A stretch of DNA of 60,040 bases from Candidatus Aminicenantales bacterium (GCA_049512315.1 JBEKXF010000020.1:1-60040); one strand, 5' to 3'. Numbered from the stretch's first letter, positions 1 through 60,040 are shown. Program-made: numbers and translations. Notes: generated by a model not told the origin, from the letters alone.

Positions 1-335
1 GCCCTGGAGGTTGCGCCACGCTCGCAGGATAAAATGCTCACCAAAGGGGGTCAGTCAGTAAACCAACTCATAACTTTCCTGCGCTACTCCCCCCAGGGCG
101 CAAAACTCAAGGCGCTGGGCGGTTAAAATAACCGAACTCCGGCGGCGGGGGTGGCGGGGTGAAGTGCAGCGGCTCCTGGATATTGCGGCCCGGATGGGAG
201 ACGCCGCACCCCGCACCTTCAATCTTCGAGAGCCACCCTCGGTTCTTAGCCAGACCTTTAGTGCTGGCCTTTTCCAGAGAGGAATAGTGCCTTTATCTTT
301 ACTTTTTCTTCCGTTTCGGACGGAGCGGTCGGCTA

Positions 336-473
336 GAGGGCAAGTACGACGAGCCCACCCGCTTCCAGTCGCTAGAATATGTCAACTCCCAGCGCGAGCA
401 GGACTTCGCCAAGGAGTGCGAGAAGAAGCCCGGGATGAAGCGCATCCTGGTCAGGCCCAAGCGGCGGTGCTGA
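336..473 (+). pseudogene. Probable 3' end of a gene truncated near the window start (EGKYDEPTRFQSLEYVNSQREQDFAKECEKKPGMKRILVRPKRRC*)
   Basis: Host-like GC3-rich codons from about 336 to TGA at 471-473, followed by a GC hairpin and a T-rich tract. There is no start codon after the upstream in-frame TAG at 285-287. Confidence 0.3.
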
Positions 474-544
474 CCCCGGCGGCGGGGTCTGCCCCGTTTT
501 CTTTTCCGGCCCTTTTGGATATGATGGGGGGCGGGAGGATGCCC

Positions 545-1561
545 ATGGACAAGGATAAGTTACGCAAGATAGCAGACGCCGTCATCATCGTCTTTCTCCT
601 CGGGGTCGTCCTGAAGCTGGCCAAGCCGGCCCTGATCCCCTTCTGCTTGGCCCTCTTCCTGTCTTTCGCTCTGACGCCCGCCCTCGATTTCCTGGTCAGC
701 TGGAAGGTCCCGAGATCTATCGCCATGGCCGCTATCCTGCTCTTGACGTTTATCTTCCTCTATCTCATGGGGGCCGTGTTCTACGCGAGCGGCAAGCAGT
801 TCGCGTCGGAGCTTCCCTCGAATAACGAGATGCTGAAATCGTTACTCGACGGGATGGACCAAACCATCAAGAACCCGCGGCTGAAGGCCGAGGCCTTGAG
901 CTGGCTCAGCAACCTGAACGGGGAGAAGGTCGGGGGCTTCATCCTGTCCGCGCTCGGCCCGTTCCTCTCCTTCATGTCCGAGCTCCTTCTCGTCTTCGTC
1001 TTCATGATCTTCATCCTCGGCGGCCGCGGCCGGATGGAAAAGAAGATCGCCCAGGCCTTTTCGCCGGACCAGGCCTCGACGGTGGCGCAGGCGATGCGCA
1101 ATATCGACCACCAGGTCCAAAGGTACCTTGCCGTTCAGACCCTCGTGTGCATCATCACGGGAGCCCTGACGACCGCCATCCTCGCCCTGTTCCATCTTCC
1201 TTTCGCCATCGTCTTCGGCGTCCTGGCCTTCCTCCTCAACTACATCCCGACGCTCGGGTCCATCATCGCCACGGCCCTGCCGGTCCTGCTGGCCACGTTC
1301 TTCTTCGGCAATCTCGGCCCGGTCGTGGGGATCCTGGTCCTCCTGATGGCCATCAACTTCGTCCTGGGGAACTTCGTCCAGCCCCGCCTCATGGGAAAGG
1401 GACTGGGCCTGAGCCCGCTCCTCGTCTTCTTCTCCCTGTTCTTCGGGTTCTGGCTGTGGGGGATCCCGGGCATGATCCTGGCCGTTCCCATCCTGGCCGT
1501 CCTCAAGATCATCATCAGCAACATTCCGTCGCTCAAGATCCTTGAGGCGATGATGGGTTAA
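545..1561 (+). CDS. AI-2E family (PerM/TqsA-like) transporter
   Basis: Multiple TM helices with motifs LNYIPTLGS, GNFVQPRLMGKGLGLSP and WGIPGMILAVP. Start placed at ATG 545 behind GGGAGG; the ORF-track extension from 164 is unlikely to be coding. Confidence 0.9.
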   Translation: MDKDKLRKIADAVIIVFLLGVVLKLAKPALIPFCLALFLSFALTPALDFLVSWKVPRSIAMAAILLLTFIFLYLMGAVFYASGKQFASELPSNNEMLKSLLDGMDQTIKNPRLKAEALSWLSNLNGEKVGGFILSALGPFLSFMSELLLVFVFMIFILGGRGRMEKKIAQAFSPDQASTVAQAMRNIDHQVQRYLAVQTLVCIITGALTTAILALFHLPFAIVFGVLAFLLNYIPTLGSIIATALPVLLATFFFGNLGPVVGILVLLMAINFVLGNFVQPRLMGKGLGLSPLLVFFSLFFGFWLWGIPGMILAVPILAVLKIIISNIPSLKILEAMMG

Positions 1562-1687
1562 AGGGGAAGGGGAGGGAAGCGGGTCAGAAGTCCATGCCCG
1601 CCCGGGCCTCCGGCTTGACCGCGTGACCCGCAACGTGGCCGGTTTGGCCAAAGTCCATGAGCTAATGAAAAACCAAGGCCTAATGGT

Positions 1688-1834
1688 TCACTTTACCCGC
1701 GAGGGCATGCCCATCGACGAGGCCTCCGCCCTTGCCTTCGCTTTGGTCTCCGCCGTCTTCGTCTTGGTTTCCGTTCCTGCCGGAACCGTCGTGCGGACGG
1801 TCTCGAAGACCTTCGCCGTTTTTTTCTTGGTCAT
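1688..1834 (-). CDS. Small 48-aa Lys/Thr/Ala-rich hypothetical protein (MTKKKTAKVFETVRTTVPAGTETKTKTAETKAKARAEASSMGMPSRVK)
   Basis: ATG at 1834 preceded by GAGGAG, TGA at 1688-1690, host-like codons. Below the ORF-track length cutoff. Confidence 0.5.
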   Translation of the reverse strand: MTKKKTAKVFETVRTTVPAGTETKTKTAETKAKARAEASSMGMPSRVK

Positions 1835-1983
1835 CTTTTCTCCTCTGGGTCTATAGTCTCAGACCGGTTTCGAAAAGCATACAAGAATGTTCGTCAGCAA
1901 GTCGCAGATAACGGCCGAAATGCGAAAAACATTATTCCTACTGGGACCGTAGGCTATCGGGATTTCGGGGGGGGGCAGGTCAG

Positions 1984-2034
1984 TGGTTTGAAAATCTCAC
2001 TTCAGGGGTGGTACATTGAGTGGAAGCAGGTCAA
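1984..2034 (+). repeat. Orphan IS3/IS407-type terminal inverted repeat, copy 1 (ends ...GCAGGTCA); a second GCAGGTCA end lies just upstream, ending at 1982
   Basis: 47/51 nt identical to 50155-50205. Its reverse complement starts (T)TGACCTGC, like the TGACCTG end of the IS at 55985. Confidence 0.6.
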
Positions 2035-2085
2035 CGGAGCTGCCCGCGGGAAGGTATAAGACTTATCAAGCAAAGGATAAATACC

Positions 2086-3522
2086 ATGAAACGATCCAGA
2101 CTGTACGGTAGACGTACCAAGATCGTATGCACGATAGGCCCGGCGACTGGGTCAATTGTGATGATCGAAAAGCTGATTAAAGCCGGAATGAATGTGGCGC
2201 GGCTCAATTTATCTCATGGCACGCTAACTGAGCACGCAGGTTATGTCCGTGCCATCCGGGATTTGAGCCGGCGCTTGGGCACAATCGTTGTTGTCCTTAT
2301 GGACTTGCCTGGGCCTAAATGCCGTACCGGAAGATTGAAGGGCCACCAAGCCGTCTTGAAAAAAGGCGCTCAGTTGTCATTCATAACAGAACAGATAGAG
2401 GGTGACGCGACAAGGGTATCGGTCAACCTGCCTGACCTGCCCAGAGACGTCAAGCCGGGCGACACCGTTCTCCTCGATGATGGTGCGATGCAGCTCAAGG
2501 TCCAGCAAGTGGATAGAGGCGAAGTCAAGTGCCGGATCATCGTCGGAGGGATTCTCACCGAAGAGCGAGGTCTCGTCGTGCCGGGCATGCGGAGCTCCGG
2601 CCCATTTATCACGGACGCCCTGCGGGAAGCTCTTCTCTTCGCCATCAGCCAGCGCCCGGATTACCTGGCGCTTTCTTTTGTCACCGCGGCCGATGATCTT
2701 ATTGGTGTCAGAAAGCTTATGGCTGAGCAGGGTGCGGATATCCCGATCATTGCCAAGATCGAGCGGGGTGAGGCGGTCAAAAACTTTGAACGTATCCTAG
2801 CGGAGAGTGACGGGATCATGGTTGCCCGGGGGGACCTCGGTGTCGAGATTCCCCTGGAAAGAGTCCCTCTTGTACAAAAGGAGGTCATCAAGAGGTGTAA
2901 TCATGCCGGCAAGCCGGTGATTACTGCTACGGAGATGCTTGAATCAATGGTCAAATCTATGCGACCAACCCGGGCTGAGGCGACTGATGTGGCCAATGCC
3001 ATATTCGACGGCACGGATGCCACCATGCTTTCGGAAGAGACTTCAATTGGCGAACATCCAGTACAGGCGGTAACGGTCATGGACAGAATTGCCTGCGAGA
3101 CTGAAAAGAAGCTGCCTTATGAACTGGCGTTATCCGAGAAAAAGACATGGTTTGAGCAAAGAACCGAGGAACTGATAAGCTACAATGCCTGCGTTACTGC
3201 TCATAACCTGGGTGTACGCGCCATTGTGGTTTTTACCGGGTCAGGCAGCACAGCCGGGCGTGTATCAAAATACCGACCCCGTGCAACTGTTTTGGCCATG
3301 ACCCCCAATGAGGTTGTTGGCCGCAGGTTGATGCTATATTGGGGAGTACAACCCGTCCGTGCAGCCACACCTTCCTCGATATCTGGTCTATTTTCTTCGG
3401 CATCGTCCCTTACGAAGGGACTCGGGTTGGCTAGGCCGGGAGATCTTATTGTCATTACCGGCGGCATACCGCTGGGTTTGGCGGGCACAACGAATTTCCT
3501 CAAAGTGGAGGTTGTTCGCTAG
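2086..3522 (+). CDS. pyk: Pyruvate kinase
   Basis: RRTKIVCTIGPA, GMNVARLN, KIE, DGIMVARGDLGVE, TEMLESM, PTRAEATDVANAIFDGTD. Start at ATG 2086 after AAGGA. Confidence 0.97.
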   Translation: MKRSRLYGRRTKIVCTIGPATGSIVMIEKLIKAGMNVARLNLSHGTLTEHAGYVRAIRDLSRRLGTIVVVLMDLPGPKCRTGRLKGHQAVLKKGAQLSFITEQIEGDATRVSVNLPDLPRDVKPGDTVLLDDGAMQLKVQQVDRGEVKCRIIVGGILTEERGLVVPGMRSSGPFITDALREALLFAISQRPDYLALSFVTAADDLIGVRKLMAEQGADIPIIAKIERGEAVKNFERILAESDGIMVARGDLGVEIPLERVPLVQKEVIKRCNHAGKPVITATEMLESMVKSMRPTRAEATDVANAIFDGTDATMLSEETSIGEHPVQAVTVMDRIACETEKKLPYELALSEKKTWFEQRTEELISYNACVTAHNLGVRAIVVFTGSGSTAGRVSKYRPRATVLAMTPNEVVGRRLMLYWGVQPVRAATPSSISGLFSSASSLTKGLGLARPGDLIVITGGIPLGLAGTTNFLKVEVVR

Positions 3523-3542
3523 TCCGGCATAATCGTGTCTGG

Positions 3543-3737
3543 TGCTTGACGTCAGCGAAATCCGGGCAGGGATTGATTTCTCCTAAGCTATGGTTTCCAA
3601 TAACAAAACCATACGAGGAGGAATGAATGGCCGGGAAACAGGGAAGCTCACCGGAATCGATTGTCCGGGAGATCAAGTTCACTGTCAGGGGGAGAAGCTA
3701 CAAGATTTCCAACCGCGCCGGCCATTTCGCCAACTGA
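3543..3737 (+). mobile_element. Relic of an IS3-family left end with a truncated orfA start (MAGKQGSSPESIVREIK...)
   Basis: TG-starting IR-like TGCTTGACGTCAGCGAAATCCGGGCA, strong RBS GAGGAGG, ATG 3627. SPESIVREIK resembles N-termini of IS3 OrfA proteins as I recall them; the frame ends at 3737. Confidence 0.45.
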
Positions 3738-3775
3738 AAAAGAGTAGTGAAGGGGGGCCGGAAGGAGCCCTCGGC

Positions 3776-4429
3776 CTATTTGATGACCTGAGTCACGTCC
3801 CGCACGGGTTTTCGCTCCCTCGGGGCGGGACTCTCGGCCGGATAGCCCACGGGAATAAAAGCCACCAAATCCATTCCGGGCGGAATGTTCAGGATTTTTT
3901 CGATCTCCCCCTTGGCCTGCATCGGACCCGTCATCCAGACAGCCCCCAAACCCATCTGGTGCAGGACCAGCAGGAGATAGGCGATCGCGGACGATACGGA
4001 CTGAATTCGCGTATCGGCCACGCTTCTCCACGCGCGCATCTGCCGGATTTTCGGATCCGTCTTTTCCCGGGCCGCCGAAATCTGATCGAGCGGCGATTTG
4101 TACGGGGAGGCAGCCACCGCGATCAGCGCAGGGGCGTTGCGAAAGAAGCCCGACCGCTTCAGCATGAGGGCCAGGTTTTCTCCAAGCTGGCTGACCTCGG
4201 GCAGAGATGCAACATAATCGGCGCGCGCCTGGACCGCGTCGGCTATGGACTTGATAACGTTTTTGTCCAGGACGACGGTGAAACGCCAGTTCTGCTGGTT
4301 GCCGCCATTGGGGGCCCAGGTTGCCAGTTCAATGGCCTGAAGCAGCTTGTCCTCCTCAACGGACTTGTCCAGCCAGCTGCGAATCGAACGCCGGCCTTTG
4401 ATCAAATCGGCCAGTTCACTCGTGTTCAC
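3776..4429 (-). CDS. Nitroreductase family protein
   Basis: RRSIRS, WAPNGGNQQNWRF, GLGAVW, IPVGYP; RBS AGGAGG before the GTG start. Confidence 0.92.
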   Translation of the reverse strand: MNTSELADLIKGRRSIRSWLDKSVEEDKLLQAIELATWAPNGGNQQNWRFTVVLDKNVIKSIADAVQARADYVASLPEVSQLGENLALMLKRSGFFRNAPALIAVAASPYKSPLDQISAAREKTDPKIRQMRAWRSVADTRIQSVSSAIAYLLLVLHQMGLGAVWMTGPMQAKGEIEKILNIPPGMDLVAFIPVGYPAESPAPRERKPVRDVTQVIK

Positions 4430-4755
4430 TCTTGCCTCCTATCTGAGAAATCATTTCACGATACTCTAGGAATCGGATGTCAGTCTCCGAACAGGGAATC
4501 CGGAAAAACGATTTTCTCCTTCTTGCCCAGGCCCGCGGCGTCCCGGCGAAGGAGGAACGTTCCGATTCCCGCCGCGCCCCAGCTCGTCGCAGATCCAGTC
4601 CCGGCCGGCGGCCTTCCTGACCGACTTGGTTCGTCCCTCACTCGGAGGCCGGCTGGAGCGGCCGGTCGATGTCCTTGACCCCCCGGTTGAAAGCTACGTT
4701 GATGGCAAGGAGGGCCGCCGAGGCCCGCGGCGAAGCCCTGATCGAAGCTGTTTGT

Positions 4756-4911
4756 CGTCAGGGGCCCGATCCTGCGGATGGTGTTCTTCAGGTCCTCGCC
4801 CGGGAAGTATTCCATCATGATGAATTGGGCCGGGCCGTCCTTGCCCAGGTCGAACATCCGGCAGACATTTCGGTGGGCGATCTTCCGGGTCAGCTTGAGC
4901 TCGTTTTGAAA
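4756..4911 (-). pseudogene. Fragment of a Ser/Thr protein kinase (subdomains III-V)
   Basis: FQNELKLTRKIAHRNVCRMFDLGKDGPAQFIMMEYFPGEDLKNTIRRIGPLT, with no Gly-loop, HRD or DFG in the flanking sequence. Confidence 0.75.
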
Positions 4912-5078
4912 CCACGCGGGGCAGCGCATTTCCCGCAGAAGGTGGTATCCTCCGGATTTTCGAAATGACAGCGCGGGCACGCCTGAGTCAAGGACCACCC
5001 CTCCCCGTTGGCTTCCCATAAGATAATGAAATCGCCAGGGGGAGTCAACCCGCTCATAGAGCCTGGGCCGGCCCGCCC

Positions 5079-5107
5079 TTGACAGGGGAGCGGGACCCGA
5101 CTAGATT
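5079..5107 (+). promoter_or_regulatory. Sigma70-type promoter
   Basis: TTGACA-17nt-TAGATT upstream of the RBS and ATG at 5123. Confidence 0.55.
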
Positions 5108-5122
5108 AAAACCAGGGAGGGC

Positions 5123-5653
5123 ATGAAAATGAAAAACTCGAGGGGGATCATGAAAGCCGCCGTTGTCGGCTCGGCCGTGGCCATTCTCTGCCTGGCCGGG
5201 TTCGCGTCCGACAAGATTTCGGATAACGCGAAAACCTACCAGGCCGGCCTGGAAGCGATGAAAGGCCAGGAATACCCGAAGATCCTCGCCAAGCTCGCGG
5301 ACTGGAAATTCGAGCTGGTGGACGCCTGGATGACGGAGACCCCGGCATCCAAAGACTTCGCCAAGCACAACGGGGGCAAGGTCAAGTTCTCCAAGAATGA
5401 GATTGACGAGATCTTCAGCCCGGCCGGAAAATTCAAGATCGCGGTCTACGGCCTGTTGGTCGGGACCGATTCGGCCACGACGGGCTCGATCGACAGCGCC
5501 GGGACGAGCTTCGAGAAGGACGCCACGGTCAACCTGCAGATCTATACGGTCATCCGCGTCGTGTTCAAGGAGGACAAGTTGATCAGCGTCCGGACCTGGC
5601 CCAAGCTGGAGAGCTCCAATATCACCGGCGGGACCTGGCACCTCCGCCATTAG
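5123..5653 (+). CDS. Hypothetical exported protein
   Basis: GGGAGG RBS, N-terminal signal peptide, host codon usage; no family recognised. Confidence 0.8.
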   Translation: MKMKNSRGIMKAAVVGSAVAILCLAGFASDKISDNAKTYQAGLEAMKGQEYPKILAKLADWKFELVDAWMTETPASKDFAKHNGGKVKFSKNEIDEIFSPAGKFKIAVYGLLVGTDSATTGSIDSAGTSFEKDATVNLQIYTVIRVVFKEDKLISVRTWPKLESSNITGGTWHLRH

Positions 5654-5670
5654 CCTCTTCGCGGCGCTCT

Positions 5671-6609
5671 TTGACTATAAGTAAATCCGTTGCGGGCCGG
5701 GTTTTGCTGGCGGTCCTTCTCTCCGTAACGGCGGCGGGATGGGTCTGGAGCCGGCCTCAGGACCCGGCTGCCTCCCCAGCCGGGGCAGTCCCCAAATTCT
5801 CCCATGTCGTGATCGTCATGATCGAGAACAAGGAATCCGGAGAGGTCCTGGGCAATCGCCGGATGCCGATCTTCAACGGCTGGGCCGGCCAATACGCCCT
5901 CCTCACGCGCTATTATGCGATCACCCACCCCAGCCTGCCGAACTACCTGGCCCTCGTCAGCGGCGATTTTTTTGGCATCCAAACTGATTGCCTCGACTGC
6001 TTTGTCAGGGCCCGGAGCCTGCCGGACCTCCTGGAGGACCGCGGCCGCTCGTGGAAGGCCTATGCCGAGGGGCTGCCAGCGGCCGGCTTCCTGGGGAGCT
6101 TTTACGGCAGGTACGCGATGAAGCATAACCCGTTCGTCTATTTCGAGGCCATCCGCAAGGACCCGGCGCGCCTCAACCGGAGCGTCGTCCCCCTGACGGA
6201 GCTGGATGTGGACCTGGCAAAGAACGGGCTCCCGGATTACTCTTTCATCGTGCCCGACATGTGCGATTCTTCCCACGACTGCGGGGTCGAGGTCACGGAC
6301 GCCTGGCTCGGCCGGGTCGTCGCCCCCATCCTGCAGTCGCCGGCTTTTGATGCGAACAGCCTGCTCATCCTGACGTTCGACGAGGGGACGACAGACCAGG
6401 CCTGCTGCGGCCGGTCGCCGCTGGCGAGGGGGGGCAAGATCGCGACCGTCCTCATCTCGCCTCTGGTCAAAGCCGGGTATCGTGACCCAACGCCGTATTC
6501 CCATTATTCCCTGCTCAAGACGATCCTGAGATCATGGGGCCTGGACGATCTCGGGCATACCTCGGACCCGGCCGTCGGCCTGATCGTCCAGCCCTGGAGA
6601 GGCCGCTGA
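5671..6609 (+). CDS. Exported phosphoesterase / acid phosphatase (alkaline phosphatase superfamily, SapM-like)
   Basis: HVVIVMIENK, THPSLPNYLALVSG, KHNPF, ILTFDEG, YSHYSLLKTI; signal peptide. Confidence 0.88.
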   Translation: MTISKSVAGRVLLAVLLSVTAAGWVWSRPQDPAASPAGAVPKFSHVVIVMIENKESGEVLGNRRMPIFNGWAGQYALLTRYYAITHPSLPNYLALVSGDFFGIQTDCLDCFVRARSLPDLLEDRGRSWKAYAEGLPAAGFLGSFYGRYAMKHNPFVYFEAIRKDPARLNRSVVPLTELDVDLAKNGLPDYSFIVPDMCDSSHDCGVEVTDAWLGRVVAPILQSPAFDANSLLILTFDEGTTDQACCGRSPLARGGKIATVLISPLVKAGYRDPTPYSHYSLLKTILRSWGLDDLGHTSDPAVGLIVQPWRGR

Positions 6610-6713
6610 GGCCCGGCTCGGCGCGCCCGGGTCAATCATAGCCGCCCCGCCCGTTGGCAATTCTCCGGATCATCCTGTAAAATAGATGGGCTAGTAACTT
6701 CAAGGAGGCACGA

Positions 6714-7217
6714 ATGAACAAAAAATCGAGACTGATCGCGCTCTTGGCCGTGATGGCCGTGATCATGGTCGCGGCCGCGGCGGCCCAGCAGAAGTCCGAC
6801 GACAAGGCCATCGATCCCGTCTGCGGGATGACGGTCGTCAAGGCCAGCGCCGCGGCGACCTATGAATACAAGGGCACGAAGTACTATTTCTGCTCCACCG
6901 GCTGCAAAGAGGCGTTTGCCAAGGACCCGGAGAAGTTCCTCAACAAAGCGGCCTCCGCTGCCGAAAAGAAGGATGCCAACATGCCCATGGCCGGGCATAT
7001 GGGCATGCACGGGAAAATGGGCGGCCAGGAAGCCGGGGCCAAGGCCATGGGTTGCTCCATGAGCTGTCCCCTCCATGCCGAGGGTGTGGAATGGGTCGTC
7101 GAAAATACTCCGGACGGCGCGGTCGTTAAGATCACGTCAAAAAACCCCGAGACGGTCAAGGCCATCCAGGAGCACCTGGCGAAGATGAAGGAGATGAAAA
7201 AGGCCGTCAAGAAATAA
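6714..7217 (+). CDS. Exported YHS-domain protein with a Met/His/Cys-rich segment
   Basis: DPVCGMTV...YKGTKYYFCSTGCKEAFAKDPEKF; signal peptide; RBS AAGGAGG. Confidence 0.88.
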   Translation: MNKKSRLIALLAVMAVIMVAAAAAQQKSDDKAIDPVCGMTVVKASAAATYEYKGTKYYFCSTGCKEAFAKDPEKFLNKAASAAEKKDANMPMAGHMGMHGKMGGQEAGAKAMGCSMSCPLHAEGVEWVVENTPDGAVVKITSKNPETVKAIQEHLAKMKEMKKAVKK

Positions 7218-7244
7218 CCTTCGCCGCGACTTCGCTCTGTTCCC

Positions 7245-7279
7245 AAGCCCTCTTTTCTGCCCGGGAAAGGGGGCTTTTC
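7245..7279 (+). terminator. Probable intrinsic terminator
   Basis: AAGCCCTCTTTTC...GGAAAGGGGGCTT hairpin followed by TT after the YHS gene. Confidence 0.5.
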
Positions 7280-7281
7280 AT

Positions 7282-7310
7282 TTGACACCCATATTTGCCC
7301 GTGCTACATT
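7282..7310 (+). promoter_or_regulatory. Sigma70-type promoter for the hypothetical-hemW-alkD operon
   Basis: TTGACA-17nt-TACATT with a TG extension. Confidence 0.6.
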
Positions 7311-7329
7311 TTTCCAGGGGAGGGGAACC

Positions 7330-7800
7330 ATGAGCGAAACCGGGAAAAAAGACGCCTTTTTCGAAACGCCCGCCTCGCGGAAGCTCGTGGATCTCATCGA
7401 GGGCAACGCCGACGAGTTGACGGCCAGCTATGTCCTCTCCATCCAGCGCGACCCGCGGATGCCCAGGTATCAGGGTTTCGACCAGAAGGAGATCTTCAAG
7501 AGGGCCTACCGCGTCTACAGCCAGCTCGGCAAGTGGATCTCCCATGAGACGACCAAAGAGGAGATGAGGAGCTACTGGACGGACCTGGGGAGACAGCGCC
7601 GGAAGGAAGGATTCCCGTTTTCCGAGATCGTCCTGTCGCTCTGCCATATCCGCGGCCAGCTCTGGGAGAAGGTCCAGGCGGCGGGGGTCCTGGACACGGC
7701 CCTGGACCTCTACCAGGCCATGGACCTTCACCAGCGGGTCATCGTCTTTTTCGACCGGGCGATGTATTTCGCGGCCATCGGCTACGAAGAGAAGAGCTGA
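7330..7800 (+). CDS. All-alpha hypothetical protein (RsbRD N-terminal / globin-like sensor domain type)
   Basis: LGRQRRKEGFPFSEIVLSLCHIRGQLWE...FFDRAMYFAAIGYE pattern; AGGGG RBS before ATG 7330. Confidence 0.65.
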   Translation: MSETGKKDAFFETPASRKLVDLIEGNADELTASYVLSIQRDPRMPRYQGFDQKEIFKRAYRVYSQLGKWISHETTKEEMRSYWTDLGRQRRKEGFPFSEIVLSLCHIRGQLWEKVQAAGVLDTALDLYQAMDLHQRVIVFFDRAMYFAAIGYEEKS

Positions 7801-8913
7801 GTGCGGGCCGGCCTTTACATCCATTACCCCTTTTGCCGGGCCAAGTGTCCGTACTGCCATTTCTACAGCCTCGCGAACCGCGGCGATCTCCACCTCGACT
7901 GGTGGGAGGGGCTGAAAAGAGAAACGGAGCGCCATGTCAAAGAGAGCCTCACGATCGACACGGTCTACATCGGGGGCGGCACGCCATCCCTCCTTCAGCC
8001 GGACGACCTTTGCGCGATCCGGGAGCTCCTCGACGGCCGCTTCTGGCTGAAGGCCAGGGAAATCACGCTCGAGGCCAACCCGGATATCGAGGATGACTCG
8101 GTTGTCCAGCGCTGGAGGGAGGCCGGCATCACCCGGCTGAGCATCGGGGTCCAGTCCTTTGATAACTGCATTCTCGGGGTCCTGGGAAGGAATTATTGGG
8201 CCGACAGGGCAAGGGTTTTTTATGGGATCTGCCGGGAGGCGGGCTTTGATTCCATCAACGTCGACTTGATGACCGGCGTCCCCGGGGAAACCCGGGAGAT
8301 GGTCGAAAAGACCCTCGAGGAGACGGTCCGCCTGGCTCCTGATCATGTTTCGCTCTATATCCTCGAGAACGTGGATGGTCTGCCCTTCGAAAAGATCCTG
8401 GAGCGAAATCCGGTCGACGAGGACGCGGCGGCCGACATTTACCGGATGTGCCAGGCCGGGCTGGAGTCGGCAGGACTCCGCCAGTATGAGATCTCCAACT
8501 TCGCTCGCCCGGGAAAGGAATGCCTCCACAACCTGAAATACTGGCGCTACGAACCTTTTCTCGGGCTGGGCCCGTCCGCCTGTTCCCATATCGCCGCCAA
8601 GAGGTGGTGCAACAAGAGAGACCTTGGAGAATGGGCGGAGGCGTTGCGCCGAGGCGAGGCGATCCAGGAAGAGCTGGTAGAGCTCACCCCGGAAACGAGC
8701 GCGATGGAAGCCCTCGTCTTCGGGCTGAGGCTCGTCGAAGGCGTGGACCTCGGCGCTCTCCGGGAGCGCTTTGAAGTGGACCTGGCGGCGAAATTCGCCC
8801 GGGAGATCGATGAGCTCTTGGAAGAAGGATGGCTCGTCCGGGCGGGGAGCGCCATCCGGATCCCGCCCGACCGGTTCCTCGTCTCCAACCACGTCTTTTC
8901 GCGGTTCGTCTAG
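7801..8913 (+). CDS. hemW: Radical SAM heme chaperone HemW
   Basis: YIHYPFCRAKCPYCHF, YIGGGTPS, EITLEANP, QYEISNFA and HNLKYW (HNxxYW). Confidence 0.9.
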   Translation: MRAGLYIHYPFCRAKCPYCHFYSLANRGDLHLDWWEGLKRETERHVKESLTIDTVYIGGGTPSLLQPDDLCAIRELLDGRFWLKAREITLEANPDIEDDSVVQRWREAGITRLSIGVQSFDNCILGVLGRNYWADRARVFYGICREAGFDSINVDLMTGVPGETREMVEKTLEETVRLAPDHVSLYILENVDGLPFEKILERNPVDEDAAADIYRMCQAGLESAGLRQYEISNFARPGKECLHNLKYWRYEPFLGLGPSACSHIAAKRWCNKRDLGEWAEALRRGEAIQEELVELTPETSAMEALVFGLRLVEGVDLGALRERFEVDLAAKFAREIDELLEEGWLVRAGSAIRIPPDRFLVSNHVFSRFV

Positions 8914-8914
8914 A

Positions 8915-9655
8915 ATGAACGCAAAGAAGCCTTCCCCCAAAGACATCGCCCGGACGGCCCTGGAGCGTCTCCGCGGGCTCGCCGACCCCGTTAAAGCCGA
9001 GGGAGCCCAACGATATTTCAAGAACACCGTCAGGGCCTACGGGATCGCGGCGCCCGACATCAGGGCCCTGGCCAGGGAGCTGCATCATTCCGTCAAGGAC
9101 GCCTGGACCGTCGCGGACGCCGTCGCCCTCTGCGACATCCTATTCGCCGAGCGGGAGCTCGAAGCGAAAAGCATCGGGGCCCTCCTTCTGGCCGCGTTCA
9201 AGAAAGACTTCCCGCCGTCGCTTTTCGCCAAGGTCAAGGGGTGGCTGGCGGCTGACCTGCTCGATAACTGGGCCTCGGTCGATGTCTTCTGCACCGATGC
9301 CATGGGCGCCTTTCTCGAGAAATATCCCGCTTTTGTCGAGAAGATCAAGGCCTGGGCCTATCATCGGAGCCGTTGGGTCAAACGGGCTTCCGCCGTCTCT
9401 TTCATCAAGCTGGCCAGGAAGGCGGAGTATCTGCCGGCGATCTACGAGATCTCGGTCTCGCTCTTTCCGGTCGACGACGACCTCATTCACAAGGCGAACG
9501 GCTGGCTGCTCCGCGAAGCGGGAAAGCGCGACCCCGGGCGGCTCGAGGAATTCCTCCTCCTGCACGGGCCGGCCATTCCGAGGACGACGGTGCGCTATGC
9601 GATCGAGCGCTTCCCCAAGACGAAGCGGCAGGCCCTCCTCTCGAGAACGAGATGA
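8915..9655 (+). CDS. DNA alkylation repair protein (AlkD-like)
   Basis: LDNWASVD, WVKRAS, DDLIHKANGWLLREAGKRD, RTTVRYAIERF. Confidence 0.88.
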   Translation: MNAKKPSPKDIARTALERLRGLADPVKAEGAQRYFKNTVRAYGIAAPDIRALARELHHSVKDAWTVADAVALCDILFAERELEAKSIGALLLAAFKKDFPPSLFAKVKGWLAADLLDNWASVDVFCTDAMGAFLEKYPAFVEKIKAWAYHRSRWVKRASAVSFIKLARKAEYLPAIYEISVSLFPVDDDLIHKANGWLLREAGKRDPGRLEEFLLLHGPAIPRTTVRYAIERFPKTKRQALLSRTR

Positions 9656-9857
9656 ATCCACTTGAAAATATTCTTTCCCGCGGGGAAACAAAAAGGCCGC
9701 GCCGTCCGTATGAAAGGGTGGACGGTCCGGAATCGACTGTGTTATAGTTTTTCCTCGAATCAATGAGAGAGACACGACATCCCGTCCCTTTTTTCAATAA
9801 GGGGCAGAGTCTTTTGCCCCCTCGGCGAACGAGCGATTTCGCATGCTAGGAGGTCAG

Positions 9858-12800
9858 GTGAAAACAAAAGGAATGATGGTGTTCCTGTTCATCCTGCTGG
9901 CCGCGTCGACCCTGTCTTTCGGAGCTCAGGAGGCCCGCGTCCTCCGCTTCCCGGCGGTTTCGAGCGACCAGATCGTCTTCAGCTACGGGGGTGACCTCTA
10001 TGCCGTGCCCCTGGCCGGGGGCGTGGCCCGGAAACTCACCTCGTATTATGAGGGCTACGAGGCCTTCGCCCGCTTCTCGCCCGACGGCAAGTCCATCGCC
10101 TTCACCGGCGAGTACGACGGGAACCGGGAGGTCTATCTCATCCCGGCCGAGGGCGGCGTCCCCAAGCGCCTGACCTACACGCCCTCGCTCGGCCGCGACG
10201 ACATCTCCGACCGGATGGGGCCCAACAACCTGGTCATGGGCTGGACCCCCGACGGGAAGAGCGTCGTCTTCCGGTCGCGGATGCGCGAATGGAACGACTT
10301 CAACGGCCAGCTCTACCTCGTCCCGGCAGCGGGCGGCACGCCGGACGAGCTGCCGCTCCCCCGCGGCGGCTTCTGTTCCTACTCGCCCGACGGCAAGAAG
10401 CTCGCCTACAACCGGATCTTCCGCGAGTTCCGGACCTGGAAGCGCTACCGGGGCGGCATGGCCGACGACATCTGGATTTACGATTTCGCGACCAGGAAAG
10501 TCGAGGACATCACCAACAACCCGGCCCTGGACATCATCCCCATGTGGAGCGGGGACCGGATCTATTTCGTCTCCGACCGTGACGAGGCAAAGAGGGTGAA
10601 CCTCTATGTCTACGACCTCCGGACGAAAGAGACGCGGAAACTGACGAGCTTCGTTGATTACGACATCAAGTTCCCGTCCCTCGGCCCAAACGCCATCGTT
10701 TTTGAGAACGGAGGGTACATCTACAAGTTCGACCTGGCCACCGAGAAGACGGACAAGGTGCCCGTGGTCATCGCGGACGACGTGATCGGGGTCCGGAGCC
10801 GGCTGGTCAAGGTCGGGGGGCAGGTCACGAGCTTCGAGATCTCCCCGGACGGGAAGCGGGCCCTGTTCGGAGCCCACGGGGAGATCTTCACCGTTCCGGC
10901 CCAATACGGGAACGTCCGCAACCTGACGGGCACGCCGGGCGTCCACGAGCGCGCCCCCAAGTGGTCGCCGGATGGGAAATGGATCGCCTACATCTCCGAC
11001 AAGAGCGGCGAGGACGAGATCTACGTCGAGGCCCAGGACGGGACCGGCGAGCCGCAGCAGCTGACGAAGGGGGCCGACACCTACAAGTACCAGCTCTTCT
11101 GGTCCCCCGACGGCAAGAAGATCATGTGGAGCGACAAGCTCCAGCGCCTCCTCTACGTGGATGTCGCGACGAAGGAGGTCGTCGAGGTCGTCAAGGCCGA
11201 GCGCTGGGAGATCCCGCAATACGTCTGGGCGCCCGACAGCCGCTGGATCGCTTACAGCAAGCCGGAAGTCGATGTCCAGATGAAAGTCTACCTCTACTCC
11301 CTGGACACGAAAAAGACGACCGAGGTGACGGATGGCTGGTACAATTCGGGCGACCCGTCTTTCAGTTCTGACGGCAAATATCTCTTTTTCGTTTCGGACC
11401 GGGACTTCAATCCGGTGTACAGCCAGACCGAATGGAACCATGCCTACCTCACCATGTCCAGGGTCTATTTCGTGACCTTGGCCAAGGAGACGAAGTCGCC
11501 CTTCGAGCCGAAAAGTGACGAAGTCGCCGTGAAGAAAGAGGAGGAACCCCCGGCCAAGGGCGCCGCTCCGGCCAAGCCGGGGTCAAAGCCCGAAGCCAAG
11601 AAGGAGGCCGAGGCTTCCCAGCCAGTCCTCGTCAAGGTGGACACCGACGGCCTCAAGGGCCGGATCGTCGCCCTCCCCATCGAGACGGCCAACTACGGCC
11701 AGATCGGCGCCATCAGCAATTCTGTCTATTATCTCAGGGTCAAGGACGGGGAGAGGGAGCCCTCCCTCATGCTCTATGACCTCGGCGAGCTCAAGGAGAA
11801 GGATCTCGGCAAGATCGGCGGCTACGAGATCTCGGCCGACAAGAAGAAAATGCTGGTTGCCAAGGACCGAACCTTCGGGATCATCGACCTTCCCAAGGGG
11901 CCGGTCAGCCTCGAAACGAAGCTCGACCTCTCCGGAATGGAATGCACTGTGGACCCGCGCCAGGAGTGGAACCAGATCTTCGAGGAATGCTGGCGCCAGA
12001 TGAAATACTTCTTTTATGCCCCGAACATGCACGGGGTCGACTGGGACGCGGTCCGTCTGCGCTACAGACCCCTGGCCGCCTCGGTCGCCCACCGGGCGGA
12101 CCTGACCTACGTCATCGGCGAGGTGATCGGCGAGCTCAGCTCAGGCCACACTTATGTCGGCGGCGGCGACATGCCCCGGCCGCAGAAGGTCAAGGTCGGG
12201 ATGCTCGGAGCGCAGTTCGAGCGCGACGCCCGGACCGGCTATTACCGGATCACGAAGATCCTCAAGGGCCAGAATTGGGATCCTTCCCGGCGCTCGCCGC
12301 TGACCGAGGTCGGCGTCAACGTCAGGGAAGGGGACTACCTCATCGCCGTCAACGGGACACCCCTCAACAAGCTGGCGGACATGTACGAAGCGCTCAACAA
12401 CACGGCCGGCAGGCAGGTGACCCTGAAGGTCAACGCCGGGCCCGAGGAGAAGGGGAGCCGCGATATCGTGGTCGTCCCTGTCGAGACCGAGAACGAGCTC
12501 TACTACTACAACTGGGTCGAGGGGAATATCGACAAGGTCGCCAAGGCGACCAACGGTCAAGTCGGCTACATCCACATCCCGAACATGGGCGTCGAAGGGC
12601 TCAATGAGTTCGTCAAATACTTCTATCCCCAGCTCCGGAAGAAGGGGCTCATCATTGACGTCCGGGGCAACGGCGGCGGGAACGTCTCGCCGATGATCAT
12701 CGACCGGCTCGTCCGCGAGCTTGTCTATGTCGAGGTGGCGCGGAATTCCGTCCCGGTCCCAGACCCGGCGGCCGCGGTGTTGGGGCCCAAGGTCGCGCTG

Positions 12801-13160
12801 TGCGACGAGTTCTCCGCCTCTGATGGCGATATCTTCCCCTACCGCTTCAAGACGCTCGGGGTCGGCAAGATCATCGGCAAGCGGACCTGGGGAGGCGTCG
12901 TCGGCATCCGGGGGTCGCTGCCCCTTCTCGATGGCGGCTTCCTCAACAAGCCCGAGTTTGCGCCTTACGACAAGAACGGCAAAGGGTGGATCATTGAAGG
13001 ACACGGCGTCGAACCCGACATCGTTGTCGACAACGACCCGGCCAGGGAATTCGCGGGGATCGACGACCAGTTGAACAAGGCCATCGAGGTCATCCTCGAA
13101 GAGCTGAAGACGAAGGCGAAGGAGCTTCCGCCCGTTCCGCCCTACCCGATCAAGAAGTAA
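9858..13160 (+). CDS. Tricorn protease homolog (S41 family; beta-propellers plus PDZ), exported
   Basis: Repeated WSPDGK propeller motifs, GELSSGHTY, GYIHIPNM, DVRGNGGGNVS, SASDGD, GKRTWGG. GTG start 9858 after GGAGG. Confidence 0.95.
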   Translation: MKTKGMMVFLFILLAASTLSFGAQEARVLRFPAVSSDQIVFSYGGDLYAVPLAGGVARKLTSYYEGYEAFARFSPDGKSIAFTGEYDGNREVYLIPAEGGVPKRLTYTPSLGRDDISDRMGPNNLVMGWTPDGKSVVFRSRMREWNDFNGQLYLVPAAGGTPDELPLPRGGFCSYSPDGKKLAYNRIFREFRTWKRYRGGMADDIWIYDFATRKVEDITNNPALDIIPMWSGDRIYFVSDRDEAKRVNLYVYDLRTKETRKLTSFVDYDIKFPSLGPNAIVFENGGYIYKFDLATEKTDKVPVVIADDVIGVRSRLVKVGGQVTSFEISPDGKRALFGAHGEIFTVPAQYGNVRNLTGTPGVHERAPKWSPDGKWIAYISDKSGEDEIYVEAQDGTGEPQQLTKGADTYKYQLFWSPDGKKIMWSDKLQRLLYVDVATKEVVEVVKAERWEIPQYVWAPDSRWIAYSKPEVDVQMKVYLYSLDTKKTTEVTDGWYNSGDPSFSSDGKYLFFVSDRDFNPVYSQTEWNHAYLTMSRVYFVTLAKETKSPFEPKSDEVAVKKEEEPPAKGAAPAKPGSKPEAKKEAEASQPVLVKVDTDGLKGRIVALPIETANYGQIGAISNSVYYLRVKDGEREPSLMLYDLGELKEKDLGKIGGYEISADKKKMLVAKDRTFGIIDLPKGPVSLETKLDLSGMECTVDPRQEWNQIFEECWRQMKYFFYAPNMHGVDWDAVRLRYRPLAASVAHRADLTYVIGEVIGELSSGHTYVGGGDMPRPQKVKVGMLGAQFERDARTGYYRITKILKGQNWDPSRRSPLTEVGVNVREGDYLIAVNGTPLNKLADMYEALNNTAGRQVTLKVNAGPEEKGSRDIVVVPVETENELYYYNWVEGNIDKVAKATNGQVGYIHIPNMGVEGLNEFVKYFYPQLRKKGLIIDVRGNGGGNVSPMIIDRLVRELVYVEVARNSVPVPDPAAAVLGPKVALCDEFSASDGDIFPYRFKTLGVGKIIGKRTWGGVVGIRGSLPLLDGGFLNKPEFAPYDKNGKGWIIEGHGVEPDIVVDNDPAREFAGIDDQLNKAIEVILEELKTKAKELPPVPPYPIKK

Positions 13161-13231
13161 TGATCATGAATCGTGTCACGGTGCATCCTTGATTAGAGCC
13201 GCGGGGATGGCCTCTGAGGAGGATAAGGGAT

Positions 13232-13672
13232 ATGCCGGGCGATAAAGTCAAGGTCAGTTGTCTCGAGTGCGGGACGACGAATTACTATCCGCTCGACGCC
13301 CAGGGGAAAAAGGTCGCGTGCGGGCGGTGCAAGTCCGGCCTGCCTCTGCCGGGGACGCTCCTCGAGCCGACCCGCGACCAGGCCTATGCCCTGTTCCAGA
13401 ACTCCGGCCTGCCCGTACTCGTGGATTTCTTTTCTCCGACCTGCGGGCCATGCTACATGATGCATCCCGTGGTCGAACGGCTGGCGAAGCGCCGTGCCGG
13501 CGAGCTCACGGCGGTCCGGGTCAACGTGGACAGGGACCCGGAGCTGGCGCAAAAGTTCGGTATCAGAGCGGTGCCCACCTTCGTCGTCGTCTTCAAGGGC
13601 CTGGAGCGGGCCCGGACGTCCGGGGCCATGTCGGAGGAGGATTTCGCCCTGTGGGTGGCGAGCCAGACCTGA
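13232..13672 (+). CDS. trxC: Thioredoxin 2 type (N-terminal Zn finger)
   Basis: CLEC...CGRC Zn site, TCGPC active site, cis-Pro motif RAVPT. Confidence 0.85.
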   Translation: MPGDKVKVSCLECGTTNYYPLDAQGKKVACGRCKSGLPLPGTLLEPTRDQAYALFQNSGLPVLVDFFSPTCGPCYMMHPVVERLAKRRAGELTAVRVNVDRDPELAQKFGIRAVPTFVVVFKGLERARTSGAMSEEDFALWVASQT

Positions 13673-13733
13673 CAGGAGGGGGGATTCCGGGAAAGCTCTT
13701 CGCGACCCCATCGGCCTGTCGGAGCCAGGAAGA

Positions 13734-14522
13734 GTGAAAAACAGAAAGCCCGCCATGATTGTCTTCGGGCTGTTCGCCGCCCTGGCCGCCCTGGCCGGGC
13801 CCCGGAACGCGGGGCCGCCCAAGATCGACGCCGCGGTGCTCGTTTCGGCCGACGCCGAATGGTCCGCGGTGAGGTCCCTGCATCCCCACGAGCGGTATGA
13901 GACCTCGCCCTTCGGTCAATATTTTTATCAAGATGTCACCCTTCTGGATCGGCAGGTCTGTCGTCTCCTCGTTTTTCATGGAGGTTGGGGAAAGGTCGCG
14001 GCCGCGGCCTCGACACAGTACGTCATCGACCGTTGGGATCCCGCCCTTATTGTGAACCTCGGCACCTGTGGCGGGTTTGAAGGGGCTGTGGAACGTTATG
14101 CAATCATCCTGGCCGCGAAAACGGTCATCTACGATGTCGTGGAACGGATGGGGAATCCGGAGGAGGCCATAGCCGATTACAGCACGACGATCGACCTCGG
14201 CTGGCTGGAGGGGCCGGACCCGCCGGGTGTCCGACGGGGCGTGCTCGTGTCGGCGGACCAGGACGCGGCCCCGGCCTCCATCGCCCTTTTGAAATCCAAG
14301 TACGGAGCCGCCGCGGTCGACTGGGAATCGGGGGCGATCGCCTTTATCGCCCGCCGGAACAAAAAGCGGATCCTCATCCTCCGCGGCGTGACGGATGTCG
14401 TCGGCCAGAAGGGCGACGAAACCTATGGCCACATCGAGATCTTCCGCCGTAATACCGAGATCGTGATGAAACAATTGTTCACGAACCTCCCCCTCTGGCT
14501 ATTACGGGTCCGGAAAGATTAA
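13734..14522 (+). CDS. MTA/SAH nucleosidase-like protein (PNP_UDP fold) with an N-terminal signal peptide
   Basis: GWGKVAAA, NLGTCGG, SADQD, AVDWESGAIA, ILRGVTD. Start at GTG 13734 or ATG 13755. Confidence 0.8.
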   Translation: MKNRKPAMIVFGLFAALAALAGPRNAGPPKIDAAVLVSADAEWSAVRSLHPHERYETSPFGQYFYQDVTLLDRQVCRLLVFHGGWGKVAAAASTQYVIDRWDPALIVNLGTCGGFEGAVERYAIILAAKTVIYDVVERMGNPEEAIADYSTTIDLGWLEGPDPPGVRRGVLVSADQDAAPASIALLKSKYGAAAVDWESGAIAFIARRNKKRILILRGVTDVVGQKGDETYGHIEIFRRNTEIVMKQLFTNLPLWLLRVRKD

Positions 14523-14528
14523 GAGGAA

Positions 14529-14616
14529 TGCCGAAGAGGGGACTCGAACCCCTACTCCCGGATTAATGGGAACTAGCCCCTCAAGCTAGCGTGTCTGCCA
14601 ATTCCACCACTTCGGC
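14529..14616 (-). tRNA. tRNA-Leu(GAG), CCA not encoded
   Basis: GCCGAAG acceptor, D-arm GTGGAATTGGCAGACAC, CTAGC-TTGAGGG-GCTAG anticodon arm, long variable arm, GGTTCGAGTCC; typical position downstream of secG. Confidence 0.97.
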
Positions 14617-14681
14617 ATACTGGCTTGGGAGGTTTCCCTCCCGCCGGGCTTCGGCCCGGTTTCCCATCGCCTATCCGGCGC

Positions 14682-15068
14682 TTATTTCTTCTGTTCCGTG
14701 CCTGACGTCGCCGCCTGCTTCTGCGGTTCGGTCTTCTGCCCGGGCTGCTGTTGGGCCGGCTCCTGCTTCTTCGGCACGGGATTCGCGGGGGCCGTCGTCT
14801 GGGCCGGGGCCTTCTCGCCGCCCACGACCGAGCTCGTACCCTTGGCCGACAGGATCCAGAGGCCGAGAGAGGTCAGCATGAAAACGATGGCTGAAACTGT
14901 CGTGACCTTGGACAACAGTGAAGCCTGGCCCCGGGTGCCGAACTCGGTCTGGCTTCCCGTGCCGCCGAAGGCTCCGGCCAGGTCGGCCGCCTTGCCCGAC
15001 TGCAGAAGGACGGCCAGGATCAGGATCACGCAAACAACGATATGGACGATGACGATTAAAGCGTTCAC
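14682..15068 (-). CDS. secG: Preprotein translocase subunit SecG
   Basis: LILAVLLQSGKAADLAGAFGG...FGTRG; follows tpiA. Confidence 0.95.
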   Translation of the reverse strand: MNALIVIVHIVVCVILILAVLLQSGKAADLAGAFGGTGSQTEFGTRGQASLLSKVTTVSAIVFMLTSLGLWILSAKGTSSVVGGEKAPAQTTAPANPVPKKQEPAQQQPGQKTEPQKQAATSGTEQKK

Positions 15069-15853
15069 TTCTCTTCCCTGTCAGCTCGAAGGGCTTCCCG
15101 GGCGATGCCGATGAACTGATCGGCCTCCAAGGAGGCTCCTCCGACAAGAAATCCGTCGATATCCTTTTCTTTGAATAACGCGTACGAATTGGTCGGCTTC
15201 ACCGAGCCGCCGTAGAGAATTATAGCACAGGAGGCCGGTCCATTTCCATACCTTTCTTCAAGACGGCTCCGGATATGGGCATGGGCTTCCCCGGCCTGGC
15301 CGGGTGTCGCCGTCTGGCCCGTTCCGATCGCCCAGACGGGCTCATAGGCGATAACCATCGAGCCCGCCTCTTCGGCCGACAGGCCTTGAACGCCTGCCTC
15401 GAGCTGGCGGTCGAGCTTTCCGGCCGTTGCCCCGGCCCGGCGCTCCTCGAGCGTTTCGCCGATGCAGACGATCGGCCGCAGTCCCGCCTTCAGGGCCGCC
15501 CGGAGCTTCCTGTTGACCGTCTCGTCGGTCTCGCCGAAGTAATGGCGCCTCTCGGAATGACCGATGAGGACATAACCGCAGCCGATGTCCCGGAGCATGG
15601 GGCCGGAAATCTCTCCGGTGTAGGCGCCTTTGTCCTCCCAGAAGAGGTCCTGGCCGCCGAGGGCGATGTCCGTGCCGCGGAGGAGCCGGGCCGCTTCGCT
15701 CAGGGCCGTGAACGGCGGGATGACCAGGAGGAGCGCGCCGGCGACTTCGGGAGCGGCCTTCAGGATGGCCGAGACGAGGTCCCGGGCCTCACGGGCCGTC
15801 CCGTGCATTTTCCAGTTGCCCGCGACCAGGGGGGGCTTGCGGAGGCCGGCCAT
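15065..15853 (-). CDS. tpiA: Triosephosphate isomerase
   Basis: AGNWKM, GHSERR, AYEPVWAIGTG, YGGSVKP, GFLVGGASL. Confidence 0.98.
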   Translation of the reverse strand: MAGLRKPPLVAGNWKMHGTAREARDLVSAILKAAPEVAGALLLVIPPFTALSEAARLLRGTDIALGGQDLFWEDKGAYTGEISGPMLRDIGCGYVLIGHSERRHYFGETDETVNRKLRAALKAGLRPIVCIGETLEERRAGATAGKLDRQLEAGVQGLSAEEAGSMVIAYEPVWAIGTGQTATPGQAGEAHAHIRSRLEERYGNGPASCAIILYGGSVKPTNSYALFKEKDIDGFLVGGASLEADQFIGIAREALRADREEK

Positions 15854-17032
15854 CTATTTTTCCAGGGCGTCGATGCCGGGAAGCGACCCGTAAGCGATGT
15901 ATTCGAGGGAGGCGCCGCCCCCGGTCGAAATGTGGCTGATCTTGTCTCTGACGCCGGCCTTCTTGACGGCCGCGATCGAATCCCCGCCGCCCACGATGGA
16001 GACGGCGCCCGAAGCGGCGACGGCCTGGGCCACCTTGACCGTCCCGGCGGCGAAGGGTTCGATCTCGAAGATGCCCATGGGGCCGTTCCAGAAAATGGTC
16101 TTGGCATTCTTGATGATCCGTGAAAAGGCCTCGACCGTCCTGGGGCCAATATCGACACCCATCATGTCCTCCGGGAAGGGGAGGGTGTCCACCGTCCTGG
16201 TCGCCGCTCCGGCGTCCGCCGCCGTAGCCAGGACGTGGTCCAGGGGGAGAAGGAAATCGACCTTTTTCTCGGCGGCCTTGGCCAGGATCGCGAGGGCGGT
16301 CGCCTTCTGGTCGTCCTCGACCAGAGACTTGCCGACGCCGAAGCCCTGGGCCTTCAGGAAGGTATAGGCCATGGCCCCGCCGATGAGGATATGGTCCGCC
16401 TTGTTCAGGAGGCTCTCGATGATCTCGATCTTGTCGGAGACCTTGGCCCCGCCCAGGATGGCGACGTAGGGCCTTTCGGGGGAGCGGATGGCCTTCTGCA
16501 GGTAATCGACCTCCTTCTTCATCAGGAAGCCCGTGGCCTTGACCTTGACGAAGTCGGCGATCCCGACGACCGAGGCGTGGGCCCGATGGCTCGAGCCGAA
16601 GGCGTCGTTGACGAAGATATCGATCCCCTCGGACAGCCTCCTGGAGAAGCCCGGGTCGTTGGCCTCCTCTTCTTTGTAGAACCTGACGTTTTCGAGAACG
16701 AGCGCCTCACCGTTCTTCAGCCCCTGCTTGAGCCGGTCGACTTCGTCCCCGACGACGTCGGGTGCCATGATGATCCTGTTCGGGACGAGCTCGGCCAGTC
16801 GCTGAGCGGCCGGCCTGAGGCTCATCTTGGGGTCCGGCTTGCCCTTGGGCCTCCCCAGGTGGGAGGCGATGACGAGCCGGGCCCCGTGGTCGAGGAGGTA
16901 CTGGATGGTGGGCAGGGAGGCCCGGATCCGGGTGTCGTCCCGGATCGCGCCCTTGTCGTCCAGGGGGACATTGAAGTCCACCCGGAGAAAGACGAGCTTC
17001 CCTTTGACATCAAGGTCGGTGATGAACTTCAT
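15854..17032 (-). CDS. pgk: Phosphoglycerate kinase
   Basis: RVDFNVP, SHLGRPKG, NDAFGSSHRAHAS, GGAKVSDK, ISTGGGASLE. Confidence 0.98.
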   Translation of the reverse strand: MKFITDLDVKGKLVFLRVDFNVPLDDKGAIRDDTRIRASLPTIQYLLDHGARLVIASHLGRPKGKPDPKMSLRPAAQRLAELVPNRIIMAPDVVGDEVDRLKQGLKNGEALVLENVRFYKEEEANDPGFSRRLSEGIDIFVNDAFGSSHRAHASVVGIADFVKVKATGFLMKKEVDYLQKAIRSPERPYVAILGGAKVSDKIEIIESLLNKADHILIGGAMAYTFLKAQGFGVGKSLVEDDQKATALAILAKAAEKKVDFLLPLDHVLATAADAGAATRTVDTLPFPEDMMGVDIGPRTVEAFSRIIKNAKTIFWNGPMGIFEIEPFAAGTVKVAQAVAASGAVSIVGGGDSIAAVKKAGVRDKISHISTGGGASLEYIAYGSLPGIDALEK

Positions 17033-17039
17033 GTCCGCC

Positions 17040-20458
<3,419 letters not shown>

Positions 20459-20643
20459 TCCGACCTGCCGCCGGACAGAAGGGCAAGAGGTCGAATAAAA
20501 CCAAGACTTGGAAATGTTATTAGCACAGGCCCCGAGGCATTGTCAATGAACCGCCGATGACGCGCCTCCGGGGATAACGCCACGGCCCGATTTGTGCTAA
20601 AATCGCCTCAGCGTCGGGCGGCCGGGCCGCCGGAGGAGTTCCC

Positions 20644-22197
20644 ATGAAGATTTTGACATCCCGGGAGATGCAGGAGATCGACCGGACGGCGATTGAAGAC
20701 ATCGGCATCCCGGGCCCGGTCCTCATGGAAAATGCGGGCCTCCAGGTCTTGAAGGCCCTCAGGACCCGGTTCCCCCGGCCCGCAGACGAGCGGATCGTCA
20801 TCGTCGCCGGAAAGGGGAACAACGGCGGGGACGGGCTCGTCGTCGCCCGCCATCTCTTCAATGCCGGCGCGAAGCCGGAGGTCATTCTCCTGGCGTCGCG
20901 TGAGGAGGTCAAAGGGGACGCCGCCTTGAACCTGGCCGTCGCCCTCAGGCTCGGCGTTCCTGTCACCGAGGCCCGGACGCCGGAGGACTGGAAAAAGTGC
21001 CGGATGGACATCTTCCATGCCACGGTCATCATCGACGCCGTCTTCGGGACCGGCCTGCTCAGGCCCCTGGCGGGACTCTACGCCCGGGTCGTCGAAGACA
21101 TCAATAAGGCCGGGGGGTTCAAGCTCGCCGTGGACATCCCTTCCGGACTTTCCTCCGACACCTTCGAGATCATCGGGCCCTGCGTCCGGGCAAACATGAC
21201 GGTCTGCCTGGCGGCGCCGAAGATCGCCCATATTTTCCCGCCGGCCGAAGAGTGCATCGGCGATCTCTTCGTGGCGGCGATCGGTATCCCGCCGGCCCTC
21301 CTCGAAAGCCCCGGGCTGAAGCTCGAGCTCGTGGAGGACGGGACGGTCCGGCCCTTTTTCAAGAAAAGGAAAAAGGACTCCCATAAGGGGACCTACGGCC
21401 ATCTTCTCGCCGTCTCGGGCTCTCTGGGGAAAACGGGGGCCGCCGCCCTGGCCGGGAAAGCCGCCCTGCGGATGGGCGCGGGCCTGGTCACCGTGGCCAC
21501 GGCCGGGAGCGCGCTGCCTGGGATCGCCCGTTCCATGATGGAATTGATGACGGAGCCGCTCCCCGAGACACCCGCCAAGACCGTCGCCCGGGGGGCCCTT
21601 CCCAGGGTCCTCGAGCTCCTGAAAGGCAAAAATGCCATTCTCCTCGGCCCCGGCCTATCGACCCACCCGTCGACGGCAGATTTCGTTCTCGCCCTTCTTC
21701 CCAAGATCAAGGTCCCCGCCGTCATCGATGCCGACGGCCTGAACATTATTTCCTCCGACCCCGAGGTCCTGGGCCGGCTCCAGGCCCCCGCCGTGCTCAC
21801 GCCGCACCCGGGCGAGTTCGCCCGTCTAACCCGCCGTTCGAATGACGATGTCCTGAAATATCGCCTGGAGCTTGCCCCGGCGTTCGCCGAGAAATATGGC
21901 GTCCACCTCGTCCTCAAGGGCTACCGAACCCTCACGGCCTCGCCCGACGGCCGCGTCTTCGTCAATCCCACGGGGAATCCGGGCATGGCCACGGGAGGTT
22001 CGGGCGACGTCCTGAGCGGGATGATCGCCTCCCAGATCATCCAGGAGAAGGAGTTCCTTGGCGCCGTCCTCTCGGCCGTTTATGTCCACGGCTTGAGCGC
22101 CGACATCGCGGCCGGGGAGCTCAGCGAAAAATACCTGACCGCGGGCGACATCATCCGTTTCCTGCCGCGGGCCTTGAAAAGCCTGGAAGGGAAGTGA
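20644..22197 (+). CDS. nnr: Bifunctional NAD(P)H-hydrate epimerase/dehydratase
   Basis: LMENAG, GKGNNGGDG, DSHKGTYG, LTPHPGEF, GMATGGSGDVLSG. Confidence 0.95.
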   Translation: MKILTSREMQEIDRTAIEDIGIPGPVLMENAGLQVLKALRTRFPRPADERIVIVAGKGNNGGDGLVVARHLFNAGAKPEVILLASREEVKGDAALNLAVALRLGVPVTEARTPEDWKKCRMDIFHATVIIDAVFGTGLLRPLAGLYARVVEDINKAGGFKLAVDIPSGLSSDTFEIIGPCVRANMTVCLAAPKIAHIFPPAEECIGDLFVAAIGIPPALLESPGLKLELVEDGTVRPFFKKRKKDSHKGTYGHLLAVSGSLGKTGAAALAGKAALRMGAGLVTVATAGSALPGIARSMMELMTEPLPETPAKTVARGALPRVLELLKGKNAILLGPGLSTHPSTADFVLALLPKIKVPAVIDADGLNIISSDPEVLGRLQAPAVLTPHPGEFARLTRRSNDDVLKYRLELAPAFAEKYGVHLVLKGYRTLTASPDGRVFVNPTGNPGMATGGSGDVLSGMIASQIIQEKEFLGAVLSAVYVHGLSADIAAGELSEKYLTAGDIIRFLPRALKSLEGK

Positions 22198-22646
22198 ACC
22201 CGGTGCCGGAGAAACTCCGTTCGGCCGCTCGGGACGAACAGACGTTCATCACCAGGTCCGAAGAGGAGACCCTTCGCCTGGCCGGGCGGCTGGCCTCCGG
22301 TTTTTCAGGTCAGGAGGTCGTCCTGCTCTTCGGCGGGCTCGGGGCGGGGAAAACCGTCTTCGCCAAGGGCGTCGCTTCGGGCGCCGGCGTCCGGGACATC
22401 CACCGGGTCTGCAGCCCTTCGTTCACGCTCGTGAACATCTACGATGGAAAACACCGCATCTTCCACATCGACCTCTATCGCCTCGAGCGCCAGGCCGATA
22501 TCCTGGAGCTGGGCTGGGAGGATTACCTGGGAGAGGGGATCGTCATCGTTGAGTGGGCGGAAAAATTGACCTTCCCTCTCGACGGGATCTCGGTCCGGAT
22601 TGAGCCGGGACCGGACGACGAGCGCCGGATCACCATCAGCCGCTGA
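22194..22646 (+). CDS. tsaE: tRNA threonylcarbamoyladenosine biosynthesis ATPase
   Basis: LGAGKT, SPSFTLVNIY, HIDLYRL, VEWAE; classic nnr-tsaE synteny. Confidence 0.95.
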   Translation: MNPVPEKLRSAARDEQTFITRSEEETLRLAGRLASGFSGQEVVLLFGGLGAGKTVFAKGVASGAGVRDIHRVCSPSFTLVNIYDGKHRIFHIDLYRLERQADILELGWEDYLGEGIVIVEWAEKLTFPLDGISVRIEPGPDDERRITISR

Positions 22647-22664
22647 CGGCCGGGCCTTTCTTCG

Positions 22665-23390
22665 TCACCTCGCCGGCCGCGAAAAGTTCTCCAGGGCCTT
22701 CCTGAGCTTCAGGGCGACGTCCGGGACCTGGAGGACCTTCCCCTCGAAGATGGTCTGCGGGCCGACGCCTTTCAGACCGTAAAAATCCTGGTTGGCCTTC
22801 GCGTCCACGTAGAGAGAAGCCCCCTGGAAAGATACCCCGGCGTAGAGGCCGCGGCTCCGCGAATACGCGTAAATCTCTGCCTTGAGCTCTGCGTCCGTGC
22901 TGGCCTCGGCCGAACGGCCCAGCGGGCCGGCCGAGACACCCGCGTCGGCACCCAGGGTGAACTTCCCCCGGGTGATGTTCTCGATGCTCCGCGGCGTCCT
23001 GAACACGAGGATGACGTCGGCCGACTCGACGCCGATCTGCCAGCCGATGCTCCCGCCGGTGAGGCCGATGAAGGACGGATTGCTCCAGACGCCATCCTTG
23101 CCCCGGACGAGGAAAACCCCGTAGCCGTGCCGGCCGCCGACGATATAGGCCGCCTTGATGACGTCGGGGATGATGGCGATGCCGGCGCTTTTCTCGAGGA
23201 GCTTCTCGGGGATGCCCTTGTCGGACTCCTTCATCATCTCCCCGAGGACCCGGGTGGCGTCCTCGACTCTTTTGATCTCATTCGCCGGCGCGTTGTTCTT
23301 GGCCGGGGATCCGGGCGCAAGGCCCGGACGGGCAAGAACAATGGCCAGGACGAGAGCGATCCCAAGCGTTCGTCTTTTTTTGACAGTCAT
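22665..23390 (-). CDS. Exported lipid-binding SYLF (Ysc84) domain protein
   Basis: GGSIGWQIG, AGPLGRSAEA, YSRSRGLYAGVS. Confidence 0.9.
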   Translation of the reverse strand: MTVKKRRTLGIALVLAIVLARPGLAPGSPAKNNAPANEIKRVEDATRVLGEMMKESDKGIPEKLLEKSAGIAIIPDVIKAAYIVGGRHGYGVFLVRGKDGVWSNPSFIGLTGGSIGWQIGVESADVILVFRTPRSIENITRGKFTLGADAGVSAGPLGRSAEASTDAELKAEIYAYSRSRGLYAGVSFQGASLYVDAKANQDFYGLKGVGPQTIFEGKVLQVPDVALKLRKALENFSRPAR

Positions 23391-23400
23391 CGTGACCTCC

Positions 23401-24033
23401 TCAGGGGGCCAGGCCCCGAAAGCTTTTTTTTATTTGGCGGGCGGCCCTTTCCGGGTCCGTCGCGCTGAGAATAGCCGAAACGACGGCGACTCCATCCGCT
23501 CCGGCTCTACGGACCGCCCGGGCGTTCCGGTCCGTGATCCCGCCGATGGCCACGACGGGAATTCGGACAGCGTCTTTGATCCGCCGGATCCCGTCCGGCC
23601 CGAGAACGGGAAGGCCCGTTGTTATCGTGGTCGTTGCATAGGCGGGCCCGGCCCCGACATAATCGGCGCCCTGGTTTTCGGCCTCCCGGGCTTCCTCAGG
23701 CGTGTTGACCGAAATTCCGATGAGGGATCCTTTCCGAAGCGCCCTCCGGGCGAGAGCCGGGGGCATGTCTTTCTGGCCGAGATGGATGCCCGCCGCTCCG
23801 CAGGCCAGGGCGACGTCCACGCGGTCGTTGATCAGGAGAGGGACGCGGCGCTTCTTGAGAATGGCCGCGGCCCGCCGGCCGAGCTCGACGAAAGCCTGGA
23901 ATGGATAATCCTTGGCCCGGAGCTGGACGACCGTTACGCCGCCCCGGACCGCGGCCTCGATGACGGGCACGAGGTCGCGCCCCGACGCGAACTCCGCGTC
24001 GGCGACGAAGTAAAGGGCGTAATCGATCGGCAT
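23401..24033 (-). CDS. thiE: Thiamine-phosphate synthase
   Basis: VQLRAK, INDRVDVALA, HLGQKD, VVAIGGI. Confidence 0.93.
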   Translation of the reverse strand: MPIDYALYFVADAEFASGRDLVPVIEAAVRGGVTVVQLRAKDYPFQAFVELGRRAAAILKKRRVPLLINDRVDVALACGAAGIHLGQKDMPPALARRALRKGSLIGISVNTPEEAREAENQGADYVGAGPAYATTTITTGLPVLGPDGIRRIKDAVRIPVVAIGGITDRNARAVRRAGADGVAVVSAILSATDPERAARQIKKSFRGLAP

Positions 24034-24202
24034 CGACCCCTCGGTGGCTCCATTATAGTGGATTTAACTCCCCTCGGCAAACCCCGCGCCGGCGATGCAT
24101 GCGCGCCATGGGGACGTTGTTGGCCTGGAATTGACTTCGCGGCGCGTTTATTCTTAAATGAGGGGGCCGCGGATCGGATATCTTGCCGGAAAGGACACGC
24201 GC

Positions 24203-24733
24203 ATGGCTATCGACCTGAGATCCTACATCGTCGACGTTCCGGACTTCCCCAAGCCCGGGATCGTGTTCAAGGACATCACTCCCGTCGTTCAGAACGCCGC
24301 GGCCTTCAACTTCGCGATCGACGAGCTGGCCGCCTGGGCCCGGACGCGGACCCCCGGGGTCATCGCGGGCATCGAATCCCGGGGCTTCCTGTTCGCGGCC
24401 GGCCTGGCCCGGGAGCTTCGGCTCGGCCTCGCCCTCATCCGCAAGCAAGGCAAGCTGCCCCGGAAGTCCGTGAGCGTCCTCGCCCCCAACGAGTACGCCG
24501 TCGAGCACTTCGAGATGCACGAGGACGGGGTCGCGGCCGGCGAGCGCGTCCTCATCATCGACGACCTCATCGCCACCGGCTCGTCCTCAACGAGCGCCAT
24601 CCGCCTGGTGAAACTCCTCGGCGGGATCGTCGTGGGGTTCGGGGCGGTCGTCGAGCTCGACTATCTCAAAGGCGTCGAAAACATCCGCCAGGCCTATCCG
24701 GGAGTGGATATCCGAACTCTGGTCCGGTTTTGA
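24203..24733 (+). CDS. apt: Adenine phosphoribosyltransferase
   Basis: PDFPKPGIVFKDIT, IESRGF, RKQGKLP, IIDDLIATG. Confidence 0.93.
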   Translation: MAIDLRSYIVDVPDFPKPGIVFKDITPVVQNAAAFNFAIDELAAWARTRTPGVIAGIESRGFLFAAGLARELRLGLALIRKQGKLPRKSVSVLAPNEYAVEHFEMHEDGVAAGERVLIIDDLIATGSSSTSAIRLVKLLGGIVVGFGAVVELDYLKGVENIRQAYPGVDIRTLVRF

Positions 24734-24782
24734 ACGTCGCTGAGCTCGGCCCGACGGCAAGGATGGCCAAGGAAGGAAGAGA

Positions 24783-26543
24783 ATGATCAAGAGACAATGG
24801 AGCGTCGCGGCCGTCGCCGCTTTTTTCCTGGCTTCGGGCTGTGCCCGGGTGCCGGCCCCTTCGGCCGCGCCCCGGCTCGTCCCGGCGGACGCCGGCTGGG
24901 TCACGAAAACCCTCCGGAAAATGGCCCTCGAGGAGAAGATCGGCCAGATGATCGCCGTCAGGTTCACGGGCGCCTTCCGGAATGCCGACAGCGAGTACCT
25001 CAAGAACCTCGAATCTCTTATCGTCAAGACGAAGATCGGCGGCCTCATCCTCTTCGGCGGCGAAGTCTATGAAACGGCCGAGCTGACGAATGCCTTCCAG
25101 AAGGTGGCCAGGATCCCGCTCCTGTTCGCCTCCGATCTCGAGCGCGGCGCGGGCAACCAGCTGACCAACGCGACGCTCTTCCCTCCGCTCATGTCGCTCG
25201 GGGCCTCGGGCTCGGAAGAGCAGGCCTACGAAATGGGCCGGATCACGGCCCTCGAGGGACGGGCCATGGGCATCCACATGACCTACGCACCGGTCGTCGA
25301 CGTTAACATCAACCCGGAAAACCCGATCATCAACACCCGGTCCGTGGGCGAAGACCCGGCCCTCGTCAGCCGCATCGCCCGGGCTTTCATCCGCGGCTGC
25401 CAGGAGAACGGGATGATCGCGACGGCCAAGCATTTTCCCGGCCACGGCGACACGGCCCAGGACTCCCACCTCCTGCTGCCGACCATCACCGCCGACCTCG
25501 ACCGGCTCGAAAGGGTCGAGCTGGCCCCCTTCAAGGACGTCGTGAACGCCGGCGTGCGGGCGGTCATGACCTCCCACCTTTTCGTCCCCGCGCTCGACCC
25601 GACGCCGAACCTCCCGGCGACCCTGTCGCCGGCGATCCTGACCGACCTCCTGCGGACGAAACTCGGGTTCCGGGGGCTCATCGTCACGGACGCCATGGAG
25701 ATGGCCGGGATCACGAGCTCCTTTTCGCCCGAGGAGGCCGCCCTGAGGGCGGTGCTGGCCGGCGTGGACATCATCCTTCTGCCGCCCGAGCCCGCCCGCG
25801 TCGCCGAGTATCTGGTCACCGCCGCCCGGGAAGGAAAGATCCCGGCCCGGAGGATCGACGACTCCGTCCGCCGGATCCTCGAAGCCAAGGCCGGACTGGG
25901 CCTCGACAGGAACCGCCTTGTCAGGATTGAGGACATCCGCCGCAAGGTGGCCCCCCGGCCCTTCCTAGACCAGGCCTATCAAACCTTTGAAAGCGCCGTG
26001 ACTCTGGTCAAGAACGAGGGGGACCTTCTCCCGCTCGCCGGGGCGGACCCGAAGATCGCTGTCTTTTCCCTGAGCAGCGACCAGGGAGATTACTTCGCCG
26101 GCCGAGCCTTTGTCGCCGAGATGAAAAAGAGAAATCCCGAGATCCTGGGCTTTTTCGCCGACGCCGACACGGGTCAGGAGGAGCTCGACGCCGACGTGGC
26201 CCGTTCGGCGGGCGTCGACACGGTCGTCTTCGCCCTTTTCTCGCGGCTCACTTCGAGCAAGGGGAGCGTCGACCTGGAGCCCAAGCACGCCGCCCTGGTC
26301 CAGAAGCTCGCGGCGGCGGGAAGGCCCGCTGTCGTGGCCGTCTCCTTCGGCAGCCCCTACTTCTTGCGGCATTTCCCGGGGATCGCGGCCTATGTCTGCG
26401 TCTATCGCAACACGCCCGAGACGCAGCAGATCGCGGCCCGGGCCCTTTTCGGGGAAATGGACATCAACGGGAAGCTGCCGGTTTCCCTCCCTGGGCTCTT
26501 TCCTATCGGCCACGGGATCCCCTTGAAAAAAACGGCGAAATGA
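24783..26543 (+). CDS. Glycoside hydrolase family 3 lipoprotein (beta-N-acetylglucosaminidase type)
   Basis: Lipobox ASGC, KHFPGHGDTAQDSH, GLIVTDAMEM, C-terminal GH3 domain. Confidence 0.92.
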   Translation: MIKRQWSVAAVAAFFLASGCARVPAPSAAPRLVPADAGWVTKTLRKMALEEKIGQMIAVRFTGAFRNADSEYLKNLESLIVKTKIGGLILFGGEVYETAELTNAFQKVARIPLLFASDLERGAGNQLTNATLFPPLMSLGASGSEEQAYEMGRITALEGRAMGIHMTYAPVVDVNINPENPIINTRSVGEDPALVSRIARAFIRGCQENGMIATAKHFPGHGDTAQDSHLLLPTITADLDRLERVELAPFKDVVNAGVRAVMTSHLFVPALDPTPNLPATLSPAILTDLLRTKLGFRGLIVTDAMEMAGITSSFSPEEAALRAVLAGVDIILLPPEPARVAEYLVTAAREGKIPARRIDDSVRRILEAKAGLGLDRNRLVRIEDIRRKVAPRPFLDQAYQTFESAVTLVKNEGDLLPLAGADPKIAVFSLSSDQGDYFAGRAFVAEMKKRNPEILGFFADADTGQEELDADVARSAGVDTVVFALFSRLTSSKGSVDLEPKHAALVQKLAAAGRPAVVAVSFGSPYFLRHFPGIAAYVCVYRNTPETQQIAARALFGEMDINGKLPVSLPGLFPIGHGIPLKKTAK

Positions 26544-26591
26544 TTATGAAAATGGAACTTCGTCCGATATCCTGCGGCGCACGAGGCGGGC

Positions 26592-27584
26592 ATGAATTAT
26601 AAATTTTTGGGGCAGACCGGCCTCAAGGTTTCGGGCCTCTGTTTCGGGACGATGACGTTCGGCGCCGAGGCGGACGAGGCGGAATCCTCGGCCATGTTCC
26701 GCGCCTGCCGCGACGCCGGCGTCAACTTCTTCGACTGCGCAGATATCTACGCGGGTGGCCGGTCGGAGGAGATCCTGGGCAGGCTGATCAAGGACGGCCG
26801 CGAGGACGTCGTCGTCTCGAGCAAGGCGTATTTCGCCACGTCCGCTGATGTCAACGCCATGGGGGCCTCCCGCCGCCACATCCTGTCCGCGGTCGAGGCC
26901 AGCCTCCGGCGCCTCGGGACCGACAGGATCGACATCTATTTCATCCACCGGTTCGACGACCGGACGGCGCTCGACGATACGCTCCGGGCCCTGGACGACC
27001 TCGTCCGGCAGGGGAAGGTCGTTTACACGGGGGCGAGCAATTTCGCCGCCTGGCAGGTGGCCAAGGCCCTGGGGATATCCGTGAACCGGGGGTGGGCTCC
27101 GTTCTCCTGTATCCAGCCCATGTACAGCCTGGTGAAGAGGCAGGCCGAGGTCGAGATCCTGCCCATGGCCCGATCCGAGCGCCTGGGCGTCATTCCCTAT
27201 AGCCCGCTCGCCGGCGGCCTCCTCTCGGGGAAATACGGCGATGGCCGGCGGCCCGGGACAGGCCGCCTCGCGACCCACAAGATCTCCCAGACGCGCTACG
27301 GCAAGGCCTCGTTCCGTGAGGCTGCCGCGCGGTTCGCCGCCTTCGCCCGGGAACGCGGGCTCGACCCGGTGGGGTTGGCCATCGCCTGGGTGGCTGGCCA
27401 TCCGGCGGTCACGGCGCCCATCATCGGGGCCAGGGACAGGGCCCAGCTCCGGGCCTGCCTCGCGGCCGTGGACGTCCCGATGACGGAAAGTCTCAGGGCC
27501 GAGATTTCTTCCCTCTCTCCCGAGCCTCCGCCCGCGACGGACCGGAATGAAGAACGGACGGCGTTCACGTTCGGGGTCCGCTGA
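26592..27584 (+). CDS. Aldo/keto reductase
   Basis: GTMTFG, FDCADIY, SLRRLGTDRIDIYFIH, YSPLAGGLLSGKY. Confidence 0.95.
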   Translation: MNYKFLGQTGLKVSGLCFGTMTFGAEADEAESSAMFRACRDAGVNFFDCADIYAGGRSEEILGRLIKDGREDVVVSSKAYFATSADVNAMGASRRHILSAVEASLRRLGTDRIDIYFIHRFDDRTALDDTLRALDDLVRQGKVVYTGASNFAAWQVAKALGISVNRGWAPFSCIQPMYSLVKRQAEVEILPMARSERLGVIPYSPLAGGLLSGKYGDGRRPGTGRLATHKISQTRYGKASFREAAARFAAFARERGLDPVGLAIAWVAGHPAVTAPIIGARDRAQLRACLAAVDVPMTESLRAEISSLSPEPPPATDRNEERTAFTFGVR

Positions 27585-27672
27585 TCTTGTGGGGGCACTA
27601 ACCGGACGGCGTCCAGAGTTTGACTTTCCCCGGGGGGCTGGACTATATTGCGCCACGTTGGGGAGCGGAACC

Positions 27673-29685
27673 ATGAGCGCAAGAAAAATGACCTCTACTC
27701 CGGCTCGGATCGCCGCGGCCGTCCTCATCGCTGGCGTGTCGTTCGCTTTGGCCCTTGAGCCTCCAACCCGGGAACAGGTCGAGCGCTACAGGAAGGACGG
27801 CACGCTGGCCGCCCGCGTCGCCCAGGCCGAGTCCTTCGGCAATCACCGGATCGCTCCGCGCCTGGTCTCCAGGATGAGGGAAAAGTTGATGCGCGCGCCC
27901 GTCGCCCGGAGCCAAACAAAGACTCTATCGTCGCGGGCGGTTGAGCGCATCGCGGCGCCCCCGTCGGGCTGGGTCGGGCTGCCCACGACGGGCACGGTCA
28001 AAGTGCTGGTCCTCCTCATCGCCTTCAACGATTATCCGGCCGTGACCCCGGCGGCTACGATCACGGCCCGGCTCTTCGGCGACGGGCAGGGGCAAGCGCC
28101 CTTCGACAGCCTGAGGAATTACTACCGCCGTTCCTCCTACAATCAGCTCGAGATCCAGGGCGACGTCCTGGGCTGGTATACCACCCCCTATGCCCGGAGC
28201 GCGGTCACGGAGACGGACGCGGGCCGGGAGGCGGTGATCAAGGAAGCCCTGAGCTACTATGACCAGCAGGGCCACGACTTTTCCCAATACGACAACGACG
28301 GCGACGGGGCGATCGATTACTTCTGCGTCTTCTGGACGGGGCCGCACGGGGACTGGGCCTCGTTCTGGTGGGGGTATTACACGGGGTTCTCCGATTCGAG
28401 CTTCCGGCTGGACGGCAAGAGACTCTCCCAGTTTTCCTGGCAATGGGAGCTCTACGGCTACCCTTCCGGGGATTTCAGCCCGCAGACCATCATCCACGAG
28501 ACAGGCCACGCCCTCGGCGTCCCCGATTACTACGATTATGACGACAGCGTCGGCCCCCTCGGGGGAGTGGGCGGGCTCGATATCATGGACGGCACGGTGG
28601 GCGACCACAATTGTTTTAGCAAGTTCATGCTGGACTGGATCAGCCCCACGCTCGCCTCGTCGGGCCCCCGGACGGTGACGCTCCGGGCTTCGGGGCTCTA
28701 TAGCGACGCCCTACTCTTCATCCCGGGCGCCGTCCAGGGGAAGATCTTCGACGAATATTTCATGGTCCAGAACAGGCAGCGGGTCGGGAACGACACCGGG
28801 CTTTTCACGGCGTCCGACGGCCTCCTCGTCTGGCACGTCGACGCCCGGCTCACGAGCTCCGGCTGGGACTTCGTCTACGATAATTCCTACACGGCCCACA
28901 AGCTGTTGAAGCTTATGGAGGCCGACGGGCTCGAGGAGATCGAGAAGTACGGATGGCCGGCCCACGCCGGGGACTACTACAAGGAAGGCATGGGCTTCGG
29001 CCCCTCGGGGACTCCCAACACGAGCCGCTACGACGGCACTCCGACGGCGATGGGGATCATGAACATCGTCGGGACGACGTCGCCGATCAGCCTGGACACT
29101 TACGCCAACGACCTGCCGCCGACCTGCGCCATCACGAACCTCACGGACGGCCAGATGATCTACGGCATCGTCCAGATCGATGCGACGGCCAGCGATGACG
29201 TCGGGATCAAACACGTGGAGTTGTACGCCGACGGCGTCCTCCTGGGGACGCTCACATCGGCCCCTTATTCATTCACTCTGGACACGAAGACGCTCGATAA
29301 CGGGACTCACACCCTGAGCGTCGTGGCTTATGACCAGGTCCTGCAGACGGCCACGGCCCGCGTTTCCGTGACCGTGGAAAACTACTACGCCCCCGTGAAC
29401 GTGACCGGCCAGAAGGTCGTCAACCGGAGCGCTCTCCAGCGGGAGTACATCAACGTCCTGACCTGGAAGGATGACCCCCGGAACACGACCGACTCCAAGT
29501 TCCGGGTCTATGTCGTGAGCGGCGGCCAGAAGCAGCTCCTGGCCGAGGTCAACAGGGACAAGGTCCTCGGACCCTATACCTACCTCCATCGGCGCATCGA
29601 CGGCAGCCAGACGTATAGTTACGATATCGTGGCCGTCGGTGCCCTTGATAGGGAAGGGGACACCGCCGCCGTCACGGTGCGGTAG
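27673..29685 (+). CDS. Exported M6-family (immune inhibitor A-like) metalloprotease with an Ig-like domain and an FN3-like C-terminal domain
   Basis: VLLIAFND, YDNDGDG, HETGHALGVPDYYDYD, EYFMVQNRQ, GLLVWHVD, Big-like ATASDDVGIKHVELY. Confidence 0.88.
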   Translation: MSARKMTSTPARIAAAVLIAGVSFALALEPPTREQVERYRKDGTLAARVAQAESFGNHRIAPRLVSRMREKLMRAPVARSQTKTLSSRAVERIAAPPSGWVGLPTTGTVKVLVLLIAFNDYPAVTPAATITARLFGDGQGQAPFDSLRNYYRRSSYNQLEIQGDVLGWYTTPYARSAVTETDAGREAVIKEALSYYDQQGHDFSQYDNDGDGAIDYFCVFWTGPHGDWASFWWGYYTGFSDSSFRLDGKRLSQFSWQWELYGYPSGDFSPQTIIHETGHALGVPDYYDYDDSVGPLGGVGGLDIMDGTVGDHNCFSKFMLDWISPTLASSGPRTVTLRASGLYSDALLFIPGAVQGKIFDEYFMVQNRQRVGNDTGLFTASDGLLVWHVDARLTSSGWDFVYDNSYTAHKLLKLMEADGLEEIEKYGWPAHAGDYYKEGMGFGPSGTPNTSRYDGTPTAMGIMNIVGTTSPISLDTYANDLPPTCAITNLTDGQMIYGIVQIDATASDDVGIKHVELYADGVLLGTLTSAPYSFTLDTKTLDNGTHTLSVVAYDQVLQTATARVSVTVENYYAPVNVTGQKVVNRSALQREYINVLTWKDDPRNTTDSKFRVYVVSGGQKQLLAEVNRDKVLGPYTYLHRRIDGSQTYSYDIVAVGALDREGDTAAVTVR

Positions 29686-29710
29686 TCCCCGTTCCCGCCT
29701 GGAAGCCCGC

Positions 29711-30346
29711 TTATTCGTAGACCAGGATCTCGACGCGCCTGTTCTGGGCCCGGCCCTCGCGCGTGGTGTTGTCGGCGACGGGCACGGAGCTCCCGAGGCT
29801 GATGACCTGCATCCGATAGAGCGGGATGTGGTACTGCTTGTAGAGGTAGAGCATCACGGCCTCGGCCCGCTTCTGGCCCAGGGCCTCGTTGACGCTGTCC
29901 GGGCCGGAATTGTCGGTGTGCCCCTGGATCTCCAGGTACAGGCCCCTGTTCATTTCGATGAGCTGCTGGACGAATCTGTCCAGAGCCGCCTTGGCGTCGG
30001 CGCCGAGCTCGAAGCTGTCGAAGCCGAACTTGGCGTCGCCGCTCCGGAGGGTTTCCTTGTAGATGAGGTTCCCGCGGATCATCTTCTTGACGTCGTCGAT
30101 CTTCCCGTCCACGGCCTGGAACTGGGAATCATGCTTGGCGATGACCTCTCCGATCGAGGCCAGTTTCTCGTCGTGTTCCTTGAGCCGTTTTTGGCTGGCT
30201 TCGACCTCGGTGGCGACGTTCTCGACCTTCTTGTCGATCGTCGTCATCTCCCCCTGAACGTACTTCTTCGTGGCGCATCCGGGCCCGATCACCAGGGCGA
30301 TGAAGACCACTGCGCAGACATAGAGAGCGATCCGATTCCTGTTCAT
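29711..30346 (-). CDS. OmpA-family peptidoglycan-binding lipoprotein with a coiled coil
   Basis: Lipobox GPGC-ATKKYV, IQGHTD, LGQKRAEAV, GRAQNRRVEI. ATG 30346 after GGGAGG. Confidence 0.92.
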   Translation of the reverse strand: MNRNRIALYVCAVVFIALVIGPGCATKKYVQGEMTTIDKKVENVATEVEASQKRLKEHDEKLASIGEVIAKHDSQFQAVDGKIDDVKKMIRGNLIYKETLRSGDAKFGFDSFELGADAKAALDRFVQQLIEMNRGLYLEIQGHTDNSGPDSVNEALGQKRAEAVMLYLYKQYHIPLYRMQVISLGSSVPVADNTTREGRAQNRRVEILVYE

Positions 30347-30508
30347 GTTAACCTCCCTTCGTGTCCGGAAAGGGCGGAATCCCCGCCCCCGGACGCTCCC
30401 CATGAGCGCCCGGCCCGTGGCACTTTATATCATGATAACCTTTTTTCTACAGATTTTCAATCCCCGCAGCCGCCCGGAGATTCCCCGCCCGGGGGGGCCC
30501 GGGCCTGT

Positions 30509-31474
30509 TCAATAGCCCTCCCGGGTCCGGACCTTGTACCTCTTGTTGGCCGTGACGACCCTGATCTTCCGGTAATCTCCGGTCACGTCCTTATAGGAGG
30601 TGTACCCGATGAGGTACTGCTGGCTCTGCTCCTTCTTGAGCTCCCGCAGGGCCCCGTACATTTCCTCCGGCCGGTTGACGAAGACGGCCTTCCCGCCGGT
30701 CGCCGTTGAGAACCGGTCGAGGGTCTCGACGATCCCCGCTGAGGTCAGGGCCTTGGCCCGCTTGAGGGCCTTGAGGACCTGCTCGTCCAGGGGGATCTTG
30801 TAGCCGATCGTGTAGATGGGCACGTCGACCCGGCGGGCGATCTCCACGGCCTCGTCCGGAGTGACGCGGCTGTCGTTCTCGACCCCGTCCGTGATCAGGA
30901 GGAGGGCCCGCTTTTCGTTGTGTCCCCGGTTGGCGAACTCGGGGGACACGGCCACGGCGTCATTGAGGGCGGTCTGCCCGTAGGCGTTCGTCGCCTCCAG
31001 GACCTTGAGGAACTCGGTCCGGTCTGTTGAAAAGGGGGCGGCGACCTCCACCTGGCCGTCGGCGAAGATCAGGAGGGAGACCTCGTCGCGGGGGCTGAGG
31101 ACGAAGTTGACCAGGTTCCTGAGGCCGACCTTGGCTTCCTCGAGCTTGTTGAGGACGGCCATGCTGCCGCTCACGTCCAGGAGGACCGTCAGGCTCAGCG
31201 GCGCGTCGAAATCGTGCTTGAAATACGTGATGGGCCGCTTCTCGTTGTTCTCGTAGATCGTGAAGTCCTTGTCCGTCAGGTCATTGATGTACTTGCCCCC
31301 GCTCGTCTGGACCGTAACGGCGATGGTGATGGCGCTGACCGTGACGTCGACCCGGATGTCGTCGGCTTTCTTTTTTTTCTGTTGGGGAAAGGACGGGCCC
31401 GCAGCCGCGACAGCCAGGGCCAGAAGGAGGGCCGGGAATAAGAGCGTGCGTTTCATGGGATCGCCGATCGTCAC
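30509..31474 (-). CDS. Exported VWA-domain protein (Acidobacterial VWFA-related type)
   Basis: DLTDKDFTIYEN, MIDAS DVSGS, TALNDA, ITDG, TGG, QYLIGY. GTG start overlaps the kinase stop (GTGA); alternative ATG at 31456. Confidence 0.9.
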   Translation of the reverse strand: MTIGDPMKRTLLFPALLLALAVAAAGPSFPQQKKKKADDIRVDVTVSAITIAVTVQTSGGKYINDLTDKDFTIYENNEKRPITYFKHDFDAPLSLTVLLDVSGSMAVLNKLEEAKVGLRNLVNFVLSPRDEVSLLIFADGQVEVAAPFSTDRTEFLKVLEATNAYGQTALNDAVAVSPEFANRGHNEKRALLLITDGVENDSRVTPDEAVEIARRVDVPIYTIGYKIPLDEQVLKALKRAKALTSAGIVETLDRFSTATGGKAVFVNRPEEMYGALRELKKEQSQQYLIGYTSYKDVTGDYRKIRVVTANKRYKVRTREGY

Positions 31475-33618
31475 AACAGTTTCAGCAACGCCTGGAAGCT
31501 GGGGTGGCCGCGCAAAGGGTCCAGGTTGCTGTCGTGTTCGAACCAGCCGCGCTGGGTCAGCCCCCTGTCCACGGCCCTCTCGAGGACGTTGATCGCCATC
31601 TCAGTCTCGCCGGCGACCGAGAAGATGCAGCCGACGTTATAGAGGACCATGGGCTCGTCGGGCTCCTGGGCGATCGCGGCCCGGGCCCATTCGAGGCCCT
31701 TCTCCCGGTCGCCGAGGATGAGCAAGGCGTTGGCTCCCATATAGCGGGCCCGCGTATCGTCGGGGTGGAGCCGGAGGATTTCCTCCGCCTTTCGGAGGCC
31801 GCGGCGGCGGGCGGCCGTGGCCATCTCGGGCTGGCCGAGGTCGTCGTAGATCTGGGCGACGAGAGTCGGGGACTGGTAGTCTTCGGGACGGAGCGCCTCA
31901 GCCGCTTCGTACAGGCGGGCCGCCTTGGGTGAGTCTCCGCTGGCGAAAGAGTGCCGGGCGTAGAAGTAGCGGGCCTCGAACAGCCCGGGGTCGAGCCGAA
32001 GCGCCTTCTCGAAGGCCGCGACGGCCTCGTCGTTGCGGCTGGCGACGGACATGGCCACACCCCAGGACGCCTGGGCTTCGGCCAGATCCGGGTCGAGCTC
32101 GATGGCCTTCCGGCTGGCCGCCTCGGCCCGCTGGATATTTTCGGGGACGCGGGCCACGTAAAGATAAAAGAAACAGTAACAGTCGGCGACCCCGGCCCAG
32201 GCCCTGGCGTAGGACGGGTCGAGCTCGATGGCCCGCTGGAACATCTCGAGCGCCATCTCCACCCCCCGCCGCCGGTATTGATAGTAATATTTCCGGCCCC
32301 TGAGATACTGGTCGTAGGCCCGGACGTCGGAGGTCGAGGGCTGGCCGAGCGCCTCGTGCTCGCTCCGGCTGAGGCTGACGTTGAGCGCGTCGGCGATGCT
32401 GCGGGCGATCTCCTCCTGAATGGCGAAGATATCGGCGAACTTGCGGTCGAACGTCTCGGACCAAAGGGCGAAGCCGCTAGCCCCGTCCACGAGCTCCGCG
32501 GTGACCCGCAGGCGGTCGCCGGCCTTGCGGACGCTGCCCTCGAGCAAGGCCCGGACCCTGAGACGGCGGGCGATCTCCCGGCTGTCGAGGGCTGTGCCCC
32601 GGAACCGGAACGAGGACGTCCGCGAGGCCAGCCTGATCCCCGCGACCCGGGTCAGGGCGCCGATGATCTCGGCGGCGATCCCCTCGCAGAAATACTCCTG
32701 GTCCTTCTCCCGGCTGAGGTCGACGAAGGGAAGGACGGCCACCGAGGCATCGGAGGCTCTGGCCGTCGTCTCATCGAGCATCCGGAGGCTCGCCAGCTCG
32801 TTACGGAGCTCCAGAGTGCTGGCGAACCGGTCCTTCGGGTTTTTGGCCAGGCAGTTCTCGAGGATGCGGTCGAGCTCGGGAGGCAGCTCCGGCCGGCGGG
32901 CCGAAGGGGGCTCCGGCTCGTCCTTGAGGATGGAGGCCAGGAGCTCGGTCGTCGTGTCGCCGCCGAACGGACGGCCGCCCGTGGTCATCTCGTAGAGCAT
33001 GACCCCGAAGGAGAAGACGTCCGAGCTCCGGTCCACGGGCCGTCCCTGGGCCTGTTCGGGCGACATGTAGGGAAGCGTGCCCTCGACGAACCCGGGCCCG
33101 GCGATGGTCATGGTGTCGCCTCCTACAGGCCGGGAGACAGGGACCCGGACCTCCGCGATCCCGAAGTCGAGGATCTTGGGGCGCCCGTCAGCCATGACGA
33201 TGACGTTCCGCGGCTTGAGGTCCCGGTGGACGACCCCCCGGTCATGCGCGGCGGCGAGGGCGTCGGCCATCGGCACGGCCAGGTCCAGAAAGCGCTCGAG
33301 GGGGAGCCCCTTTTCGGGGATCAGGGCGTCGAGCGTGCGTCCGCGGACAAGCTCCATGGCCAAGAAATGCTGGTTTTCTGCTTCCTCGACGGCATAGACG
33401 GTGACGATATTGGGATGGTTGAGGGCGGCCAGGGCCCGCGCCTCCTGCTCGAGACGGGACAGGCCCTCGGGCGAGGCGGCGATCTGGTCGGCCAGGAGCT
33501 TGACTGCGACCTCACGGTTGAGGCGGGTATCGAGGGCCCGCCAGACGACCCCGCCGCCGCCCTGACCGATGAGCTCGATCAGGCGGTAATGGAGAAGGAG
33601 GTCGCCCGGCTGGATCAT
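31471..33618 (-). CDS. Ser/Thr protein kinase with TolB-like and TPR domains
   Basis: GQGGGG, VAVK, HRDLKPRN, DFG, YMSPEQ; SVAVLPFVDLS...EYFCEG domain; TPR repeats; no TM segment evident. Confidence 0.93.
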   Translation of the reverse strand: MIQPGDLLLHYRLIELIGQGGGGVVWRALDTRLNREVAVKLLADQIAASPEGLSRLEQEARALAALNHPNIVTVYAVEEAENQHFLAMELVRGRTLDALIPEKGLPLERFLDLAVPMADALAAAHDRGVVHRDLKPRNVIVMADGRPKILDFGIAEVRVPVSRPVGGDTMTIAGPGFVEGTLPYMSPEQAQGRPVDRSSDVFSFGVMLYEMTTGGRPFGGDTTTELLASILKDEPEPPSARRPELPPELDRILENCLAKNPKDRFASTLELRNELASLRMLDETTARASDASVAVLPFVDLSREKDQEYFCEGIAAEIIGALTRVAGIRLASRTSSFRFRGTALDSREIARRLRVRALLEGSVRKAGDRLRVTAELVDGASGFALWSETFDRKFADIFAIQEEIARSIADALNVSLSRSEHEALGQPSTSDVRAYDQYLRGRKYYYQYRRRGVEMALEMFQRAIELDPSYARAWAGVADCYCFFYLYVARVPENIQRAEAASRKAIELDPDLAEAQASWGVAMSVASRNDEAVAAFEKALRLDPGLFEARYFYARHSFASGDSPKAARLYEAAEALRPEDYQSPTLVAQIYDDLGQPEMATAARRRGLRKAEEILRLHPDDTRARYMGANALLILGDREKGLEWARAAIAQEPDEPMVLYNVGCIFSVAGETEMAINVLERAVDRGLTQRGWFEHDSNLDPLRGHPSFQALLKLL

Positions 33619-33727
33619 GGTAAGACTCCGCGCTTATTCTACCATCCGGGAGGCCCACACGCCAAGGGGAGAAGGGATGATGTTGAGCTATTTCCAAGGG
33701 ATTTGCCTGCCGACACCCCCGGAGGCC

Positions 33728-33756
33728 TTGACATCGGGTCACTCCGCGCCTATTAA
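33728..33756 (+). promoter_or_regulatory. Sigma70-type promoter of the TPR lipoprotein
   Basis: TTGACA-17nt-TATTAA. Confidence 0.55.
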
Positions 33757-33793
33757 TAATATTAAAGGATTGAAGGTTGGGCCGGAGAGAAAA

Positions 33794-34552
33794 ATGAGAT
33801 CAAAGCCATTAGCCGTCCTCGGATTCTGCTTGTTCCTGGGGTCCGCCTGCGCCAGCCGAGCGATTCCTCCCTCGCCGGTAGCGACGCCTGGAACGAGCTT
33901 CTTTGACTTTCACATGAAGCAGGGGCTTTCCTTCCTGGCCCAAGGTGACTACGGAAGGGCCGCCGATGAGCTTCGGGCGGCCGTGGAGAACAGCCCGGCT
34001 TCGTCCAAAGCCCATAATTACCTGGGGCTCTGCTATTTCCGTCAGAGGGCTTACGACCCGGCCCGGGAGCAGTTCGAAAAGGCGGTCGCCCTGGACTCGT
34101 CTTTTGCTACGGCCTACAATAACCTGGCCGGCGTTTATTCCGTCAAATCGCAGTTCGCCAAGGCCGAGGAGCTGTACAAAAAAGCCCTCTCCCTCTCGCC
34201 CGACATGATCTCCGCCAATTACAGCCTGGGCATCCTGCTCTTGAACCTCGGGCGGACCGAAGAAGGTGCCCCCTACCTTTCCCGGGGGATCGCCCTCGAC
34301 CCCGATTACCTGGACAAGTACAAAGAGCTTGTCACCACGTTCTCCTCCCTGTCCTTTGACATGAAGGAATCCTACTTCGCCTATGCCAAGGCCTACGCTT
34401 CCGCGGGGAATATCGAGAAGACCGTGGATTATCTGGAGAAGGCCCGGAAGGCCGGGTTTGGGGAGTGGCAGCGCATCCTCAGGGAAAAAGAATTCGAGAG
34501 AGTCCGGGACGACCCGAGGATCCAAAATTTCCTGAAGGATCAAATTTCCTAA
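33794..34552 (+). CDS. TPR-repeat lipoprotein
   Basis: MRSKPLAVLGFCLFLGSAC lipoprotein signal; TPRs AHNYLG, AYNNLA, ANYSLG. Confidence 0.88.
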   Translation: MRSKPLAVLGFCLFLGSACASRAIPPSPVATPGTSFFDFHMKQGLSFLAQGDYGRAADELRAAVENSPASSKAHNYLGLCYFRQRAYDPAREQFEKAVALDSSFATAYNNLAGVYSVKSQFAKAEELYKKALSLSPDMISANYSLGILLLNLGRTEEGAPYLSRGIALDPDYLDKYKELVTTFSSLSFDMKESYFAYAKAYASAGNIEKTVDYLEKARKAGFGEWQRILREKEFERVRDDPRIQNFLKDQIS

Positions 34553-34714
34553 CCGGGACCTTAAGGGTGTATTTTCCCGGCCTCAGGCCTTCGAAAAGGA
34601 AAAGCCCCTTTTCGTCCATGACCTGCAGATGGATTTCGTCTCCCGCGCGTTGACTTGCCTTTCGGCTCTGTATTATGATGCTTCTTGAGAGTCACGGGAT
34701 AGGGGAGGTGAGCG

Positions 34715-35371
34715 ATGACTCGTCCAAAAGTCGCTTGGAAGTCCCTTCGGCGTGCGGCGGATGTCCTGCTTACCCTTGTTTTTCTGGCTTCGTGCGGGGT
34801 CAACATGATGCCGACCGGAGACGTCTGGTATACCCAGCACTACTACATCATGCAGGATTTCGAAAGGACCGTCTATCGGACGCTGTCCGAGGCTGGGAAA
34901 AAAGAGTTCCACGACCTCTTCTGGGCCACCAGGGATCCCGCTTCCAGGACGATATTCCAGGAAAGGCTGAGCTACACCATGAACGCCTATAAGAGGGAGA
35001 ATTCCGGCCAGCCTTGGAACACCGACCGGGGCAGGATTTACCTCCTCAACGGGCCCCCGGCGGCCATCGACGTCGATCAGAACATAAGTTGGGGCACACA
35101 GATCGGTCAGCCGGCCAACTACGCGGTCGACCGCAGCAATGAGGACGTCCAGGCCTACCGGGCCGAGGTCTGGACGTATTCCATCCAAAAACAGTACGTC
35201 AAGTATGCATTTATTTTTGTCGCGCCCAACGAATGGAAGTTGTCGCCCGCCCTCGTCGCAGGCAGTAAGTACATCGGTGAGCTCGAAAATTACGGCAAAA
35301 TGGTAACTTTCGGAATCCGCAACCCGGAAACGTACAAACAGGACCTGGAAGCGCTCGAAAAGAAGAAATAG
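34715..35371 (+). CDS. GWxTD-domain lipoprotein (compact PWNTD variant)
   Basis: Lipobox LASC; FWATRDP...QPWNTDRGRIYLLNGPP...EVWTY; RBS GGGGAGG. Confidence 0.82.
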   Translation: MTRPKVAWKSLRRAADVLLTLVFLASCGVNMMPTGDVWYTQHYYIMQDFERTVYRTLSEAGKKEFHDLFWATRDPASRTIFQERLSYTMNAYKRENSGQPWNTDRGRIYLLNGPPAAIDVDQNISWGTQIGQPANYAVDRSNEDVQAYRAEVWTYSIQKQYVKYAFIFVAPNEWKLSPALVAGSKYIGELENYGKMVTFGIRNPETYKQDLEALEKKK

Positions 35372-35454
35372 GCGCAGCCCGTTTCTAGTGCCCTTTCTCC
35401 TCTTGCCGAGCCGGCTGGTCCGTTTTCCCCGGGAAGCGTTCATAGAAGAGGCTG

Positions 35455-35493
35455 AAAAAGAAAAACCCGCCCCGGCCGGAGCCGGGGCGGGTT
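35455..35493 (-). terminator. Intrinsic terminator of the TonB-dependent receptor gene
   Basis: Perfect 13-bp stem AACCCGCCCCGGC-CGGA-GCCGGGGCGGGTT with an A-run on its left (U-tail on the minus strand). Confidence 0.85.
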
Positions 35494-35519
35494 CGTGCCG
35501 TCGCTAGAACTGGATCAGG

Positions 35520-38500
35520 TCAGAACGAGAATTTCACTCCCAGACGAGCTTGGATCGGGGCGAAGAAGGCGCTGGCCTTCATGAACGTGCCGTCCAATGG
35601 GCTGTCAGCAGGAGGCTCCCACGTTTTGGTCAGGAGAGTGGCGTCGCCGGGGAAGACGTCGGTCCTGTACACGTTGGTGTTGATGTACGTGGCGGTTTGG
35701 ACGTTGAAGATGTTGCTCAGGTTGACGCTGAACGCGACGGAGTACCGGCCGCCCAGCCGCAAGTTATACTCGACATAGGCATCCGCGTAGTACAGGAAGG
35801 GGGTCCGGCCCAGGTCGCCGCGGTTGAAAGGGTAGTAGCCGGGGCCACTGACGTTCCAGGACGTGCTCAGCGGTGTCCCCGACATGGCCTGCATGACCGT
35901 GCCGACGGTCAAGCCCATGGGGAAGACATAGCTGCCATAGAGTTTGAACACAAGCGGCCGGTCGGTCGCGAGCGGGCCGTCAATCGCGTTCATGTTTTTG
36001 TCCCACTGGAACTGCCACAGGTCGAAGGACCGCTCAGCGTTCGGGTTGTCGCGGCCATTTTCGTCGGAGCTGGCCAGGCCGGAATAGTTGCCTCTCAGGC
36101 TGCTCCATGTCGCCGAAAAGCCCAGGAGCCAGTTGTTGGCCAGCCGCTTGTCGAAGCCGAGGTTCACGGCCCAGTAATCGCGCTTGGCCTTGGGCGCATA
36201 GGGCACTCCCTCGGGCATCAGACCGGCGGCTTTGGCCTCGTCATACTTCTCGTTAATGAAGGGGGAGCCGATCCAGGTGTAATAGTATGATTCACCGATG
36301 TCTGGAAGAACAACGCCCTGGTCATCGATGGCGTAGAGGACCGACTTGTTCACGACGCGAAGGTTGACCGAGAAGTTCTCGAAAATCTTCTTGTCGATGC
36401 CGAAGGCGATTTCCCGCTGGGTAAAGGGTTTAATGTTGGGGTCGACCTGGTTGAAGGACGGGGCCCGGAAATCGAGGGTCGTCAGATGCGTCCCTGGGTA
36501 ATTGCCGTTGACCCCGATCGTGGTGAAATCGTAGGTGTCGAGGGTGTAATAGGCGCTTTTCCACTTGAAGCCGCCGAAGGCGGCGGACGCTATGTAGAGC
36601 TTCATGACGTCCTGGTAGATGGCGAAGGAGCCGTAGATCTTGAGGCTCGAGTCGCCGTTGACATCATAGACAAAGCCCAACCGGGGTGAGATCTTCTTCT
36701 TGAAGGGGAAGTTGATGCCCTTGAGATTGGCGTACAGCGGATCCTGGCTGTAGCTCGGGATGTACTCGGACTCGGTGCGGACGCCGGCATTGATCGTCAG
36801 CTTGCGGGCGATTGTCCAGCTGTCCTGGAGGTAAAAGGCCCACTGGTTGCTGAACGCGTCATAGACAGAGCCGTAGGGGCCGGAGTCTGCGTTTCCCCGG
36901 ACGCCGTACCAGCCATACGTGCCGGTGTTGTATGAGGTGCCGTAAATGCTGAACGTCGGATGAAGGGCAGGGTCGAGCCAGGCGAGGTAAACAATGGGTG
37001 CTTGGGCCCCCTGGTTGACGTTTTCGCCCTGGCGGATGAACTGACCGCCGATCTTGAAGGCGTGTTCGCCGCCGAGGCTCGCGAAGTATGTCAGGTCGAG
37101 GTTGAAGTTATACTTCGTCCGGATGGTCTTTGAGATGCCCATGACGTTTGCGCGGGGAAAGTCCGCCCAGCCCGAGGCGTGCTGGAGATCCGCGGGGATG
37201 TCCGGAAATATCTCGTTAGTAGTTGAGGCATAGCTGAAGGGCTGTTCCATAAAGAAACCGTAGTACGGAGTCGTTGTAGCGCTGGGCTCCTGGCCGTTCT
37301 GATTTGTCCTCCACCAACCGGCGCGGGCGCTGACCATGAGGTTGCTGCTGACGATCCAGTCGGCGTTGCCGCTGGCGCTCATGTTCGGGTAGTTGAACTG
37401 GTAGGCGTCATAGTTCAGCGTCGGGCTCGCGCTCCAGGCACTGGGGAGGCCGTTAGCGCTGCCGCGCACCATCGCCTCGTTGTTGATGATGCTGCCGCTC
37501 ACGCGGAGGTTCTGGAAGGGTTGGGCCGAGATCTTGGCCTGGCCGTTCCAGTTCACCTGATGTTGATAGACATCCCTGTTGAGGCTGGAGCTGAGGCCCT
37601 GGACGGTGTAGTCCATATACCGGGTGGTCGTATTATAGTTGGGCATGGCCGAAAGGAAGAACCAGACCCGGTCTTTGATGATGTAGCCGCCCAAGTTGAG
37701 CCCGCCTTCGATATTGTGCCACTGCTGTTTGCCGACGTACGTGCTATACGGGTAGTAGACGACCGTCTGGTCAAAAGACGAAGTGTCGAACTTGTTGTAA
37801 TCGAGGATATCGGGGCGCCGGCCCGTCAGTGCTTCGTCGTTGTAATAGCCCAGGACCTCGCCGTGATACGCGTTCCCACCCGACCGGCTGAGGACATTGA
37901 TCACGCCGCCCAGGGAGCCGCCGTACTCGGCGTTGTAGCCCGACGATTTGAAGTTGACCTCTTCGACGAAGTCGTAGTTGACCCCCTGGCCGCTCGTGCC
38001 GAAGATCAAGTTGGTCGTGCTGATGCCGTCGACATACCACATGTTCTCGGCACCGGAGGCGCCGTCGACGGAGGTGCCGGCGAGCATGGGCTCGTTGGTC
38101 ACGCCGGGCACCGTGACCAGCAAGGAGTCAAAGTTTCTGCCCTTGGGCAAGACATCGAAAACCTGCCTGTTCATCACCGCGCCCCGGGCCGTGCTCTTGA
38201 CGTCGATGAGCGGCGACTGGCCGACGACCGTAACCTGCTCGGCGATCGCGCTCGCAGTCAAGGTGACGTCAATGGTCAAGGTCCCTTCGGCTTGGAGGAT
38301 GATGTCCGTCCGGAGGAGCGGCTTGAAGCCGGCTAAGGTGTACTCGATAGTATAGGTCCCTGGCGGAATGGCAAGCAGCCGGTAGCTGCCCTGAGCATTT
38401 GTCACTGCGGTGGCCTCGCCGACCAGGCGCGGCCCTTTCGCCGTGATGGAGACGCCGGGCAGCGGCCCCCCTTGATCGTCTACAACTTTGCCGAAGATTT

Positions 38501-38585
38501 GCCCCGTGGCCCGCTGGGCCGAAAGCGTGCCCGCGAGAAGCAGCGCGCTTATGGCCAGCAGAAAAACGGGTCGCAATTTCTTCAT
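35520..38585 (-). CDS. TonB-dependent receptor, Oar-like, with an N-terminal carboxypeptidase-regulatory-like domain
   Basis: Signal peptide, GKVVDDQGGPLPGVSIT, plug motif NAEYGGSLGGVINV, YLQDSW, SPRLGFVYD, C-terminal Phe (RLGVKFSF). Confidence 0.92.
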   Translation of the reverse strand: MKKLRPVFLLAISALLLAGTLSAQRATGQIFGKVVDDQGGPLPGVSITAKGPRLVGEATAVTNAQGSYRLLAIPPGTYTIEYTLAGFKPLLRTDIILQAEGTLTIDVTLTASAIAEQVTVVGQSPLIDVKSTARGAVMNRQVFDVLPKGRNFDSLLVTVPGVTNEPMLAGTSVDGASGAENMWYVDGISTTNLIFGTSGQGVNYDFVEEVNFKSSGYNAEYGGSLGGVINVLSRSGGNAYHGEVLGYYNDEALTGRRPDILDYNKFDTSSFDQTVVYYPYSTYVGKQQWHNIEGGLNLGGYIIKDRVWFFLSAMPNYNTTTRYMDYTVQGLSSSLNRDVYQHQVNWNGQAKISAQPFQNLRVSGSIINNEAMVRGSANGLPSAWSASPTLNYDAYQFNYPNMSASGNADWIVSSNLMVSARAGWWRTNQNGQEPSATTTPYYGFFMEQPFSYASTTNEIFPDIPADLQHASGWADFPRANVMGISKTIRTKYNFNLDLTYFASLGGEHAFKIGGQFIRQGENVNQGAQAPIVYLAWLDPALHPTFSIYGTSYNTGTYGWYGVRGNADSGPYGSVYDAFSNQWAFYLQDSWTIARKLTINAGVRTESEYIPSYSQDPLYANLKGINFPFKKKISPRLGFVYDVNGDSSLKIYGSFAIYQDVMKLYIASAAFGGFKWKSAYYTLDTYDFTTIGVNGNYPGTHLTTLDFRAPSFNQVDPNIKPFTQREIAFGIDKKIFENFSVNLRVVNKSVLYAIDDQGVVLPDIGESYYYTWIGSPFINEKYDEAKAAGLMPEGVPYAPKAKRDYWAVNLGFDKRLANNWLLGFSATWSSLRGNYSGLASSDENGRDNPNAERSFDLWQFQWDKNMNAIDGPLATDRPLVFKLYGSYVFPMGLTVGTVMQAMSGTPLSTSWNVSGPGYYPFNRGDLGRTPFLYYADAYVEYNLRLGGRYSVAFSVNLSNIFNVQTATYINTNVYRTDVFPGDATLLTKTWEPPADSPLDGTFMKASAFFAPIQARLGVKFSF

Positions 38586-38770
38586 AAAACTTCTCCTTTT
38601 TTCCCTATCCTTCTTTCCGAGGATGATTGGGATTTCTCAATACTTCCCTGAGAGCCCCCCATCCGTTCCCCCTGGGCAACGGGACGGGCGCGCTCTCCAT
38701 TCCAAGAGCCCGATAATAAATCATCAAGTCATTCGGCCTCCTCGTTCAGATTTCCTTACCCTTTTTAACT

Positions 38771-38787
38771 AGCAAAAAACGTGCCAA
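38771..38787 (-). promoter_or_regulatory. Sigma54 (-24/-12) promoter of the TonB-dependent receptor
   Basis: Minus strand reads TTGGCACGTTTTTTGCT, a full match to TGGCACG-N4-TTGCW, about 185 nt upstream of ATG 38585. Confidence 0.85.
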
Positions 38788-38912
38788 TGCGTACGATCGC
38801 CAGAGGGAGGGGAAATCCCGGAGGTCCCCGCCTGATTAACAGGGCGTAGGCCACATAAATTCGCCTCGCAGGGTCTTTTTTTTTAGGCTGAAAGTTGCGT
38901 CCCATTCATTCG

Positions 38913-38942
38913 TTTGGATTCAAATCCATTAATTTGGATTCA
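38913..38942. promoter_or_regulatory. Candidate enhancer (bEBP upstream activating sequence)
   Basis: TTTGGATTCA repeated at 20-bp spacing, with nested palindromes TGGATT-CA-AATCCA and AATCCA-TTAATT-TGGATT. Confidence 0.55.
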
Positions 38943-39129
38943 GGTGCCGCCACCCGCCGCTGCCGCCATCCGAGCATTCCGAGGTTTTATTGAGCCGATT
39001 ATATTGGGCAAAATCACCGTCTCTGTGGCAGGTGGCCACTCGCGCGCGGCAACGAGTGGGAGGCGGACTGCGTTCATGAAGATAGAGTTGATATTGGAAT
39101 GCCTTCGAATATGATACAATGAGAGCATC

Positions 39130-41229
39130 ATGAAGCGTCTGATTATTCTCGTCATTGGGCTTCTGCTCGTGTTATCCCTTGCCCTCTTCCTGCCAGGACC
39201 GGCCGCGGCCCAAGCCAAGAAGAAATCGTCCAAGGATCTTCCGCCGCAGTTCCGCAAGTGGCTCGAGGAGGAGGTCGTCTACATCATCACGCCGAAGGAG
39301 CGCGAAGTTTTCCTCCAGCTCGACAGCGATCGCGAGCGCGATATCTTCATCAATGCGTTCTGGAAGCAGCGCGATCCCACGCCCGATACGGACAAGAACG
39401 AGTTCCGTGAGGAGCATTATCGCCGCATCGCTTACGCCAACCAATGGTTCGGAAGGAGCTCCCCCGGTCCCGGATGGCGGACCGACATGGGCCGCATCTA
39501 CATCATCCTCGGAGAACCCAAGACGATCGACCGTTTCGAGAACCTGGCTCAGGTCTTCCCGACGATCATCTGGTTTTACGAGGGCCTGGGCTCTCTCGGC
39601 CTTCCCAGTTCTTTCAACGTCGTCTTTTTCAAGCAGGAAGGAACGGGGGGCTACGTCCTTTACAGCCCGATGAAGGACGGGCCACAGAAGCTCCTCAATA
39701 ACTACATGGGCGATATGACGGATTACGAGAGCGCCTACCTCCAGATGATGGACATCGAGCCGGCGATCGCCTACGTCTCGCTGTCCCTCATCCCCGGCGA
39801 AAGCCTGATTGCGCCCCGGCCGACGATGTCCTCGGATATCCTCCTCGGGAGCCGCATCCCGTCCGCCCCGTTCGAGAACGTCAAGGACGAGTACGCCGAA
39901 AAGCTCCTGCGGTACAAGGACGTCATCGAAGTCGACTATACGGCCAACTACATCGACAACGACGCCCTCATCCGGGTTTATCAGGACCCCGGAGGGTTCG
40001 CCTTCGTCCATTACCTCATCGAGCCCAAGCGCCTGACGTTCGCGCCCGTCGGGGACCGCTATCATGCGGACCTTGAGGCGGACGTCTCCGTGAAAGACCC
40101 GCAGGGCGGCGTCGTCTACCAGTTCGAAAGGTCCGTCCCTTTCGACATGACGGAGTCGCAGCTTGCAGCGATCCGTGGCAAGCTCTTCAGCTTCCAGGAC
40201 CTCTTCCCGCTCGTCCCCGGCTCCTACAAAATCAGCATCCTTCTCAAAAACCGCGTTTCGCGGGAGTTCACGTCCACCGAGGCCAGCTTGTTCGTCCCGG
40301 CGCCCGGAGCGTTCAGTCTCTACGCGCCGGTTCTCGCGAACAGGGCCGACACGGCCTCCCGGTTCCGCGGGCAGACCAAGCCCTTCCTTTTCGGCGGCCT
40401 TCAGCTGACACCTTCGCCGCGCAACGACTTCCTCCCCGGTGAAACACTCTACGCGTTCTTCCAGCTCCAGAACGCACCCGGGGATGTCCGGAACGGCGGC
40501 GTCGTCGAGTATGCAATCCTTAAGGAAACTGAAAAGGGGCCCGAGACTGTGTACGCGGTCACGAAAACCCTCGCCGAATACCCGGACCGGACGAACATAT
40601 TCGAGGAATTCTCCCTGGCGAACTATCCGGCCGCCTATTACATCCTCCGCATCTCCGTCCAGAACGCCGCCCATACCCAGCGTATCGCCGCGGAAGAGCG
40701 CTTTCTGGTCACGCCCCTTCCCGGGCTCATGCGGCCTTGGGTAGGGTGGCCCCCGCTGGCGCTGGCGCCGTCGAACGCGCCCCAGTTCCTCCACATCGTC
40801 GGGCTTCAGTACATGAACAAGAAGGACCTCGCCGAGTCGCGGCCCCTTCTCGAGGCGGCCGTCCGGAGCGACCCGAATTCGGCCTCCTTCGCCCTCGATT
40901 ACGCGCGGCTCCTTCTCGAACTCAAGGAGTATGCCGGAGTGAAGGCCGCCGCCCAGCCCTTCCTCGCCGACGAGCGGAAGTGGGAATTCCTCGAACCCGC
41001 GGGCCGGGCTTGTCAGGCCCTTGGCGAGCACGCGGAGGCGATTGCTTATTACAAGGATTACCTGGCCCATTTCGGGGCCAACCTGAATGTCCTCAACGCC
41101 GTCGGGGAGTGCTATAGCCAGGCGGGGGACACCGCGGAAGCTCTCGCCGCCTGGGAGCAATCGCTCCGGATCGAACCGAATCAGCCAAAGCTCAAGGAGA
41201 GGGTCCAAGAGCTCAAGCAAAAAAAATGA
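39130..41229 (+). CDS. Large exported GWxTD-domain protein with C-terminal TPRs
   Basis: Signal peptide; KWLEEEVVYIIT, FWKQRDPTP, NEFREEHYRRIAYAN, GWRTDMGRIYIILGEP; TPR tail. Confidence 0.92.
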   Translation: MKRLIILVIGLLLVLSLALFLPGPAAAQAKKKSSKDLPPQFRKWLEEEVVYIITPKEREVFLQLDSDRERDIFINAFWKQRDPTPDTDKNEFREEHYRRIAYANQWFGRSSPGPGWRTDMGRIYIILGEPKTIDRFENLAQVFPTIIWFYEGLGSLGLPSSFNVVFFKQEGTGGYVLYSPMKDGPQKLLNNYMGDMTDYESAYLQMMDIEPAIAYVSLSLIPGESLIAPRPTMSSDILLGSRIPSAPFENVKDEYAEKLLRYKDVIEVDYTANYIDNDALIRVYQDPGGFAFVHYLIEPKRLTFAPVGDRYHADLEADVSVKDPQGGVVYQFERSVPFDMTESQLAAIRGKLFSFQDLFPLVPGSYKISILLKNRVSREFTSTEASLFVPAPGAFSLYAPVLANRADTASRFRGQTKPFLFGGLQLTPSPRNDFLPGETLYAFFQLQNAPGDVRNGGVVEYAILKETEKGPETVYAVTKTLAEYPDRTNIFEEFSLANYPAAYYILRISVQNAAHTQRIAAEERFLVTPLPGLMRPWVGWPPLALAPSNAPQFLHIVGLQYMNKKDLAESRPLLEAAVRSDPNSASFALDYARLLLELKEYAGVKAAAQPFLADERKWEFLEPAGRACQALGEHAEAIAYYKDYLAHFGANLNVLNAVGECYSQAGDTAEALAAWEQSLRIEPNQPKLKERVQELKQKK

Positions 41230-42133
41230 AAGCCCGGGAAGGCATCTCGGCGCCTTGGTCCTCGCGATGACCGCTTTCGCTGCCGCCTGCGCCACATCCC
41301 AGGCCGTCAAGAGCTTGGACGGCGAGAGCCGGGATTTCCTTTCCAAGGTCCGTTACATCATTACGAAGCAGGAACGGGAACGCCTCCTGGCCATCCCGGC
41401 CGGAGACAGGAAAACGTTTGTGGAAGAGTTCTGGAAAAAGCGCGACCCCAGGCCGGAAACCGAAGTTAACGAATTCAAGGACTAGTACTTCGCCCGCATC
41501 GCCGAAGCGAACCATCCGTTCACCGAAGCCGCCGAGCCCGGCTGGCTCCAGGACCGCGGCCGGGTCTATATCCTGCTCGGCCCGCCCACGAACCGGATCA
41601 CCTACCCCCGAGGGATCACCTTCTACGGCCTGCCGACCGAGATCTGGTCCTACGGGTTCTTCCCGATCGTTTTCACCGACGCGTGGTGGAATGGCGACTA
41701 CAAACTCGACCCGCTGAGCGTCGAACAGCTCTCGATCCTCAACCGGGCCCAGATGGAATGGCAGCCCCAGATCGCGGCCAAGAAGGGGCAGATCGACTTC
41801 CGTGTCAAGGTCAAGAAAAACAAAGCCGGCCGGACTTTGGCCGAGGTCGCCATCCCCTTCCGGGCAATCTGGTTCGATGTCGTAGATAAGATCCTGCGGG
41901 CGACGTTCATCCTGACCCTCGATCTCATGGAGATGGACGGGAAGCAGATCCGGCAATCCCGGACCGAATACCCGCTCGAAATAACGGAAGACAAACTCCG
42001 GGAATCCTATGCCAAGAATCATGTCATCGAGGTTCCGGTCGAGGCGCGAGCGGGCGATTTTTGGCTAAGGCTGACCCTCGAGAACGCCAACGACGGAAGC
42101 AAAGCCTACAAGCGGATCAGACTCTCAATCTGA
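41226..42133 (+). pseudogene. GWxTD-domain lipoprotein gene with an in-frame TAG at 41483-41485 and an out-of-frame coupled ATG at 41226
   Basis: One frame reads ...AFAAAC ATS...VRYIIT...FWKKRDPRPETEVNEFKD*YFARIAEAN...GWLQDRGRVYILLGPP... and continues into the 41753..42133 ORF. Confidence 0.8.
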
Positions 42134-42361
42134 ACGCTTCTTCTGGGTGGGGCGAGCGCACGTCAATTCATTTGATCGGATAGCCGGAGCTCGGACGTCA
42201 TTCCCTTGATTCCGGGAAAATGATATAATGTTCCTTGTTGAGGTCAATGAACGGGACAACCGGGGGAGAGACCCGAGCCTGGAGAGGCATTTTCCCCTCC
42301 TGGATGGGCCCAAAGACATGGATGACATGATCCTTGCTTTCACAATGGTTGGAGGTCATGA

Positions 42362-43333
42362 ATGAACGCCAAAGCCCTTCGAACATTTTCGCTCGGTCTT
42401 CTGGTCATATTCCTTGCCGCCGGCCTGGTTTTTGCCCAAGCGGGACGCGGCACCGCCCGCCTCAGCGGACTCGTCATAGACCAGAATGGCAGGCCCGTCG
42501 AGGGCGCCCAGGTCACCCTGTCTTACGCACAGGGCGCGGGCGGAGCCAAACACGAGGCCAAAACCAGCAAGAAAGGCGAGTGGTCGTTCATGGGCCTGGG
42601 AACGGGTCAATGGGAGCTCGTGGTTGTCATGAAGGGCTATGAACCCTACACCCAGTCGGTCTCGGTCTCCCAGCTCACGCTCAACCCCAAGGTTGAGGCC
42701 AAGCTAAAGAAGGCCAGCGCGGGCACGGGAGGAGTCATCCAGGACGAATCGTCGTTCAGCTTTCTCGATCTGGGGAACCAGCTCTACAAGGACGGGAAAT
42801 ACGATGAGGCCATCGTCCAGTACCAGCTATTCCTGGAGAAAAACCCCCAGGCCTACCAGGTCCAGCTCAACATCGCCGATGCGTACCGGGAGAAGGGCGA
42901 GTTCGATAAAGCAACGGAACTCTACAACAAGCTCATCGAGCTCTCGACGGGCGACCCGACGTTGGGCAAGGAGATGGCGGGAAAAGCCCTGGCCGGCATC
43001 GGCAACATCTATCTCAAGCAGAACAAGCTCGCCGAAGCCCAGGAGTATTTCCGGAAGTCGATCGAACGCTCGCCTAAGGATGAGATCCTGGCCTACAACG
43101 TCGGCGAAATTTATTTCTCCAACCAGAACCTCGATGAGGCTCAGAAGTATTTCGAGCTGGCGACCCAGATCAAGCCGGAGTGGCCCGACCCGTACCTCAA
43201 GATGGGCTACGTGTATCTCAACAAGGCCGACAACGTCAGTGCCGTAAGAATGTTCGAGAAGTTTCTGACGCTCGAGCCCGAAGGCGAACGGGCGGCCCTG
43301 GTCAAGAACATTCTCAACACGATCAAGAAATAA
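42362..43333 (+). CDS. Exported TPR protein with an N-terminal carboxypeptidase-regulatory-like domain
   Basis: Signal peptide, GLVIDQNGRPVEGAQV...KKGEWSFMGL, about five TPRs; RBS GGAGG. Confidence 0.88.
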   Translation: MNAKALRTFSLGLLVIFLAAGLVFAQAGRGTARLSGLVIDQNGRPVEGAQVTLSYAQGAGGAKHEAKTSKKGEWSFMGLGTGQWELVVVMKGYEPYTQSVSVSQLTLNPKVEAKLKKASAGTGGVIQDESSFSFLDLGNQLYKDGKYDEAIVQYQLFLEKNPQAYQVQLNIADAYREKGEFDKATELYNKLIELSTGDPTLGKEMAGKALAGIGNIYLKQNKLAEAQEYFRKSIERSPKDEILAYNVGEIYFSNQNLDEAQKYFELATQIKPEWPDPYLKMGYVYLNKADNVSAVRMFEKFLTLEPEGERAALVKNILNTIKK

Positions 43334-43395
43334 AGCCAGCCGCGCGGCCGTTGGCTGTATCAAATTCCCCGTAAAAAAAGGGCGGACTGCCCTTC

Positions 43396-43642
43396 CCTGG
43401 CGTCCGCCTGCGCCAGCCGAGCGATTCCTCCCTCGTCGGCCGCGACGCCTGGAACGAGCTTCTTTGACCTTCACATGAAGCAGGGCCTTTCCTTCCTGGC
43501 CCAAGGTGACTACGGAAGGGCCGCCGATGAGCTTCGGGCGGCCGGGTTTGCAGAGTGGCAGCGCATCCTCGGGGAAAAAGAATTCGAGAAAGTCCGGGCC
43601 GACTCGAGGGTCAGGAATTTTTTGAAGAGCCAGGCGTCCTGA
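43396..43642 (+). pseudogene. Internally deleted duplicate of the TPR lipoprotein gene (33794-34552)
   Basis: 43396-43544 matches 33835-33983 and 43540-43642 matches 34450-34552. The two parts join at a GGCCG microhomology (471-bp in-frame deletion), and the start is missing. Confidence 0.9.
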
Positions 43643-43655
43643 CGGGAACGGAGAG

Positions 43656-43700
43656 TGGGGTGCCCGAGAGGATTCGAACCCCCGACCTGTGGATCTGGAG
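43656..43700 (-). other. 3' fragment of a tRNA gene (His-like C73-CCA end), probable att scar
   Basis: Minus strand: CTCCAGATCCACAGGTC-GGGGG-TTCGAAT-CCTCT-CGGGCAC-C-CCA. The D-arm and 5' acceptor strand are absent. Confidence 0.8.
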
Positions 43701-43743
43701 TGATCCGTATCCTGACCGTTAAAGCTCCCTTTCTGCCAGGTGT

Positions 43744-43782
43744 CTCTCTATACCTAGACCAGTTTTTTGGGTGGGCAGGTAA
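43744..43782 (+). mobile_element. Degenerate IS3/IS407-type end
   Basis: CTCTCTATACCTAGACCAGTTTTTTGGGTGGGCAGGTAA resembles the ...GGACCA...GCAGGTCA ends elsewhere in the window. Confidence 0.35.
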
Positions 43783-43877
43783 CACGAGTCAACGGCATCG
43801 TAAAGTTTTTTACACAATTACGGGGTAACAGATTACCCAAGAATGAACGGTACGGAGACACGGAGGGAACTAAGACC

Positions 43878-43893
43878 TGGCACCATTTATGCA
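43878..43893 (+). promoter_or_regulatory. Candidate sigma54 promoter for the ABC exporter operon
   Basis: TGGCACCATTTATGCA (GG-N10-GC); upstream palindrome GGGTAA-CAGA-TTACCC at 43823-43838. Confidence 0.55.
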
Positions 43894-43964
43894 TATGGAA
43901 GGGGTAAAAAATAGGGGATTCTTCTATACGCATTAGTTTATCTTCCACTCCTGGCCTAAGGAGC

Positions 43965-44267
43965 ATGGCGACGACCAAGAAAGGCTTCTTTGGGGGATCA
44001 ATTCTTGGACTCGTTTTATTGGCCGCACCACCCGCGAATGTAACTTTCCACGCCCGGAAGCCATATAAAGGAATGACGACCCGTTCGAGAATAGCCGGCA
44101 GAACGGCTCATTTCTTCTTTCGCTTGAAGTCGTTCGCCCGCGGCAATATACTCATGGATAAGCACGGGAAGCTCAATGAAATGCGATTGCGCGGCCGGCC
44201 GAATGCAGATATCCGGCCCATTCCGTTGACCGTCATTCGCTCGGCGCATTTCGGGGTCGAGCCATGA
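43965..44267 (+). CDS. Small basic hypothetical protein with a signal-peptide-like N-terminus (possibly a truncated gene)
   Basis: AAGGAG RBS; ATGA overlap with the ABC ATPase gene; atypical codon usage. Confidence 0.4.
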   Translation: MATTKKGFFGGSILGLVLLAAPPANVTFHARKPYKGMTTRSRIAGRTAHFFFRLKSFARGNILMDKHGKLNEMRLRGRPNADIRPIPLTVIRSAHFGVEP

Positions 44268-44941
44268 TCAAGCTGACGGCTCTGAAAAAATACTATCAGA
44301 TGGGAGAGACGACGGTCCGTGCCCTCGACGGAATCGACCTGCACATCCGGCGGAACGAGTTCGTGGCGGTGATGGGAGCGTCCGGCTCCGGAAAATCGAC
44401 ACTGATGAACATCTTGGGGTGCCTGGACAAGCCGACCGAGGGCTCGTATAGCCTGAACGGGAAAGAAGTCAGCCGTCTCAACGACGATGAGCTATCTTTC
44501 ACCCGGAATAAACACCTGGGATTCGTTTTCCAGAACTTCAATCTTCTTCCCCGTTACTCGGCTCTGAAGAACACGTACCTGCCGCTGAAGTACTCGTCCG
44601 GCCGCACGGAAGTTGGCATGGATAAGGCCGCCCGGATGCTGGAATTGGCGGGGCTCGCCGGGCGCCTGCATCACCGGCCGGCCCAGCTCTCCGGCGGAGA
44701 ATGCCAGCGGGTGGCCATCGCCCGGGCCCTGGTCAACGACCCGGATATCATCCTGGCCGACGAACCGACCGGCAATCTAGATTCCTTGACGGCCCACGAG
44801 ATCATGGCGTTGCTGCGGCAACTGCACCGGAGCGGCCAGACGATCGTCATGGTGACCCACGAAAACGACATGGCCGCCTACGCCGGCCGGATCATCTCCC
44901 TGAAGGACGGGAAGATCATCAATGATTCTGCCAAAGCCTGA
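44264..44941 (+). CDS. ABC transporter ATP-binding protein (MacB/LolD type)
   Basis: [31 protein letters not shown]. Confidence 0.95.
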
Positions 44942-46196
44942 ATCGAGACGCCGACGACAAAGGACGGCCGCTCTGGGAGCGATCGTCCTGGCCGGTGTCT
45001 CTCTCTTCCTGACGGGAAATGACCGCTCGCAACTCGATGCCAGCGGGCCGCGGGTAACAAAGGGGAACTTCCGGTCGACGATCCTCCTGACCGGGACACT
45101 GGTGTCTCTCCGGGCGGAGGAATTCAAGGTCCCGATCATCGAAAATTGGCGGGTCCAGATCAAGTGGATGGTGAAAGAGGGCGAATCCGTGAAACCCGGC
45201 GACCCCGTGGTCCGGTTCGACACGGCCAACCTCGCCTCCGATATCGAGACCGCCCAGGACTCGCTGCGAACCAAGCGCGAGGAGAAGGCCCAGAAGGAAG
45301 CCGACTATCAACATCAGAAATTCGAGCTGGACGTGGAAGTCCGGAAGGCCGAAAACGATAACCGGCAGAAGGAGATCGACGCGGCCATTCCCCCCGGACT
45401 CGAAGCCAAATATGAATACGACCGCAAGCAGCTCGATAAGAAGAGAAGCGATTTTTCGCTCGAAAGCGCCCGGACGAACAGGATGGTCAAGCTCGCCGAG
45501 GGCGAAAGCCAGATCAAGACTCTCGAAATCGAAGTCCGGGACCTCGAAGCCAAGCTGGAGAACCTGAAGAACAACCTGAGCGCTCTGACCCTCACCGCAG
45601 ACACCGCGGGCGCGGTGCTCTACGCCGTGGACGAGTGGAGCGGCAGAAAAGTCCAGGTGGGGGACACGGTCTACTCGACCTACGTGGTGGCCCAAATCCC
45701 CGACATGTCCTCGCTCAAAGTCCAGGCCTTGATCAGCGAAACCCACATTCAGCACATCAACATCGGAGAGAGCGTCGACCTCTCTCTGGATGCCTACCCG
45801 GACAAGCACTACCGGGGCGTCATCGGGGAGATCTCGAAGAGCGCCGAGACCGTCCGGCGCTGGGGACGGTCGCACTACTTCAGGGTCCAGATCGAAATGG
45901 AGAAGCTCGACCAGGAGATCATGAGGCCGGGGATGAGCGTCAAGTGCGAGGTCCAGGGCCCCCAATACGACGACGTCCTGCTCGTTCCCCTGGAGATGAC
46001 CCTTTTCGACGGACAGTCCTTCTGGATCCGGCCCGCCCGTGGCGAGCCGCTGAAACTCAAGGCGCTCGGCTTCAATGAGTTTCTGCTGGCGGTCGGCGCC
46101 GGTGAGAATTCGGCCGTCAAGCCGGGCCTGCCGCTTGCGCCGGTCGGAGTCCTGAAGGAAACCCGGGAGACAAAAGCCGATGAAACAAAGAAGTAA
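44922..46196 (+). CDS. Periplasmic adaptor / membrane-fusion protein 1 (HlyD/MacA-like)
   Basis: Lipoyl halves (EGESVKPGD, VQVGD), long coiled coil, MRPGMS. Confidence 0.88.
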   Translation: MILPKPESRRRRQRTAALGAIVLAGVSLFLTGNDRSQLDASGPRVTKGNFRSTILLTGTLVSLRAEEFKVPIIENWRVQIKWMVKEGESVKPGDPVVRFDTANLASDIETAQDSLRTKREEKAQKEADYQHQKFELDVEVRKAENDNRQKEIDAAIPPGLEAKYEYDRKQLDKKRSDFSLESARTNRMVKLAEGESQIKTLEIEVRDLEAKLENLKNNLSALTLTADTAGAVLYAVDEWSGRKVQVGDTVYSTYVVAQIPDMSSLKVQALISETHIQHINIGESVDLSLDAYPDKHYRGVIGEISKSAETVRRWGRSHYFRVQIEMEKLDQEIMRPGMSVKCEVQGPQYDDVLLVPLEMTLFDGQSFWIRPARGEPLKLKALGFNEFLLAVGAGENSAVKPGLPLAPVGVLKETRETKADETKK

Positions 46197-47403
46197 ACGA
46201 CCCGGGCCGGCTCTCTGGACAATCCCGGTTGCGGCCGCGCTCTGCCTCCTCGCCTGCTCCCGCTCCGGCAAGGTCCGCGTGGATAAGGTCGTCAAGGCTC
46301 CCTTCCACATCAAGGTCCACGCCACGGGCCAGCTGCAGTCGGCCGCGTCCTTCTATGTCGGCTGCCCGTCCGTTGAACGAATGTGGCAGTACATCATCTC
46401 CTTCATGGCGCCGGAAGGCAAGGCGGTTAAAGACGGCGACATGATCCTCTCCTTCGATGCCAGGGAACTGACGCAGCGGCTCCAGCTCAAGCAATCGGAA
46501 CTCGACACGGGAATGAAGGAGCTCGAGCGGATGCAGCTGCAGGAGCAACAGACCAAGGAAGACACCGCCCTGCAGCTGGAGGAAGAGAAGGTCAACAAGC
46601 AGAAGGCCGTGCGGAAGGCCGACTATCCCGAGGAATTGATTGCGGCCAACGAGTTCCAGAAAAGAAAAATGGAGCTCGAATTGGCCGACTTGCAGGAGAA
46701 ACTTGCGGAGAGCCGGTTGGCGAACCAGATCTCGGGGATGAAAAGCCGGATCCATATCCAAGAATCCAAGGTCAGGCTGTTGAAGGAAGAGGTGGAGCGG
46801 CTGAAGCGGAACATCCAGAAGATGAACGTCCAGGCTCCCAAGCCGGGGATCGTCGTCTACACGCCCGATTGGGACGGCAAGAAAAAAGCCGTGGGCGACA
46901 GGTGCTGGATGGGCGAGAACATCCTCGAGTTGCCCGATCTCAGCCGGATGCAGATGAAGGCGGTGATCCTCGAAGTCCAGGCCGGCCGGGTCGAGACCGG
47001 CCAAAAGGCGGAGGTCCGCCTCGATTCGAATCCGGACCGGGTGTTCAAAGGCGTCGTCATTTCCCTCGGCCGGGTTTTCCGGGTCAAATCGGATTCCCAG
47101 CCGGCCATCGTATTCGACGCGCTGATCGACCTGTCCGAATCGGACCCGGGACTGATGCGGCCGGGCATGGCGGCAGGTATCGACATCACGATCTCCTCCA
47201 AGGAGAACGTCCTCCAAGTGCCGGAGGCCGCCATCGTCTATCACGAAAACAGGCTGGCAGTCTGGAAGAAAGGCACTTTTTCCGAGGAGCTGACACCGGT
47301 CACCGTCGGGGCCCGGTCTTCTGGGATGGTGGAAATCCTGAGCGGGCTCAAGGAGAACGATGCGATCGTCATCCGGGCCGGAGGCGGGGAGGGCGGGCGA
47401 TGA
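46180..47403 (+). CDS. Periplasmic adaptor / membrane-fusion protein 2, lipoprotein
   Basis: LLAC lipobox, PEGKAVKDGD, APKPGIV, MRPGMA, VPEAAI, SGLKEND. Confidence 0.88.
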   Translation: MKQRSKRPGPALWTIPVAAALCLLACSRSGKVRVDKVVKAPFHIKVHATGQLQSAASFYVGCPSVERMWQYIISFMAPEGKAVKDGDMILSFDARELTQRLQLKQSELDTGMKELERMQLQEQQTKEDTALQLEEEKVNKQKAVRKADYPEELIAANEFQKRKMELELADLQEKLAESRLANQISGMKSRIHIQESKVRLLKEEVERLKRNIQKMNVQAPKPGIVVYTPDWDGKKKAVGDRCWMGENILELPDLSRMQMKAVILEVQAGRVETGQKAEVRLDSNPDRVFKGVVISLGRVFRVKSDSQPAIVFDALIDLSESDPGLMRPGMAAGIDITISSKENVLQVPEAAIVYHENRLAVWKKGTFSEELTPVTVGARSSGMVEILSGLKENDAIVIRAGGGEGGR

Positions 47404-48620
47404 GAGCCAAGCCGCTCATCGGCGCGCTCATCGTGTTCGCGGCCCTCGCCGCCGCGTGCGGCGGGACGAAGAACCCGGCCATGGCCGTCCTGAAGGTTCA
47501 CAAGGGGAACTTCCAGATCGTCCTCCCGGCGTTCGGCGAACTGCAGGCGGCCAACTCCACGCCCATCGTCGTTCCGCCCGAAAGCCAGTTCTTCATCCAG
47601 ACCATCGCCTGGATGGCGCCGGAGTATTCGTCGGTGAAAAAGGGAGAGGTCGTCATCCGGCTGGCCAGCACGGAGTTGAAAGAGCGCCTGCGGGTCGAGG
47701 AAGCCGAAATGGCGAAGCTGGACCTGGAAATCCGGGAAAAAGAGAAGCAGCTCGAGAAGGATAAGAGCGACCTTCACGGCGAGCTCGCGGTGACCTCGGT
47801 CCAGCGCGAACTGGCGGACGTCTACGCGGCCCGGGACGAAAGCATCTTCCCGAAGAACAAGATCATCGAAGACGCCATCGATCTTGATTATCAGAACTTC
47901 CGGGAGCGCCATTTTGAACGAAAAAAGGACCAGCTGGAGAAGCGGATTGCCGCGGAATTGCAACTCCTGCAATCGAAGGCGCGCACCCGCCGGATGCAAA
48001 TCAAACAAATTCAAGATCAGCTGAACAATCTCGAAATCAAGGCTCCTCACGACGGCATGCTGGTCATCGAAAAACAATGGAGCGGGGAGAAGTACCGTGT
48101 CGGAATGAACGCCTTCGGAGGGCAAAAGCTGGGTTCCCTGCCCGATCTGACGCAGATGGAGGCCAAGCTCTTCGTCCTCGAATCCGAAGCCGCGGGCCTC
48201 AAGGAGAACCTCCCGGTCTCCCTCAGCCTCGACTTCGAGCCGGGAAGAACCTTCGCCGGCAAGATCATCGGGATCGACACAATTGCCAAACCGCTGGGAG
48301 AGGAAAGCCCGTTGAAATACTTCGAGACCAAGGTCGCGCTCGATACCACCGATCCGCAACTGATGAAGCCGGGAGTCCAGGTGAAGGCGTCCGTTTTCGT
48401 GGAGAAGCAGGCCGGTGTCCTCGCCGTCCCCAACCAGGCCCTGATGTTCGAGCAGAGCAAGGCCTTTCTCCTCGTGAAGAACTCGGCCAAGGTCGAGAAG
48501 CGGGCGGTTGAAACCGGCGCGCGGAGCCTCACGCTGACGATCATCACCAAAGGCTTGAACGAAGGCGACGCCATTCTCCTCGGCAATCCGGCGCCGGCCC
48601 CAGGGGGGAAATCCTCGTGA
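47400..48620 (+). CDS. Periplasmic adaptor / membrane-fusion protein 3, lipoprotein
   Basis: ATG 47400 (ATGA overlap), LAAAC lipobox, VKKGE, IKAPHDG, MKPG, VPNQAL, GLNEGD. Confidence 0.88.
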   Translation: MRAKPLIGALIVFAALAAACGGTKNPAMAVLKVHKGNFQIVLPAFGELQAANSTPIVVPPESQFFIQTIAWMAPEYSSVKKGEVVIRLASTELKERLRVEEAEMAKLDLEIREKEKQLEKDKSDLHGELAVTSVQRELADVYAARDESIFPKNKIIEDAIDLDYQNFRERHFERKKDQLEKRIAAELQLLQSKARTRRMQIKQIQDQLNNLEIKAPHDGMLVIEKQWSGEKYRVGMNAFGGQKLGSLPDLTQMEAKLFVLESEAAGLKENLPVSLSLDFEPGRTFAGKIIGIDTIAKPLGEESPLKYFETKVALDTTDPQLMKPGVQVKASVFVEKQAGVLAVPNQALMFEQSKAFLLVKNSAKVEKRAVETGARSLTLTIITKGLNEGDAILLGNPAPAPGGKSS

Positions 48621-49852
48621 AGATGAAGTTCGAATTCGCGGAATCGGTGGAATCGCTCCTGCATCACAAGTTGCGCACTCTGCTCACGCTGCTGGGGATG
48701 GTCTTCGGCGTCGGGGCGGTGATCGCCATGCTGAGCATCGGCAGGGGCGCCGAGCGGGAAGCCCTGCAGCTGATCGATACCATGGGCCTGCGCAACATCA
48801 TCGTTAAAGCGAAGACCTTCGAGGAAAGCAAGCTCAAGGAAATTCGGGAAAATTCCCCGGGGCTCACGCTGCAGGACCTCAACGCGGCCCGGGAGACGCT
48901 GCCCTTCCTGAGCAACTCGAGCGCCAGCAAGCAGGTCAAGGTCTATGCCGTCTTCAGTGAGGCCGGCGAGAGCGACGCCGAGGTCTGGGGAGTCACGCCG
49001 ACGCACCTGGACATGGCCAACCTGAGCATGAGCAGGGGGCGGTTCCTGCTCCCTTTCGACGATGTCGTCTACGCCCACGTGTGCGTGATCGGGTCCCGCG
49101 TCGCCCAAGTGCTCTTCCCCGGCCAAGTCGCCATCGGAAAGTCCGTGAAGATCAACCACGTCTGGATGACCGTCGTGGGGGTCCTGAGGGACAAGAGTAT
49201 GATCAAGGACGAATTCCAGGGCATCGCCCTCAAGGGCGAGCAGAACAACATCTACGTTCCCCTGCAGACCGCGCTGATGGTGTTCCGGTTCGGACCCTAT
49301 GAATCGGATATCGACGAATTCCGCGTGCAGCTCAAGACAGAGATGTCGAGCGGCACGGCGGCCGCGACGCTGGCCTACCTGATGAAGCGGCGTCATAAGG
49401 AGATCAACGATTACGAGATGATCGTGCCCGAGGCGCTTCTCGAACAGCACCGGAAGACGCAGAACATCTTCACCATCGTCATGGCCTGCATCGCGGGGAT
49501 CTCGCTCCTCGTGGGCGGGATCGGGATCATGAACATCATGCTGGCCACGGTGCTCGAGCGAACCAGGGAAATCGGGCTGCGCCGGGCCGTGGGCGCCAGG
49601 CAGGTCGACATCCGCAGCCAGTTCATCGCGGAGACGGTTTCCATTTCCGCGATCGGGGGCGTGGCGGGAATCTTCTTCGGGTTCGCCCTGTCCCTGGCCA
49701 TATCCGCGATGACGGGCTGGCCCGTCGGCTGGACGATCACCGCCGTTCTGCTCTCGTTCTTCGTCTGCACCGTCATCGGCCTGGCCTCCGGGGTCTATCC
49801 GGCGCTGAAGGCCTCAAAGCTGGACCCGATCGAGGCGCTGAGGCACGACTGA
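48617..49852 (+). CDS. ABC transporter permease (MacB/FtsX type)
   Basis: KLRTLLTLLGMVFGVGAVIAM, ISLLVGGIGIMNIMLATVLERTREIGLRRAVGA, PALKASKLDPIEALRHD. Confidence 0.95.
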   Translation: MKMKFEFAESVESLLHHKLRTLLTLLGMVFGVGAVIAMLSIGRGAEREALQLIDTMGLRNIIVKAKTFEESKLKEIRENSPGLTLQDLNAARETLPFLSNSSASKQVKVYAVFSEAGESDAEVWGVTPTHLDMANLSMSRGRFLLPFDDVVYAHVCVIGSRVAQVLFPGQVAIGKSVKINHVWMTVVGVLRDKSMIKDEFQGIALKGEQNNIYVPLQTALMVFRFGPYESDIDEFRVQLKTEMSSGTAAATLAYLMKRRHKEINDYEMIVPEALLEQHRKTQNIFTIVMACIAGISLLVGGIGIMNIMLATVLERTREIGLRRAVGARQVDIRSQFIAETVSISAIGGVAGIFFGFALSLAISAMTGWPVGWTITAVLLSFFVCTVIGLASGVYPALKASKLDPIEALRHD

Positions 49853-50154
49853 GGCGGTCCGGCCCAGTTGAGGGCGTCCTTCCAGGCAATCAGGAAAACG
49901 AGGGATGCGGCTGGGCGGACGAGGGACGACCTGAACGAAACCGGACTGGTCCTATTTATTTATCTGCGAACAGAATCATAATCTGCTTTATAAGTTCACC
50001 GCAGAAGGGTGGCGATTTGTCACTTGGGGTTTATGGACACCGGGTCCAAATGTTTCATTAGTATTGAACGCTGAGTCCTTTCCTTATTAATGCCGATAAA
50101 ACGGTAGAACCCTGCCCAAAAAAGTGAATATAAGGAAAACCGTGTAAACTTCGT

Positions 50155-50205
50155 TGGCTTGAAAATCTCACTTCAGAGGTGGTACATTGAGCGGGAGCAG
50201 GTCAA
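50155..50205 (+). repeat. Orphan IS3/IS407-type terminal inverted repeat, copy 2
   Basis: 47/51 nt identical to 1984-2034. Confidence 0.6.
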
Positions 50206-50397
50206 GTATGGATATTAAGAAGAAAGAAACAACATTATCTCATATCCTTGATAATTGGAACCCTCTGCCTGATATCCTATTCCTGTCCTGGTGACCTAGA
50301 CATCATAGGGGACATTGCCTGAGGGCGTATACCCCTGGGGATTCCCCTGACTTGAGATCAAGTTTGTTACCACCACAATGGATTTTTCGAATGGGTG

Positions 50398-50703
50398 CTA
50401 TTTTTTCTTCTTCCTCGGGCGGCGCGGTTTAATTTCTTTGTAAATTGTAAAGGTCTTCGGCGTTGGCGAAGGGGTCAGTGCCTCGTGTATAATCCTCTTC
50501 ACACGGTCTGGCTCCATCCTGCTATGCACGGATAGCCAACTGTACATGTCTTCCAGACTTTTCTCCAGGGCGGCAATTTTTTTCTCCAGGACGGAGACTC
50601 TTTGCCTCACGATCAGGGATATCTTCCACTCGAGTTGCGATTTCAATTCCCTCGCATTCCCTTCATCATGCCGGAACCATTGGGGTTTATTTTTGGGCCT
50701 CAT
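50398..50703 (-). CDS. Small basic hypothetical protein with a coiled coil
   Basis: AAGGAG RBS before ATG 50703; heptad pattern VSVLEKKIAALEKSLE; basic tail. Confidence 0.5.
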   Translation of the reverse strand: MRPKNKPQWFRHDEGNARELKSQLEWKISLIVRQRVSVLEKKIAALEKSLEDMYSWLSVHSRMEPDRVKRIIHEALTPSPTPKTFTIYKEIKPRRPRKKKK

Positions 50704-51769
50704 CGCTTTCTCCTTCCGTAGAGAATCATCCATCCTTCTCCTGCTCACGTCAATGGGTTTCCTTTTGGTTTGTGGCCGCCGCTTTCGCCTGCGAACCTCA
50801 TCCCTGAAAAATGGGCCAGGCGTAGATTTAAAGTTTGAACGACGAGATCTGGAAAAACTTTCAGAAATCAGGGAAAAGGCTAAGAAAGAAATGGTTAACT
50901 TCCTCTTTCTTGAACTCTTGAGCGAATCGTCATAAAGTAGCTAAGAGGGGGAAAAAAGATCTTCCCATCATTTAAAGTGCGGGGGTCCATAATTTGGGTA
51001 AAAAAGGCATGGACTTTTTTAAGTCTTATTGTATTCATATCGATCGTCACTTACTCGGGCTCTATCAGTAACTCAGGATCGTGGGCAGAGAATAAGTTCC
51101 AAGTTCGAGTATCCAGTTTTGGGTTTCACAGGGGTATTTGTTGTTTCGGTCATATCTCTCGGCGTTTCTCTCTTATGGTCGGGGGCGTGGGACAAGATAC
51201 AAACAACAGCTTGAGCAAATGGATTCGTCAGCATTCCAGCGATATTTTCTGGTCCACTCTTGAAGAAGACGCTAAACTTAATTTCTATGACACTATATAT
51301 TCGAGAGGCTATTTGCTGCCTCCAGAAGGCCTGGAAAATACCCCGCTGGGACCCATCAACAGATATGGGAAGGGAAGACTGTCGGGGTCCAGGAACATCG
51401 TCGGTCTTATCGGTGTGATCTTTAGATTTTAGCTTCTTCCTCCTATTCAAAATGTATGCCGGATACCGATCTGGACAATTGACCTACTTCGGAGCCACAC
51501 CCCAAAACTAATTCAGCCAAAAGTGGAGTCCTTTGGCCTTTGGACGTGGCCTATTGACGGGGGCATGCTAATTTCGTGGTTAGCATCCAGAAAGGGACGC
51601 CTATGAGTGGAGCGAAGCTGGCGAGCAAGGAAACCATGGTCCACAGGGCGCACGGTCACTGACGCTCTTCCTGAATTCTTATTAAGGCAAAATTCAGTGG
51701 AAAATTCCCCGTTCGGGGATTATATTTGAATTCGCCTAAGGATTGTTTCATAAAAACCTAGCACCGAAA

Positions 51770-51890
51770 GACAACATCGCCTTGACTTTTGATGCCGGCC
51801 GTTGTTTGACAGCCACTCCGGACACCTTAGACCTTCTTAAAAAGCAAGCTGTCCTCGCGACCTTTGTTTGCATCGGCTGCATGCTTGGAT
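51770..51890 (+). pseudogene. Fragment of a polysaccharide deacetylase (NodB-like)
   Basis: IALTFDAG...TPDTLDLLKKQAVLATFVCIG, with the rest of the domain missing. Confidence 0.55.
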
Positions 51891-52017
51891 ACACTAGGTG
51901 CGACAGGAGTCGCCTCATAGGAGAAGTAGTAGAGCGCCCCGAAGAGAGGGTCATGATCTTGCTTAACGCTGGGATCAAGGACGTTATTCTGATAAGAGAA
52001 CAGCATAGAGAAAACGG

Positions 52018-53376
52018 ATGAAGATTCTGCTCGTAACCCCATCCGTTGACCCGAACCAAAAGACCAACAAGCAAATGTTGATGCCGCAGCTGGCCTTGTT
52101 CATCCTCCAGGGCCTGACTCCAAAAGAGCACCAGGTTGTTACGGTCGATGAAGAAGCTGAAGACATCGATCTCGAGCATGACTGTGATCTTGTCGGGATC
52201 AGTTTCATGACGTCCAATGCCTCCCGTGCCTACTGGCTCGCCCGGGAGTTCAAGAAGAGAGGGAAGACGGTCGTTCTAGGCGGCGTGCATCCCACGCTGC
52301 TTCCTGACGAGGCCTTGCCCTATAGCGATTCCGTCGTGATCGGTGAAGCCGAAGGTGTCTGGGCCGAATTGCTCGAAGACTATAAAAACGACTGTCTAAA
52401 GAAAATATATCATAATCCACGGCCCGACCTCTCGAAATATGTGCCCAAGGATTTCAGCAAAATCACTAAACGCCATCTTTTCGGTCTGGTGCCTATCATG
52501 ACGTCCCGCGGCTGTCCCTATCATTGTGATTTCTGCTGCGTCACGGATCTTTTCGGCAAAGAGATTCGCCATATACCTGTCGATAATGTCGTGCGAGATA
52601 TCAAAGAGTCGGGTAGAAAGAACTTCATGTTCCTTGACGATAATATCATCGGGCATCCGAGCTATGCCAAGGAGCTCTTCGCTGCTTTAAAACCTCTCAA
52701 GATCTCGTGGGTTGGACAATCATCCATCTCCCTCCTGGTCAAGGACGATGAGCTTCTGACGCTGGCCGTTGAAAGCGGCTGCAAAGGCCTTTTTATCGGC
52801 CTCGAGAGCGTCAAGGAAGCCCAGATGAGCTCCTTACGGAAGTCTTTCAAATCTCTCGAGGGATTGGAAAATGGCCTGAAAAAAATACATAAGGCCGGAA
52901 TATTCACCCTTGCCTCAATGATCTTCGGTTTTGACGAAGACACCAAAGAAGTCTTTGATGATACTGTAAGATTCCTTGTCAAGAATAAAGTCCACACGGT
53001 TGCCTTCAATGTTCTTACTCCATACCCGGGAACAAAGACTTTCCAGAAAATGAAGGAGGAGGGCCGGTTGCTCACGGACGACTGGAAATACTATGACCAC
53101 AGTACCGTGGTCTTTCAGCCGAAAAACATGTCGCCTTATGAATTGATGGTCGGGAAGATAAGAGCAGGGAAGAAATTCTACAGCCCATGGTCAATCCTTA
53201 GGCGGCTCCCGGGGAACTTGCGCCATCCCTTGGTCTACCTGGCCATGAACTGGGGCCATTTAAAAGGCGTCAGGGTGGAAGAGAAGAGGTTGGCTGTCCT
53301 CAAGAAGGACTTGTATGATAAGCCTCAAGAACGTTCGTGGCCTGCATCGCGCTCGACAGGATCATTGACCATCTGA
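52018..53376 (+). CDS. B12-binding domain radical SAM protein
   Basis: VVLGGVHPT, VVIGEAE, TSRGCPYHCDFC, FLDDNI, LTPYPGT. Confidence 0.92.
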   Translation: MKILLVTPSVDPNQKTNKQMLMPQLALFILQGLTPKEHQVVTVDEEAEDIDLEHDCDLVGISFMTSNASRAYWLAREFKKRGKTVVLGGVHPTLLPDEALPYSDSVVIGEAEGVWAELLEDYKNDCLKKIYHNPRPDLSKYVPKDFSKITKRHLFGLVPIMTSRGCPYHCDFCCVTDLFGKEIRHIPVDNVVRDIKESGRKNFMFLDDNIIGHPSYAKELFAALKPLKISWVGQSSISLLVKDDELLTLAVESGCKGLFIGLESVKEAQMSSLRKSFKSLEGLENGLKKIHKAGIFTLASMIFGFDEDTKEVFDDTVRFLVKNKVHTVAFNVLTPYPGTKTFQKMKEEGRLLTDDWKYYDHSTVVFQPKNMSPYELMVGKIRAGKKFYSPWSILRRLPGNLRHPLVYLAMNWGHLKGVRVEEKRLAVLKKDLYDKPQERSWPASRSTGSLTI

Positions 53377-53588
53377 TTGCTGATGTTTAGTGCGGCGAAG
53401 CCTCTGACCCCCTCATGTCGTTGCACAGGTTGCGCTCGCGGCCATCGAGGAGAGGGGGAATATTATTGATCATCTCGTTGGCACCAAAAACTGGAATCTA
53501 TCATTCTATGGCTGGAGCAGTGATTTGGCAGGCCGTACAAAAAGGAATATCCTATCCATCGGGTATCTTTTTATTAAGGAGAAACTAG

Positions 53589-54623
53589 ATGAGACGCCTA
53601 TGTATGTGTGCAGCAATTATCGCGATGCTCATTTCGATCGGATGGGCGCAGCAGGCGCCAACCACGCAACCTTACAAAGTGATCAAGACAGCCAAGGTTG
53701 GCGGCGAAGGCGGCTTTGACTATGTTTATGCGGACGTCGCCGGACGCCGGTTATACATTCCGCGAACCGGAACTACCCCCCGGGTGACCGTCTTCAACCT
53801 CGATACGCTCGAGCCCGTCGGCGAAATTCCCAATGCCAACGCACGCGGGGTCGCTATCGACCCCAGGTCCAGCCACGGCTTCTGCAGCAGTAAGCCCGTT
53901 GTGATGTGGGATACGAAGACCCTGGCGACGATCAAGACCATCGACGTACAGGGCAACCCGGACGGCATTTTGTTCGACCGCTTTAACGAGCGGGTCTACG
54001 TGTTCAGCCACAGCGCACCCAACGCGACAGTGATCAATGCGAAAGACGGCTCCGTGGTCGGTACGATCGACCTAGGCGGCGCGCCGGAACAGGCCGTCAC
54101 AGACGGCAAGGGCCATTTGTACGTCGACCTTGAAGACAAAGACAACGTTGCTGTCGTAAACGCGAAGACGCTTATGGTAACCGCCCACTATGGCCTCAAT
54201 GGCAAGGGCGGAGGGCCGGCCGGGCTAGCGTTTGACGTAAAGAATCACATCCTCTTCGCCGCCTGCCATGACCCCGCAACGATGGTGGTTCTCCATGCCA
54301 ACGACGGCAAGATCATCACCACCCTACCGATCGGCAGCGGCGTCGATGGCGCCGTATTCAATCTGGCGACGATGGAAGCTTTCAGCTCGCAGGGTGATGG
54401 TACGCTGACCGTCATCAAGGAAAACGGCCCGACGAGTTTTGTTGTCACACAGAACGTGCAAACCCAACGGAGTGCGAAAACCCTGACACTGGACTCCAAG
54501 ACGAATAAGATTTATCTTATCGCCGCTGAGTTCACTCCACCGCCGACGCCGCCGCCGGCAGGCAGACGAAGCCGAGGTCAGATGGTGCCGAATTCGTTTG
54601 CGATTGTCGTGGTGGGCAAGTAG
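53589..54623 (+). CDS. Exported YncE/YVTN-like beta-propeller protein
   Basis: Signal peptide, GEGGFDY, repeated PDGILFD/PEQAV/PAGLAFD blades; RBS AAGGAG. Confidence 0.85.
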   Translation: MRRLCMCAAIIAMLISIGWAQQAPTTQPYKVIKTAKVGGEGGFDYVYADVAGRRLYIPRTGTTPRVTVFNLDTLEPVGEIPNANARGVAIDPRSSHGFCSSKPVVMWDTKTLATIKTIDVQGNPDGILFDRFNERVYVFSHSAPNATVINAKDGSVVGTIDLGGAPEQAVTDGKGHLYVDLEDKDNVAVVNAKTLMVTAHYGLNGKGGGPAGLAFDVKNHILFAACHDPATMVVLHANDGKIITTLPIGSGVDGAVFNLATMEAFSSQGDGTLTVIKENGPTSFVVTQNVQTQRSAKTLTLDSKTNKIYLIAAEFTPPPTPPPAGRRSRGQMVPNSFAIVVVGK

Positions 54624-54757
54624 GCAGCAGAGAACGGAAGGCCGCTGAGTTAGCCCCCGGATGAGGTTGGACTTGCCCCCTGATTTGGTCCATTTTTTAG
54701 GTTAGAAAAATATTTTGGTGACCCGCATGACCCGCACCCCTTTTCTCGCCCATTCTG

Positions 54758-55657
54758 TCAGCAAATTTTTGAACAAGCAAGCCCATTTTTAATCGTCTCG
54801 AGATCTTGATCGAGAGTTGGCTTTTGCGGCTCAACTTGGGCTGCATATTCCTCCGGAGTCGCATTGCCAAGAGCGCTGTGTGGACGTTCTTCGTTGTAAT
54901 CCCGCCGCCAAGCTTCAACCTTGTCCCGGGCATCGTCCAAGCTTAGGAACCAGTGCTCATTGAGGCATTCCTGCCTAAACCGACCGTTGAAGGACTCGAT
55001 ATAAGCGTTGTCCGTCGGCTTCCCAGGACGGGAAAAGTCCAAAGTGACGTGGTTCCAATAGGCCCAGAGATCGACGTCCTTCGAGATGAACTCCGGGCCA
55101 TTATCTACCCGGATCGTCCGCGGTCTCCCGTGATCCTTCATGACCCGCTCCAAGACCTCGACCACCTCGCAGCCCCGGATCCTCTGGCCCACATGAATCG
55201 CCAGGCTTTCACGGGTATGATTGTCCACTATCGTTAAAAGCCGGATCCGACGCCCATCGAAGAGCTCGTCCGACATAAAATCCATGCTCCAAGACTCGTT
55301 CTTTTCCGCTGCCAAAGGCCGCAGATCCCTCTTCAAACAGGCCTTGCGTCGCCTGGGAGGCCTCTTCCTCATGGCCAATCCTTCCTCCCGATACAAGCGG
55401 TAGACGCGCTTGTGATTCACGTGCCATGCTTCCCGCTCGATCAGGATATGGAGCCGTCGATATCCATATCCGACACGGGCCATCGCTAGATCTCTAAGAC
55501 GCATGCGAAGCGCCGTCTGTGGATCCGCTACACTCTTGTGGCGAATCGTCGACCGCGCGAGGTCTAGAGCCGTGCACGCCCGCCGCTCGGAGACCTGGTA
55601 GGATGTTTTCATCACAAACACCAGATCCCGCTTCTCGGCGGGCCTTAGAACTTTTTT
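54758..55657 (-). CDS. IS3 transposase OrfB (DDE), expressed by -1 frameshift
   Basis: YGYRR, NHKRVYRLYREEGL, WSMDF, VDNGPEF, IESFNGRFRQE; A-AAA-AAG slippery site at 55651-55657. Confidence 0.93.
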   Translation of the reverse strand, partial: KKVLRPAEKRDLVFVMKTSYQVSERRACTALDLARSTIRHKSVADPQTALRMRLRDLAMARVGYGYRRLHILIEREAWHVNHKRVYRLYREEGLAMRKRPPRRRKACLKRDLRPLAAEKNESWSMDFMSDELFDGRRIRLLTIVDNHTRESLAIHVGQRIRGCEVVEVLERVMKDHGRPRTIRVDNGPEFISKDVDLWAYWNHVTLDFSRPGKPTDNAYIESFNGRFRQECLNEHWFLSLDDARDKVEAWRRDYNEERPHSALGNATPEEYAAQVEPQKPTLDQDLETIKNGLACSKIC

Positions 55658-55908
55658 GATAACGCATCCTGGAGCATCTGCTTGTCGAGGGTTAAATCGG
55701 CCACCAACCGCTTCAGCCGGCGGTTCTCGTCATCGAGCTGCCGCAGCCGACGGAGCTCCGAAACGCCCATCCCCGCATACTTCTTCTTCCAGCGATAGAA
55801 CGTGACCTCCGAGATCTCCATCTTCCGGATGATCTTGGCGATCGGCGTTCCGCTCTCCGCTTGCCGAAGAGCAAAAACGATCTGAGCCTCCGTGAACTTC
55901 TTCTTCAT
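55645..55908 (-). CDS. IS3 transposase OrfA (HTH)
   Basis: MKKKFTEAQIVFALRQAESG...TFYRWKKKY...ENRRLKRLVADL. Confidence 0.95.
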   Translation of the reverse strand: MKKKFTEAQIVFALRQAESGTPIAKIIRKMEISEVTFYRWKKKYAGMGVSELRRLRQLDDENRRLKRLVADLTLDKQMLQDALSKKF

Positions 55909-55994
55909 CCCGAACTCCTTTCCGAATGCCCGATTTTATCAAAAAAGTTGCATCCGGAATGGACCAAGATTCGGGGTTCAGGTCAGGCACCTCA

Positions 55995-56369
55995 TCATCC
56001 ACGACTTAGCCAGCGTTGGAATGTCTTGCGGAAATGTTCGACGATCTCTTTCTCGCCGATGTCTTCTATGTCGTACTTGGCGTTGATGTTTCGAAACTGA
56101 ACGAGACTTCTCGTATTGTTGACACGGTAAGAGCAATCAAGATCTACGTGACCCTCAGGCCAGTTCGGGATTGGCGTGGGCCTTATCATACAACCTATCG
56201 TATATTCGAACCTGTTTCCTTCTTTAGAAAAGCGGAGCGTCAGCGCCTGATTGGTCTGCTTAGACAGTGACGCCTGATACCCTTTCTCCCCGAGATCGTT
56301 AACCAGGAAATCAAAAGCTGCCGCCAAAGAATTGCTGATCCAATGCGACGCTCGTTCAGAAGGATCCAT
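55995..56369 (-). CDS. Hypothetical protein (lower GC)
   Basis: Open 124-aa frame with a purine-rich RBS and an AT-rich upstream region; no family recognised. Confidence 0.6.
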   Translation of the reverse strand: MDPSERASHWISNSLAAAFDFLVNDLGEKGYQASLSKQTNQALTLRFSKEGNRFEYTIGCMIRPTPIPNWPEGHVDLDCSYRVNNTRSLVQFRNINAKYDIEDIGEKEIVEHFRKTFQRWLSRG

Positions 56370-56675
56370 CTCACCCTTCCTTTTTACTTTTTTTGATTAT
56401 ACTTTTATATTGGTGTTTTATTTAATCCTTTTCCCCTCCTCTCCGAGCCTCTGCTGATCGTTCTCGGGCCGGGCTAGGGATCAGTATGGACCGGCCCTGA
56501 TTTTTTGGGATGATAAAAAAGCCGCTTGACCAGCGGGGCTTGGGGTCCAACGGGACCGTGCGGGTTAGTCTTTTTTATGTTCCGGTCTGGGATGGATGAA
56601 GCGGCGGTCGAGAGTCACGGGGTGCTTCGCGGTCACGCGCTCGGTGTATTTGTTTTCGGGCAACCGGCCGGAGCC

Positions 56676-58073
56676 CTAAAAATCCGGGTCCCCGATCTTT
56701 TTCTCCTGCCAAGTCCCGTATTTTGCCAGCAGAGGCCGGATGTCGGCGGCCTTGCCCAACACGACCATGACGTAGTCGTTCTGGGGCAGCAGAGCCGCGG
56801 CCGCCTTAACGGCTTCGACCGAAACCTTCCCGATCGCGGCCAGGTACTTGTCGTAGTAGTCGAAGCCGAGTTTGTAAAAGGCCAGCCGGACATAAGCGCC
56901 GGCCTTGCTGGAATTGGTTTCCAGGGTCGGCGGGAACTGGCCCCGAATGTAGTTGCGACCGCTCTCGACCTCTTCGGATGAGAACCCGTCTCTAGCTGCT
57001 TTTTTCAGCAGGCCAAAGGTGATGTCGAGCATCTCGCCGATCTTGTCGTTCTTAGTGTAGGAGGTGGTGTTGAAAAACCCGCCGACGGCCCACTCCTGGA
57101 AAGAGCTCCTGGCTCCGTATGTGAGCCCGCGCTTAATCCTGAGCTCGGTGTTCAGCCAGGATGTGTAGCGCCCTCCGAAGAGGGTGTTCATGACCGCCGC
57201 TTGCGGAGTGACTCTGTCGCCCATCGCGTAGCCGGGCGCGCCGAGGATGAAATAGGCCTGGGTGGCGTCGGGCTTATCGATCAGGAGGAACTTTTGCCCC
57301 TTCGGACGGGGCGCGGAGGGAAGGGCGTCGGACGGGGCGGCTCCGGCCGGGTTAGGCCAGCGGCCGAGGGTCGATTCCAGCAGCTCGACCAGCTTGGCTC
57401 TCTCGATGTCGCCGACAACCGCGGCGATGGACCGGTCGGGACGGAAATGAACGCCGTAAAAACTCTTTACGGCCGCAACGGTCATTTTATGCAACGACGT
57501 CTCCGTGCCTGTGGCCAGGTGCCCCAAGGGGTGGCTGCCGAAGTAGGCTTTTTGGAAATAATAACGGACCGCCGAGCCGGGATGGTCCTTGACGGCCTTA
57601 AGACTGTCGATCGCCTTGGCCCGCTCCTTGGCGAATTCCTCCTCCTTGAAGGAGGGGTTGCACAGGCAGTCGGCCGCGATTTCCATCAGGTGCGGGAAGT
57701 GAGGGGAGAGGCTGTCCCCGCTGAGCTGGGCGTACTCTTCGGATATCGAGATATCCAGGTCCCCCCCCATGAAATCGAGGGCCTCGGCGATGATGTCGGC
57801 ACCCATTCTCCCGGTTCCCTTCGTCATCAAGGCCGCGGCCAGCGCGGCCGACCCTTCAGCCCTGGCCAGCTCGAAGGCCGACCCGGCGCCGCGGATGACC
57901 ATGCGGAAACTCACGATCGGGAGGTCGGAATTCTTGAGATAATAGACGGTCAGGCCGTTCTTGAGGACGAGTTTCTCCGGTGCTGGCAGCGGGGCCGCCG
58001 CGGTGAGCACCGCCGGCGATACCAGGACGGCGGCCAGGACGAGGACGAGCGATGTCCGGGCGAGCGGCTTCAT
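56676..58073 (-). CDS. M16 peptidase, non-catalytic partner subunit, exported
   Basis: LKNGLTV, no HxxEH, SWLNTELRIKRGLTYGA (R/Y motif); coupled to the upstream gene. Confidence 0.88.
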   Translation of the reverse strand: MKPLARTSLVLVLAAVLVSPAVLTAAAPLPAPEKLVLKNGLTVYYLKNSDLPIVSFRMVIRGAGSAFELARAEGSAALAAALMTKGTGRMGADIIAEALDFMGGDLDISISEEYAQLSGDSLSPHFPHLMEIAADCLCNPSFKEEEFAKERAKAIDSLKAVKDHPGSAVRYYFQKAYFGSHPLGHLATGTETSLHKMTVAAVKSFYGVHFRPDRSIAAVVGDIERAKLVELLESTLGRWPNPAGAAPSDALPSAPRPKGQKFLLIDKPDATQAYFILGAPGYAMGDRVTPQAAVMNTLFGGRYTSWLNTELRIKRGLTYGARSSFQEWAVGGFFNTTSYTKNDKIGEMLDITFGLLKKAARDGFSSEEVESGRNYIRGQFPPTLETNSSKAGAYVRLAFYKLGFDYYDKYLAAIGKVSVEAVKAAAALLPQNDYVMVVLGKAADIRPLLAKYGTWQEKKIGDPDF

Positions 58074-59395
58074 TTGGTACCTCCCTCGGGGATGAGCTTC
58101 CCGATCGTCTTGTTCGTCTCGGTGAAGTATTTCTTCGCGACCTCCGGGATCCGTCCGATCTTGACGGCCGCATAGTCGTCCATGATGGTGAAGAGCTTGC
58201 CGAAGTCGCCGTAGAGGAGCTCATAGGCGCCGAGCTGGTTGGCCTTGCCGGCGATCGTCTGGACCTCCTTGTAGAACTCGTTCTGGATGATGTTCAGGGC
58301 TTTCTCGAATTCCTTCGACGTGATCCCTTCGTTCTTGATCTTGGCCAGCTCTTCCTCGATGACTCGGTCGATCTTGTCGAGGTCGGCCCCAGGTCGGGGC
58401 TTGACGTCGATCGTGAAGAGCAGCGGGTCGATCGTTTCCTCGATCCCGCCACCGACATCGATCGCCAACTGCTCTTCGCGCACCAGACGGCGGTAGAGCC
58501 GGCTGCTCTCACCTATGAGGAGCGGTTTTTCCAGGATAGCGAGCGGAAGGAAGTCCGGGTCTTTGGCGGCTGGGGCGTGCCAGACGGCTATGAACGACGG
58601 CGTCTGGGCCTCCTTCCGGATGAGGACGCTCTTGGGTCCCATCTGCGGGGGCTCGACTGTCGTGACCGGAGGCGGCGGGGGGGAGGCCTTGATCGGCTCG
58701 TAATACTTCTTGACGAGCTCGAGGGTCTTGGCCGGATCCAAGTCGCCGACGACGACGAGGACGGCGTTGTTCGGCACATAGTACATGCGGTAATAGGCCA
58801 TGATCTCGTCCCGGCGCCAACTCTGGATGTCACTCATCCAGCCAATGACGTCCCAGTGATAGGGGTGGGCCATGATGGCCGCGGCCCGGACGTTCTCGTC
58901 GAGGATCGCGTCGTTGTTGTTGTCGACCGATACGCGGCGCTCGGACGCGACGACCCCGCGCTCGGACTCAAGAACCTCGGGAACGAAAGCCAGACTCTGC
59001 ATCCGGTCGGATTCCATCTCGATCATCGTTTCGAGGCCCGCAGATGGAAACCAGTCCGTGTAGGCCGTCATGTCGTCGGCGGTGGAAGCGTTCTCGTCGC
59101 CGCCTAGGAATTCAATGCGCCGGTCAAATTCGCCGGGCCCGATCTTCGGCGTCCCGTTGAACATCATGTGCTCGATGAAGTGGGAAACCCCCGTCAGGCC
59201 GGTTCGCTCGTTGCGGGAGCCGACGCGGAAAAACGTATAGAGGGCGATGTTGGGAATGTTGTGGTCCTCAACGAGCAGAATCTTGAGCCCGTTCGCAAGC
59301 TGGTGGATCTTAACATCCTCTTTTCTGAACGACGCTGACAGGGAGAGGGCAAACGTTATCAGGAGGAAGACGACGAGACAAGTTCGTTTCCTCAT
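58070..59395 (-). CDS. M16 (pitrilysin-family) zinc peptidase, catalytic subunit, exported
   Basis: VGSRNE, SHFIEHMMFNGT (HxxEH), ERGVVASERR, YYVPNNA. Confidence 0.93.
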   Translation of the reverse strand: MRKRTCLVVFLLITFALSLSASFRKEDVKIHQLANGLKILLVEDHNIPNIALYTFFRVGSRNERTGLTGVSHFIEHMMFNGTPKIGPGEFDRRIEFLGGDENASTADDMTAYTDWFPSAGLETMIEMESDRMQSLAFVPEVLESERGVVASERRVSVDNNNDAILDENVRAAAIMAHPYHWDVIGWMSDIQSWRRDEIMAYYRMYYVPNNAVLVVVGDLDPAKTLELVKKYYEPIKASPPPPPVTTVEPPQMGPKSVLIRKEAQTPSFIAVWHAPAAKDPDFLPLAILEKPLLIGESSRLYRRLVREEQLAIDVGGGIEETIDPLLFTIDVKPRPGADLDKIDRVIEEELAKIKNEGITSKEFEKALNIIQNEFYKEVQTIAGKANQLGAYELLYGDFGKLFTIMDDYAAVKIGRIPEVAKKYFTETNKTIGKLIPEGGTK

Positions 59396-59667
59396 TCCAG
59401 CACCTCCTTGAGAGATAAAAGATTATTTATACCACAGGCACGGTGGGGTCTCAAGGACGATACATTTCAGGCCATTTCCAAGGAGATGAGTCCTGGTCTG
59501 CTTTTTAGCGGCCTCGAAGGTCTGAGCCGACAAGCAGGGATAAAGAAAACGGGGACGGCTCCCACGCGAGATGGGGGGTTTCGACGCCGTTTTTTCAGCG
59601 TGGATAAGGTTGGACTTCGCTCCGGCTTCGCCATCCATGGCCACTCTACCCTCTAACGTCCTCTTTA

Positions 59668-59772
59668 GGACCTCCTCCCTTAAAAATGGTCCATTGATAA
59701 TGTGAGTTTTCTGGCAAAATCTTATGGAGGTTTTGTCGATGAAGAGATCGAAGTTCACGGAGGAGCAGATCG
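59668..59772 (+). mobile_element. Left end of a second IS3/IS407-type element, truncated after 11 codons of orfA
   Basis: IR GGACCTCCTCCCTTAAAATGGTCCATT, RBS GGAGG, ATG 59739 MKRSKFTEEQI, then unrelated sequence and a stop at 59790-59792. Confidence 0.75.
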
Positions 59773-60040
59773 ATGGTCAAATTTGGTTCTAGGTCGTTTG
59801 GCGCAGGCCCCCTCCTAAGTGGCGGGGTGGGGTTGCGGTGTTGTGTGTTGGGGCCTGGGTTTGCCCATAAAAACCCCTCTAGAGGCAGGAGATGGGCCTT
59901 CTGCGGGCACGAGAGAGATAACCCCCCGTTGGGATCTTCGAAGAAATGGGTCTTCTGCCGCAAGGATCGGGTTATGCTATGCTCCTAAGTGATAATTTTT
60001 TTAGGCGATCGTTTGGGGACCGTGTTTAGATGCAAAGAGG

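Follow-up and report, generated by a model that had tools for sequence, protein, structure and literature searches.

Nine adjacent genes at positions 29711 to 43333 of a 60,040-nucleotide stretch of DNA from Candidatus Aminicenantales bacterium (GCA_049512315.1 JBEKXF010000020.1:1-60040), the whole of which is referred to as the window, raise the question of whether an outer-membrane barrel, three GWxTD proteins and their TPR, VWA and OmpA neighbours constitute one dedicated envelope system, as an earlier note on this DNA had suggested. All nine reading frames and their domain assignments were confirmed, export signals being assessed by eye and with a lipobox pattern, without a predictor. The genes are arranged in four blocks by strand (three minus, two plus, one minus, three plus) and are real, but do not form one system. 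The practical result is a reduction of the nine-gene proposal to a core of five genes (34715-43333), which represents one partly decayed copy of a recurring Aminicenantes cassette and comprises an Oar/SusC-type TonB-dependent barrel, a GWxTD-Ig-Ig-TPR protein, two small GWxTD lipoproteins and a CarboxypepD-TPR protein. The other four genes (OmpA, VWA, kinase-TPR and TPR lipoprotein) are unrelated neighbours of this core. The features of the locus are as follows:

29711..30346, minus strand: OmpA-domain lipoprotein with coiled-coil stalk (PF00691, lipobox); not core
30509..31456, minus strand: short TIGR03436 VWA protein with intact MIDAS (152 bits, cut-off 81); not core
31471..33618, minus strand: cytoplasmic Ser/Thr kinase-TPR protein (no signal peptide; one of 30 paralogues); not core
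33794..34552, plus strand: TPR lipoprotein, left edge of the cassette; not core
34715..35371, plus strand: 218-aa GWxTD-only lipoprotein, motif PWNTD (TIGR04514, 54 bits; model pLDDT 81); core
35463..35494, minus strand: hairpin terminator, 14-pair stem and T run (consensus match only)
35520..38585, minus strand: 1021-aa TonB-dependent outer-membrane barrel of Oar/SusC architecture (PF13620, PF25183); core
38772..38786, minus strand: promoter motif of sigma-54 type (-24/-12), 201 nt ahead of the barrel gene
39130..41229, plus strand: 699-aa exported GWxTD-helical linker-Ig-Ig-TPR protein, motif GWRTD (TIGR04514, 118 bits); core
41226..42133, plus strand: pseudogene of a GWxTD-Ig lipoprotein of about 300 aa, motif GWLQD (TIGR04514, 44 and 50 bits, two pieces); core
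42362..43333, plus strand: 323-aa exported CarboxypepD-TPR protein (PF13620 and TPR); core
43387..43649, plus strand: second TPR lipoprotein gene copy with an internal deletion; right cassette edge
43656..43702, minus strand: diverged 3' half of tRNA-Arg(CCG), att-site-like

The barrel and its promoter

The barrel protein consists of a signal peptide, a CarboxypepD extension, a plug and the barrel proper, which ends in a C-terminal Phe (F1021) that is invariant in profile A5. PF13620 matches residues 29-110 after the signal peptide (E 1.2e-16) and PF25183 scores above its cut-off. Positions 136-253 of profile A5 match the plug regions of Cir, FepA and PfeA-type proteins (E 2e-12 to 1e-8); for the single barrel protein, Pfam did not list PF07715 at E 0.01. 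Between extension and plug lies EQVTVVG (residues 116-122), a candidate TonB box that resembles DEVVVTG of SusC and whose E and T are at least 90% conserved in 54 sequences. The genome encodes TonB_C (10 matches) and MotA/ExbB (2 matches) proteins, all on other contigs, and neither TonB nor ExbB genes are found within the window. The barrel is likely a TonB-powered importer.

The sigma-54-type motif is found upstream of 5 of the 11 barrels of this genome compared with 15 of 2484 unlabelled genes, and in related loci the corresponding figures are 23 of 46 and 4 of 455. The remaining matches in the genome lie ahead of genes for exported proteins. A strong hairpin terminator separates the barrel gene from the converging gene of the small GWxTD lipoprotein.

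The GWxTD proteins and a pseudogene

All three GWxTD proteins of the locus score above the TIGR04514 cut-off of 28 bits. The model of the 699-aa protein (pLDDT 92.5) yields fold matches to tandem Ig/FnIII domains and to TPR. The third gene, whose start overlaps the stop of the gene for the 699-aa protein, carries two lesions: one base is missing near 41232-41236, which shifts the reading frame, and positions 41483-41485 read TAG. The same two lesions recur in contigs from a run of another study (X4) and are absent from the intact counterparts of a related strain (run X5) and of locus L017. Hence, the gene is a real pseudogene, and an assembly error as its origin is rejected.

The lipobox pattern occurs in 2/76 long and 36/54 mid-size GWxTD proteins, in 48/107 of the 218-aa type and in 1/45 CarboxypepD-TPR proteins. 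The core of the GWxTD domain is nearly invariant across 342 domains. In the PDB, the domain has neither a Foldseek match at E 0.001 nor a sequence match, and comparison with 48161 chains gave a best VIA-align Z of 3.4, which shows neither a new fold nor the BamE fold; the domain could be aligned with BamE (7txx; Z 2.2, rmsd 7.2, 63 residues aligned) and BLIP-like 3d4e (Z 2.6, rmsd 7.8, 73 aligned). A wide fold search with the model of the 699-aa protein was saturated with TPR matches; in the ESM Atlas, all clusters found belong to this lineage and are either unnamed or GWxTD clusters. Additional Pfam matches of 107 small GWxTD proteins were weak only (DUF2845 in 5), and plasmids yielded no GWxTD match. 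GWxTD, TIGR04514 and PF20094 are not named in the literature searched, outside of which lie most subscription papers and supplements, and proteomics tables could list them; TIGR03436, PF25183 and 'VWFA-related Acidobacterial' are likewise absent from it, and no title or start of an abstract deals with the cassette.

Conservation of the cassette

In this genome, a GWxTD gene lies within 10 kb of 7/11 barrels (null mean 0.51, p 0.0002), and 5/11 barrels are near a CarboxypepD-TPR gene, as are 5/11 near a sulfatase-like gene, the window's own locus being included in these counts. In three complete genomes, one of them from another class, GWxTD and PF25183 matches lie no more than 12 kb apart in 8/11, 6/9 and 8/15 cases, with null means of 1.95, 0.5 and 2.23, respectively. 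Among 80 related GWxTD-TPR loci, a barrel is encoded in 45 (24 of the 28 that are at least 19 kb long), a CarboxypepD-TPR protein in 43 and a Thr-type sulfatase-like enzyme in 29, and relatives of the small GWxTD gene are accompanied by a barrel in 44/79 loci (23/31 of the long ones). Moreover, GWxTD-TPR and barrel paralogues choose the same cassette in 51 of 100 comparisons across five genomes, against 28.7 by chance, and show no such agreement in the other 49. These counts exaggerate independence, since the related genomes are kin. The part of the envelope system envisaged by the earlier note that stands is therefore the group of barrel, GWxTD and CarboxypepD-TPR genes, which are adjacent more often than by chance and conserved together in relatives. 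For OmpA and the kinase, adjacency does not exceed chance, and conservation with the cassette is lacking for both of them as well as for this VWA orthologue and for the TPR lipoprotein.

GWxTD genes occur in 96 of the 121 sampled genomes of Acidobacteriota, to which the phylum survey was limited, and 26/26 genomes of the lineage contain 4-16 matches each. The partnership with barrels is not obligate: 24 of the 25 phylum genomes devoid of a GWxTD match still have PF25183 barrels, 7/96 GWxTD-bearing genomes have no barrel match at E 1e-15 (with at most 7 candidates scored per genome), and four GWxTD loci on well-covered contigs of the window's genome (L006-L009) have no barrel in view.

The CarboxypepD domain and the sulfatase-like partner

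The feature shared by the neighbours of GWxTD genes is the CarboxypepD domain, which is present in the barrel, the TPR partner and a 570-aa protein. The N-terminal domain of the CarboxypepD-TPR protein is homologous to the barrel extension (hhalign probability 99.0 against the barrel profile), and the TPR partner matches the BamD model TIGR03302 with 34 bits, far below the cut-off of 81. The gene of the 570-aa protein immediately follows the single GWxTD gene in 9/9 genomes having it. A complex prediction for this two-gene pair from relative L155, comprising residues 21-568 of the CarboxypepD protein and 58-428 of the GWxTD protein with the second Ig removed for size, gave a score of 0.02 and a mark of 0.32 and hence no answer either way. 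In the Bacteroides thetaiotaomicron control, CarboxypepD-type barrels are present and a GWxTD match is absent; therefore, GWxTD is not required by every CarboxypepD extension. PMC7782687 describes the function of the SusC extension as unknown and reports that growth ceases when the extension is deleted, an effect linked by its authors to biogenesis.

The Thr-type sulfatase-like TPR enzyme, a usual partner in the cassette, is absent from this copy and encoded elsewhere in the genome, an absence that was invisible to the earlier note. Its PF00884 domain, for which sulfatases and phosphonate monoester hydrolases are the best solved matches, is shared with the S1 sulfatases/alkaline-phosphatase superfamily. 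Unlike S1 sulfatases, the enzyme features Thr for Cys/Ser, His for Arg, C-terminal TPRs and frequently a membrane anchor: T-x-P-S/A-H replaces C/S-x-P-x-R in 8/8 aligned copies of this genome and in 33/34 related ones, and in many copies the N-terminus is a basic tail plus a single hydrophobic stretch. The motif of formylglycine sulfatases is thus lacking.

Proposed role of the cassette

As a tentative reading, for which doubt slightly outweighs belief, the five core genes constitute a conserved cassette in which a barrel is paired with a likely periplasm-side accessory set; a role as barrel accessory or in assembly is favoured over that of a SusD-like lid. The set would act from the periplasm on proteins with a CarboxypepD N-terminal domain, by contacts and on a substrate that we infer. 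The small GWxTD lipoproteins would tether the soluble GWxTD-Ig-Ig-TPR protein, which would engage CarboxypepD-type N-termini, namely the periplasmic extension of the barrel and the CarboxypepD-TPR protein. This soluble protein may aid maturation or gating of the barrel and could bridge to the inner-membrane-anchored Thr-type enzyme of many copies, which in turn may process phosphate- or sulfate-linked cargo. The periplasmic side is suggested because the lipobox is rare in long GWxTD proteins and the enzymes are often membrane-anchored. The copy in the window would have landed beside an older neighbourhood of OmpA-VWA, kinase and TPR lipoprotein genes. The proposal resembles the BAM accessories BamD (TPR) and BamE in that TPR and small alpha/beta lipoproteins would act periplasmically on a barrel, while the barrel linked here is of the PF25183/TonB-dependent type and not BamA/Omp85.

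A broader reading, regarded as unlikely, takes GWxTD proteins for the missing periplasmic partners of CarboxypepD extensions and the core of an undescribed assembly or gating apparatus for a class of outer-membrane proteins in Acidobacteriota. Its minimal form would consist of two genes, as in Edaphobacter-like acidobacteria; in Aminicenantes, it would take the shape of multi-gene cassettes, each specific to a barrel and connecting this barrel with a Thr-type phosphotransferase or phosphoesterase of the inner membrane. If true, a domain of unknown function would be tied to an open question in TonB-dependent transport, in a phylum that carries many SusC/Oar-type barrels, yet in which a search of five genomes detected no SusD. 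Relatives named Edaphobacter carry the two-gene form in single copy, which makes the hypothesis testable in cultured cells.

Alternative explanations

The alternative that survives best, albeit improbable as well, is that of co-inherited and co-regulated envelope genes devoid of a physical complex, GWxTD being a general periplasmic folding or modifying factor duplicated in a block with barrels. It is consistent with GWxTD genes of other lineages that follow tatC (L146, L148 and L149; TatC identity confirmed in L146) or lie amid unrelated genes, with barrels lacking GWxTD and probably GWxTD lacking barrels, with the strand and gene order of the cassette, which vary widely among loci, and with the expansion of all families in the lineage. 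However, clustering persists in the three complete genomes including that of another class, GWxTD and CarboxypepD genes form a one-to-one pair in the 9/9 genomes mentioned, and no clustering with barrels is seen for the 30 kinases and 6 OmpA genes, which are likewise expanded families.

An export machine, in which the barrel secretes periplasmic cargo as in the case of Oar and PopC, TPR/GWxTD proteins serve as chaperones and the enzyme adds a phospho-group, likewise appears rather doubtful. The T-x-P-S/A-H motif and frequent membrane anchor of the enzyme resemble those of head-group transferases, and the other sigma-54 motif matches precede exported proteins. In addition, the barrel shares the signal peptide, PF13620 extension, plug and ~1000-aa barrel of Myxococcus xanthus Oar, which is needed for PopC secretion (PMC6434023). 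Yet 28% of TonB-dependent transporters have this architecture, which dominates in Bacteroidetes, whose SusC members import. Ton genes exist in this genome, but exbB and exbD, which flank oar (PMC11658791), are not beside this barrel, whose partners are GWxTD, CarboxypepD-TPR and Thr-type enzyme proteins. No recurring cargo gene was seen among the neighbours in 80 loci, and the closest solved relatives of the enzyme by sequence are hydrolases. The main text of the Oar paper (PMC6434023) contains neither 'TPR' nor 'Acidobacteria'.

Less probable still is SusCD-like import with a GWxTD lipoprotein as surface lid or substrate binder, the analogy drawn by the earlier note. The SusC-like barrel has a CarboxypepD-type extension ahead of its putative TonB box, as in the SusC/SusD polysaccharide utilisation loci of Bacteroidota (PMC7782687, PMC11658791). 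Lipoproteins nearby and often a hydrolase-fold enzyme are also common to both kinds of locus, and many small GWxTD proteins are lipoproteins whose genes adjoin those of one barrel clade. Moreover, the lid role is vacant, since SusD, searched with the PF07980 model alone, was not found in five genomes (G000, G016, G018, G108 and G109; 93-99% complete), the B. thetaiotaomicron control being positive. On the contrary, eight genomes of one family contain one GWxTD gene each against 25-114 barrel candidates, and 24/25 GWxTD-free genomes keep barrels, which makes a SusD-like lid unlikely. The near-invariant GWxTD core is unlike a substrate-specific lid, the commonest partner and largest GWxTD protein is devoid of a lipid anchor, and just under half of the 218-aa type feature a lipobox, so that a replacement of SusD by GWxTD fits poorly. 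Furthermore, the partners differ from those of SusC/SusD loci in their domains, are often encoded on the opposite strand and are not present in a one-to-one ratio with barrels; Cys/Ser of sulfatases is missing from the enzyme, and a sigma-54 motif stands in place of a locus sensor. Downstream of the barrel no SusD-family lipoprotein was found, the gene there encoding the GWxTD lipoprotein on the other strand. The nine genes encode neither glycan-degrading enzymes nor a sensor, and a Pfam scan of 8 unlabelled clusters among the recurring neighbours of the 80 loci revealed no glycoside hydrolase.

That the nine genes, including the OmpA anchor, VWA protein and kinase, form one trans-envelope apparatus is very improbable and largely refuted by synteny. 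The genes adjoin one another in this locus, 2/11 barrels have a VWA gene of whatever type nearby (p 0.019), a different, long TIGR03436 paralogue is part of some cassettes (4/80 and 19/79 loci), and at L295 a VWA-OmpA pair lies two genes from a small GWxTD gene. However, OmpA, the short VWA and the kinase are found in 0/80 GWxTD-TPR loci, and 18 loci of the VWA orthologue contain no GWxTD gene and, in one case, a barrel gene that starts ~9 kb off. The VWA protein encoded inside some cassettes is the long paralogue and not this short orthologue, whose MIDAS is intact as the earlier note had stated (DVSGS, GQTA, LITDG), and the supposed peptidoglycan anchor lies outside the unit because neighbourhood conservation fails for OmpA. 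OmpA and VWA are a separate conserved pair, the genes adjoining each other in 17/18 orthologous loci. The kinase, which lies beside VWA in 4/18 loci, these four being from the same genus, and is directly followed by an ABC block in G006, where the cassette is absent between them, and the TPR lipoprotein, which adjoins the small GWxTD gene in 1/79 relative loci, are incidental to the cassette.

Finally, export of poly-gamma-glutamate from pgsB-pgsC-TIGR04332 by a paralogue clade is scarcely credible and is rejected as general role: although the small GWxTD gene is followed by pgsB in 41/79 loci and by pgsC in 30, contig C7 of this genome carries pgs genes after a CarboxypepD-TPR and sulfatase-like block, and pgsC occurs in 21/21 genomes of the order, cassette genes are in view at 2/20 pgsC loci, both of one genus (loci from 20/23 positive genomes, several regions incomplete), pgsC is far from every GWxTD match in G011, G016 and G018, and the window's copy is devoid of pgs genes.

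Edges of the cassette

The second TPR lipoprotein copy at the right edge is 94% identical to 33826-33983 and 79% to 34445-34559. The adjacent tRNA fragment was also considered as a tRNA-Trp remnant, which was rejected as it corresponds to tRNA-Arg(CCG); it differs from the respective half of the genome's tRNA-Arg(CCG) by 6 mismatches and has 21 matches in the genome, whole tRNA genes included.

Conserved core of the cassette

The neighbourhood conservation expected of the proposed nine-gene envelope system held in part: barrel, GWxTD and CarboxypepD-TPR genes recur together, whereas OmpA, the short VWA protein and the kinase occurred in none of 80 related GWxTD-TPR loci. The positions and domains that the earlier note gave for the nine genes are borne out by reading frames and domain searches, and the genes fall into four strand blocks, listed here with nearby features:

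29711-31456, minus: OmpA lipoprotein and short VWA protein (30509-31456); with the kinase-TPR gene, block 1
34715-35371, plus: 218-aa GWxTD lipoprotein; with the TPR lipoprotein, block 2
Within 34715-43333, minus: 1021-aa TonB-dependent barrel, block 3
Within 34715-43333, plus: 699-aa GWxTD-TPR protein, broken GWxTD lipoprotein and CarboxypepD-TPR protein, block 4
43656-43702, minus: tRNA-Arg(CCG) half
44264-60040: island-like region
55645-55908: transposase frame, presumably IS3-like

The source genome holds 15 GWxTD matches and 11 full-length barrels of the window's type. Within 10 kb of these barrels lie a GWxTD gene in seven cases (null 0.51), CarboxypepD-TPR and sulfatase-like TPR genes in five each (null 0.43 and 0.32), a VWA gene of any type in two (null 0.22), a kinase in two (null 1.05) and OmpA in one (null 0.29). 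At two loci of this genome, L004 and L005, the barrel, CarboxypepD-TPR, sulfatase-like TPR and GWxTD-TPR genes form an operon on one strand. In the 80 related loci, many of them incomplete, profiles built partly from the same loci's sequences detected the barrel in 45, CarboxypepD-TPR in 43, the Thr-type sulfatase-like enzyme in 29 and a long VWA in 4, while BLAST clusters gave 43, 43 and 28 for the first three. Similarly, 38 regions around GWxTD clusters of four further genomes contained the barrel in 29, CarboxypepD-TPR in 22, the enzyme in 14 and a kinase in 1. In three complete genomes, a match to the barrel family PF25183 is found no more than 12 kb from 8/11, 6/9 and 8/15 GWxTD clusters (expected 1.95, 0.5 and 2.23), the null for genome G016 being lowered because 54 of its 92 candidates were scored. 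Moreover, 44 of 79 metagenome loci of the 218-aa GWxTD type, a set excluding one locus identical to the window, contain a barrel, and 44 barrels there share 41-83% identity with that of the window. Since kin genomes are not independent, these cluster and locus counts overstate the association. Genes in fetched DNA were called by a simple in-house caller, and their starts are approximate.

Two additional proteins were observed at such loci. In 10 of the 80 loci (L044, L048, L053, L055, L064, L071, L074, L077, L079 and L081), a 320-aa exported protein consisting of TPRs only is encoded between CarboxypepD-TPR and the mid-size GWxTD gene. An exported protein of 350-383 aa, preceded by a sigma-54 motif, repeatedly occupies cassette edges (L001:7975-9126, L021, L023, L030, L034, L191, L200 and L208); no Pfam family was found for it.

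Properties of the encoded proteins

The barrel comprises a signal peptide, a PF13620 (CarboxypepD) extension, a candidate TonB box, a plug and a C-terminal Phe; TonB and ExbB genes reside on other contigs. The first domain of the CarboxypepD-TPR protein is common to the barrel (probability 99.0). According to its model (pLDDT 92.5), the 699-aa protein combines a GWxTD domain, a helical linker, two beta-sandwiches and TPRs, and the sandwiches match tandem Ig/FnIII domains such as those of RbmA (E 1.6e-7, TM 0.3), a generic likeness. The GWxTD domain is modelled as a helical bundle with a small sheet, and 19 of its positions are at least 85% conserved across 342 domains; no naming of GWxTD or its family accessions was found in the literature searched. 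The enzyme, a usual cassette partner that the window's copy lacks, carries a PF00884 domain with the active-site motif T-x-P-S/A-H, and many copies begin with a basic tail and a single hydrophobic segment, which we read as a putative inner-membrane anchor.

The broken GWxTD lipoprotein gene, recognized as such in the earlier note, is a strain-level pseudogene with a base loss near 41232-41236 and a TAG at 41483. Both lesions are present in contigs of sequencing runs X1 (possibly the source) and X4 (another study), neither occurs in run X5 or locus L017, and contig C21 carries an intact paralogous gene pair.

The barrel gene has a sigma-54 motif 201 nt upstream. Such motifs precede 5 of the 11 barrels of the source genome versus 15 of 2484 unlabelled genes, and 23 of 46 versus 4 of 455 in relatives. 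The 21 motif-bearing genes of the source genome encode almost exclusively exported proteins, including the five barrels and one protein that we take to be pilin-like, which suggests an envelope regulon.

Distribution of GWxTD and its other contexts

GWxTD matches occur in all 26 sampled genomes of the order (4-16 each) and in 96 of 121 sampled genomes of the phylum; phylum tallies, here and below, take in the unpublished genome G048. In all eight genomes of one family and one more, the gene immediately downstream of the only GWxTD gene encodes an unannotated 570-aa protein that carries a CarboxypepD domain and has a C-terminal Phe (L150-L153 and L155-L157, e.g. L155:7601-11211). This downstream gene was found in only 9 of the 121 genomes, always in this two-gene form, and its product has at least 1213 homologues, with Edaphobacter named. 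Alignment of this product to the barrel profile is confined to the first 104 residues, and the remainder is possibly a small, perhaps plug-less, barrel. The eight genomes of that family contain 25-114 barrel candidates each, PF25183 barrels occur in 24 of 25 GWxTD-free genomes (five of these identified via family tallies), and among the candidates scored no barrel match was found in 7 of 96 GWxTD-bearing genomes. Hence, GWxTD is often tied to CarboxypepD-bearing proteins, and this tie is neither one per barrel nor constant. In three loci (L146, L148 and L149) GWxTD follows tatC, confirmed in L146, and the gene before tatC is presumably tatB-like.

The best cassette relatives are mostly in records titled Aminicenantes or Acidobacteria. 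Many cassette-bearing records (L018, L023, L024 and others) are titled "uncultured Eubacteriales/Clostridia", probably wrongly, because the loci encode outer-membrane barrels.

Neighbouring genes and proposed insertion site

An orthologue of the window's VWA gene was detected in 19 of 26 genomes. OmpA directly adjoins it in 17 of 18 loci outside the source genome, the 18th ending at a contig end, so that OmpA and the short VWA form a conserved two-gene unit of their own across the order. A kinase accompanies it in 4 of these 18 loci, and in one a barrel gene starts about 9 kb away.

The cassette is flanked by the TPR lipoprotein gene on one side and, on the other, by a second copy of that gene with an internal deletion, followed by the tRNA-Arg(CCG) half. 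In genome G006 an ABC block directly follows the kinase; in the window it lies right of the cassette. In our interpretation, the cassette relocated to a variable site next to OmpA-VWA. The tRNA 3' half has 21 matches in the source genome, whole tRNA genes counted (the window; contigs C2, C14, C24, C26, C27, C28, C34, C39, C43, C55 and C66), several of which lie 0.1-2 kb from kinase-TPR genes on C26, C34, C43 and C14; this looks like a tandem islet array at one tRNA carrying kinase paralogues. Within the island-like region, the ABC/HlyD exporter genes are 85-94% identical to G006 and the flanking genes 70-85%, and GC falls to 46-51% at 50-54 kb.

Proposed function and alternatives

By analogy, the cassette may work like a TonB-dependent transporter locus of Oar/SusC architecture. 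The leading, still tentative reading is an importer energized through TonB and served by accessory proteins on the periplasmic side, which would engage CarboxypepD-type domains, help the barrel mature or gate, and link it to the inner-membrane enzyme. Import, of a substrate likewise conjectural, is assumed because most TonB-dependent transporters import, as stated in PMC11658791. For SusC, PMC7782687 describes the extension as an Ig-like domain of unassigned function, deletion of which blocked growth.

Co-inheritance of these genes with no complex formed is unlikely, albeit a serious contender. Export, as for Oar/PopC (PMC6434023), is also unlikely. The cassette is not of the BAM type, and by the SusD test it differs from a SusCD locus. 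A lid-like role for GWxTD in place of SusD, an example offered in the earlier note, is improbable. A single machine of all nine genes anchored by OmpA is very improbable, given the lack of OmpA in the 80 loci and of GWxTD beside the VWA orthologue in all 18 loci outside the source genome. Polyglutamate export is equally remote: pgs genes show strong local synteny with the cassette, but this is lost when searched from the pgsC side.

In certain members of a single family, the genes pgsB, pgsC and TIGR04332 lie next to genes of the cassette, and pgs genes were located at C7:71776-80474 of the source genome, in L211, L309 and L310, and in many of L235-L302; each of the order's 21 sampled genomes has pgsC.
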